Below are positions 1 to 64,000 of a DNA stretch of 64,000 nucleotides, one piece after another. A program made the position numbers and the translations under genes. The notes beneath the pieces are model-generated. The model saw only the letters and a list, made by a program, of their open reading frames with translations, made no database searches and had not been told where the DNA came from. Numbering within the stretch: the stretch's first letter is position 1; the number at the start of each line of letters is the position of its first letter. This DNA comes from Eledone cirrhosa. Taxonomy: Eukaryota. The stretch covers positions 46,376,001 to 46,440,000 of the forward strand of contig OZ024751.1 of the NCBI GenBank assembly GCA_964016885.1. The letters run 5' to 3'.

Positions 1-3000
1 ATATAGTGTAGTGTGGTAGTGAGATAGTGTAGAGTGGTAGTGAGATAGTGTAGTGTGGTAGTGAGGACATGTTGTGTGGTAGTGAGATAGTGTAGAGTGG
101 TAGTGAGATAGTGTAGTGTGGTAGTGAGGACATGTTGTGTGGTAGTGAGATAGTGTCGTGTGGTAATGAGATAGTGTAGTGTGGTAGTGAGGACATGTTG
201 TGTGGTAGTGAGATAGTGTAGTGTGGTAGTGAGATAGTGTAGTGTGGTAGTGAGGACATGTTGTGTGGTAGTGAGATAGTGTAGTGTGGTAGTGAGATAG
301 TGTAGTGTGGTAGTGAGATAGTGTAGTGTGGTAGTGAGATAGTGTAGTGTGGTAGTGAGATAGTGTAGTGTGGTAGTGAGATAGTGTAGTGTGGTAGTGA
401 GATAGTGTAGTGTGGTAGTGAGATAGTGTAGTGTGGTAGTGAGATAGTGTAGTGTGGTAGTGAGATAGTGTCGTGTGGTAGTGAGATAGTGTAGTGTGGT
501 AGTGAGGACATGTTGTGTGGTAGTGAGATAGTGTAGTGTGGTAGTGAGATAGTGTAGTGTGGTAGTGAGGACATGTTGTGTGGTAGTGAGATAGTGTAGT
601 GTGGTAGTGAGGACATGTTGTGTGGTAGTGAGATAGTGTCGTGTGGTAGTGAGATAGTGTAGTGTGGTAGTGAGATAGTGTAGTGTGGTAGTGAGGACAT
701 GTTGTGTAGTAGTGAGGACATGTTGTGTGGTAGTGAGATAGTGTCGTGTGGTAATGAGATAGTGTCGTGTGGTAGTGAGATAGTGTAGTGTGGTAGTGAG
801 ATAGTGTAGTGTGGTAGTGAGATAGTGTAGTGTGGTAGTGAGATAGTGTAGAGTGGTAGTGAGATAGTATAGTGTGGTAGTGAGATAGTGTCGTGTGGTA
901 ATGAGATAGTGTAGTGTGGTAGTGAGATAGTGTAGTGTGGTAGTGAGATAGTGTAGTGTGGTAGTGAGATAGTGTAGTGTGGTAGTGAGATAGTGTCGTG
1001 TGGTAGTGAGATAGTGTAGTGTGGTAGTGAGATAGTGTAGTGTGGTAGTGAGATAGTGTAGTGTGGTAGTGAGATAGTGTAGTGTGGTAGTGAGATAGTG
1101 TCGTGTGGTAATGAGATAGTGTAGTGTGGTAGTGAGATAGTGTAGTGTGGTAGTGAGATAGTGTAGTGTGGTAGTGAGATAGTGTCGTGTGGTAGTGAGA
1201 TAGTGTAGTGTGGTAGTGAGGACATGTTGTGTGGTAGTGAGATAGTGTAGAGTGGTAGTGAGATAGTGTAGTGTGGTAGTGAGATAGTGTAGTGTGGTAG
1301 TGAGGACATGTTGTGTGGTAGTGAGGACATGTTGTGTGGTAGTGAGATAGTGTAGTGTGGTAGTGAGATAGTGTAGTGTGGTAGTGAGATAGTGTAGTGT
1401 GGTAGTGAGATAGTGTAGTGTGGTAGTGAGATAGTGTAGTGTGGTAGTGAGATAGTGTAGTGTGGTAGTGAGATAGTGTAGTGTGGTAGTGAGATAGTGT
1501 TGTGTGGTAGTGAGATAGTGTAGTGTGGTAGTGAGGACATGTTGTGTGGTAGTGAGATAGTGTAGTGTGGTAGTGAGATAGTGTAGTGTGGTAGTGAGGA
1601 CATGTTGTGTGGTAGTGAGATAGTGTAGTGTGGTAGTGAGGACATGTTGTGTGGTAGTGAGATAGTGTCGTGTGGTAGTGAGATAGTGTAGTGTGGTAGT
1701 GAGATAGTGTAGTGTGGTAGTGAGGACATGTTGTGTAGTAGTGAGGACATGTTGTGTGGTAGTGAGATAGTGTCGTGTGGTAATGAGATAGTGTTGTGTG
1801 GTAGTGAGATAGTGTAGTGTGGTAGTGAGATAGTGTAGTGTGGTAGTGAGATAGTGTAGTGTGGTAGTGAGATAGTGTAGAGTGGTAGTGAGATAGTGTA
1901 GTGTGGTAATGAGATAGTGTAGTGTGGTAGTGAGATAGTGTAGTGTGGTAGTGAGATAGTATAGTGTGGTAGTGAGATAGTGTCGTGTGGTAATGAGATA
2001 GTGTAGTGTGGTAGTGAGATAGTGTAGCATGGTAGTGAGATAGTGTAGTGTGGTAGTGAGATAGTGTCGTGTGGTAGTGAGATAGTGTAGTGTGGTAGTG
2101 AGATAGTGTAGTGTGGTAGTGAGATAGTGTAGAGTGGTAGTGAGATAGTGTAGTGTGGTAGTGAGATAGTGTAGTGTGGTAGTGAGATAGTGTAGTGTGG
2201 TAGTGAGATAGTGTAGAGTGGTAGTGAGATAGTGTAGTGTGGTAGTGAGATAGTGTCGTGTGGTAATGAGATAGTGTAGTGTGGTAGTGAGATAGTGTAG
2301 TGTGGTAGTGAGATAGTGTAGTGTGGTAGTGAGATAGTGTCGTGTGGTAATGAGATAGTGTAGTGTGGTAGTGAGATAGTGTAGTGTGGTAGTGAGATAG
2401 TGTAGTGTGGTAGTGAGATAGTGTCGTGTGGTAGTGAGATAGTGTAGTGTGGTAGTGAGGACATGTTGTGTGGTAGTGAGATAGTGTAGAGTGGTAGTGA
2501 GATAGTGTAGTGTGGTAGTGAGGACATGTTGTGTGGTAGTGAGATAGTGTCGTGTGGTAGTGAGATAGTGTAGTGTGGTAGTGAGGACATGTTGTGTGGT
2601 AGTGAGATAGTGTAGTGTGGTAGTGAGATAGTGTAGTGTGGTAGTGAGGACATGTTGTGTGGTAGTGAGATAGTGTAGTGTGGTAGTAAGATAGTGTAGT
2701 GTGGTAGTGAGGACATGTTGTGTGGTAGTGAGATAGTGTAGTGTGGTAGTGAGATAGTGTAGTGAGGTGGTGAGATAGTGTAGTGTGGTAGTGAGATAGT
2801 GTAGTGTGGTAGTGAGGACATGTTGTGTGGTAGTGAGATAGTGTAGTGTGGTAGTGAGATAGTGTAGTGTGGTAGTGAGGACATGTTGTGTGGTAGTGAG
2901 ATAGTGTAGAGTGGTAGTGAGATAGTGTAGTGTGGTAGTGAGGACATGTTGTGTGGTAGTGAGATAGTGTAGTGTGGTAGTGAGATAGTGTAGTGAGGTG

Positions 3001-6000
3001 GTGAGATAGTGTAGTGTGGTAGTGAGATAGTGTAGTGTGGTAGTGAGATAGTGTAGTGTGGTAGTGAGGACATGTTGTGTGGTAGTGAGATAGTGTAGTG
3101 TGGTAGTGAGATAGTGTAGTGTGGTAGTGAGATAGTGTAGTGTGGTAGTGAGATAGTGTAGTGTGGTAGTGAGGACATGTTGTGTGGTAGTGAGATAGTG
3201 TAGTGTGGTAGTGAGATAGTGTAGTGTGGTAGTGAGATAGTGTAGTGTGGTAGTGAGATAGTGTAGTGTGGTAGTGAGGACATGTTGTGTGGTAGTGAGA
3301 TAGTGTAGAGTGGTAGTGAGATAGTGTAGTGTGGTAGTGAGATAGTGTAGTGTGGTGTGGTAGTGAGGACATGTTGTGTGGTAGTGAGATAGTGTAGTGT
3401 GGTAGTGAGATAGTGCAGTGTGGTAGTGAGATAGTGTAGTGTGGTAGTGAGATAGTGTAGAGTGGTAGTGAGATAGTGTAGTGTGGTAGTGAGGACATGT
3501 TGTGTGGTAGTGAGATAGTGTCGTGTGGTAATGAGATAGTGTAGTGTGGTAGTGAGGACATGTTGTGTGGTAGTGAGATAGTGTAGTGTGGTAGTGAGAT
3601 AGTGTAGTGTGGTAGTGAGGACATGTTGTGTGGTAGTGAGATAGTGTAGTGTGGTAGTGAGATAGTGTAGTGTGGTAGTGAGATAGTGTAGTGTGGTAGT
3701 GAGATAGTGTAGTGTGGTAGTGAGGACATGTTGTGTGGTAGTGAGATAGTGTTGTGTGGTAGTGAGATAGTGTAGTGTGGTAGCGAGATAGTGTAGTGTG
3801 GTAGTGAGATAGTGTAGTGTGGTAGTGAGATAGTGTAGTGTGGTAGTGAGATTGTGTAGTGTGGTAGTGAGATAGTGTAGTGTGGTAGTGAGATAGTGTA
3901 GTGTGGTAGTGAGATAGTGTAGTGTGGTAGTGAGATAGTGTCGTGTGGTAGTGAGATAGTGTAGTGTGGTAGTGAGGACATGTTGTGTGGTAGTGAGATA
4001 GTGTAGTGTGGTAGTGAGATAGTGTAGTGTGGTAGTGAGGACATGTTGTGTGGTAGTGAGATAGTGTAGTGTGGTAGTGAGATAGTGTAGTGTGGTAGTG
4101 AGGACATGTTGTGTGGTAGTGAGATAGTGTAGTGTGGTAGTGAGGACATGTTGTGTGGTAGTGAGATAGTGTCGTGTGGTAGTGAGATAGTGTAGTGTGG
4201 TAGTGAGATAGTGTAGTGTGGTAGTGAGGACATGTTGTGTAGTAGTGAGGACATGTTGTGTGGTAGTGAGATAGTGTCGTGTGGTAATGAGATAGTGTCG
4301 TGTGGTAGTGAGATAGTGTAGTGTGGTAGTGAGATAGTGTAGTGTGGTAGTGAGATAGTGTAGTGTGGTAGTGAGATAGTGTAGAGTGGTAGTGAGATTG
4401 TGTAGTGTGGTAGTGAGATAGTGTCGTGTGGTAATGAGATAGTGTAGTGTGGTAGTGAGATAGTGTAGTGTGGTAGTGAGATAGTGTAGTGTGGTAGTGA
4501 GATAGTGTAGTGTGGTAGTGAGATAGTGTAGTGTGGTAGTGAGATAGTGTCGTGTGGTAATGAGATAGTGTAGTGTGGTAGTGAGATAGTGTAGTGTGGT
4601 AGTGAGATAGTGTAGTGTGGTAGTGAGATAGTGTCGTGTGGTAGTGAGATAGTGTAGTGTGGTAGTGAGGACATGTTGTGTGGTAGTGAGATAGTGTAGA
4701 GTGGTAGTGAGATAGTGTAGTGTGGTAGTGAGGACATGTTGTGTGGTAGTGAGATAGTGTTGTGTGGTAGTGAGATAGTGTAGTGTGGTAGTGAGATAGT
4801 GTAGTGAGGTGGTGAGATAGTGTAGTGTGGTAGTGAGATAGTGTAGTGTGGTAGTGAGGACATGTTGTGTGGTAGTGAGATAGTGTAGTGTGGTAGTGAG
4901 ATAGTGTAGTGTGGTAGTGAGGACATGTTGTGTGGTAGTGAGATAGTGTAGAGTGGTAGTGAGATAGTGTAGTGTGGTAGTGAGGACATGTTGTGTGGTA
5001 GTGAGATAGTGTAGTGTGGTAGTGAGATAGTGTAGTGAGGTGGTGAGATAGTGTAGTGTGGTAGTGAGATAGTGTAGTGTGGTAGTGAGATAGTGTAGTG
5101 TGGTAGTGAGGACATGTTGTGTGGTAGTGAGATAGTGTAGTGTGGTAGTGAGATAGTGTAGTGTGGTAGTGAGGAGATGTTGTGTGGTAGTGAGATAGTG
5201 TAGTGTGGTAGTGAGATAGTGTAGTGTGGTAGTGAGATAGTGTAGTGTGGTAGTGAGATAGTGTAGTGTGGTAGTGAGATAGTGTAGTGTGGTAGTGAGG
5301 ACATGTTGTGTGGTAGTGAGATAGTGTCGTGTGGTAGTGAGGACATGTTGTGTGGTAGTGAGATAGTGTAGTGTGGTAGTGAGATAGTTTAGTGTGGTAG
5401 TGAGGACATGTTGTGTGGTAGTGAGATAGTGTAGTGTGGTAGTGAGATAGTGTAGTGTGGTAGTGAGGACATGTTGTGTGGTAGTGAGATAGTGTCGTGT
5501 GGTAGTGAGGACATGTTGTGTGGTAGTGAGATAGTGTAGTGTGGTAGTGAGATAGTTTAGTGTGGTAGTGAGGACATGTTGTGTGGTAGTGAGATAGTGT
5601 AGTGTGGTAGTGAGATAGTGTAGTGTGGTAGTGAGGACATGTTGTGTGGTAGTGAGATAGTGTTGTGTGGTAGTGAGATAGTGTAGTGTGGTAGCGAGAT
5701 AGTGTAGTGTGGTAGTGAGATAGTGTAGTGTGGTAGTGAGATAGTGTAGTGTGGTAGTGAGATAGTGTAGTGTGGTAGTGAGATAGTGTAGTGTGGTAGT
5801 GAGATAGTGTAGTGTGGTAGTGAGATAGTGTAGTGTGGTAGTGAGATAGTGTAGTGTGGTAGTGAGATAGTGTAGTGTGGTAGTGAGATAGTGTAGTGTG
5901 GTAGTGAGATAGTGTAGTGTGGTAGTGAGATAGTGTAGTGTGGTAGTGAGGACATGTAGTGTGGTAGTGAGATAGTGTAGTGTGGTAGTGAGATAGTGTA

Positions 6001-9000
6001 GTGTGGTAGTGAGATAGTGTAGTGTGGTAGTGAGATAGTGTAGTGTGGTAGTGAGATAGTGTAGTGTGGTAGTGAGATAGTGTAGTGTGGTAGTGAGATA
6101 GTGTAGTGTGGTAGTGAGATAGTGTAGTGTGGTAGTGAGGACATGTAGTGTGGTAGTGAGATAGTGTAGTGTGGTAGTGAGATAGTGTAGTGTGGTAGTG
6201 AGATAGTGTAGTGTGGTAGTGAGATAGTGTAGTGTGGTAGTGAGATAGTGTAGTGTGGTAGTGAGATAGTGTAGTGTGGTAGTGAGATAGTGTAGTGTGG
6301 TAGTGAGATAGTGTAGTGTGGTAGTGAGATAGTGTAGTGTGGTAGTGAGATAGTGTCGTGTGGTAGTGAGATAGTGTAGTGTGGTAGTGAGGACATGTTG
6401 TGTGGTAGTGAGATAGTGTAGTGTGGTAGTGAGATAGTGTAGTGTGGTAGTGAGGACATGTTGTGTGGTAGTGAGATAGTGTAGTGTGGTAGTGAGGACA
6501 TGTTGTGTGGTAGTGAGATAGTGTCGTGTGGTAGTGAGATAGTGTAGTGTGGTAGTGAGATAGTGTAGTGTGGTAGTGAGGACATGTTGTGTAGTAGTGA
6601 GGACATGTTGTGTGGTAGTGAGATAGTGTCGTGTGGTAATGAGATAGTGTCGTGTGGTAGTGAGATAGTGTAGTGTGGTAGTGAGATAGTGTAGTGTGGT
6701 AGTGAGATAGTGTAGTGTGGTAGTGAGATAGTGTAGAGTGGTAGTGAGATAGTGTAGAGTGGTAGTGAGATAGTGTAGTGTGGTAGTGAGATAGTGTCGT
6801 GTGGTAGTGAGATAGTGTAGTGTGGTAGTGAGATAGTGTAGTGTGGTAGTGAGATAGTGTAGTGTGGTAGTGAGATAGTGTAGTGTGGTAGTGAGATAGT
6901 GTCGTGTGGTAATGAGATAGTGTAGTGTGGTAGTGAGATAGTGTAGTGTGGTAGTGAGATAGTGTAGTGTGGTAGTGAGATAGTGTCGTGTGGTAGTGAG
7001 ATAGTGTAGTGTGGTAGTGAGATAGTGTAGTGAGGTGGTGAGATAGTGTAGTGTGGTAGTGAGATAGTGTAGTGTGGTAGTGAGGACATGTTGTGTGGTA
7101 GTGAGATAGTGTAGTGTGGTAGTGAGATAGTGTAGTGTGGTAGTGAGGACATGTTGTGTGGTAGTGAGATAGTGTAGAGTGGTAGTGAGATAGTGTAGTG
7201 TGGTAGTGAGGACATGTTGTGTGGTAGTGAGATAGTGTAGTGTGGTAGTGAGATAGTGTAGTGAGGTGGTGAGATAGTGTAGTGTGGTAGTGAGATAGTG
7301 TAGTGTGGTAGTGAGATAGTGTAGTGTGGTAGTGAGGACATGTTGTGTGGTAGTGAGATAGTGTAGTGTGGTAGTGAGATAGTGTAGTGTGGTAGTGAGG
7401 ACATGTTGTGTGGTAGTGAGATAGTGTAGTGTGGTAGTGAGATAGTGTAGTGTGGTAGTGAGATAGTGTAGTGTGGTAGTGAGATAGTGTAGTGTGGTAG
7501 TGAGATAGTGTAGTGTGGTAGTGAGGACATGTTGTGTGGTAGTGAGATAGTGTCGTGTGGTAGTGAGGACATGTTGTGTGGTAGTGAGATAGTGTAGTGT
7601 GGTAGTGAGATAGTTTAGTGTGGTAGTGAGGACATGTTGTGTGGTAGTGAGATAGTGTAGTGTGGTAGTGAGATAGTGTAGTGTGGTAGTGAGGACATGT
7701 TGTGTGGTAGTGAGATAGTGTTGTGTGGTAGTGAGATAGTGTAGTGTGGTAGCGAGATAGTGTAGTGTGGTAGTGAGATAGTGTAGTGTGGTAGTGAGAT
7801 AGTGTAGTGTGGTAGTGAGATAGTGTAGTGTGGTAGTGAGATAGTGTAGTGTGGTAGTGAGATAGTGTAGTGTGGTAGTGAGATAGTGTAGTGTGGTAGT
7901 GAGATAGTGTAGTGTGGTAGTGAGATAGTGTAGTGTGGTAGTGAGATAGTGTAGTGTGGTAGTGAGATAGTGTCGTGTGGTAATGAGATAGTGTAGTGTG
8001 GTAGTGAGATAGTGTAGTGTGGTAGTGAGATAGTGTAGTGTGGTAGTGAGATAGTGTCGTGTGGTAGTGAGATAGTGTAGTGTGGTAGTGAGATAGTGTA
8101 GTGAGGTGGTGAGATAGTGTAGTGTGGTAGTGAGATAGTGTAGTGTGGTAGTGAGGACATGTTGTGTGGTAGTGAGATAGTGTAGTGTGGTAGTGAGATA
8201 GTGTAGTGTGGTAGTGAGGACATGTTGTGTGGTAGTGAGATAGTGTAGAGTGGTAGTGAGATAGTGTAGTGTGGTAGTGAGGACATGTTGTGTGGTAGTG
8301 AGATAGTGTAGTGTGGTAGTGAGATAGTGTAGTGAGGTGGTGAGATAGTGTAGTGTGGTAGTGAGATAGTGTAGTGTGGTAGTGAGATAGTGTAGTGTGG
8401 TAGTGAGGACATGTTGTGTGGTAGTGAGATAGTGTAGTGTGGTAGTGAGATAGTGTAGTGTGGTAGTGAGGACATGTTGTGTGGTAGTGAGATAGTGTAG
8501 TGTGGTAGTGAGATAGTGTAGTGTGGTAGTGAGATAGTGTAGTGTGGTAGTGAGATAGTGTAGTGTGGTAGTGAGATAGTGTAGTGTGGTAGTGAGGACA
8601 TGTTGTGTGGTAGTGAGATAGTGTCGTGTGGTAGTGAGGACATGTTGTGTGGTAGTGAGATAGTGTAGTGTGGTAGTGAGATAGTTTAGTGTGGTAGTGA
8701 GGACATGTTGTGTGGTAGTGAGATAGTGTAGTGTGGTAGTGAGATAGTGTAGTGTGGTAGTGAGGACATGTTGTGTGGTAGTGAGATAGTGTTGTGTGGT
8801 AGTGAGATAGTGTAGTGTGGTAGCGAGATAGTGTAGTGTGGTAGTGAGATAGTGTAGTGTGGTAGTGAGATAGTGTAGTGTGGTAGTGAGATAGTGTAGT
8901 GTGGTAGTGAGATAGTGTAGTGTGGTAGTGAGATAGTGTAGTGTGGTAGTGAGATAGTGTAGTGTGGTAGTGAGATAGTGTAGTGTGGTAGTGAGATAGT

Positions 9001-12000
9001 GTAGTGTGGTAGTGAGATAGTGTAGTGTGGTAGTGAGATAGTGTAGTGTGGTAGTGAGGACATGTAGTGTGGTAGTGAGATAGTGTAGTGTGGTAGTGAG
9101 ATAGTGTAGTGTGGTAGTGAGATAGTGTAGTGTGGTAGTGAGATAGTGTAGTGTGGTAGTGAGATAGTGTAGTGTGGTAGTGAGATAGTGTAGTGTGGTA
9201 GTGAGATAGTGTAGTGTGGTAGTGAGATAGTGTAGTGTGGTAGTGAGATAGTGTAGTGTGGTAGTGAGGACATGTAGTGTGGTAGTGAGATAGTGTAGTG
9301 TGGTAGTGAGATAGTGTAGTGTGGTAGTGAGATAGTGTAGTGTGGTAGTGAGATAGTGTAGTGTGGTAGTGAGATAGTGTAGTGTGGTAGTGAGATAGTG
9401 TAGTGTGGTAGTGAGATAGTGTAGTGTGGTAGTGAGATAGTGTAGTGTGGTAGTGAGATAGTGTAGTGTGGTAGTGAGATAGTGTAGTGTGGTAGTGAGA
9501 TAGTGTCGTGTGGTAGTGAGATAGTGTAGTGTGGTAGTGAGGACATGTTGTGTGGTAGTGAGATAGTGTAGTGTGGTAGTGAGATAGTGTAGTGTGGTAG
9601 TGAGGACATGTTGTGTGGTAGTGAGATAGTGTAGTGTGGTAGTGAGGACATGTTGTGTGGTAGTGAGATAGTGTCGTGTGGTAGTGAGATAGTGTAGTGT
9701 GGTAGTGAGATAGTGTAGTGTGGTAGTGAGGACATGTTGTGTAGTAGTGAGGACATGTTGTGTGGTAGTGAGATAGTGTCGTGTGGTAATGAGATAGTGT
9801 CGTGTGGTAGTGAGATAGTGTAGTGTGGTAGTGAGATAGTGTAGTGTGGTAGTGAGATAGTGTAGTGTGGTAGTGAGATAGTGTAGAGTGGTAGTGAGAT
9901 AGTGTAGTGTGGTAGTGAGATAGTGTCGTGTGGTAATGAGATAGTGTAGTGTGGTAGTGAGATAGTGTAGTGTGGTAGTGAGATAGTGTAGTGTGGTAGT
10001 GAGATAGTGTAGTGTGGTAGTGAGATAGTGTAGTGTGGTAGTGAGATAGTGTCGTGTGGTAATGAGATAGTGTAGTGTGGTAGTGAGATAGTGCAGTGTG
10101 GTAGTGAGATAGTGTAGTGTGGTAGTGAGATAGTGTCGTGTGGTAGTGAGATAGTGTAGTGTGGTAGTGAGGACATGTTGTGTGGTAGTGAGATAGTGTA
10201 GAGTGGTAGTGAGATAGTGTAGTGTGGTAGTGAGGACATGTTGTGTGGTAGTGAGATAGTGTCGTGTGGTAGTGAGATAGTGTAGTGTGGTAGTGAGGAC
10301 ATGTTGTGTGGTAGTGAGATAGTGTAGTGTGGTAGTGAGATAGTGTAGTGTGGTAGTGAGATAGTGTAGTGTGGTAGTGAGGACATGTTGTGTGGTAGTG
10401 AGATAGTGTCGTGTGGTAGTGAGGACATGTTGTGTGGTAGTGAGGACATGTTGTGTGGTAGTGAGATAGTGTAGTGTGGTAGTGAGATAGTTTAGTGTGG
10501 TAGTGAGGACATGTTGTGTGGTAGTGAGATAGTGTAGTGTGGTAGTGAGATAGTGTAGTGTGGTAGTGAGGACATGTTGTGTGGTAGTGAGATAGTGTTG
10601 TGTGGTAGTGAGATAGTGTAGTGTGGTAGCGAGATAGTGTAGTGTGGTAGTGAGATAGTGTAGTGTGGTAGTGAGATAGTGTAGTGTGGTAGTGAGATAG
10701 TGTAGTGTGGTAGTGAGATAGTGTAGTGTGGTAGTGAGATAGTGTAGTGTGGTAGTGAGATAGTGTAGTGTGGTAGTGAGATAGTGTAGTGTGGTAGTGA
10801 GATAGTGTAGTGTGGTAGTGAGGACATGTAGTGTGGTAGTGAGATAGTGTAGTGTGGTAGTGAGATAGTGTAGTGTGGTAGTGAGATAGTGTAGTGTGGT
10901 AGTGAGATAGTGTAGTGTGGTAGTGAGATAGTGTAGTGTGGTAGTGAGATAGTGTAGTGTGGTAGTGAGATAGTGTAGTGTGGTAGTGAGGACATGTAGT
11001 GTGGTAGTGAGATAGTGTAGTGTGGTAGTGAGATAGTGTAGTGTGGTAGTGAGATAGTGTAGTGTGGTAGTGAGATAGTGTAGTGTGGTAGTGAGATAGT
11101 GTAGTGTGGTAGTGAGATAGTGTAGTGTGGTAGTGAGATAGTGTAGTGTGGTAGTGAGATAGTGTAGTGTGGTAGTGAGATAGTGTAGTGTGGTAGTGAG
11201 ATAGTGTCGTGTGGTAGTGAGATAGTGTAGTGTGGTAGTGAGGACATGTTGTGTGGTAGTGAGATAGTGTAGTGTGGTAGTGAGATAGTGTAGTGTGGTA
11301 GTGAGGACATGTTGTGTGGTAGTGAGATAGTGTAGTGTGGTAGTGAGGACATGTTGTGTGGTAGTGAGATAGTGTCGTGTGGTAGTGAGATAGTGTAGTG
11401 TGGTAGTGAGATAGTGTAGTGTGGTAGTGAGGACATGTTGTGTAGTAGTGAGGACATGTTGTGTGGTAGTGAGATAGTGTCGTGTGGTAATGAGATAGTG
11501 TCGTGTGGTAGTGAGATAGTGTAGTGTGGTAGTGAGATAGTGTAGTGTGGTAGTGAGATAGTGTAGTGTGGTAGTGAGATAGTGTAGAGTGGTAGTGAGA
11601 TAGTGTAGTGTGGTAGTGAGATAGTGTCGTGTGGTAATGAGATAGTGTAGTGTGGTAGTGAGATAGTGTAGTGTGGTAGTGAGATAGTGTAGTGCGGTAG
11701 TGAGATAGTGTAGTGTGGTAGTGAGATAGTGTAGTGTGGTAGTGAGATAGTGTCGTGTGGTAATGAGATAGTGTAGTGTGGTAGTGAGATAGTGCAGTGT
11801 GGTAGTGAGATAGTGTAGTGTGGTAGTGAGATAGTGTCGTGTGGTAGTGAGATAGTGTAGTGTGGTAGTGAGGACATGTTGTGTGGTAGTGAGATAGTGT
11901 AGAGTGGTAGTGAGATAGTGTAGTGTGGTAGTGAGGACATGTTGTGTGGTAGTGAGATAGTGTCGTGTGGTAGTGAGATAGTGTAGTGTGGTAGTGAGGA

Positions 12001-13062
12001 CATGTTGTGTGGTAGTGAGATAGTGTAGTGTGGTAGTGAGATAGTGTAGTGTGGTAGTGAGGACATGTTGTGTGGTAGTGAGATAGTGTAGTGTGGTAGT
12101 GAGATAGTGTAGTGTGGTAGTGAGGACATGTTGTGTGGTAGTGAGATAGTGTAGTGTGGTAGTGAGATAGTGTAGTGTGGTAGTGAGGACATGTTGTGTG
12201 GTAGTGAGATAGTGTAGAGTGGTAGTGAGATAGTGTAGTGTGGTAGTGAGGACATGTTGTGTGGTAGTGAGATAGTGTAGTGTGGTAGTGAGATAGTGTA
12301 GTGAGGTGGTGAGATAGTGTAGTGTGGTAGTGAGATAGTGTAGTGTGGTAGTGAGGACATGTTGTGTGGTAGTGAGATAGTGTAGTGTGGTAGTGAGATA
12401 GTGTAGTGTGGTAGTGAGATAGTGTAGTGTGGTAGTGAGATAGTGTAGTGTGGTAGTGAGGACATGTTGTGTGGTAGTGAGATAGTGTAGAGTGGTAGTG
12501 AGATAGTGTAGTGTGGTAGTGAGATAGTGTAGTGTGGTGTGGTAGTGAGGACATGTTGTGTGGTAGTGAGATAGTGTAGTGTGGTAGTGAGGACATGTTG
12601 TGTGGTAGTGAGATAGTGTAGTGTGGTAGTGAGATAGCGCAGTGTGGTAGTGAGATAGTGTAGTGTGGTAGTGAGATAGTGTAGAGTGGTAGTGAGATAG
12701 TGTAGTGTGGTAGTGAGGACATGTTGTGTGGTAGTGAGATAGTGTCGTGTGGTAATGAGATAATGTAGTGTGGTAGTGAGGACATGTTGTGTGGTAGTGA
12801 GATAGTGTCGTGTGGTAATGAGATAGTGTAGTGTGGTAGTGAGGACATGTTGTGTGGTAGTGAGATAGTGTAGAGTGGTAGTGAGATAGTGTAGTGTGGT
12901 AGTGAGGACATGTTGTGTGGTAGTGAGATAGTGTAGAGTGGTAGTGAGATAGTGTAGTGAGGTGGTGAGATAGTGTAGTGAGGTGGTGAGGACATGTGTG
13001 GTGTAGTGTAGTGTGGTAGTGACGACATGTTGCGTGGTGGTGTAGTGTGATGGTGATGACAT
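1..13062. repeat. 21-bp minisatellite array (GTGTGGTAGTGAGATAGTGTA; main variant GTGTGGTAGTGAGGACATGTT), about 620 units, runs off the window start
   Basis: Tandem periodicity is directly visible. Units degenerate at the right edge (12960-13062). The long minus-strand ORFs are translations of the repeat. Confidence 0.98.
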
Positions 13063-13291
13063 GCCTAATAACTACAACATAACCACCATTATGCACACCA
13101 CCACCACCACCACTGTGGATGCCATTAATCTATAAAAAGCTTATGTCCATATTCTGTTTATTTATTCATTATTTTTAGCAAAAATAATCCATTGTGTAGA
13201 AAATGTTTCAGTTAATGTCACACACATTTTCCTTTTTTAAGAAATGACAGTTAAAACTATTACATTGTCATCTGCGAAAATCCTACTTTAA

Positions 13292-13730
13292 CCCTTTAGC
13301 ATTTACATTACTCTATATTTGCTATTATATGAAGGCGTGTGGCTGAGTGGTTAGAGAATTGGATTTGCAATCGTGAGTTTGTGAGTTCGATTCCCGGACC
13401 ATGCGATGCGTTATTTCCTTGAGCAAGACACTTTATTTCATGTTGCACCGTCTACCTGGAGTTGCGACCGATAGAGAGTATTAGCAATTGGAAATATCAA
13501 TGGAAACATTGTTTCCTCAGTCCGATTTGACAAAAGTCGATTATTCCTTTTTTGTTTTTACTATTATATTTTCAAGGTAAAGGCTTTACCTTACATAATT
13601 ATCTCACATAATATCGAATCTATGAGATTTTGATATTATTTATTTTGAGAAAAATACCTTAACATAAGTATGAGTGGCCAGTTATGGCCGGTTTGGACAG
13701 AAAGAGATGGCCGGTTTAAATGCTAAAGGG
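13292..13730. mobile_element. piggyBac-like non-autonomous DNA transposon (MITE) with a nested SINE
   Basis: TTAA-CCCTTTAGCATTTA ... TAAATGCTAAAGGG-TTAA: perfect 14-bp TIRs and a TTAA target duplication. Confidence 0.85.
13332..13450 (+). mobile_element. tRNA-derived CORE-type SINE head
   Basis: A box TGGCTGAGTGG, B box GAGTTCGATTCCC, then CCTTGAGCAAGACACTTTATTTC (CORE-like domain). Confidence 0.8.
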
Positions 13731-14407
13731 TTAAAAAACAACAACATTCAGTTGAGAAATATCAACAATATTAGTTGACCCATTTAAATTTTAGCTAAAA
13801 AAAAAATCTGCTTTTTCCTAAATCAAATTTTATTGTGGGTGAAGAAGATGGATGATAATAAGGTTGTGCATTCGATTTGCATACTAGGTGATGAGTTTTG
13901 TCCTTGAGCAAAACACTTCAAATCCAGAATGAGCCTTGGGCTTTGTCCAGCCTGTACAATCTCGAAAAATGGATGTAAAACAATAACTCATATCACTGAA
14001 ATTTTATTGTGCTTTGTACAGTCTAAGATAATTAAAATTCTGTAAGTGCTATAGATTTAAGTGCTGTAGAATTTAGTGCTGTAGATACACTATATCTGCT
14101 TTATTTATATGAAATACAATCTAGCCTCAACCATGCTCTGTCTTTATTTATGAAATATAAGATAGCTTCAATCATGCAGCTTTGGTTACACAATCACTGG
14201 AAAGAGTTTTCGTTTTGGTAACCACTGGGTGCATTTGATGTGCAAGCAAGTGTTAAAATTATTTTAATTTATTTTATTAAATCTGCAATCATTATCATCA
14301 TCATCATTTAACGTCCACTTTCCCAGCTATCAAAAGTTGGACAGGTCTTTACAGACAGGGTCAGTACTAAAGCAGGGCTACTGACCTCAAGAAGGCTGCG
14401 TGTTCAG

Positions 14408-14717
14408 ATCACGTCGGGGTCACCAGTTTAGTGAATTGGTTTATTAGTTTAATCTTCTCCGGAAGATACCGCTGGTAACCAACCACTAATTCAATAAGAA
14501 AGAAGATATAGATATCCGGGCATGCAATATAGAGGTGATATGCTCTGTACATATAGTGTTCAGTTCCGAAGTAGTCGCAAGAGTATAGAGAGTTGCTCGT
14601 AACAACGAGGCCGGCAGTGAATAAGAGTGTGAGAAACACAAGTCTCGTCTATTTATTATGCCTATGGGAAGTAACTTTAATTAATTCTTTTTTTTTTTTA
14701 CCCTAGGGGTCGCTACA
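14408..14717 (-). mobile_element. LTR retrotransposon remnant (Gypsy-like 5' LTR plus tRNA-Trp primer binding site)
   Basis: The minus strand begins TGTAGCGACCCC (14717) and has AATAAA near the LTR end. It then reads TGGTGACCCCGACGTGAT (14425-14408), the complement of the tRNA-Trp 3' end. Confidence 0.8.
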
Positions 14718-14954
14718 GACCTCTCAGACAGGCTGGGGTTTGTATCTTACTTATATACAGTTCCATGTTCTACCAAGTTCATTTATCATGGTGCTAGCAC
14801 TAAGGAAGTAGTCATGTCTTTGACACAATTTCAGATAAGTTTCAAAGGCAACCATTGCTATGACTTAGAAACAAGTTGTTTTCAAACTAAAAATGTGATT
14901 TTTTTTCTTTATGAATTTATTTCTGTTCATTGTAACTTCAATATCTATTTTCAG

Positions 14955-15020
14955 GTTACTATAGTTGGTGTGCTGATAATTCTTACTGCTCTCAACATTT
15001 TGAAACCTCTACAGAATAAT
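14955..15020 (+). CDS. Internal coding exon of a multi-pass membrane protein gene (VTIVGVLIILTALNILKPLQNN)
   Basis: tattttcag| acceptor and |gtaagt donor. 66 nt, phase 0-0, open, hydrophobic. Confidence 0.8.
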
Positions 15021-16084
15021 GTAAGTAATCAGAATAAGAAAGGAAAGGGGTTTCCTTCAGTTTAGCTTTACACCTATGACTGACTAACCATGAGTTTGCC
15101 TCCCTAAACACCCTAACCACAGAAACACCCGTCTTCATGGATATAATGGAAAAGAAGTAAAATGCAAATTTTCACAAGGAAGGCAACAATAGCAACATGT
15201 GTGTGTTTGTTTGTCTGTGTTTACCTTAATTGCATATTTATGTTATGTTACCATAGCTATTTGACAAGTAGAGATCAATATAATAAGTATCAGAATTTTT
15301 AAAAAGTAAGCACTAGAGTTGATATCAATTAAATCTCTAGAAAGCATTGTCCCAGCATGGCCACAGTCTAATATCTAAAACTAGTAAAAGAAGAAAAGAA
15401 TATTATTTATGTGAGACATTAACTTAAACTTTGTAGAGTGGAGTAGTAACTGTTCTAGGATGAATTCATTTTGTAGTCATAAAAAATGAATACTAGGTAC
15501 TGTTTGTTTGACTCTGCATTCTGTTCAAATTCGGAGAAGGTCAACTTTGCCTTTCATCCTTTTGAGCGGTTGATAAATAAAGTCCAAGGTGCAATGGACT
15601 GGCAAACAAGATTGTTTGCAGTATTTGTTTTGGCTCGGTGTGTTTTGTGTTCAAATTTCACCTCTTGTCAGAAGTGATACTTCTGTCAGTTGGGAATGAG
15701 AGATAGTTTCAGCAATGGGAAAACCAATTAAGACAGTGATTCCTTTGTCAGATTTGATCCTCAGCTCCTTTCATCTATCAGGAGTTGCAACTGAGAGGTA
15801 GTATCAGCAATTGGAAGACTAATTGAAACATAGTTTTCTTGATCTAAAATATCTTTGTTTCACAGTTTAATTGACTATTAAACTCTTTATGATAATATTT
15901 GAGTAATAACTTAAACATTGTGGGATAATATCAGTTATCAATAATGTGATAAACGTTTTTTGAAACTTAGATTTTGTTTTAACATATATGTGTGAGGTTA
16001 CAGTCCCACAAATACACAACATACCATTTGAAAGAGATGGTATCACTATATATGTAATCAAAATCTAAATCCAGGTATCGGGTC

Positions 16085-16520
16085 AGGTCATTGCACCATC
16101 TTGCCTTTGGCTACCTTCTAGTTCTTCTCCGCTGCCTTGGTGTCCACTCTATCACTCTAATAGTCCATCTGTTATTGCTAAGGTAAAAGACATTTCCAGC
16201 TCATCTATGTTTCCTCTTCTTGATGGTGTCGATTATGTCCTTCACTCCAATCTGCTGTCAAAGCCAGTTATTGCTCTTCCTGTCATGTAAAGTGTTGCTG
16301 AGCACCATTCGCTCCATTTTATGTTGAGCCACTGCAGGCGTGGTGTTGAGTGCCCACATCTCACTTCTAGGAGTCATCACTGGCAGAGCATGTTCATTAA
16401 TCCACCTAACCTAATCTGGCCAAGCTTGCACTCACAAATAAGAAGAACCAGGGCTGCCCCTAGGAGCATTGGATTTGGTGTACTTCATATTTATTTCGGT
16501 TGCTGAATACAATCAGAGAT
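16085..16520 (-). mobile_element. Decayed RTE-clade LINE C-terminal fragment
   Basis: The minus strand translates to LPVMT..SEMW ... AGNVFYLSNNRWTIRVIEWTPR...RW, typical of the RTE C-terminus, with stops. Confidence 0.7.
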
Positions 16521-16659
16521 CGCTGCTTCTCCTGAAGGTCAATAGTTCTCTTCTAACTTGAGTGGGAGCACAAGGTAAAAGACATTTCCAGCTCATCTAT
16601 GTTTGATCATCTGCAAAGCTGCATTGTTCTCAGAACCACTACACCAGTCTTTCGATGCG

Positions 16660-16820
16660 TGCAGCTAGAACTACTGCCACCCATTGATTTGGCAGGATTG
16701 CAACTAATTTCTACAGCTGAATAAACTGGAATAACGTGAAATAAAGTGTCTTGCTCAAGGACACAACACATCACCTGGTCCGAGAATCAAATTCACAACC
16801 TTTCGATTGCAAGCCCAATG
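16660..16820 (-). mobile_element. CORE-type SINE fragment
   Basis: GAAATAAAGTGTCTTGCTCAAGGACAC is the reverse complement of the CORE-like motif. It matches 29350-29460. Confidence 0.75.
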
Positions 16821-18412
16821 CTTATATTTATATATACAATTGGATGTATTCTACAGGTGTGTTTTAATATTTTGATGATTGCAGTTATAAGTATATTTTA
16901 TTATATTATAAGAGATTAATTGTATATTATTATTAAACCATTTGCCTTTCATCCTTACGGGGTCGATAAAATAAAGTACCAGTAATGCACTGGGTGATTG
17001 CTGGCCTTGTGTCTAACGTAGAAACAATTATTAAACCATTTATTTAATATATAAACAGTTATGGTAAATATATATTTTATTTACTTAGTACATAAATAGT
17101 TATGGTTGGATCGAATAGTCAATATTGTTGTCTTTTAAGGACCAAATTAAGGCCAGGAATACCTCAAAGACCTCAAAAATAAAATGGATAACTTGAAAAA
17201 AACCCAAATAAGATCCTTGTAAAATCTGACAAAACTAACAACTTATATGGAATTGAAAAGGAAGACTACAATGATTTAATACTGAAAGAACTTAGAAAGA
17301 AGTATAAGAAACCGCTAAAGAAGATCTATCAAACTTAAACAAAGAAGCTTATGAAATTATCTACAAATCGATCTATTGGCGAAGGGTATCCAAAGCGCGC
17401 GCACACGAGAATATGGCTCTTTCAAGAATTTGTCATCTCTGTATCGAAGAAATCTTTCCAATGCTAATAATATTATAAACAAAAAGAAAGAGGTATTTAA
17501 TTATTGCTTGCATCGATTCTCCAAGACTTTTAAAAGAAATTTCCTTTTATAGGAAATATTATATATTGCCTTTATATCTTGCCCAGTTACAATTTATATG
17601 TCTTCGCTTGTTCTTAGGGGTGTTTTTAATGACGTTTTTGAAGGTATTTTTGATGGTTTTTGAATGTTTTTCTAAAAGGTTTTATAAGTTTTTTTAAATG
17701 CATATATACAAATACTTAATATTATAAAATTTATACATAGATATAATTAATATTATCAAAATCTATACATAAATATACTCAATGTTATCAAAACCTATGC
17801 ATAGAAAGTTTTAATCTTTTTACTAATATCTTAAACATATTAATATATGATGCTCAGAAATCATATATAAAGTTTTACATATACTTTAATTATAATATAA
17901 TTTGAAAGTAATTATTAGGCGAAACGCTAAATCTAACTATATCTTTAAAGAACTTAAACTCCTTAAACTAATAAAAATTAGAGTTATCTTTTCCTTTGAT
18001 AAAAACTTGCTTACATTTAACCTTTACGAGACATTCAAACTTTATATGAATATTTAAAATGTTTTAATTTATATTTCTATCCTGATACAACTATAGATTA
18101 TACAAAATATTATACATCTATATAAAAATATAATTATTTCCACATTCTTAAGCTATATATTGAAAATGCAAACATATCTTCGCTCAGCATATCCTGTTTT
18201 CATATGTAAACAGAATCTATATCCAACCATAACTATTTATGTACTAAGTAAATAAAATATATATTTACCATAACTGTTTATATATTAAATAAATGGGTTA
18301 ATAATAATATACAATTAATCTCTTATAATAAAATAAAATATACTTATAACTGCAATCATCAAAAATATACACACCCGTAGAATACATCCAATTGTATATA
18401 TAAATATAAGCA
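16819..18412. mobile_element. Penelope-like remnant bounded by ~190-bp inverted repeats
   Basis: 16819-17112 (interrupted by a SINE fragment at ~16940-17030) is the reverse complement of 18220-18412. An internal + frame reads ILVKSDKTNNLYGIEKEDYNDLI, resembling the N-terminal Penelope RT motif. Confidence 0.65.
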
Positions 18413-18853
18413 ATCTTTCACATATTAAATTAATAGTTCTCACTTTAATACATTTATTTAGAATTCACACATTATATTATAAATACTTCCAAATTATATA
18501 ATTAAATAAATAAAAATAAATATAATTATTTCATTCTTCCTACACCTTTTCAAATATATTTTGAACACTTATATATGTATTTTTCTATAAATATTCTGTA
18601 AGTAGCTTTAAATATTTTTTCATAAAATCTTTTCTTCAATATTAATAGTAACCCTCTCTTTTCTATTTTAAAAAAAAAAATAACTCTGATAATAATTTAA
18701 ATATACTTAGCATCTAAACATAACGGTCTTTTTCAGTTTCAACGTTATCCTCATTAGCATATTCATCTTGAGTTTCGAAGTTTTATCCACTATTTACATA
18801 GAACTCATAACAGTTCATATGTAGATATGTCATTATCTGTAAACCAATTATTG

Positions 18854-18914
18854 TATTTTATCTGACGATAACGTACCAAACTACTGGTACCCTTGAAATA
18901 TATATGATAAAATA
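18854..18914 (+). ncRNA. Type I hammerhead ribozyme motif, degenerate (UG at the cleavage site)
   Basis: TATTTTAT-CTGACGA-stem II (GTACCA/TGGTAC)-GAAA-TATATA-TG-ATAAAATA. Same family as 51367 and 63141. Confidence 0.6.
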
Positions 18915-18940
18915 AATATGGTTTTATAAAGATAGTTTCC

Positions 18941-18996
<56 letters not shown>

Positions 18997-19023
18997 ATTG
19001 CTTGAACTCATAATCCTTTATTT

Positions 19024-19079
19024 ACTGCTATATATATTTCGATGATAGCCATTGAATGGATATGACCTCATCAGACAGT
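19024..19079 (-). ncRNA. Type I minimal hammerhead ribozyme
   Basis: Minus strand: ACTGT-CTGATGA-GGTCATATCCATTCAATGGCTATCATC-GAAA-TATATA-TA-GCAGT. Core intact, stem I pairs, stem III short and palindromic. Confidence 0.75.
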
Positions 19080-19181
19080 TAGTCAGTTCTTAGATATGCC
19101 AGCTCTGTGTTTATATATATATATATTTCGTTTCTGAATTTGTTAGCAAGATTCTTTATCTGAAAACGTGTGTTGAAACCG

Positions 19182-20902
19182 ATATTGTTATGCTTTGGGA
19201 GGGTCATGTTGCCAATAAGAAACACACGCACCAGTTGCTTTCACTTCAATTTATTATAAATTAAATTTATAAATTTAGGAATTTATAAATTTCCGGTTGT
19301 TTGGTTGGTTCCACAACCAGACGATTGTTCATATATTGTCAAAGTTCTTTCGTCACACATTCTGTGACCTCTTCAGTGACTGGGTATTCTTTTCTTTGTT
19401 TTTGTGCCTCTCCTTTGTTCTGTCCTACGCCATCTTGTTTTTGTGTGTGTTGTGTGCTTAGTTTGCGCATGTGTTGCATCCGGGTGTCTCTGTGTGTTTA
19501 TATTTGTTTATTTATTTGTTTATTTACATGTTACTGGTTGGTTGTTTGTTCTATGTGTGTGTGTGTTTTCATTTTGTCCTTAATTGTAAGTTGTGATGTT
19601 GCTGTTCCATTCATGTTTTCTATTTAATTTTGGTTGGAGTTCATTTATGTTTATTGCCTCTGTGATTTGTCTAAACATTGCGTCTTTTCTGTGTGTAGAT
19701 TCTATTTTTATTTCTATGTTCTCTAATTTACCCGTATGTTCTATTTTAGCATGTTGGTGGAGTACAGATGATTCTTTACTATCTTGAAGCTCTCGCCAGT
19801 GTTCATTTATCCGTTCCCCTATACTACGACCTGTCTCACCTATGTACATATATTCTTATCTCTACATTGTCCTTCAGTACATCTTATGCTATACACTACA
19901 TTTCTAGTTTTACAGTTAATATGGGGGCTTAGTTTACAGATTATACATTTCTTATCTATACAGGGAGGTCTTTGAAAAGGGTATGTATTGCTAATAAGTG
20001 TTTTTATGGAGGTACCTGGTCTTTTTACTATCTTAATATTGAGTTTATGTTTATCTAGGGCCCTTCTAAATTTGTAAGCTAATTCACCTCTAGGGGTTGT
20101 ATCGATGAACATTACACTCTGGTATTTATTGCTATCATACCATGAGTTTATTCTATTAACCTTATTCCTAGTTCTTTCTATTCCAAAATTTGCTCCTATA
20201 CAAGGGGCAGGTCCCATTTGTATCATTATTTACCATTTTTTCCCATTTGGTTCTGGCTCCTCTATATACTCTGATTTTATCTCTCTGATTGTAACCAGAG
20301 AACTGCATATGGTGGATGAAGTGTTGTATGTGTCTCTCTAGTTCTTTGGGGTTGCACATGTGGGACGCGTTTCTCATCACCCGTACCAAATCCGCAATCA
20401 GTATGTTGATTTTGGTATGGTCCGAAACAGCTGAGTTTCGGTGGATTAGATATTTGGAAGTCATGGGTTTGGCATAATGGGAATGGAGGATCTGTTTTTT
20501 GTTATTAATGGTATCTAACCAGAGCTCTGTGTCTAGTACAGGTAATCGATGGTTGGGGTGTTTGCTTGGGTAGTCTATAGTAACTCTAATACTCTGGTGG
20601 ATGGAGTTAGCTATTTGCTGGATGCTTTCCATGGTGTTTTTCTCTAATCCTGACTGTTCTCTAGTGGGGGTGTTTTTACTACGATGTTTATATCATTAAC
20701 GTAGTGGGAGTACATTATCAGAGTTAAGAGGTTGCTGTCTTCTAATTGTTCTTTAAGTTTAAGTTTAAGTCTATTGTCCCACCATACCATGAATAGGTTA
20801 GCTATGTCACCTGCAATGCTAACACCAATGGCTGCTCCCTCCTCTTGGGCATATGTTTTTCCATTAAATTTGAACATATGTTCCTTAAGGGTTAATTTTA
20901 TA
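19182..20902 (-). mobile_element. Penelope-like retroelement, 5'-truncated and frameshifted (RT, GIY-YIG endonuclease, pLTR)
   Basis: RT motifs FKFNGKTYAQEEGAAIGVS, YVND and LPVLD. GIY-YIG signature NVVYSIRC...YIGETGR..ERINEH...EA. Confidence 0.92.
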
Positions 20903-21621
20903 CTGTAAAACTAGAAATGTAGTATATAGCATAAGATGTACTGAAGGACAATGTAGAGATAAGAATATAGTGTACATAGGTGAGACAGCTCGTAGTATAG
21001 GGGAACGGATAAATGAACATTGGCGAGAGCTTCAAGATAGTAAAGAATCATCTGTACTCCACCAACATGCTAAAATAGAACATACGGGTAAATTAGGGAA
21101 CATAGAAATAAAAATAGAATCTACACACAGAAAAGACGCAATGTTTAGACAAATCACAGAGGCAATAAACATAAATGAACTCCAACCAAAATTAAATAGA
21201 AAACATGAATGGAACAGCAACATCACAACTTACAATTAAGGACAAAATGAAAACACACACACACATAGAACAAACAACCAACCGGTAACATGTAAATAAA
21301 CAAATAAATAAACAAATATAAACACACACAGATACCCGGATGTAACACATGCGCAAACTAAGAACACAACACACACAAAAACAAGATGGTGTAGGACAGA
21401 ACAAAGGAGAGGCACAAAAACAAAGAAAAGAATCCCCAGTCACTGAAGAGGTCACAGAATGTGTGACGAAAGAACTTTGACAATATATGAACAATCGTCT
21501 GGTTGTGGAACCAACTAAACAACCGGAAATTTATAAATTTAATTTATAATAAATTGAAGGGAAAGCAACTGGTGCGTGTGTTTCTTATTGGCAACATGAC
21601 CCTCCCAAAGCATAACAATAT
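20903..21621 (+). mobile_element. Inverted copy of the Penelope 3' end (GIY-YIG plus pLTR)
   Basis: Near-identical reverse complement of 19182-19915. ORF 20970-21239 matches ORF 19580-19849. Confidence 0.92.
21439..21481 (+). ncRNA. Hammerhead-like motif in the Penelope pLTR (also minus strand at 19338-19380 and 51684-51726)
   Basis: GTCA-CTGAAGA-G-GTCACA(GAATG)TGTGAC-GAAA-GAAC-TT-TGAC. Stem III is minimal. Confidence 0.65.
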
Positions 21622-21854
21622 ATATATATATATATATATAGGGAAAGGAGTCAGGATCCCGACAGCTAGATCTGAACTACATCTGAATGGCCGGAGCTCA
21701 GCCATTGTGGTCGGACTCTTTTCCTATAACCCACTCAACTACCCTAAGTATCAAGTACTTTGATGCGTTATGGTCCACCTGCTATCTTACCACACCTTCT
21801 TTGTTATATATTCTTTAATGCAGTAACGTATATATGTGATATTTTCTGTTTCAG

Positions 21855-21935
21855 GTCATTATATTAATGGTAATAGTCTTTGTCGGTGATGTCTTCGCTT
21901 TTATTTCATTTTGTATCTTTTGCGATTTGGCAGAT
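21855..21935 (+). CDS. Internal coding exon, transmembrane helix (VIILMVIVFVGDVFAFISFCIFCDLAD)
   Basis: ttttctgtttcag| acceptor and |gtaagt donor. 81 nt, phase 0-0, open, hydrophobic. Confidence 0.85.
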
Positions 21936-21984
21936 GTAAGTTGAGAAATTCCTTTACCTTTTTTTGTTTTATTCAATCTTCTTA

Positions 21985-22896
<912 letters not shown>

Positions 22897-23149
22897 AATA
22901 ACCATGTTGCTTGTTTTTCTTCCCATCTTCAGTTAGCTTTCCCCTGTGTTGTTTACTTGTCTCACTCGCTTTACGCGTTTCACTTGTCCCAATAACTTAT
23001 TTTAGTTATTGCTCGCACCAACGTGAGGTATATGATTTTTAATGCGATGAAATACCAATGATCGTTGGCAAATCACTGATGAGGGACTCATTTTATAATA
23101 TGTAATCCATGTGCAACCATGCAGTATTCTTCTCCCCATATTTTTCATA

Positions 23150-23388
23150 CATATATGTATATATATATATATAGATATATATGTATGTATATATATATGT
23201 ATATATATATATGTATATATATTTATTAAAATAACAGATTAAAGTTTAAGCAAAGAATCGCTTACTATATGTATATATATATAAATGTATCATCATCATC
23301 ATCATCATCATCATCGTTTAACGTCCATGTTCCACACTTGCATGTTAAACGATGATGATGATGATATATATAAATGTATATATATATG

Positions 23389-23421
<33 letters not shown>

Positions 23422-23448
23422 GTATGTATATATATATACATATATATG

Positions 23449-23498
<50 letters not shown>

Positions 23499-23528
23499 TA
23501 CATATATATGTATATATATATATACATA

Positions 23529-23572
<44 letters not shown>

Positions 23573-23876
23573 TATGTATATATATATATATACATATATA
23601 TGTATATATATATATATATATATACATACATATATATATATATACATATATATATATATTTATATATACATATATATATACATTTATATATATCATCATC
23701 ATCATCATCATCGTTTAACGTGCAAGCGTGGAACATGGACGTTAAACGATGATGATGATACATTTATATATATATACATATAGTAAGCGATTCTTTGCTT
23801 AAACTTTAATCTGTTATTTTAATAAATATATATACATATATATATATATACATATATATATACATACATATATATC

Positions 23877-23890
<14 letters not shown>
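23150..23890. repeat. ~740-bp palindrome centred in a TA microsatellite
   Basis: The unique arm ATTTATTAAAATAACAGATTAAAGTTTAAGCAAAGAATCGCTTACTATATG (23221-23271) is mirrored at 23777-23828. The inner SINE-tail blocks are mirrored too. Confidence 0.9.
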
Positions 23891-23907
<17 letters not shown>

Positions 23908-23993
23908 GCACATATATATATATATATATTTATAGATTATGATACAGAAAAATGATGAAATGATATATATATATGTATATGTATGTATATATA

Positions 23994-24070
<77 letters not shown>

Positions 24071-24569
24071 TCTCGTAAAATGCCCCATTTGTTTTTCTAA
24101 AATAACAATCTTGTTTGTTTAATTTTGGTCGAAAAATTCTAGGATTTATAAAATGACCTCCTTGTCCCTCTTAATCTTTACCCCCCCCCCCCACACACAC
24201 ACTATATCATATTACGCGCCGGCTAGTTCACCCTTTCAATCACTCCCTTCTCTCACCAAATATAAATAAACCTGTTACGACGTACGAATCTCAGAATTTG
24301 TCAACGCTTATTAATGGTCAGACCTCGTCGTCCCCTGCGAAGTGTAATGTAAATGCCATTTTTCTTATCTCTCTCCAGCCTATCGGTCCATTCATTCATA
24401 TATCTGTATCATCGCCCAGAATCCAATCTTTTGCTCTCTCTCAATGCTATTCTATAATTCTGTCTGGTTGTTTCTAAATAATCTTCTTGTATTTTAAAGC
24501 CCTATCATTCGCTTATTATTACTGTTATATGCTTGTCCAATTATGCCCAAAATTCGAAGATTTCATTTA

Positions 24570-27500
24570 AACCCTCTCGCTAACTACCCCATACACCTCC
24601 CACCCGCCCCCACTCTCCCCCATTATTATTAGGACCAATCATAAGTCAGCGGCCTATGCTATCACTTCTGGTTGCTTGCCGATATGATGGATGGACTATG
24701 GAATTCTGGAGTTTGAAAAATCTGGACACTCAGTGACAATGCCAAAGATAAAGACAAATTCACCACATGCTGCTGGACGAAAAGACAAGGACTCCTCCTC
24801 TTTGTTTCGGCTGCGGATGGCCAACATAGCCCCAACCCCATCCCCCTCACCCCTCCCCGCGCCCCACCGTTCCCACCCACCAAACGCAATCCAAAACTTC
24901 AGAGTTGGTACCATGAATGTAGGCACCTTAAAAGGTTGCTCTAACAAGGTTGTAGAAATGCTTGAACGTAAGGAGGTTGATGTTTGCTGTATCCAAGAGA
25001 CCAGGTGGAGGGGTGGGTCTGCTAGATTCATTGTGGGTAAAAAACGATGCTATAAGCTTTTCTGGGTGGGAAATGAAAATGGGCTGGGTGGGGTAGAAAT
25101 CATGTTAGCAGAAAAATGGGTAGATAAGATAACAGACGTAAATAGAGTGAACGACAGAATAATTAAAATAAGACTTGTCCTAAATAGAACTACTGTGATA
25201 GTAATATCTGCGTATGCACCCCAATCCGGACTGCCTGACGCTAATAAAAGACAGATTCTATGAGACATTGATGCTCACTACCTCCCAAATAACCGACAGT
25301 GACTACATAATTATTGCTGGCGACCTAAATGGTCACGTTGGACAACATTGTGATGGCTATGACGGAATCCATGGAGGCTATGGGTTTGGTACTAGAAATG
25401 AGGAAGGCTCCAGAATCCTGGAATTCTGTGACGCAAATAACCTAACTATCTGTAACACTAATTTCAAAAAACGAGACAATCACTTGATCACCTATAGATC
25501 AGGGGAACACGCCAGTCAGATAGATTATATCCTTACCAGAAGACGTGATAGAGTGTCTGTTGTAAACACTAAATCCCTCCCCCATGAAGAATGCACCTCC
25601 CAACATAGACTCATAGTCAGCGACCTCATAGTCAGGACAAGACGTACTCGACAACAGAGGAGGACTATCCTCAGGAGAAAAATATGGAAGCTAAAGGACC
25701 TCACAGCCAGTAATAAATTTAAAAGCATATTACTTGATGCTTTCGACAGTAAGGAAGAGCAATTAGAGTCATACAATATACAGGAACAGTGGGAATTCCT
25801 GAAAGCTAACCTGCTGAAGGCGGCAGATGAAGTCTGTGGCTGGAGCAGGCCTATAGGCAGGAGGAAAGTAACGTGGTGGTGGAACAGTAAGGTGGAGGAG
25901 TCAATTAAGGCCAAAAAGCAGGTTTGGAAAGTATGGCGGGATGGGGGAAGTAGAGAAGACTATCAAGTGGCCAGGAGGGAAGCTAGGAGACAAGTGTACT
26001 TTGCAAGAAGAGAAGCAGAGGAAAGAAAGTTCAAGCATGTTCTACAACGCGAGGACCAAAAACGTGAGGTGTTCAGGATTGCTAGGCAATGTGTCAAGGA
26101 AAACTGTGATATTGTCGGGGAGAAGTGTGTCCTTAATGATGATGGTGTACTTGCCATCACTGACGCTGATAAGAAGGTAGCTTGGAAGTGTCATTACGAA
26201 AGGCTACTAAATGAGGAGAATAAATGGAAGAAAGACAGTCTCCCCCACATCGATCCAATAGACGACCAGCAGTGCTAGTTGAAGGTAGTATAATAAGTAA
26301 GGCAATGAAAGACATGAATACGGGTAAGACGGTTGGGCCTTCGGAAATAGTTGCTGAAATGCTGAAAGCATCTGGAACGGTGGGACACACCATGGTCACC
26401 CGGATAGTAAACCAAGTCATACAGAATGGGACCGTTCCAAAGGACTGGCGTAGCAGCATCATCATTAACTGCTACAAGGGTAAAGGAGATGCTCTTGATA
26501 GGGGTAACTATAGAGGCATTAAATTAATCGACCACGTCATGAAGGCCACAGAAAAAGTAATAGCGCAACTAATCAGAGAACGAATTGATCTAGATGAGAT
26601 GCAGTTCGGGTTTGTGTCAGGCAAAAGTACCACAGACGCTCTTTTCATTGTACGACAACTACAGGAGAAGTACCTAGCTAAAAGTAAACCCCTATACTTA
26701 GCTTTTGTCGACTTGGAGAAAGCCTTCGACACAGTCCCCCGCTCCATTATCTGGTGGGCTCTTAGAAAACTAGGTGTTGATGAATGGCTTGTGAGAGCTA
26801 TACAAGCCATGTATAAAGAGTTTAGCGTAAAAGTTGGTATTCATCAGGGCTCCGTTCTTAGCCCCCTACTATTTATTATTGCCCTTCAGGCTATAACAGA
26901 GGAGTTCAAGACCGGCTGCCCATGGGAACTCCTATATGCAGATGATCTAACGCTCATAGCTGCATCAATCGCTGAACTAGAGAAGAAATTCCAAACATGG
27001 AAGCATGGCCTAGAATCAAAAGGCCTTAAAGTTAACTTGTCTAAGACTAAAGTTCTAGTTTGTAGGAAGGAAAATAGGGCACCGGTCCCATCTGGGAAAT
27101 GGCCATGCTCAGTGTGTAGGAAAGGAGTAGGCAGAAACTCCATTTTATGTCCCAAATGCAAAGTATGGGTGCATAAAAGATGTAGTGGGATCACAGGTAA
27201 GCTAACTAAGAATATAGATTTTATATGTGGCCGGTGCTCTGGTGCAATAAGTAGCAGCAAGTGCCTACAGAATACTAGCTCATTCCATTGCACAGATGGT
27301 TCTATAGAAATAGTGAACACCTTCCGTTACCTGGGTGACAAAATCAGCAGTGGGGGAGGGTGCTCTGAAAGTACAGTAGCTAGAGTCAGAACGGGATGGA
27401 AAAAGTTCAGAGAGCTTATACCACTATTAGCCGCTAAAGGGTTCTCTCTAAAAATGAAAGGCAGGCTGTATGATGCCTGCATACGAACAGCAATGTTACA

Positions 27501-28281
27501 TGGCAGTGAGACCTGGGCATTGTGTGCAGAGGATATACGCAGACTGGAGAGAAACGAAGCTTGCATGCTCCGCTGGATGTGTAATAGTAATATACGTGAA
27601 TGGCAAAGCATAAACGAGCTAAGGGAGAAATTAGGAATAAGAGGGATCAGATGTTGTTCACTTGAGAGAAGACTATGTTGGTATGGTCACGTGATGCACA
27701 TGAAAGACGATAGCTGTATAAAAAAGTGTAGGGCGATAAAAATAGACGGTAGCCACGGAGTAGGCAGACCCAGAAAAACCTGGGACGACTTGATAAATTC
27801 CGACCTCACACACTTACACCTCTCCAAGACAATGTCACTGGACCAAGATCTTTGGCGCTACACAGTCATACAGAAGACCCGCCTTGCCTAAGTACAAAGC
27901 GAAACCTACAGTCAGTAGGCACCTCTAACAAAATACACCCCCCCCCGTCCACTACCCCCCCTATCCCCCCCCCCCCCTTAAATGTGAAGTTATGTTGGTA
28001 CCACAACATCCAGTCTGAAACAAATGAGATCGTGTAGGTGTCACGACAAAAAAACACACAGTCCACGCTGTAATGTGGCCGTGTAGGTAACACGGTAAAA
28101 ACCTCCCAGTCCACACTGTAAATGTGGTTGGTGTTAGGAAGGGCATCCAGCCGTAGAAAACCCGCCAGACAGTCCTATACGAGCAGGACAACAAATCTTG
28201 CCTCAAGTGGGAAACCTCCCGTCCAAACCCATGCAAGGGTGGAAGATGACCGTTAAACGATGATGATGATGATGATGATGA
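24570..28281 (+). mobile_element. Near full-length RTE-clade LINE (APE endonuclease, RT, PHD-type finger), disrupted
   Basis: APE motifs GTMNVGTL, CIQETRW, SAYAPQ, GDLNGH, QIDYIL. RT motifs FVDLEKAFD, QGSVLSP, YADD. (GAT)n tail. Frameshifts near 25245 and 26260. The 5' boundary is approximate. Confidence 0.95.
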
Positions 28282-28961
28282 TATATATATAAACAGAAAA
28301 AATGAAACGGAATTTCATTTCTCACTCTTAGTAAGGCTGTTACTTAAATATAAGTATGTATACGTACATACATATATGTATACAGACGTACAGTAGTATG
28401 TATATATACATGCACCCATATATCTATGTACGTATGGATTCACCGAACATTTATTATAGTGCTCGGTGTGTTTGTAAACAAACGTCCCATATTAAACCGT
28501 AGTGTCTAGCAACCATCATTGCTCGTTTGTTCAACACTGACGAAGGAACGCTGTACTAGTTTCAAGCTTATTAGCTATCGTCAGCAACATATAACTTCCT
28601 GCCAATCGTTGGTGTCACCTTTATATATATGCATATATACATATATATATATGTATATGGGATAGCAAGTTATCGTTTTAGGTAATCCAGTTAGAGGCTG
28701 TGAGTACTCTGTAATATGGATAGTTTTAACATATGGCGTTGTTTGACTCAATAGTAGCGAGTTTGCGAGAATTCCCATGCAGAAATAATAATTCCCAGTG
28801 AAGAATAACATGGTCAGCTGTACATGTTGCGTCACTCGACCTTAAATACAATGTGTATCGGAATACTGATTTGATCAGAGACACACACTGTATTTAAGGT
28901 AGAGTGATGCACTTTTGAGTGATCAGTAACCTTTAGACACACCTGGTCAATGAAACAATTG

Positions 28962-28999
<38 letters not shown>

Positions 29000-29042
29000 T
29001 GACACCAACGATTTTCTCAGATCATAACTTATATATATACAT

Positions 29043-29488
29043 ATCATCATCATCATCACTGTTTTCATCTCCGTTCTTCCACACTAGCATGGGTTAGATG
29101 GGTTGTCCTGTTGTGGGCAGTGTCCGGTCAGCTGACCTTGTCTTGCTCATACGGGAACTGATTCTGGCTTGATTTCTACACCTGGATGCCCTTCCTAACA
29201 CCAACCTCATTTACAGTGAGTGCTGGGTGCTTTTTTTCCGTGGCGCCTACATGTCCACTTTACAGTGTGGGATGGGTGCTTTTTTGCCATGGCACCTCCA
29301 CTACCACTTTGCAGTGGAATGATATGGACCCCAGTCCCTATCATCTCATTTCTACAGCTGAGTAAACTGGAGCAATGTGAAATAAAGTGTTTTGCTCAAG
29401 GAAACAACACATCACCCGGTCTGAGAATTGAACTCACAACCTTTCGATTGCAAGCCCAATGCTCTAACCACTAAGCCATGCGCCTTCA
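29043..29488 (-). mobile_element. Full-length tRNA/CORE SINE with an RTE-derived tail
   Basis: Minus strand: GGCGCATGGCTTAGTGG head, CORE-like motif, tail shared with RTE 3' UTRs, (GAT)n end. Confidence 0.85.
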
Positions 29489-29755
29489 CACATATATATA
29501 TATATATAGTAATAATAATATTAAATGTGAAGACTAAAATCCGAAGAGGGCTCGATAACGATAATATATATATAAAAATATATAAAAACTGTAGAGCAAA
29601 TATTTCTTCTTCTTCTTCTTCTTCTTCTTCTCCCCCCTCTCTCAAACATTGTTTGCTCTTTATGATCTTGAGACAACCACTCTCACAACATCTTCCATTA
29701 CCAGCCAAAATTATGTCTGTTATATATTATAAGCTTCTATTTTGTTATATTTCAG

Positions 29756-29767
29756 GATTTCAGACAG
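29756..29767 (+). CDS. 12-nt microexon (GATTTCAGACAG, DFRQ)
   Basis: cttctattttgttatatttcag| acceptor and |gtatgt donor. Phase 0-0, in frame with the flanking exons. Confidence 0.65.
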
Positions 29768-30027
29768 GTATGTATTGTTTCGTCTTCTATATGCTCATCC
29801 TATATTTAACTATAAATCTATGGAGAACATTTGATAACATAGATCTTAAGATAACTAGTTTATAGTTCAATGCTAACACACCATATATATAGTGAACAAT
29901 AATTATGCAAGAACATATAGGCATCTTTCTGTCATTGTTGACCTTGTGTTTGCACCTGTAAAGTCTGGCTTCTAGACACAAGCTGTGACAATGTGTTTTT
30001 GTAGGAGACTAGCTGTGGCCGGAACTA

Positions 30028-30440
30028 TCTTACTATATAGTTATGTTTCAGGGGGTGTTATGCACATAAAAAATTCAACTTTTTGATCCCCTTGGGCCCG
30101 CATTAGGTGAAAAACTGCATTTTTTCAGGTTTTTAGGGGTTTTTTGAGGCGTTATGTCAGACCCATTTCCTTGAAATTGTAACTATGTATTAGTCAGTCT
30201 CTTCTTCATACTGTGAGCAAAGAAAATCCAACTTTTTTATGGCCTAGGGCCCCGCATTAGGTGAAAACCTGCATTTTTCCTGCTTCAACGAGTAGAATCT
30301 TAAAGATTATCCAGCCATCAGAGTATTCGGTTTAGTTTCTTTACATATTGTCGAGGCATGCAGTTTTTTCACGATTAGGTCTGTTGGCGGCCCGCATTTC
30401 AAAATACCTTGTCCCGTGCAACGCCGGGTACCACTGCTAG
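30028..30440 (+). mobile_element. Non-autonomous Helitron
   Basis: A|TC 5' end (TCTTACTATATA), subterminal hairpin CCCGTGCAACGCCGGG, 3' CTAG|T, no TSD. Internal direct repeat CCCGCATTAGGTGAAAA. Confidence 0.8.
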
Positions 30441-31476
30441 TTTAACATAAACTAGTTGTTCTCAACCATTCTACTACCAAGGATACTTTTAATTTAAATG
30501 AATTTTGCTCTGACATCTTACTTCCTACACCTAACAACATAAGCGAATGTTCATATTTAAAGGAGCATGGATTCCCATTAGCATGTAAATTTTTTATTTC
30601 TTTGTTCACCTCAAACAAGGCAATTGAAATTTCGAATCTAACTATTTTGTGAACTGCTGCATTGAAAACTGCTTTTTTATATTATCTTTCACAAATTTGA
30701 TTATAGTTCATCAACTGCTGCTTGTATACCACTCATACACTTTTTTCATGCTTACCTTCTACAAACTTACTGAGTGCTCACTGCTTATTCTCATTTCCCT
30801 AAATGTTAACCCTTTTGATGCCATATTCTAATGAAAATAATCGAGAGAGAATTTGAAGGGATTTCATAATATGTCTACTTAGCTTTCTCATTACTGATGT
30901 TTGGCGCATAATTCAACATATTGCACAATTGCACCTCTCAAAGGTGATGACTCAAGATCGAGATCTCTGGTGTTGTGCAGTAATACAGAAGACCCACCTT
31001 CCCATGTGCATGGGTTGAAGCAAACATCTTGTATGCATTACATTCCCCCTTCAATACACTCCTTGTCCTAACACCCCACTCTTCATCCACATCTCTCCCT
31101 CTGCATTGCACCTTCAATGTTCTAACATTCCTGACATGTCCTTACACACCAACCCTTCTCCAGGTAAGTGCCTCACCCTAGATCTACTTCACCAATACCC
31201 ATCTACCTCCTCCACCCCAGACCCCAATCCACACTGTAAAGTGGTTGTGTAGATGTCACAACAAAAAGGGCTCTGTCCACACTGTAAATGTGGTTGTGTA
31301 GATGTCATGACAAAAAGGGCCCTGTCCACACTGTAAATGTGGTTGGCATCCAGCCATATAAACCAAGCTAGAAACAGTTCTGTATGAGTAAAACACTCGA
31401 CCATGAAACGGGTTGTACTGGGCTACATGATACCAGTAGCAGGTAGAGGCTTGACCTGACAATATATATATATATT

Positions 31477-31513
<37 letters not shown>

Positions 31514-31544
31514 ATATTTATATATATATTTATTTATATAAGAA

Positions 31545-33936
31545 TGTACCCCACAGCATAGGTTAGTTGTTAGTGATATCTCAGTAAGCAAGAGATGGAA
31601 TGAGACATATAGGAAGGTGTGGAGAAGAAAGGTTTGGAAGCTAAAAGACCTTTCACTAAAATTCAAATTTAGGAAAGCCCTTCAAGATGTATATGACGAA
31701 AAAGAAGACGATTTAGAGACGTATGACATAGATAATAACTGGAAGTTCTTACGTGACAACTTGCTGCAGGCTACTGATGAAACCTGTGGCTGGAGCAGAG
31801 CTACAACCAGACAGAGAGTGACCTGGTGGTGGAACAGCACAGTAGATAAGGCTATTAGAGACAAAAGACTAGCATGGAAGGCTTGGAAAAAGGGTGGGAG
31901 TAGGGAAGAATATACAGCCACTAAGAGAGAAGCTAGACGTCAGGTGTACTTAGCACGCAGGGAGGCAGAGAGTAGGAGGTTTGCCAATGTTCTGCGACGG
32001 GAAGATCAGAGGCGTGCGGTGTTCCACATTGCAAGGCAGTGTGTCAATGCAAATCAGGATGTTGTTGGAGATAAATGTGTCCGGGATGATGCCGGTGTAC
32101 TTAGTGTCTCGAATGACCAGAAAAAAGGAGGCCTGGAAATGTCATTATGAGAGACTGATGAATGTGGAGAACGAATGGGAGAGAGAGAAATTACCCTTGG
32201 TAGATCCGACAGAGGGACCAGCTATTGAGATTGACGAATATAGGGTCCAAGAGGCGATTAGGGAAATGAAAAATGGTAAGGCGGCCGGACCATCGGGAAT
32301 AGTTGCTGAGATGCTGAAGGCATCAGGGGACGTAGGCACTAAACTGGTTGCATGCATCATCAATCAGGCTATATATGGTGGTGTCATACCCAAAGACTGG
32401 TGCAGCAGTATTCTCATAAATTGCTACAAAGGTAAAGGGGATGCTTTGGAGAGGAGCAATTATAGGGGTATAAAACTGATAGATCAGGTTATGAAAGTGG
32501 CAGAAAGGATTTTAGCACAACTAATTAGAGAAAGGGTCAAACTAGATGAGATGCAGTTTGGTTTTGTGCCTGGGAAGAGTACAACAGATGCCCTCTTCTT
32601 GGTGAGACAAATGCAAGAGAGGTTCTTAGAGAAGAATAAGCCACTATACTTAGCCTTTGTTGACCTAGAGAAGGCCTTTGATAGGGTACCCCGATCTGTC
32701 ATCTGGTGGTCCCTAAGGAAGCTAGGTGTTGAGGAATGGCTTGTGAGGACAGTGCAAACTTTGTACAGAGGTACTCTCAGTAAAGTCAGGGTAGGAATGG
32801 AGTTTAGTGAGGAATTCCAGATACAAGTAGGAGTACATCAGGGTTCGGTCCTCAGCCCGCTCTTGTTCATTATAGTCCTCCAAGCCATAACAGAGGAGTT
32901 TAAGACTGGCTGTCCATGGGAACTTCTCTATGCTGACGATCTGGCTCTTATAGCAGAATCAGTAGAGGAGCTAGAGAATAAATTCCGGCTATGGAAACAG
33001 CAGTTGGAAGCAAGAGGACTGAGAGTAAATCTAGTTAAGACAAAAGTGTTGATGAGTAGAAAAGAGGACAAAACCCTGATTCCGTCAGGGAAATAGCCAT
33101 GTTCGATATGCAGAAAAGGAACTGGCATAAATTCTATAAAATGCACACAATGCAGGTCCTGGGTACACAAGAGATGTAGTGGGATAGCAGGCAAACTAAC
33201 AGGTAGGGAGAAATATGTATGCAGTAGATGTACAGGGAAATTAGACAGTAGAAGTCGCACTGATAGACACATTTTTCAAATGCGAGAGGGCGCTATAGAA
33301 GTGGTGGATAGCTTCTGGTACCTAGGAGATCAGATTAGCATGGGAGGAGGGTGTTCTGAGGCCATAGTATCTAGAATAAGGACGGGTTGGAAGAAGTTTA
33401 GGGAGCTGCTTCCTCTGTTGACGAAGAAGGGTTTCTCCCTGCGTACGAAAGGCCGGTTGTATGATGCCTGTGTGAGGAGCACGATGCTGCATGGTAGTGA
33501 GACATGGGCAGCAACCGCAGAGGATATGCGACGGCTGGAGAGAAATGAGGCAAGCATGCTCCGTTGGATGTGCAGTGTAAATGTGCGTGAACGACCCAGC
33601 ATAAATGTGTTGAGAGAGAAACTGTGTCTGAGAGGGATAGAATGTAATGTACGGGAGAGGAGACTGAGGTGGTATGGACATGTAATGCGCATGGAGGATG
33701 ACCGATGGGTGAAGAAGTGCCAGGAAATGCTAGTTGAAGGAAGACGTGGTAGAGGTAGACCACGAAAAACATGGGCGGAGGTGGTGAGAACAGACCTCAG
33801 ATCATTGAAGCTCACGGTGGAGATGTCGAGGGACCGTGACGAGTGGAGAGATGCTGTGCTGAATAAGAACCGTCCCACCCTTGCAAGCAGGGAAAAGCGG
33901 ACGTAAAATGATGATGATTATGATGATGATGATGAT
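31545..33936 (+). mobile_element. 5'-truncated RTE LINE, second subfamily (RT plus PHD-type finger)
   Basis: FVDLEKAFD, QGSVLSP, YADD. Frameshift near 32125, TAG stop at 33094, (GAT)n tail. Confidence 0.95.
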
Positions 33937-33974
33937 TTATATATATATATATAAATACTAATAATTATAATAAT

Positions 33975-34200
33975 GGTTTCTTATATAGGCACAAGGCCAG
34001 TAATTTGAGGGGAGGGGAAAGTCGATTAAATCGACCCCAGTGCGTGACTAGTACTTTATTTTATCGACCCCGTAAGGATGAAAGGCAAAGTTAACCTCGG
34101 CGGGATTTGAGCTCAGATCATAAAGGGCCGTAACTCTATGCTGCAAAGCATGGCCTCCGACCCTCTACTGATACTGCCAATCCACCGATACTGCCAATTG
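33975..34200 (-). mobile_element. tRNA-derived SINE (Meta-domain-like family)
   Basis: Reverse complement of CTTTGCCTTTCATCCTTACGGGGTCGATAAAATAAAGTAC plus a tRNA-like head. Confidence 0.8.
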
Positions 34201-34309
34201 TGTACAGTGCTCAGATGCACAACTCAGCAAAAGTGTATAATTACTACATAGAATAATGTACAACAGTCATGATACACACACACGCACACACATATGCATG
34301 TGTATGGAA

Positions 34310-35200
34310 AGGGAAAATCAGGGGTAGTGTTGGTGAATTTCGAGAAGCATGGAAATTTTGAAGGATCCAGTGTCCGACAGCTAACCACCGATGCAGGTAG
34401 TTTGTTTCATGCTTCAGCAACTCTAAGTGTGATGAAATGTTTCCGAAAGTCATGCGAGCTGTACTGTTTTCTGACTTTGTAGGCATGTCCACGGGTGTTA
34501 GACATATGGAATTCAAAAAGGTGACCAAGTTATTGGCAAGATGATTAATAATCTTATGGGTGTCTACCAAGTCAGTTGCCAGACATCGGAGCTTTAATGT
34601 ATCCATGCCCAAGGAAGCAAAGTATTCAGAGTATGGTCGATGCCTGATAGATGGTATTCATTTGGCTTCAAGTTTCTGAACAGTTTCCAGGAGATCAATA
34701 TTCTGAGCAAGATAGGAATTCCAGACTGGTGATGCAAATTCTATAGCATAATAGCTATATACAGCTTTAAATAGATAGCAGGAGAGTGGCTAACAAAGGG
34801 CTTACTGAGTGATGTTAAGGCACACTCAGCCTTTTTGACAATTTTAGATATGTGTTTTGTCCAACACAAATCACTATTGACAATAATGCCCAGGTTACAA
34901 TCACAAGAAGACTTCTTTAGATTGGTGTTGTTTGAGGAAGTATGTGGAAGCTGGGTTTTTCCTCCCAAATAGCATGTCCACAGCCAGCTTGAGTTGCCAG
35001 TCCCATAATCTATTGCTGCATTGTGCCCAGGTCTGATTGCAGGAAAGATCTATAACATAGAGGATCTGTTTTTTTATCAGCACTGTTACATTCTTCATTT
35101 TGGCATCTATATTATGAATATATGCAAAAGGGGACCAAGAATAGATCCCTGTGGTGTACCAGTTGTCATCTCATAGGGTGAAGAATGCTGTCCTAGAACC
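34310..35200 (-). mobile_element. CR1-clade LINE 3' fragment
   Basis: Minus strand GTPQGSILGP ... TLKLRCLATDLVDTHKI ... TRGHAYK ... WNKLP-like motifs, decayed. Confidence 0.8.
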
Positions 35201-35249
35201 ATATGTATGTATGGATATTATCTCTTTATCTTAATTTCGAGTATATTTT

Positions 35250-37075
35250 TGACCGGCCAACTTCCTGGTGGCAAGGTTGTAAAAGAAAAGAAATTGTCAT
35301 CTCTTGAATCGCAAGAATGTTTTGCAAATTTTGAAGGTGCCAGCTATCGCAGCCATTTGTAGACTATGAATTAGGGAGCTACGCTCTTTGTCCGCAAATC
35401 CAAGTTCAGTTATTCATTGTTCCAAGCGGGTTGGTATATAACCCGTAGCTCCAATAGTGATGGGTATGAAGATAGAGGTGTATCTTGGATACTGTATTTG
35501 TAAACTCCTCATCAATGGTCCGTAGATGTCCCCCTTCTCCTGTATTTTTCTGACAACGTTTACATCAAGTGGGCAGCTGATCCCCACAACAGAACATGTT
35601 TTCAATGTGTGGTCCCAAACAACAATATCAGGCCGGTTGTGCTTTAATTTGGTGGCAGTTTTTATTTTCAGGTTCCACCAGTATTCCTTAGTGCCATCTG
35701 TCTCAATATATTCTTCCTCGTTTGTTGTTAATTTTGTTTTCCGAAGTGCGTTCCAGATGGTTCTAGCTATGCCATCGTGTCTCATGGGGAGGTAGTAGTG
35801 AGATGACATTCTTTCGCAGCTGGCAACAATGTGGCTTACATCTTCGATCTTTGTTTTACATAGCCTACATTTATTGTCAGCTGCTGGCCCTCCTCTTTTG
35901 TGCAGCAGATATTTGGTAGGGAGTTCTTGTTCTTGTATTGCATAGAGATATCCCCCAAGATGTCATAAACTTGTCGGAACTCCATGCCAGGCTTTTTGAG
36001 TGGTTTATCCCCTCTATGGCCTGTGTTTTATGTCTCAAGTATCCATGCACCACTTTTTCTGTAAATTGGTCAATTTTTTCATCTTGTTTGAACATTGAAT
36101 AAGATCATCCGATTTCTCTGGGTGAGAGATTTATATCAGGCTTTATTCCATATCTCTCCTCCAGATCAGTGGCTATCCTAATGATATTCTTTTTTTCATG
36201 CTCATAAACCTGGGCAAGATGGTTGCCAACCTTTTTCCTCTGTTGAAGATGTTGCTTCAGTGTTACTATCCGGGTCTCATATGATGTTAATATGGATTTT
36301 AGACCCCGGCCACCTTCCTTGCGTGAGAAGTATAGCCTATCCACATCACCATTGATGTTAAAGTTCCCAGTAACACCGAGAAGTTTGCGAGTTCTAACAT
36401 CCATCTCACTTAGTTCTTGCAATGACCAGTTCAGCAGGCCAAATGTTGGCGTTAGAATTGACACAGCATAAGTATTGTGGGCAATGTACTTGTACGCTGA
36501 CAGTTCTGATGACCATATTTTCTTTACTCTTCTGAGGTATTCAGTTCTCGTTCTCTCCTTATTTATGGGTCCATCATATCTGACATTCTCATCCTGTCCA
36601 AGATATCTGTAGTTGTCACCTGACTGTAGAGGTTGTATTGTCAGGCCGTTCATCTCTAGATTTCTAGAGGAGGGCACAGCTCTTCCACGTTTTACTGCCA
36701 AATATGCACACTTGGACTCACCAAATTTCATTTTGATGTCTGTTGAAAATTGTGTAATGAGGTCCAATTATTTCTTGATGTCATTGATATTTGGCCCATA
36801 CAACTTCAGGTCATCAACAAAGAAAAGAAAGGAGATACTTCTGGACCCACTTCTTTGTCCACCTTGTTTCCTGAGTAAGTAAGATAGTGGATTTAGTGAG
36901 AGAACGAAGAGTAGCACTGACAAGTTATCACTCAGAAAGATGCCCTTCTGGTAACGTAGCTTAGCAGTCTTAATCTGCTCCTTCTCACCTCTAAGGATCA
37001 AATTGGTGTACCAGTTCTTGGTCAGACGTTCAACAGCAGTTACCAGTGGTTGTGGGACTTTGGCTAACTGTAAAG
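35250..37075 (-). mobile_element. R4/Dong-like non-LTR retrotransposon fragment (RT, CCHC knuckle, restriction-like endonuclease)
   Basis: GIFLSDNLSVLLF, FFVDDLKLY, YRYLG, GGRGL, CRLC..H...C, RHD, NRPDIVVWD, PITIGATG. Confidence 0.88.
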
Positions 37076-37559
37076 CCTTAACAATGTATGTATGTATGTA
37101 TGTTTGTATGTATGTATGTTTGTATGTTTGTATGTATGTATGTATGTATGCATGTTTGTTTGTATGTATGTTTGTATGTTTGTATGTATGTGTGTGTATG
37201 ATGTATGTAAGTATGTACCATACATTTTGACATGAGAGATGATGTAGGTTTGGTATGTATGTACGTATGTATGTATGTATGTATGTATGTATGTATGTAT
37301 GTATGTATGTATGTACGTATGTATGTACGTATGCATGTTCTTTTGGTTTTATAATTTCATAGATTTCACGATAGAGAGAGAGAGTTGGTTTCTAACATAG
37401 ATACAAGATTCTCTCATTGGAATTTACACAATATCAACTAGGTAGATATGTCTGCATGTCTGCATGCATGTGTGTGCAGGTATGGATGTTATTGTATGTG
37501 TGGATGTGGATGTTTTGAGTTGTATGTGTGCATGTGTATATATCTGTACATGTGTATAT

Positions 37560-37905
37560 GCAGTTATTAGATGCAGAATTTTTGGAATCTTTTACATATT
37601 TTTACTGTTCCATTAATGTATTGTACTTGTAATTTCCTAACTAGTCGTGTTCTTTCTGTTTCTGTAAAGCCCAGCTTCTCAAGATTTGTATTGAGGCAGT
37701 TACTAACATATCCCAGTGCCCCAATAATCACAGGCATAAATCTGAAGGTATAGTCAGGGTGGAGTATCTGCAGATTTTTTATTAGTTCTGCATAGATATT
37801 CTCCTTTTTGCTAATCTGTGATATTATATTGGCATCTGACTTCCACTACTGTGCATGCCTTCTTTTCCCTGTCCCATATCATTAAATCTGGTCTGTTATG
37901 CCTTC
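37560..37905 (-). mobile_element. Second R4/Dong-like endonuclease-domain fragment
   Basis: Minus strand RHNRPDLMIWD ... PVIIGALGY ... GTVKICKRF. Confidence 0.75.
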
Positions 37906-38680
37906 ATATATACAGGCCTAGACAGGGATAGGCTTCACCAGTTTTAAAATGCCCAAGAAATGCTGTATCTCAATATGGTGCCCCTACAACCCTGTCAAAA
38001 GTTACAGGACCGTACACACACACACACACCCACACACACACACATATATATATATGCATACACACACACACACTCATACATAAACATACACATACACACT
38101 CATATGAAGACATACATAATTGCACATGCAGATACACAAAAACTATACAAGGATATGAATAATTACTGAAATACAGGTATTTATATTTTAAATATGTTAC
38201 CTTTTCGAATTAGATATATACATATATATAATGTGGTTGGTGTTAGGAAGGGCATCCAGCTGTAGAAAACTTGCCAGATACAGTTCTATATGAGCAACAT
38301 ATGGTCAACCGAACAATCTTGCCTCAAGTGGGACAATTACCATCTAACCCATGCCAGCATGGAAGATTTTGTTTTGGTCATGTCAGGGAAGAAGCAGTAC
38401 TCTCCACGCTTCACCAGTTGCGGATTGTTGAGAGAGAAAGAGTACGTCTGTGGTGCTCATGCTTAAGTGTCAAGACATGGCATTACTCAAAACTGACTTG
38501 CAACTATCATGTTCATATATGTGTGTGTGTATGTATGATTATGTGTATGTTCGTGTGTATGTATGTATATATGTCAGTATACTGTATATATATGAGTGTG
38601 TGTGCATAACATTTTGAAAATGTATATATTTGGCTGTATTGTTTTCTCATTTATTTGGCTATTTTGTTTTCTCATTTCAG

Positions 38681-38692
38681 TTAAACAAATAC
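38681..38692 (+). CDS. 12-nt microexon, copy 1 (TTAAACAAATAC, LNKY)
   Basis: ttttgttttctcatttcag| acceptor after an ~80-nt AG-free zone, |gtaagt donor, phase 0-0. Confidence 0.75.
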
Positions 38693-39892
38693 GTAAGTAT
38701 ACATGTTCTTTTAATATTTTCCCCCCAAAAAATCGTTTTGGTGTGTAGAGGAAAGTATGAAAGATGAGGATCACCGTGGCAGAATGAATTTATTTCCATG
38801 CAGACCTGCCAACCTCTAAAAACCCAAACTGGGAGTACCATGAAAAAATTCTAGAAATGTAGCAAAAAGGGGAGATTTTACACAATGAAAGCTATCCCCT
38901 TTTTCACAAGAGAAGACATTTCAGACTCTCCTCAAAGTGGATGGGAATCTCCCTGCTGGACGGGGAGAGTTGACAAGGTTGTAATTGAACAATAAACAGT
39001 AAATTACAAATTTCTATTTCTACACAATGAAGCACAATAAACTGTAGAACTGTCAAACTTTTGAACTGAAGTGAGCATGGAACAATAATTCCACTGAACA
39101 TAATTCTGTGGTGCCAGAAAAAATTGAGTACTCCTCAATCTATCGGAGTGTAATTTGAACCTGTTGGAAAAAATTGTGTACCTCTGTTTAGACAAAACAT
39201 AATATATAGGCAATAAACACAAGCACACTTGAAACACGTGATTGTGATATGATTGGCTGTCATTAAATAATTAAACAAATACACAGTACTTGTTAGATAA
39301 TACTCAATACAAGTTCAATATGTGACACTAGGTATCAGCAAGAATCTTGTCACACTGCCAATACACCTTAATTTCTTTCTTGTCACTAATCTATGGGCCC
39401 TATGACTCCCGATGGAAGTCATAGAATCTCTATTGTGGTACGCAGCTTGTGTCTTGCACATTTTTGGATTTCGTACAGCCTATCCCTCTCTGTGTCTGAA
39501 CACAGATGATTACTTCCAGAGAAAGAAGAGAATAGGAAAAGAGAGAGAGAGAAAGAAGTAGAGAGAGAGTGTGAAAGAGAGAGCGAAATAAATATATATA
39601 TCTCCCTCTTTTACTCATCCATTACTGGTGCCATAGCAAATATCATTGTCCTTCTTAACCTCTCCAGCACTGCTATGTGAATTACTCTCGTCTAAAACCT
39701 GGTGTCATCTTCAAGGACATCTTTCAGTGTGATGTTTTCTCTCTCAAGTCATCTGCATACATCTGGTTTCAAGAGAAAATCTCTGCCAGGAGTTTCATTG
39801 TTGTTTCATTTCCTCCTAGGCAACATGCTAAAGAGAATTTGTGTTTTATATTTCTGTATATATCTTGTTATTTCCTGAACTATATATATATG

Positions 39893-39965
<73 letters not shown>

Positions 39966-40831
39966 TTCAATGAAAACAGAAAGCTGGATTCTAAAATTCC
40001 ATTAATATTGCAATAATTACTATACGTATTTCTATGGCTTGCTTACATAATTAGATCATGACACAAAATATTTGGCAACATCATCAGATGTAAATTGCAA
40101 AAATTAAGTAACCAATGAATGGATTATAGCAAACATAAACAGAGAATAGAATTGATTCGGAGACGGCCTGTCATTCATTGTTTCTGTTATGACGAACCAC
40201 CTCCGGATGTGGGTCAGCATGTAAATAGTTGCTCACTTCCTTCTATCAAGCTAGTACCATAAATAGTAAACTACTAAAGTAAATATTTTACAGGGATTGC
40301 TATCATTTCTTCATATTTTACTAACACAATGTCTTAAGAGAGGGAGAGAGAGAGAGAGAGTGACTCATTAAAGCTGAAATATTGTTCATTGTTAATAATT
40401 TTATACTTCTTTATTCCTATTCTGCTTTATATTGTAAGTATACATTATTGGATAATATCTTATAGTAATTAGCAACGTTCATGAAAGGGCTCCATATATC
40501 CTAGTTAGTAGACAGTGATTGGAGTGTGGACACTTTAGTTGCCTATCACTCAACCATAAAGCATGTTGTACTGTGTTACAGGGTAGCAGGCATGTATCTG
40601 ACCTGACCATGACCATGATATATATATATATTGTATCGTGAAGTATGAAATTTATAGAAATTTGTAGAAAAAGACAAATATCTACAAATTTCATACTTGA
40701 CAAACCAATATATATATATATATATAGAGAGAGAGATGTAGTTATATTTTGTGTTATTCACTTTCTAATTAAATAGCTCTGTTCTATACATAGAGCACTC
40801 TTTTTTTCCTTTGCTTTTCCTTTGGAATTAC

Positions 40832-40876
<45 letters not shown>

Positions 40877-41670
40877 ACACATATATATATATATATATAT
40901 AAATATAAATTATTTATAACACTTACATATCAGTATCTCTATTAGTGTGTGCGTGTGTGTGTCTGTGTGTGTGCATGTATGTATGTATGTCTTCTAGTCT
41001 TCATTAAGGTATCTCTATAGGAGAAAGCTACTCTGATATAAAACCTGTAACTTTGTTTGTATCCAATGATGTAGACCAGTCCACCTTTTTGGGTGAATGC
41101 ATTCGATGTTCAGAGAGTGGGATTGGCGCCATGGAATGCCTTTCTTAAAAAAGCTTCAAGCACAGGAATCGCTTGATATGTGACATTTTTTGTGATGTGT
41201 GTCATTGCTGGCCATAGGCAAGTCCCTAGCAGGATTAAAAGCCATGTCTGTGATGCTCATGCTTAAGTATCAAGACATGGCATTACTCAAAACTGAGTTG
41301 CAGCCATCATGTATGTATGTTCATATGTATGTATGTTTGTATATATGTATGTCTGTATGTTCATATATGTGTGTGTATGTATGATTATGTGTACGTATGA
41401 TTATTTGTATTGACAAACCAATATATATATGTATATAAACATAAATTATTTACAACAGTTATAAAACTGTGTCTGTATTAGTGTGTGTGTGTGTGGAGCA
41501 TTACTCAAAACTGACTTTCAGCCATCATGTTCATATATGTGTGTGTGTATATATGTGTATATGTCCATATACTGTGTGTATATGAGTGTGTGTGCATAAC
41601 ATTTTGAAAATGTATATATTTGGCTGTCTTGTTTTCTCATTTATTTGGCTATTTTGTTTTCTCATTTCAG

Positions 41671-41682
41671 TTAAGGGGATCC
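41671..41682 (+). CDS. 12-nt microexon, copy 2 (TTAAGGGGATCC, LRGS)
   Basis: Same acceptor and |gtaagt donor context as copy 1. Confidence 0.75.
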
Positions 41683-42883
41683 GTAAGTATACATGTTCTT
41701 TTAATATTTTCCCAAAAAACAATCGTTTTGGTGTGTAGAGGAAAGTATGAAAGATGAGGATCACCGTGGCAGAATGAATTTATTTCCATGCAGACCTGCC
41801 AACCTCTAAAAACCCAAACTGGGAGTACCATGAAAGAAATTCTAGAAATGTAGCAAAATAGGGAGATTTTACACAATGAAAGCTATCCCCATTTTCACAA
41901 GAGAAGACATCTGACACTCACCCCAAAGTGGGTGAGAATCTCCCTGTTGGACAGGGAGAGTTGACAAGTTTGTAATTGAACAATAAACAGTAAATTACAA
42001 ATTTCTATTTCTACACAATGAAGCACAATAAACTGTAGAACTGTCAAACTTTTGAACTGAAGTGAGCATGGAACAATAATTCCACTGAACATAATTCTGT
42101 GGTGCCAGAAAAAATTGAGTACTCCTCAATCTATCGGAGTGTAATTTGAACCTGTTGGAAAAAATTGTGTACCTCTGTTTAGACAAAACATAATATATAG
42201 GCAATAAACACAAGCACACTTGAAACACGTGATTGTGATATGATTGGCTGTCATTAAATAATTAAACAAATACACAGTACTTGTTAGATAATACTCAATA
42301 CAAGTTCAATATGTGACACTAGGTATCAGCAAGAATCTTGTCACACTGCCAATACACCTTAATTTCTTTCTTGTCACTAATCTATGGGCCCTATGACTCC
42401 CGATGGAAGTCATAGAATCTCTATTGTGGTACGCAGCTTGTGTCTTGCACATTTTTGGATTTCGTACAGCCTATCCCTCTCTGTGTCTGAACACAGATGA
42501 TTACTTCCAGAGAAAGAAGAGGATAGGAAAAGAGAGAGAGAGAAAGAAGTAGAGAGAGAGTGTGAAAGAGAGAGCGAAATAAATATATATATCTCCCTCT
42601 TTTACTCATCCATTACTGGTGCCATAGCAAATATCATTGTCCTTCTTAACCTCTCCAGCACTGCTATGTGAATTACTCTCGTCTAAAACCTGGTGTCATC
42701 TTCAAGGACATCTTTCAGTGTGATGTTTTCTCTCTCAAGTCATCTGCATACATCTGGTTTCAAGAGAAAATCTCTGCCAGGAGTTTCATTGTTGTTTCAT
42801 TTCCTCCTAGGCAACATGCTAAAGAGAATTTGTGTTTTATATTTCTGTATATATCTTGTTATTTCCTGAACTATATATATATG

Positions 42884-42926
<43 letters not shown>

Positions 42927-43670
42927 TTCAATGAAAACAGAAAGCTGGATTCTAAAATTCCATTAATATTGCAATAATTACTATACGTATTTCTATGGCT
43001 TGCTTACATAATTAGATCATGACACAAAATATTTGGCAACATCATCAGATGTAAATTGCAAAAATTAAGTAACCAATGAATGGATTATAGCAAACATAAA
43101 CAGAGAATAGAATTGATTCGGAGACGGCCTGTCATTCATTGTTTCTGTTATGACGAACCACCTCCGGATGTGGGTCAGCATGTAAATAGTTGCTCACTTC
43201 CTTCTATCAAGCTAGTACCATAAATAGTAAACTACTAAAGTAAATATTTTACAGGGATTGCTATCATTTCTTCATATTTTACTAACACAATGTCTTAAGA
43301 GAGGGAGAGAGGGAGAGAGAGAGTGACTCATTAAAGCTGAAATATTGTTCATTGTTAATAATTTTATACTTCTTTATTCCTATTCTGCTTTATATTGTAA
43401 GTATACATTATTGGATAATATCTTATAGTAATTAGCAACGTTCATGAAAGGGCTCCATATATCCTAGTTACTAGACAGTGATTGGAGTGTGGACACTTTA
43501 GTTGCCTATCACTCAACCATAAAGCATGTTGTACTGTGTTACAGGGTAGCAGGCATGTATCTGACCTGACCATGACCATGATATATATATATATTGTATC
43601 GTGAAGTATGAAATTTATAGAAATTTGTAGAAAAAGACAAATATCTACAAATTTCATACTTGACGAACCA

Positions 43671-43707
<37 letters not shown>

Positions 43708-43802
43708 TGTAGTTATATTTTGTGTTATTCACTTTCTAATTAAATAGCTCTGTTCTATACATAGAGCACTCTTTTTTTCCTTTGCTTTTCCTTTGGAATT
43801 AC

Positions 43803-43853
<51 letters not shown>

Positions 43854-44665
43854 ACGCATATATATATATATATATATAAATATAAATTATTTATAACACT
43901 TACATATCAGTATCTCTATTAGTGTGTGCGTGTGTGTGTCTGTGTGTGTGCATGCATGTATGTATGTCTTCTAGTCTTCATTAAGGTATCTCTATAGGAG
44001 AAAGCTACTCTGATATAAAACCTGTAACTTTGTTTGTATCCAATGATGTAGACCAGTCCACCTTTTTGGGTGAATGCATTCGATGTTCAGAGAGTGGGAT
44101 TGGCGCCATGGAATGCCTTTCTTAAAAAAGCTTCAAGCACAGGAATCGCTTGATATGTGACATTTTTTGTGATGTGTGTCATTGCTGGCCATAGGCAAGT
44201 CCCTAGCAGGATTAAAAGCCATGTCTGTGATGCTCATGCTTAAGTATCAAGACATGGCATTACTCAAAACTGAGTTGCAGCCATCATGTATGTATGTTCA
44301 TATGTATGTATGTTTGTATATATGTATGTCTGTATGTTCATATATGTGTGTGCATGTTTATGTGTGTGTGTATGTATGATTATGTGTACGTATGATTATT
44401 TGTATTGACAAACCAATATATATATGTATATAAACATAAATTATTTACAACAGTTATAAAACTGTGTCTGTATTAGTGTGTGTGTGTGTGGAGCATTACT
44501 CAAAACTGACTTTCAGCCATCATGTTCATATATGTGTGTGTGTATATATGTGTATATGTCCATATACTGTGTGTATATGAGTGTGTGTGCATAACATTTT
44601 GAAAATGTATATATTTGGCTGTCTTGTTTTCTCATTTATTTGGCTATTTTGTTTTCTCATTTCAG

Positions 44666-44677
44666 TTAAGGGGATAC
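44666..44677 (+). CDS. 12-nt microexon, copy 3 (TTAAGGGGATAC, LRGY)
   Basis: Same acceptor and |gtaagt donor context as copy 1. Confidence 0.75.
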
Positions 44678-45863
44678 GTAAGTATACATGTTCTTTTAAT
44701 ATTTTCCCAAAAAACAATCGTTTTGGTGTGTAGAGGAAAGTATGAAAGATGAGGATCACCGTGGCAGAATGAATTTATTTCCATGCAGACCTGCCAACCT
44801 CTAAAAACCCAAACTGGGAGTACCATGAAAGAAATTCTAGAAATGTAGCAAAATAGGGAGATTTTACACAATGAAAGCTATCCCCATTTTCACAAGAGAA
44901 GACATCTGACACTCACCCCAAAGTGGGTGAGAATCTCCCTGTTGGACAGGGAGAGTTGACAAGTTTGTAATTGAACAATAAACAGTAAATTACAAATTTC
45001 TATTTCTACACAATGAAGCACAATAAACTGTAGAACTGTCAAACTTTTGAACTGAAGTGAGCATGGAACAATAATTCCACTGAACATAATTCTGTGGTGC
45101 CAGAAAAAATTGAGTACTCCTCAATCTATCGGAGTGTAATTTGAACCTGTTGGAAAAAATTGTGTACCTCTGTTTAGACAAAACATAATATATAGGCAAT
45201 AAACACAAGCACACTTGAAACACGTGATTGTGATATGATTGGCTGTCATTAAATAATTAAACAAATACACAGTACTTGTTAGATAATACTCAATACAAGT
45301 TCAATATGTGACACTAGGTATCAGCAAGAATCTTGTCACACTGCCAATACACCTTAATTTCTTTCTTGTCACTAATCTATGGGCCCTATGACTCCCGATG
45401 GAAGTCATAGAATCTCTATTGTGGTACGCAGCTTGTGTCTTGCACATTTTTGGATTTCGTACAGCCTATCCCTCTCTGTGTCTGAACACAGATGATTACT
45501 TCCAGAGAAAGAAGAGGATAGGAAAAGAGAGAGAGAGAAAGAAGATGAGAGAGAGTGTGAAAGAGAGAGCGAAATAAATATATATATCTCCCTCTTTTAC
45601 TCATCCATTACTGGTGCCATAGCAAATATCATTGTCCTTCTTAACCTCTCCAGCACTGCTATGTGAATTACTCTCGTCTAAAACCTGGTGTCATCTTCAA
45701 GGACATCTTTCAGTGTGATGTTTTCTCTCTCAAGTCATCTGCATACATCTGGTTTCAAGAGAAAATCTCTGCCAGGAGTTTCATTGTTGTTTCATTTCCT
45801 CCTAGGCAACATGCTAAAGAGAATTTGTGTTTTATATTTCTGTATATATCTTGTTATTTCTTG

Positions 45864-45894
<31 letters not shown>

Positions 45895-46786
45895 CTTCAA
45901 TGAAAACAGAAAGCTGGATTCTAAAATTCCATTAATATTGCAAAAATTACTATACGTATTTCTATGGCTTGCTTACATAATTAGATCATGACACAAAATA
46001 TTTGGCAACATCATCAGATGTAAATTGCAAAAATTAAGTAACCAATGAATGGATTATAGCAAACATAAACAGAGAATAGAATTGATTCGGAGACGGCCTG
46101 TTATTCATTGTTTCTGTTATGACGAACCACCTCCGGATGTGGGTCAGCATGTAAATAGTTGCTCACTTCCTTCTATCAAGCTAGTACCATAAATAGTAAA
46201 CTACTAAAGTAAATATTTTACAGGGATTGCTATCATTTCTTCATATTTTACTAACACAATGTCTTAAGAGAGGGAGAGAGAGAGAGAGAGAGAGTGACTC
46301 ATTAAAGCTGAAATATTGTTCATTGTTAATAATTTTATACTTCTTTATTCCTATTCTGCTTTATATTGTAAGTATACATTATTGGATAATATCTTATAGT
46401 AATTAGCAACGTTCATGAAAGGGCTCCATATATCCTAGTTAGTAGACAGTGATTGGAGTGTGGACACTTTAGTTGCCTATCACTCAACCATAAAGCATGT
46501 TGTACTGTGTTACAGGGTAGCAGGCATGTATCTGACCTGACCATGACCATGATATATATATATATTGTATCGTGAAGTATGAAATTTATAGAAATTTGTA
46601 GAAAAAGACAAATATCTACAAATTTCATACTTGACAAACCAATATATATATATATATAGAGAGAGAGAGATGTAGTTATATTTTGTGTTATTCACTTTCT
46701 AATTAAATAGCTCTGTTCTATACATAGAGCACTCTTTTTTTCCTTTGCAATTACGTAACACACACACACATACACACACACACATA

Positions 46787-47126
46787 TCATCATCATCATC
46801 ATCATTTTACGTCCACTTTTCCCTGCTTGCAAGGGTGGGACGGGAACTGATTCTGGCTTGATTTCTACAGCTGGATGCCCTTCCTAACACCAACCTCTTT
46901 TACAGTGAGTGCTGGGTGGTTTTTGCCGTGGCACCTACACGACCACTTTGCAGTGGAATGATAGGGACCCCAATCCCTATCATCTCATTTCTACAGCTGA
47001 GTAAACTGGAGCAATGTGAAATAAAGTGTCTTGCTCAAGGAAACAACACATCACCCGGTCTGAGAATCAAACTCACAACCTTTCGATTGTAAGGCCAATG
47101 CTCGAACCACTAAGCCATGTGCCTCC
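46787..47126 (-). mobile_element. CORE SINE inserted only in the third duplication unit, tail of the RTE subfamily 2 type
   Basis: Absent from units 1 and 2. The tail TTTTACGTCCACTTTTCCCTGCTTGCAAGGGTGGGACG matches the reverse complement of 33871-33908. Confidence 0.85.
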
Positions 47127-48152
47127 ATATATATGTATAAATATAAATTATTTATAACAGTTACATATCGGTATCTCTATTAGTGTGTGTGTCTGTGTGT
47201 GTGCATGTATGTATGTATGTCTTCTAGTCTTCATTAAGGTATCTCTATAGGAGAAAGCTACTCTGATATAAAACCTGTAACTTTGTTTGTATCCAATGAT
47301 GTAGACCAGTCCACCTTTTTGGGTGAATGCATTCGATGTTCAGAGAGTGGGATTGGCGCCATGGAATGCCTTTCTTAAAAAAGCTTCAAGCATAGGAATC
47401 GCTTGATATGTGACATTTTTTGTGATGTGTGTCATTGCTGGCCATAGGCAAGTCCCTAGCAGGATTAAAAGCCATGACTGTGATGCTCATGCTTAAGTAT
47501 CAAGACATGGCATTACTCAAAACTGAGTTGCAGCCATCATGTATGTATGTATGTTCATATGTATGTATATATGTATATGCATGTGTGCATGAGTATGTAT
47601 ATGCACGGGGATACAGAAATAGTCGGACTGGATATCTTATCGCACAGTTAAACCACTGGGAGTGAAGGACCCCTATCCTTTGTCAGGGCATTTTTCTAGG
47701 AGAAGGCAACTCTGGGACAACTCTGACATAAAACCTGCGGTTCAGTAGTTACCGATGATGTTGATCTTTTCTTCTTTTCGGGTTATAGCTTCTGTCAGTC
47801 AGAGAGTGGGATTGGCTCTGTGCACAGTCTTTCCTCACTTTATATAAAATCTTTACACACATGCATTGCACAAGAGAATTAATTAATAATTATTGATAAT
47901 GGTATATCATGCAATGGCCATACTCGATAACAAGGGGGCAGCCATCATCATGTTCGTATGTCTGTATGTCTGTATGTCTGTATGTTCGTATATGTGTGTG
48001 TGTGTGTATCTATGATTATGTGTTTGTGTGTATGTAATGTATGTATGTCCGTGTACTGTGTGTATATGTGTGTGTGCATAACATTTTGAAAATGTATATA
48101 TTTTGCTGTCTTGACTTCTCATTTATTTGGCTGTTTTGTTTTCTCATTTCAG

Positions 48153-48164
48153 ATAAACCTTTCC
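48153..48164 (+). CDS. 12-nt microexon, copy 4 (ATAAACCTTTCC, INLS)
   Basis: gttttgttttctcatttcag| acceptor and |gtaagt donor, phase 0-0. Confidence 0.75.
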
Positions 48165-48974
48165 GTAAGTATCCATGTTCTTTTAATATTTTCAAAAAAA
48201 CAATCGTTCCTAATTTAGATAAAATGCCAGTAAATTTTGGTGTGTAGAGGAAAGTATGAAAGATGAGGATCACCTTCGCAGAATGTATTTATTTCCATGC
48301 AGACCTGCCAACCTCTAAAAACCCAAACTGGGAGTACCATGAAAAAAAGTCGAGAAATGTGGCAAAATGGGCAGATTTTACATAACGAAAGCTATGTCCA
48401 TTTTCAGAGAAGACATCTCAGACTCACCCCAAAGTGGGTGAGAATCTCCCTGTTGGACAGGGAGAGTTGACAAGTTTGTAATTGAACAATAAACAGTAAA
48501 TTACAAATTTCTATTTCTACACAATGAAGCACAATAAACTGTAGAACTGTCAAACTTTTGAACTGAAGTGAGCATGGAACAATAATTCCACTGAACATAA
48601 TTCTGTGGTGCCAGAAAAAATTGAGTACTCCTCAATCTATCGGAGTGTAATTTGAACCTGTTGGAAAAAATTGTGTACCTCTGTTTAGACAAAACATAAT
48701 ATATAGGCAATAAACACAAGCACACTTGAAACACGTGATTGTGATATGATTGGCTGTCATTAAATAATTAAACAAATACACAGTACTTGTTAGATAATAC
48801 TCAATACAAGTTCAATATGTGACACTAGGTATCAGCAAGAATCTTGTCACACTGCCAATACACCTTAATTTCTTTCTTGTCACTAATCTATGGGCCCTAT
48901 GACTCCCGATGGAAGTCATAGAATCTCTATTGTGGTACGCAGCTTGTGTCTTGGACATTTTTGGACTTTGTAGC

Positions 48975-48975
48975 A

Positions 48976-49056
<81 letters not shown>

Positions 49057-49820
49057 AGACAAGCAGGTAGATGAGTTGGCTGGTAGGTAGGTAGATAGGT
49101 AGGTAGGCAATAGATAGAAAGAAATATTTAGGTGGGTGATGGATGGGCAGTTAGATGGAAAGGGAATGGATAGGTGGATGGTTGGGTGGGGAGGCTGGGT
49201 GGTTGGTTGGGTAGTGGTTGGGTGGCTGGTTGGGTTGAGGTTGGGTGGCTGGTTGGCTGGTGGTTGGATGGCTGGCTGGTTAGTTGGTTAGTTACCTGGC
49301 TGGTTGGATGGTTGGTTGCATGGCTGGCTGGTTAGATGGTTGCCTGGTTGGTTGGCTGGTTGATTGTTTGGTTGGATGGTTGGCTGGTTGGTGGTTGGTT
49401 GTTTGGTTGGTTGGTTGGTTGTTTGGCTGGCTGGCTGTTTGGCTGGTTGATTGTTTGGTTGGATGGTTGGCTGGTTGGTTGGTTGCTTGGCTGGCTGGTT
49501 CGTTGGTTGGCTTGTTAGTTGGCTGGTTGGTTGGTTGCTTGGCTGGCTGGCTGGTTTGTTGGTTGGTTGGTTGGTTGGTTGCTTGGTTGGCTGGTTGTTT
49601 GGTTGGTTGGTTGGTTGGTTGGTCGGCTGGTTGGTTGGCTGGTTGGTTGGCTGGTTGGTTGGTTGGATGGTTGGCTGGTTGGTTGGCTGGTTGGCTGGTT
49701 GGCTGGTTGCTTGGCCGGTTGGCTGGTTTGTTGGTTGATTGTTTGATTGGCTGGTTGGTTGTTTGGTTGATTGTCTTGTTAGTTGGTTGTTTGGTTGGCT
49801 GGCTACATGGATGGCTGACT
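48975..49820. repeat. (GA)n followed by a degenerate (GGTT/GGCT)n tetranucleotide tract
   Basis: Visible directly. Confidence 0.95.
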
Positions 49821-50013
49821 GCATGTCAACAGCTCAGTGTATCAAGCTGTAAGTAGGTACCACAGAATAGTATAGTTCACTGTACTGTGTCTGTATCAAT
49901 GACCAAGGTACTTGACTATCATCAGCCCAGGGACACAAAGTTGTAAGTAGGTATTTCTTCAATTCAACTCACTCTGCTTTATTATATCAGTATTTTATTT
50001 ATTCCTTTTCTAG

Positions 50014-50121
50014 ATTCCGGCCCACTTAGCACTGAGTATCATCTCTGTACTCTTGTTGCTTGTCATTATTATCATTTTAAGCTTCATTTTATACATCCTC
50101 AACAGCTATCGGACAAATACT
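50014..50121 (+). CDS. Internal coding exon, transmembrane helix (IPAHLALSIISVLLLLVIIIILSFILYILNSYRTNT)
   Basis: ttattccttttctag| acceptor and |gtaagt donor. 108 nt, phase 0-0, long hydrophobic run. Confidence 0.88.
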
Positions 50122-50162
50122 GTAAGTATTAACCAATGATATCCTCATTATTATACACAATA

Positions 50163-51042
50163 AGGGCGGTGGAGTCGCAGTATTGGTAGAGAGTCGGATG
50201 CCATGCTTTGCAGCATTGAATTACGTCCCTTTACTGTCTGAGTTCAAATCCTGCCTAGGTTAACTTTGCCTTTCATCCTTAAGGGATCAATAAAATAAAG
50301 TACCAGTAATGCACTGGGTAATTGCTGGCCTTGTGCCTAAAGTAGAAACAATTATTATATATATATATAAAACTTGAGAAACACAATCGGTATATATTAC
50401 ACCATAACCATATATGTTGTGAACACAATATGCTGATGGGTCGATAAAATAAAGTACCAGTAATGCACTGGGTAATTGCTGGCCTTGTGCCTAAAGTAGA
50501 AACAATTATTATATATAAATATAAAACTTGAGAAACACAATCGGTATATATTACACCATAATCATATATGTTGTGAACACAATATGCTGATGGGTCGATA
50601 AAATAAAGTACCAGTAATGCACTGGGTAATTGCTGGCCTTGTGCCTAAAGTAGAAACAATTATTATATATATATATATAAAACTTGAGAAACACAATCGG
50701 TATATATTACACCATAATCATATATGTTGTGAACACAATATGCTGATGGGTATCATTTCATCCTTACGGGGTCGATAAAATAAAGTACCAGTAATGTACT
50801 GGGTAATTTCTGGCCTTGTGCCAATAGTAGAAACAATTATTTCACACTATAATGGTGGATTGGCAGTATCGGTAGAGGGTCGGACGTCATGCTTTGATGC
50901 ATAGAGTTACGGCCCTTTCCATTCTGAGTTCAAATCCCGCCGAGGTCAACTTTGCCTTTCATCCTTATGGGCTCGATAAAATAAAGTACCAGTAATGTAC
51001 TGGGTGATTGCTGGCCTTGTGCCAAAAGTAGAAACAATTATT
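50163..51042 (+). mobile_element. Cluster of Meta-like SINEs, including a ~155-bp x3 tandem duplication of SINE tail plus flank
   Basis: tRNA heads at 50163 and 50852. Repeat units start at ~50283, 50438 and 50592. Confidence 0.85.
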
Positions 51043-51366
51043 TCACACTATAACAATATACATTATACTCAGAGTTTGACCAGCATTGTTATCTCTATTT
51101 CCATGCATGCACATACATACATACATACATACATACATACATGATGGCTGCCCCCTCGTTATCGAGTATGGCCATTGCATGAAAAAAAAACAACATAATA
51201 ATAATAATAATAATATTATATATATATATATGGAGAGGTTATATTTAATTTGTTGGGATTCAACAAGCTTAAACATTTTTTATAACTGATATAAAGCACT
51301 CTACAATTTAGTGGAGTAAATACACAATATATTAATAAATGGAAACTATATTTATAAAACCATATT

Positions 51367-51432
51367 TATTTTATTATATATATTTCAAGGGCAACCAAGC
51401 CAAATTATGGTGCGCTTTCATCAGATAAAATA
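51367..51432 (-). ncRNA. Type I minimal hammerhead ribozyme
   Basis: Minus strand: TATTTTAT-CTGATGA-AAGCGCACCA...TTGCCCTT-GAAA-TATATA-TA-ATAAAATA. 8-bp stem I, intact core. Confidence 0.75.
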
Positions 51433-51494
51433 TATATAATAAAATATATATAATAAAATAAATATGGTTTTATAAATATAGTTTCCATTTATTA

Positions 51495-51527
<33 letters not shown>

Positions 51528-51535
<8 letters not shown>

Positions 51536-52204
51536 ATGCTTTGGGAGGGTCATGTTGCCAATAAGAAACACACGCACCAGTTGCTTTCACTCCAATTTAT
51601 TATAAATTAAATTTATAAATTTAAGAATTTATAAATTTCCGGTTGGTTGGTTGGTTCCACAACCGGACGGTTAATCATATATTGTCAAAGTTCTTTCGTC
51701 ACACATTCTGTGACCTCTTCAGTGACTGGGGATTCTTTTCTTTGTTTTTGTGCCTCTCCTTTGTTCTGTCCTATGCCATCTTGTTTTTGTGTGTGTTGTG
51801 TGCTTAGTTTGCGCATGTGTTACATCCGGGTGTCTGTGTGTGTTTATATTTGTTTATTTATTTGTTTATTTACATGTTACTGGTTGGTTGTTTGTTCTAT
51901 GTGTGTGTTTTCATTTTGTCCTTAATTGTAAGTTGTGATGTTGCTATTCCATTCATGTTTTCTATTTAATTTTGGTTGGAGTTCATTTATGTTTATTGCC
52001 TCTGTGATTTGTCTAAACATTGCGTCTTTTCTGTGTGTAGATTCTATTTTTATTTCTATGTTCTCTAATTTACCCTTATGTTCTAGTTTAGCATGTTGGT
52101 GGAGTACAGATGATTCTTTTCTGTCTTGAAGCTCTCGCCAGTGTTCATTTAAACGAACACTGATGAGAGCTTCAAGATAGAAAAGAATCATCTGTACTCC
52201 ACCA
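51528..52204 (-). mobile_element. Penelope 3' fragment with a short fold-back 5' end
   Basis: Same family as 19182-19810. 52096-52145 is inverted at 52155-52204. Confidence 0.9.
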
Positions 52205-52672
52205 AAATGAAGAGGCGGTTTTCCTTTGTGTGATAGCTATGGCGAAAGAGGTTGTATGGTGGATGAGGTTAAAAGGGCTGAGGTCAGACACCTTTCTCTC
52301 CGACCAATAACTGATTCTTTTTATCAAATACCACTTTGGAAGCAGAATCAGGATGGAGAGAGAGGTGCTGTACACCAGCAAGTTTTATGAAAGGTGGGTG
52401 AAAGTGGCAAGAATGGCCCTAGTGAATGGGCCTTCTCTCTATATCAGCCTGTAGGTTGAGGAAAAAAAGGAAGAGAGGAAAGGGGTACAAACTCTTCGTA
52501 CTCCTGGAGATGAGGGTTGCACATTTTTTCGGGTGTATGTGTTACCCATATGAACTGTCTCCCCCTATTGGGGAAAATCGATTACTTTTTAAATTACATT
52601 TGTGATAGCATTTTACACGTTTTTATTGTATGTAAACTTCCCCCTTTGTGCCCCTGTGGCTAATAAAGAAAC
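52205..52672 (+). mobile_element. L1/Tx1-like LINE 3' end
   Basis: Translates to AVFLCVIAMAKEVVWWMR...FYERW, resembling the Tx1 C-terminus. 3' UTR ends AATAAAGAAA. Confidence 0.55.
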
Positions 52673-52675
52673 TTA

Positions 52676-64000: not shown

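What the first reader, a model, noticed from the sequence alone, without database searches (positions are those of the whole stretch)
29756..48164. Array of hypervariable 12-nt microexons, multiplied by 3-kb tandem duplications, encoding the loop of a membrane protein
Seen: five ag|12 nt|gt units lie between the TM exons 21855-21935 and 50014-50121. They are DFRQ (29756), LNKY (38681), LRGS (41671), LRGY (44666) and INLS (48153). All are phase 0-0 and stop-free, so any subset keeps the frame. The last four occupy the same position in successive copies of a ~3 kb tandem unit and share ctcatttcag|...|gtaagt. Inference: a cassette system, mutually exclusive or combinatorial, that swaps 4-aa modules in a short, probably extracellular loop. 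It would be a microexon-scale analogue of Dscam-type exon arrays, apparently still expanding by unequal crossover. Standard gene predictors would miss 12-nt exons.
Basis: partly seen in the sequence, partly recalled or inferred. Interest (0 to 1): 0.93.

Follow-up and report, generated by a model that had tools for sequence, protein, structure and literature searches.

The report
Chained microexons lengthen an octopod protein
In an octopus-like animal, five real 12-letter exons, four of them made by recent DNA duplications, are spliced one after another rather than chosen one at a time, so duplication has lengthened one loop of an unnamed membrane protein with four-residue pieces that seem to change fast.

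Summary
The five 12-nt units are at the stated places and are real exons, but the Dscam-like reading fails. A spliced contig from the one RNA-like run laid joins exon 50014 to the last 6 nt of LRGS, all of LRGY and all of INLS in series. Its length (378 nt upstream of the exon; 376 expected with five microexons, 364 with four) suggests all five are included (inferred). The gene has ten coding exons, all phase 0, encoding a 181-aa four-helix membrane protein. It appears single-copy, has orthologues in Argonauta hians and Octopus vulgaris, and no family could be assigned. Both public gene models break right after the TM3 exon. The four duplicated cores vary at 7 of 12 sites against 34 of 364 in un-homogenised flank (P 6e-5), and every differing codon changes the residue. 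Counted as mutation clusters, P is only 0.06. Best reading: constitutive loop elongation by tandem microexon duplication, probably under diversifying selection. Minor or tissue-specific skipping is not excluded, because contigs drop rare forms and only one RNA sample was seen.

The parts
1..12990 (.). 21-bp satellite, part of a ~40-kb array inside the intron between the first coding exon and exon A. The first coding exon lies outside the window, 28 kb upstream (G000:C11:46347996-46348164 = L004:1996-2164, + strand; 169 nt, ATG at L004:2009; 52 codons, TM1 and first half of TM2)
   Evidence: satellite. First exon; 62% identical over its full length to Argonauta hians GAB1605111.1, which starts at the same Met; its link to the downstream exons rests on the orthologues and on contig length, not on a seen junction
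14955..15020 (+).
   Evidence: matches both orthologues within the alignments of residues 1-101
21855..21935 (+). Exon B, 81 nt, phase 0-0, TM3
   Evidence: matches orthologues
29756..29767 (+). Microexon 1 (DFRQ), unique flanks, no detectable homology to the other four
38681..38692 (+). Microexon 2 (LNKY), tandem copy 1
41671..41682 (+). Microexon 3 (LRGS), tandem copy 2
   Evidence: its last 6 nt seen spliced to microexon 4
44666..44677 (+). Microexon 4 (LRGY), tandem copy 3
   Evidence: seen whole in the spliced contig
48153..48164 (+). Microexon 5 (INLS), tandem copy 4; supplies an N-x-S sequon
   Evidence: seen whole and joined to 50014
38480..48972 (+). Tandem array: about 2.6 near-identical 3-kb units plus a fourth partial unit; spacer heads homogenised, microexon blocks diverged
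   Evidence: only these four copies of the exon-bearing part found in the genome
50014..50121 (+). Exon C, 108 nt, phase 0-0, TM4
   Evidence: 68% identical over 31 residues to the Argonauta protein
58192..58266 (+).
   Evidence: spliced contig joins exon C to it; tail conserved in Argonauta

Best explanation
This is one gene for a 181-residue, four-helix membrane protein found so far only in octopods. The loop between TM3 and TM4 is built from five phase-0 microexons that are spliced in series in the main mRNA (shown for three, inferred for all five). One ancestral microexon was multiplied to four by tandem duplication. Each extra copy added four in-frame residues at no cost to the frame, so the loop grew from about 16 to 28 residues (inferred). 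Unequal crossover or gene conversion has homogenised the spacer DNA, while the blocks holding the exons stayed distinct and the 12-nt cores changed fastest, always changing residues. The most likely function (inferred, not shown) is a cell-surface tetraspan protein whose outer loop is a fast-evolving binding surface. Its diversity would arise between copies, alleles and species through exon gain and substitution, not by choosing one cassette per transcript.
For: Spliced contig (run X1, record 6, 408 nt): the 30 letters before 50014 equal the last 30 letters of the five cores joined in order. All 6 of 6 X1 records laid are listed; only this spliced form and one intron-retaining contig enter 50014. 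378 nt lie upstream of exon C against 376 predicted with five microexons and 364 with four. The four duplicated units have consensus GTAAGT donors and no TGC in the 30 nt upstream of any of the five, unlike regulated eMIC microexons (PMC8797185, passage). Cores vary at 7 of 12 sites vs 46 of 875 flank columns (P 1e-6) and vs 34 of 364 in the un-homogenised block (P 6e-5). Every differing codon in all 6 pairwise comparisons is non-synonymous. Copies 1 and 2 differ at 29 sites from -120 to +297 but at 5 from +298 to +2780 (counted), and all four are identical from +300 to +719, the 'peak of divergence' pattern described in PMC3924837 (passages). The Argonauta model holds two near-identical 107-residue repeats at this same place that differ at their start and in a 4-residue patch. 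N-x-S/T sequons lie in loop 1 and in the INLS unit, with one just before TM4 in Argonauta.
Against: One RNA-like sample only, as assembled contigs, which drop rare variants; the run's kind is not on record. Only 30 upstream letters were shown, so DFRQ and LNKY were not seen directly. Variable sites are adjacent and may be multi-nucleotide events: as clusters, 3 in 12 vs 28 in 364 gives P 0.06 (0.008 against all flank). Cores hold only about 2-3 synonymous sites each, so no dN/dS is possible. The spacer tail before copy 4 is also about 5% diverged, so the divergence peak may only mark where conversion tracts ended. Topology is uncertain: loop 3 has 4 K/R, as many as the tail, and Argonauta also has a sequon in its tail. 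No family, ligand or tissue is known.
Confidence: 0.68

Rival explanations
1. Combinatorial cassette (schistosome MEG-like): the full form dominates in this sample, but other tissues or a sizeable minority of transcripts skip subsets of the five symmetric microexons, giving up to 32 loop variants.
For: All five are phase 0-0 and stop-free, so any subset keeps the frame. Contigs drop rare variants. Near-identical splice signals on neighbouring copies could favour skipping (inference). MEG proteins vary this way (PMC8293314, passages). Four of five have long AG-free zones of 82-209 nt, a trait of regulated microexons.
Against: No skipped form among the 6 X1 records laid, although an intron-retaining form at depth 9.5 was kept beside the spliced form at 450. 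One unbroken 408-nt contig spans the region. No upstream TGC.
Confidence: 0.22
2. Neutral growth of a tolerant loop: serial inclusion as in the best explanation, but the duplications are accidents of a repeat-rich intron and the core differences are a few multi-nucleotide mutations in an unconstrained linker. This rival concerns the evolutionary part only.
For: Cluster-level P is 0.06. Four adjacent changes on the copy 2/3 branch could be one event. The intron is full of repeats. The single core difference between copies 2 and 3 has a 4.7% chance expectation.
Against: Site-level excess holds in the five pairwise comparisons with diverged flanks (P 0.002 to 9e-7). Relaxed constraint predicts cores equal to flanks, not above them. 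Independent branches (copies 2/3 and copy 4) both changed codon 3. The Argonauta model suggests a similar 4-residue difference between repeats.
Confidence: 0.3
3. Strictly mutually exclusive, Dscam-type array: one microexon per transcript.
For: Four homologous exons of equal length and phase in tandem.
Against: Three of the units are joined in one contig directly upstream of exon C.
Confidence: 0.02
4. Assembly artefact or intronic look-alikes that are not exons.
Against: Both copy 2 and copy 3 cores appear next to each other in the spliced contig, so they exist as separate exons in cis. Copies 1 and 4 differ from the others by 5-9% near the exon.
Confidence: 0.01

Closest known systems
Avian fast troponin T (TNNT3) P exons encoding the Tx segment
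   Same: A lineage-specific run of tandem-arranged small exons that together encode one variable segment (seven P exons; PMC5062619, passages and reference titles).
   Different: TnT is a soluble muscle protein and the P exons are alternative. That they are repetitive His-rich units is recalled, not read here. Here the units lie in a membrane-protein loop and have diverged into different sequences.
Schistosome micro-exon genes (MEGs)
   Same: Short symmetric exons, high dN/dS, surface or secreted products, a reported micro-exon duplication, hard to annotate (PMC8293314, passages; PMC10526429, first part of the text).
   Different: MEGs are mainly made of microexons (10-20 per gene), carry signal peptides and vary by skipping. 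Here microexons are 11% of the coding sequence, sit between conventional TM exons, and no skipping was seen.
Dscam1 mutually exclusive exon clusters
   Same: Tandem homologous exons of equal length and phase (listing abstracts).
   Different: Here the units are included together and are 12 nt, not domain-sized.
Red/green opsin-type divergence peak under gene conversion
   Same: Homogenised intron DNA with divergence kept around the coding site (PMC3924837, passages).
   Different: The duplicates are exons inside one gene, not separate genes, and selection is not established here.
CD20-like/MS4A (PF04103) and MARVEL (PF01284) tetraspan proteins
   Same: Four TM helices, short termini, longer loop between TM3 and TM4; weak Atlas leads at 0.81 (CD20, 24% of cluster members) and 0.78 (MARVEL, 35%).
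   Different: Scores are within the chance range stated by the tool; no Pfam, PDB sequence or fold match was obtained, so membership is not shown.

Membership tests
Dscam-type mutually exclusive exon array | Tandem homologous exons of equal length and phase | tested here: met
   4 of 5 units are homologous, all 12 nt and phase 0-0
Dscam-type mutually exclusive exon array | Only one exon of the cluster per mRNA | tested here: not met
   three units in series in the spliced contig
Dscam-type mutually exclusive exon array | Docking-site/selector RNA pairing | not tested
   not pursued once serial inclusion was seen
Schistosome micro-exon gene (MEG) | Coding sequence mainly from symmetric exons of 36 nt or less | tested here: not met
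   60 of 543 coding nt, 11%; definition from PMC8293314
Schistosome micro-exon gene (MEG) | Isoform variety by microexon skipping | tested here: inconclusive
   none seen in contigs of one sample, which drop rare forms
Schistosome micro-exon gene (MEG) | Accelerated non-synonymous change | tested here: inconclusive
   site-level P 6e-5, cluster-level P 0.06, too few synonymous sites
Schistosome micro-exon gene (MEG) | N-terminal signal peptide | not tested
   no predictor available; the model begins with about 14 polar residues before TM1
Neural eMIC/SRRM4-dependent microexons | UGC motif close to the 3' splice site | tested here: not met
   0 of 5 have TGC in the 30 nt upstream; feature from PMC8797185
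Neural eMIC/SRRM4-dependent microexons | Long AG exclusion zone | tested here: inconclusive
   82, 82, 82 and 209 nt for the four homologous copies, 20 nt for DFRQ; ordinary exons A and D also have 77 and 89 nt
Neural eMIC/SRRM4-dependent microexons | Neuron-specific inclusion | not testable with these tools
   one RNA-like run, tissue not on record
CD20-like/MS4A (PF04103) | Four transmembrane helices | tested here: met
   four hydrophobic stretches in the model; four long helices at the matching places in low-confidence models of the Argonauta protein
CD20-like/MS4A (PF04103) | Match to the family profile | tested here: inconclusive
   no hit for four single exons or the two orthologue models, but the pieces are short and the models are broken; the intact protein could not be scanned
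CD20-like/MS4A or MARVEL | Shared fold | tested here: inconclusive
   models at mean pLDDT 45 and 50; only generic helical bundles, best Z 9.1 and 8.9
Tetraspanin | Cysteines (CCG motif, recalled) in the large loop between TM3 and TM4 | tested here: not met
   0 Cys in residues 98-125

The most novel reading that the evidence does not exclude
The loop is a modular recognition surface that evolves by birth, death and conversion of four-residue microexon modules. Copy number and sequence would differ between alleles and species, with independent expansion in Argonauta, and some tissue-specific skipping on top. That would be a microexon-scale polymorphic receptor for pathogen, gamete or self/non-self recognition in octopods.
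Probability: 0.2. Interest if true: 0.82.

Novelty: new variant of a known kind. Interest (0 to 1): 0.52.

Why it matters
It catches microexon birth by tandem duplication at several ages within one intron (copies 0.4% to about 8% apart), with RNA support for use. It shows a route to loop growth that needs no mutual exclusivity. It gives a corrected model of an octopod gene that two public annotations get wrong at this intron. If the excess of change in the cores holds up across alleles and species, it points to an unrecognised fast-evolving surface protein in cephalopods, testable by one RT-PCR amplicon and one long-range PCR.

Tried and rejected
Protein search with exon C plus five intron codons against longer proteins: 0 of 91 candidates scored. 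phmmer of exon C against 1.84 billion representatives: 0 hits. Pfam on four single exons and both orthologue models: nothing over a cut-off. PDB sequence search with the two-orthologue profile: 4 weak hits, E 1-2, all in the Argonauta insert. Two AlphaFold models of the Argonauta protein, mean pLDDT 44.9 and 50.4; Foldseek gave no match at E 0.001 and VIA gave only generic bundles, with no MS4A, MARVEL or tetraspanin chain in the top 50, which is no evidence against membership. Atlas leads were all under 0.9. Paralogue searches in the own genome found only this locus at meaningful E-values; these exon-wise searches are insensitive. A PF04103 search of the genome gave 13 matches, none over cut-off and none at this locus. 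The Argonauta insert had no convincing match in the genome or fetched loci. The run search listed no holder on record as RNA; X1 is treated as RNA because its contigs are spliced. Of 323 open frames in the 200 kb of flank, I scanned 30, chosen mostly for length: only retroelement and transposase domains plus one sub-cut-off DUF, so no neighbouring gene was identified. Literature searches for microexon + cephalopod, octopus + MS4A, octopus/micro-exon/tandem exon and microexon/tandem duplication/selection/loop listed nothing on this gene (listings only; subscription journals are largely missing). DeMarco et al. 2010 was not held and is known here only through PMC8293314. No supplements were read. 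Earlier scan findings: none returned.
Full report
OBSERVATION. All five ag|12 nt|gt units are at the stated coordinates, in phase 0 and stop-free, and the two TM exons are as described. The window lies at G000:C11:46376001-46440000 in a 3.0-Gb genome. Named homologues place the organism among octopods: the first 101 residues of the model match Argonauta hians at 64 of 100 and Octopus vulgaris at 55 of 99 positions. The four later units are spaced 2990, 2995 and 3487 nt apart. Copies 1-3 lie in near-complete 3-kb units and copy 4 in a partial one. The exon-bearing part of the unit was found only four times in the genome; the other hits were to an interspersed repeat within the spacer. DFRQ has unique flanks. 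A 264-kb scan of both strands for strong acceptor + 3-30 nt + strong donor gave these five on + and one 27-nt candidate on - (thresholds chosen after seeing the five).

RNA TEST. A run search with exon C listed four holders from one study, none on record as RNA. I laid all four on 49810-50160. X2-X4 behave as DNA: they run on into the introns. X1 gives spliced contigs. All 6 X1 records laid are listed, and three touch exon C. Record 6 (408 nt, depth 450) enters at 50014 with a loose end whose 30 shown letters equal the last 30 letters of the five cores joined in genomic order: 6 nt of LRGS, all of LRGY, all of INLS. Record 1 (depth 9.5) retains the upstream intron. Record 5 joins exon C to a last exon at 58192. 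So three microexons are spliced in series and mutual exclusivity is refuted for this sample. This also shows that copies 2 and 3 both exist in cis, so the array is not an assembly artefact. Record 6 has 378 nt upstream of exon C. The first coding exon (169), A (66), B (81) and five microexons (60) sum to 376, four would give 364. Inclusion of all five is therefore likely but inferred. Limits: one sample, tissue unknown, possibly the same animal as the assembly, and contigs drop rare variants.

GENE MODEL. Ten coding exons, all phase 0: a first exon 28 kb upstream of the window (L004:1996-2164) beyond a ~40-kb satellite, A 14955-15020, B, five microexons, C and D (stop at 58266). They give 181 residues with four hydrophobic stretches. 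The microexons supply residues 102-121 of the TM3-TM4 loop. Exons C+D match the Argonauta tail at 39 of 60 positions. Both public models fail right after exon B. O. vulgaris CAI9734194.1 continues into unrelated sequence and lacks TM4. A. hians GAB1605111.1 inserts two near-identical 107-residue repeats that differ at their start and in a 4-residue patch near their end. I read the latter as an independent tandem duplication of a microexon-bearing unit padded by the gene predictor; this is inference, since that DNA could not be fetched. No paralogue was found, with insensitive exon-wise searches. No family could be assigned: CD20-like and MARVEL are weak Atlas leads, and Pfam, PDB and fold searches were uninformative. 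An outer position for the loop is suggested by sequons at residues 38 and 119 and one before TM4 in Argonauta. Against it, the K/R counts are ambiguous and Argonauta has a further sequon in its tail. I put it at about 65%.

EVOLUTION OF THE ARRAY. Across the four copies the core varies at 7 of 12 sites against 46 of 875 flank columns (Fisher P 1e-6). Much of that flank is homogenised, so the fairer comparison is the block up to +297: 34 of 364, P 6e-5, after dropping 17 misaligned microsatellite columns. All differing codons change the residue in all 6 pairs. The changes are adjacent, however. Counted as clusters, 3 in 12 vs 28 in 364 gives P 0.06, or 0.008 against all flank. Copies 2 and 3 differ at 9 of 2237 aligned positions, one in the core (chance 4.7%). 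Copies 1 and 2 differ at 29 sites from -120 to +297 and at 5 over the next 2.5 kb (counted), and all four are identical from +300 to +719. One duplication cannot give this pattern; it needs conversion or repeated unequal crossover that spared the exon blocks (inference). It resembles the divergence peak described for opsins (PMC3924837, two passages). The spacer tail before copy 4 is also about 5% diverged, so tract boundaries alone could explain it. Selection is suggested, not shown (about 60%).

MECHANISM. Shown: microexons are used, at least three in series; tandem origin of four; non-synonymous divergence of cores. Inferred: all five are included; inclusion is constitutive, helped by consensus donors and lacking the UGC mark of eMIC-regulated neural microexons (PMC8797185, passage); each duplication added four residues to an outer loop; the loop is a binding surface under diversifying selection. 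Rivals: MEG-like skipping as a minor or tissue-specific layer (0.22), neutral growth of a tolerant linker (0.3, concerning the evolutionary part only), strict mutual exclusivity (0.02), artefact (0.01).

COMPARISON. It works most like the tandem P exons of avian troponin T, a lineage-specific run of small exons building one segment (PMC5062619, passages). It shares symmetry and possibly fast change with schistosome MEGs (PMC8293314, passages; PMC10526429, first fifth of the text). It is not a MEG (microexons are 11% of the coding sequence) and not a Dscam-type array. Four searches listed nothing on this gene or on a cephalopod microexon array (listings only, open-access library).

VERDICT. A real, RNA-supported, recently expanded microexon chain in an unannotated octopod tetraspan gene. 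New variant of a known kind; interest 0.52.

Noticed in passing
window 1-12990 and upstream loci L002-L004: A ~40-kb satellite of a 21-bp unit with extreme GC skew (0.93-0.95) lies inside the intron between the first coding exon and exon A; a different degenerate ~30-bp tandem repeat lies just upstream of the first coding exon.
   Followed up: partly
P0001 (Argonauta hians GAB1605111.1) residues 101-314: Two near-identical 107-residue repeats placed exactly in the TM3-TM4 loop, differing at their start and in a 4-residue patch (VGQS vs GAQG); possible independent microexon-unit duplication.
   Followed up: partly
P0002 (Octopus vulgaris CAI9734194.1) residues 100-111: The residues following the TM3 exon include an N-S-T sequon at 109 and may be real microexon-coded loop before the model goes astray.
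   Followed up: no
window 19182-19916 and 20902-21621: Inverted pair of about 736 nt at 96% identity flanking a 1-kb piece, with a third copy near 51528-52151.
   Followed up: no
window 25426-28030, 31758-33775, 52654-55375: Three related 2-2.7 kb elements, 68-84% alike; probably LINE fragments, not scanned against a family library.
   Followed up: no
window 58336-61387: A 3-kb AT-dinucleotide tract begins directly after the ATTAAA at 58331 that follows the stop codon.
   Followed up: no
window 50290-50751: Three copies of a 154-bp unit at 98% match, just downstream of exon C.
   Followed up: no
L011:2-3262 (-), L016:6545-9847 (+), L007:4555-7344 (-), L010:7012-8067 (+): Long open reverse-transcriptase frames (930-1101 codons for the first three); the fourth pairs RT with a weak GIY-YIG hit.
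   Followed up: partly
L012, about 4.5 kb past the window's end: One run of N (200 N in the 264-kb region) about 10 kb past the stop codon.
   Followed up: no
window 49810-50043: Run X1 holds an intron-retaining contig upstream of exon C at depth 9.5.
   Followed up: no

Follow-up and report, generated by a model that had tools for sequence, protein, structure and literature searches.

The window, a stretch of 64,000 nucleotides of the Eledone cirrhosa genome (contig OZ024751.1, positions 46,376,001 to 46,440,000), contains four tandem copies of a 12-nt micro-exon in which nucleotide differences form a divergence peak inside otherwise homogenised duplicates. The host of this array is a single-copy gene, the product of which is a four-helix membrane protein of 169 aa. 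The micro-exons encode part of the short loop that joins helices 3 and 4; judging from the topology predicted for this protein, the loop probably lies on the extracellular side.

Self-blastn divided the array into four units on the forward strand, namely unit 1 (38480..41497, ~3.0 kb), unit 2 (41498..44492, ~3.0 kb), unit 3 (44493..47981, ~3.5 kb, partly rearranged after ~46790) and the truncated unit 4 (47982..48972, ~1 kb). Each unit carries one micro-exon on the same strand: copy 1 (38681..38692; LNKY), copy 2 (41671..41682; LRGS) and copy 3 (44666..44677; LRGY) were located by a flank-pattern match and unit alignment, and copy 4 (48153..48164; INLS, which makes an N-x-S sequon) by the flank-pattern match. 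In 4/4 copies, the 12-mer sits in frame between TTTCAG and GTAAGT, and neither a stop nor a length change occurs, as the initial annotation had observed. The flank pattern has 4 exact matches in the whole genome, all of which are the array copies, and no fifth array copy was found in 244 kb. These are homologous exons of equal length and phase, arranged in tandem with intact splice sites, which is the layout of duplicated alternative-exon arrays of the Dscam/Gr39a type.

Pairwise comparison of the copies showed a strong excess of differences in the exon relative to the remaining aligned positions of the unit. Between copies 1 and 2, 5/12 exon positions differ versus 27/2948 elsewhere, with one difference in the 80 nt upstream; the corresponding values are 4/12 and 29/2133 for copies 1 and 3, 5/12 and 33/879 for copies 1 and 4, 6/12 and 25/883 for copies 2 and 4, and 7/12 and 25/883 for copies 3 and 4. 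Copies 2 and 3, which lie in near-identical units, show a single exon change versus 8/2155 (p=0.049). The contrasts that the initial annotation had drawn between copies 1 and 2, 2 and 3, and 1 and 4 were thus all recovered. The background is uneven, and changes cluster from -110 to +297 around each exon (40/390 columns variable). We regard this zone, the boundary of which was picked after inspection of the data, as the fair comparison for the exon. Among the four copies, 7/12 exon columns are variable, and the excess over the near-flank zone stays significant (Fisher 1e-4; 5/20,000 scan permutations, p=0.00025), so that the claimed concentration of substitutions in the micro-exons holds. The exon requires at least 10 changes versus 1.2 expected from the near flanks, or 0.83 changes per column (83%) versus ~10%. 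The largest number of changes in any 12 columns outside the exon is 5, and a diverged patch at 38900-38980, previously named as a possible rival, is present and peaks at 4. In the splice-proximal 20 nt on either side, 1/20 and 1/20 columns are variable. Farther out, at +298..+775, 0/478 columns vary, followed by 9/1339 in the next block, and a far upstream block has 11/461. The invariant block (38979..39456, forward strand) is 100% identical across the four units, in agreement with the homogenised flanks described earlier; a dispersed repeat, of which further copies of ~80% identity occur at other places, makes up its first ~350 nt. A peak on a coding target between homogenised flanks is the pattern of a divergence peak under gene conversion. 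It had also been stated that all changes alter amino acids. This is true along one mutational path, but codon 3 requires one silent step between copies 2/3 and copy 4, and a replacement-only pattern is itself weak evidence (by chance, p≈0.08 for 10/10 replacements and p=0.32 for 9/10).

The exon model of the host gene is confirmed by two orthologs, from Argonauta hians and Octopus vulgaris, and it supports the earlier view that the 12-mers are exonic and contribute to a loop of a multi-pass membrane protein. Coding begins with exon T1, which lies outside the window (G000:C11:46348009-46348164; L008:2009-2164); it has 156 nt, encodes helix 1 and the start of helix 2, and matches the Argonauta ortholog with an E-value of 1e-16. 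An intron of ~41 kb, full of satellite, separates it from E1 (14955..15020, forward strand; 66 nt, phase 0/0), which encodes the second half of helix 2 and a short inner loop, and which was identified by a splice-site scan and by a tblastn match to the O. vulgaris ortholog of 59% over 22 aa. Helix 3 is encoded by E2 (21855..21935, forward strand; 81 nt, phase 0/0; tblastn with Argonauta model P0001, 71% over 28 aa) and helix 4 by E5 (50014..50121, forward strand; 108 nt, phase 0/0; 68% with P0001), which is spliced in run X4. The last coding exon, E6 (58192..58266, forward strand), starts with GT and encodes a Thr-rich tail and the stop, with a match to the C-terminus of P0001. Splice signals also point to a single-copy candidate micro-exon of 12 nt, E4 (29756..29767, forward strand; DFRQ), for the first part of the helix 3-4 loop. 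The acceptor flank of E4 resembles the array flank at least as well as 60/61 other sites, and its donor flank is unremarkable; E4 may be a paralog that arose earlier than the array exons. Micro-exons account for 24/507 nt of the coding region in a one-copy model. Further candidates at 14022-14041, 14707 and window-relative -31718 were left out of the coding model, because both orthologs splice T1 straight to E1 and start at the T1 methionine.

Searches of Pfam, NCBIfam and PDB sequences gave no family match above cut-off. In the genome, E5 and E2 each match nothing but themselves, and 7/8 matches of T1 (E 1.8-7.6) proved on inspection to be simple-repeat noise. As a homolog query, E5 alone yielded 0/91 candidates, 0 matches among 1.84 billion representatives and nothing usable in Atlas. 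Both public ortholog annotations mis-predict the protein precisely at the helix 3-4 loop, and standard gene prediction may miss such arrays; the present array brings a little-studied cephalopod surface protein to notice.

The topology was derived from charges and sequons; the AlphaFold models are poor (pLDDT 44.9 and 50.3). There are four hydropathy peaks and, in the low-confidence predicted model, four long helices; the loop between helices 3 and 4 has ~16 residues, and the cross-species alignment is least conserved in both outer loops. Tetraspans of the claudin/PMP22 type have a large first extracellular loop with a W-GLW-C-C signature. Here, the first loop has ~7 residues, no Trp occurs in T1 or in the N-terminal 100 aa of the orthologs, and no claudin model appears among the Pfam matches down to E 10; the paracellular selectivity suggested in the initial annotation is not supported. 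In tetraspanins, the second loop is large and contains CCG as well as other cysteines, whereas the loop of ~16 residues found here has no CCG. MS4A/CD20-like proteins have four membrane helices, a short first loop and termini inside, and we take the Eledone protein, by eye, to resemble them in having four hydrophobic segments and about one helix per exon, and in that the second outer loop is variable and longer than the very short first one. CD20 (PF04103) gave no match on either ortholog or at the locus with single exons or mis-predicted proteins as queries, and its 13 weak matches across the genome include none over the cut-off and none at the array locus. No structural match to solved MS4A structures was obtained with query models of pLDDT 45-50. 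A fold search, which excludes no family, returned only generic helical bundles, none at E<=0.001, the best being a designed protein (Z 9.1, rmsd 3.6, 86 aligned). Membership of the protein among the MS4A/CD20-like proteins is unproven.

A similar arrangement is suggested by the Argonauta model P0001, an automatic protein model without DNA that we read at the protein level. It contains a 107-aa tandem repeat placed exactly in the helix 3-4 loop. The repeat copies differ at 7 residues, of which 3 are in the first 4 (QARM/AIRI), 1 is at residue 8 and 3 are in the final 6; between these variable ends, 93 residues are identical. The 8 residues after QARM/AIRI resemble the Eledone donor read-through. 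Their scores are reached by 4 and 6 of 586 GTRAG read-throughs, of which 3 are Eledone's own copies. No comparable likeness is seen in the O. vulgaris model (163/586 of the null score as high). The same duplication pattern with variable 4-mers seems to occur in the argonaut.

On balance, we favour, with modest confidence, the reading that the copies are alternative loop cassettes in one outer loop, maintained by selection. The four units are tandem duplicates of one intron stretch bearing the 4-codon helix 3-4 loop exon of a small octopod four-helix membrane protein. In each, the acceptor is strong, the donor is GTAAGT and the phase is 0, so that any copy can be spliced in frame. The non-exon DNA has been evened out between units by conversion or unequal crossover, and the ~400-nt zone around each exon has retained older differences, with the sharp peak in the exon. 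Selection may favour differing loops and purge conversions that erase them, so that one gene holds several variants, which could be old alleles caught by duplication. Least surely, alternative splicing, probably one-of-four, would show different loops on the cell surface, where they might engage or escape an external partner that itself changes fast. As this partner we would first suggest a pathogen or toxin ligand, and next one of gamete or self-recognition. Selection on the loop, as originally proposed, gains support from the shape of the divergence peak and the apparent parallel in Argonauta, but four codons give a formal dN/dS test of positive selection no power.

A neutral birth-and-death process, which we consider rather unlikely, would also leave diverged copies: one would be used and the others would be silent by-products of repeat-driven duplication, a small number of mutations, multi-nucleotide or by template switching, would have struck a loop free of constraint, and local mismatch would then have barred conversion, producing an island in which selection has no part. 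In keeping with this, the changes occur in runs, with 4 adjacent changes on the branch to copies 2/3 and 3 on the branch to copy 4, and the event count falls to ~5 because multi-nucleotide mutation lowers it. Dispersed repeats lie inside the units; the copy 1 12-mer has a second, identical occurrence 590 nt downstream in each unit (0.0016 expected per unit), a possible template; and the S/Y site of copies 1 and 3 closes a 4-bp hairpin with the donor. However, even 5 events are more than the local background would give (p≈0.009; with only 3 events, p=0.13), every run is within the 12 nt, splice sites and frame are spared in 4/4 copies, and the Argonauta model shows the same confinement.

Splicing of the array was approached through run X4, which we infer to be RNA from contig shape alone; four runs represent at most 2 samples of 1 study. 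The X4 contig spans exactly 50014-50123 and then departs from the genome sequence, and the initial GT of E6 accounts for its 2-nt overhang past E5. Depth arithmetic gives 557.88 without upstream extension and 614.17 if the partner of E5 ended in AG, and the observed depth is 557.9. Therefore, E4 is not joined directly to E5 at measurable depth. The upstream partner of E5 ends in a base other than G, and the final base of all four micro-exons is C. This fits an array micro-exon as the partner, the junction being read from depth only; a skip from E2 (which ends in T) to E5 is equally compatible. Splicing of more than one copy may occur, each being a candidate. If 0 to 4 symmetric cassettes were combined, as in schistosome micro-exon genes, up to 16 loops varying in length and sequence could result. 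The copies are all of phase 0, with equally strong splice sites 3 kb apart, so that there is no steric bar to joint inclusion, and the O. vulgaris and Argonauta models have at least 6 additional loop residues of ambiguous exon origin. Docking/selector RNA pairing is a feature of exclusive splicing in exon arrays, and no docking element was found at this array, where the longest non-microsatellite complement was 11 nt and none of at least 8 nt lay before E5. Nevertheless, including all four copies would double the ~16-residue loop, and we regard combinatorial inclusion as improbable. Still more doubtful is a partial assembly artefact, with alleles of a polymorphic one- or two-copy locus set in tandem or the copy 2/3 unit doubled and the hypervariability then allelic (balancing selection): units 2 and 3 do differ at only 9/2167 aligned positions, but the three old exon lineages exceed the alleles of one diploid locus, junctions and microsatellite lengths are unit-specific, and the contig is 53.9 Mb.

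Beyond the favoured reading of selection-maintained loop cassettes, we tentatively raise the possibility that octopods recurrently re-duplicate this 4-codon cassette. The same micro-exon of an orphan surface protein would have been tandem-copied in separate lineages, with conversion keeping the splicing context uniform and selection separating only the 12 coding bases. One gene could thus show several recognition-loop variants and serve, during an arms race or for gamete/self recognition, as a Dscam-like diversifier of minimal form.

Most known micro-exons act as conserved switches, and most known arrays of duplicated exons are old and consist of large exons. If our reading is true, a young array with a four-codon variable unit, a conversion-resistant peak and an apparent counterpart in another octopod family would be a compact case of selection acting via intragenic duplication. 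A literature search, largely of journals outside subscription and without supplements, found no paper on this gene or such an array; PMC11703226 and 10.64898/2026.09.05.749416 have no bearing on the locus. The arthropod Dscam exon 4/6 clusters (PMC3236188), Gr39a (PMC2204066) and a human catalogue (PMC9741552) similarly have same-length homologous tandem exons in surface-protein genes, the isoforms of which may differ in one exposed region. Unlike Dscam and Gr39a, the Eledone exon has 4 codons, its copies are very young (flanks 90-100% identical) and homogenised, and exclusive splicing is only predicted. Between paralogous exons, the arthropod Dscam study reports neither conversion nor evidence of positive selection (PMC3236188), and purifying selection is described for Drosophila Gr39a (PMC2204066). 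The schistosome MEGs (PMC4350168) likewise have symmetric micro-exons, which could generate a set of proteins with a few differing residues on an exposed surface, and exon duplication is reported for MEG-3. Micro-exons make up most of an MEG; MEGs also have signal peptides, and reports of them come from flatworms alone (PMC4350168). In contrast, most of the Eledone coding region does not lie in very small symmetric exons, the product is a four-helix membrane protein, and variation takes the form of substitution among paralogous copies. A divergence peak on a coding target has been described as the mark that selection leaves under gene conversion (PMC3924837). In this respect, the array resembles red/green opsin exon 5 (PMC3924837) and copepod GOT1 (PMC3728101), which combine low intron divergence with a peak on few coding sites; the Eledone duplicates differ from both in being intragenic exon cassettes rather than whole genes, with a target of 12 nt.

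Self-alignment of the window revealed four tandem units (~38480 to ~48972), of which units 1–3 are ~3 kb each and unit 4 is shortened to ~1 kb. Every unit carries a 12-nt segment with a pyrimidine-rich acceptor on one side and GTAAGT on the other (copies 1–4, at 38681–38692, 41671–41682, 44666–44677 and 48153–48164). These acceptor/donor pairs rank among the strongest of the region, and their flank pattern has four exact matches in the 3.0-Gb genome, the array copies only. Units 1–3 each contain, at equivalent positions (~40374–40433 in unit 1), a 60-nt open hydrophobic frame that runs up to a GTAAGT donor and has a weak acceptor; it is probably not an exon.

We then compared the units column by column. 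The difference counts between copies in the initial annotation proved correct. In the four-way alignment, 7 of the 12 exon columns are variable and at least 10 changes are required, while the 390 columns of the zone around the exon (−110 to +297) contain 40 changes and the 478 columns at +298 to +775 contain none. At greater distance, 9 of 1339 positions differ between the blocks that follow copies 1 and 3, and 11 of 461 between the blocks far upstream of copies 3 and 4. Against the near zone alone, a background that is conservative but was picked once the data had been seen, the exon excess gave a Fisher p of 1e-4. Some 12-column window reached 10 changes in 5 of 20,000 permutations, and the best actual window outside the exon holds 5. 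The patch at 38900–38980, suggested beforehand as a possible reason to find the exon unremarkable, has at most 4 changes per window versus 10 in the exon, so that the exon window stands out. That every change alters an amino acid, as was also claimed, is correct along a single mutational path only; it carries little weight because ~78% of sites are replacement sites (10/10 replacement changes, p=0.08). We conclude that the divergence feature is real. When adjacent changes are merged into ~5 events, p becomes 0.009, or 0.036 with four events and 0.13 with three. Neutral multi-nucleotide change with silent copies is a doubtful explanation, the one we would rank next after selection.

The host gene comprises a first coding exon, T1, 28 kb upstream of the window (L008:2009–2164 in the neighbouring DNA), and the phase-0 exons E1 (14955–15020), E2 (21855–21935), the candidate micro-exon E4 (29756–29767), the array exons and E5 (50014–50121), all from a splice-site scan that covered the window plus 180 kb of adjacent DNA; the last exon, E6, from 58192, was chosen by eye and confirmed by an ortholog. 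A T1 query found GAB1605111.1, a hypothetical protein of Argonauta hians (E 7.9e-12 at 62% identity; one of 6 candidates), which as a query found Octopus vulgaris CAI9734194.1 (E 1.3e-29; one of 629 candidates), and tblastn with both orthologs recovered T1, E1, E2, E5 and E6, in order. The gene is single-copy in the genome at the sensitivity of the searches run. The acceptor flank of E4 is unusually similar to the array-exon flanks (2/62 sites score as high, E4 among them), and E4 may be an older duplicate of the array exons. A 104-codon open frame (14709–15020) enters E1 from a very strong acceptor at 14707, possibly an alternative one; it is missing in both orthologs.

The modelled protein is 169 residues long and contains four hydrophobic segments. 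Its first loop spans ~7 residues, its tail is Thr-rich and basic, and the loop joining helices 3 and 4 (~16 residues) holds E4 and one array exon. We infer that this variable loop would face outward, because basic residues come after helices 2 and 4 and because sequons occur in E. cirrhosa loop 1, copy 4 and the Argonauta loop; the Thr-rich tail could instead be a mucin-like stalk on the outside, giving the reverse topology. Pfam, NCBIfam and PDB searches of the gene and its orthologs returned nothing above cut-off, and fold searches gave no informative match. Claudin and tetraspanin hallmarks are absent from the model, and its layout may resemble that of MS4A proteins.

The E5 region is present in four sequencing runs of one study (X1–X4; at most two samples), none recorded as RNA. 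X1 and X2 each give one contig running through intron and exon over 49830–50285, and the X3 contig is shorter. An X4 contig covers exactly 50014–50123 and no other letters, followed by 33 letters unlike the genome. Because this coverage is exact and the overhang of 2 nt agrees with E6 beginning in GT, we interpret X4 as RNA and E5 as a spliced exon. X4 also gives a low-depth intron-exon contig and additional contigs limited to 50014–50043. Depth arithmetic without upstream extension yields 557.88, 818.92 and 242.44 versus the observed 557.9, 818.9 and 242.4; the three bins are matched to 0.1 only in this way, and a partner ending in AG gives 614. Therefore, no direct E4–E5 junction is present at measurable depth. 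With their final C, the four array exons are compatible with the X4 depths, and so is E2, which ends in T.

The Argonauta model owes its length of 383 residues to a 107-residue tandem repeat, placed precisely between the equivalents of E2 and E5. Its copies differ at 7 residues (3 of the first 4, QARM and AIRI; residue 8; 3 of the last 6), with 93 identical residues between the variable ends. The residues directly after QARM/AIRI are similar to the translated donor-side intron of the E. cirrhosa array exons: 6/586 and 4/586 donor read-throughs score as high, three being the array copies themselves, and those of E1, E2, E4 and E5 score at background. The simplest reading would be that the predictor twice ran through an orthologous micro-exon into the intron, and that near-identical units of Argonauta's own carry a micro-exon that was duplicated and has diverged, as judged from an automatic protein model rather than from DNA. 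Past these first residues, the repeat showed no match to E. cirrhosa introns; therefore, the duplications were independent, or were homogenised within each lineage. The O. vulgaris model showed no read-through resemblance of this kind. The Argonauta repeat varies in a second block (residues 202–207 and 309–314, VGQSNY/GAQGNY), which may, from the protein model, be a further duplicated micro-exon, perhaps equivalent to E4.

Recent duplication by itself accounts for copies 2 and 3 but not for the identical 478-nt block that all four units share beside three old, persisting exon lineages; for this, at least two homogenising exchanges, each sparing the exon zone, are needed. Selection against conversion is described as leaving such a signature, with divergence peaking over a small coding target while the introns around it are converted (PMC3924837, PMC3728101). 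We propose that exchanges between units would leave the exon zone untouched, with selection acting against conversion there, and we lean towards alternative loop cassettes maintained by selection. Old balanced alleles captured through unequal crossover would give an identical picture. That the outside partner is a pathogen or toxin ligand is a guess prompted by the general pattern and not by data. At the S/Y site, copies 1 and 3 are alike versus copies 2 and 4, and therefore either a mutation occurred repeatedly or a micro-conversion gave rise to new combinations. Combinatorial use of the cassettes is, in our view, improbable. That the array is partly an assembly artefact is more improbable still.

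The copy 1 12-mer recurs, exactly those 12 nt, ~590 nt downstream in every unit (39271, 42262, 45257 and 48768; expected occurrence 0.0016 per unit), possibly as a template for copy 1, or by chance. Of the four differences between copies 1 and 3, three run from A to G, as A-to-I editing would. Such editing is common in coleoids, and duplicated copies might hard-wire the edited state. No long duplex over copy 1 emerged from local folding.

A 21-nt G/T-rich satellite, in an array of ~41 kb, takes up the intron that separates T1 from E1 (window 1–12990 and contig positions ~46348350–46376000), and a different satellite is found immediately upstream of T1. Judged by eye and from reading frames, three long GC-richer intronic stretches (24900–27900, 31600–33900 and 52700–55300) resemble decayed copies of LINE-type retroelements. 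In the downstream neighbour, exons at L012:6881–7006 and L012:7900–8064 match Flavoprotein (PF02441); this gene resembles phosphopantothenoylcysteine decarboxylase and is usable as a synteny marker.

Within the part of the literature that the searches covered, neither this gene nor an array of this kind was found described. Symmetric micro-exons are a feature in common with the schistosome MEGs (PMC4350168), although the E. cirrhosa locus is not a MEG, and the array would be like the duplicated-exon arrays of Dscam (PMC3236188) and Gr39a (PMC2204066), cut down here to four codons.
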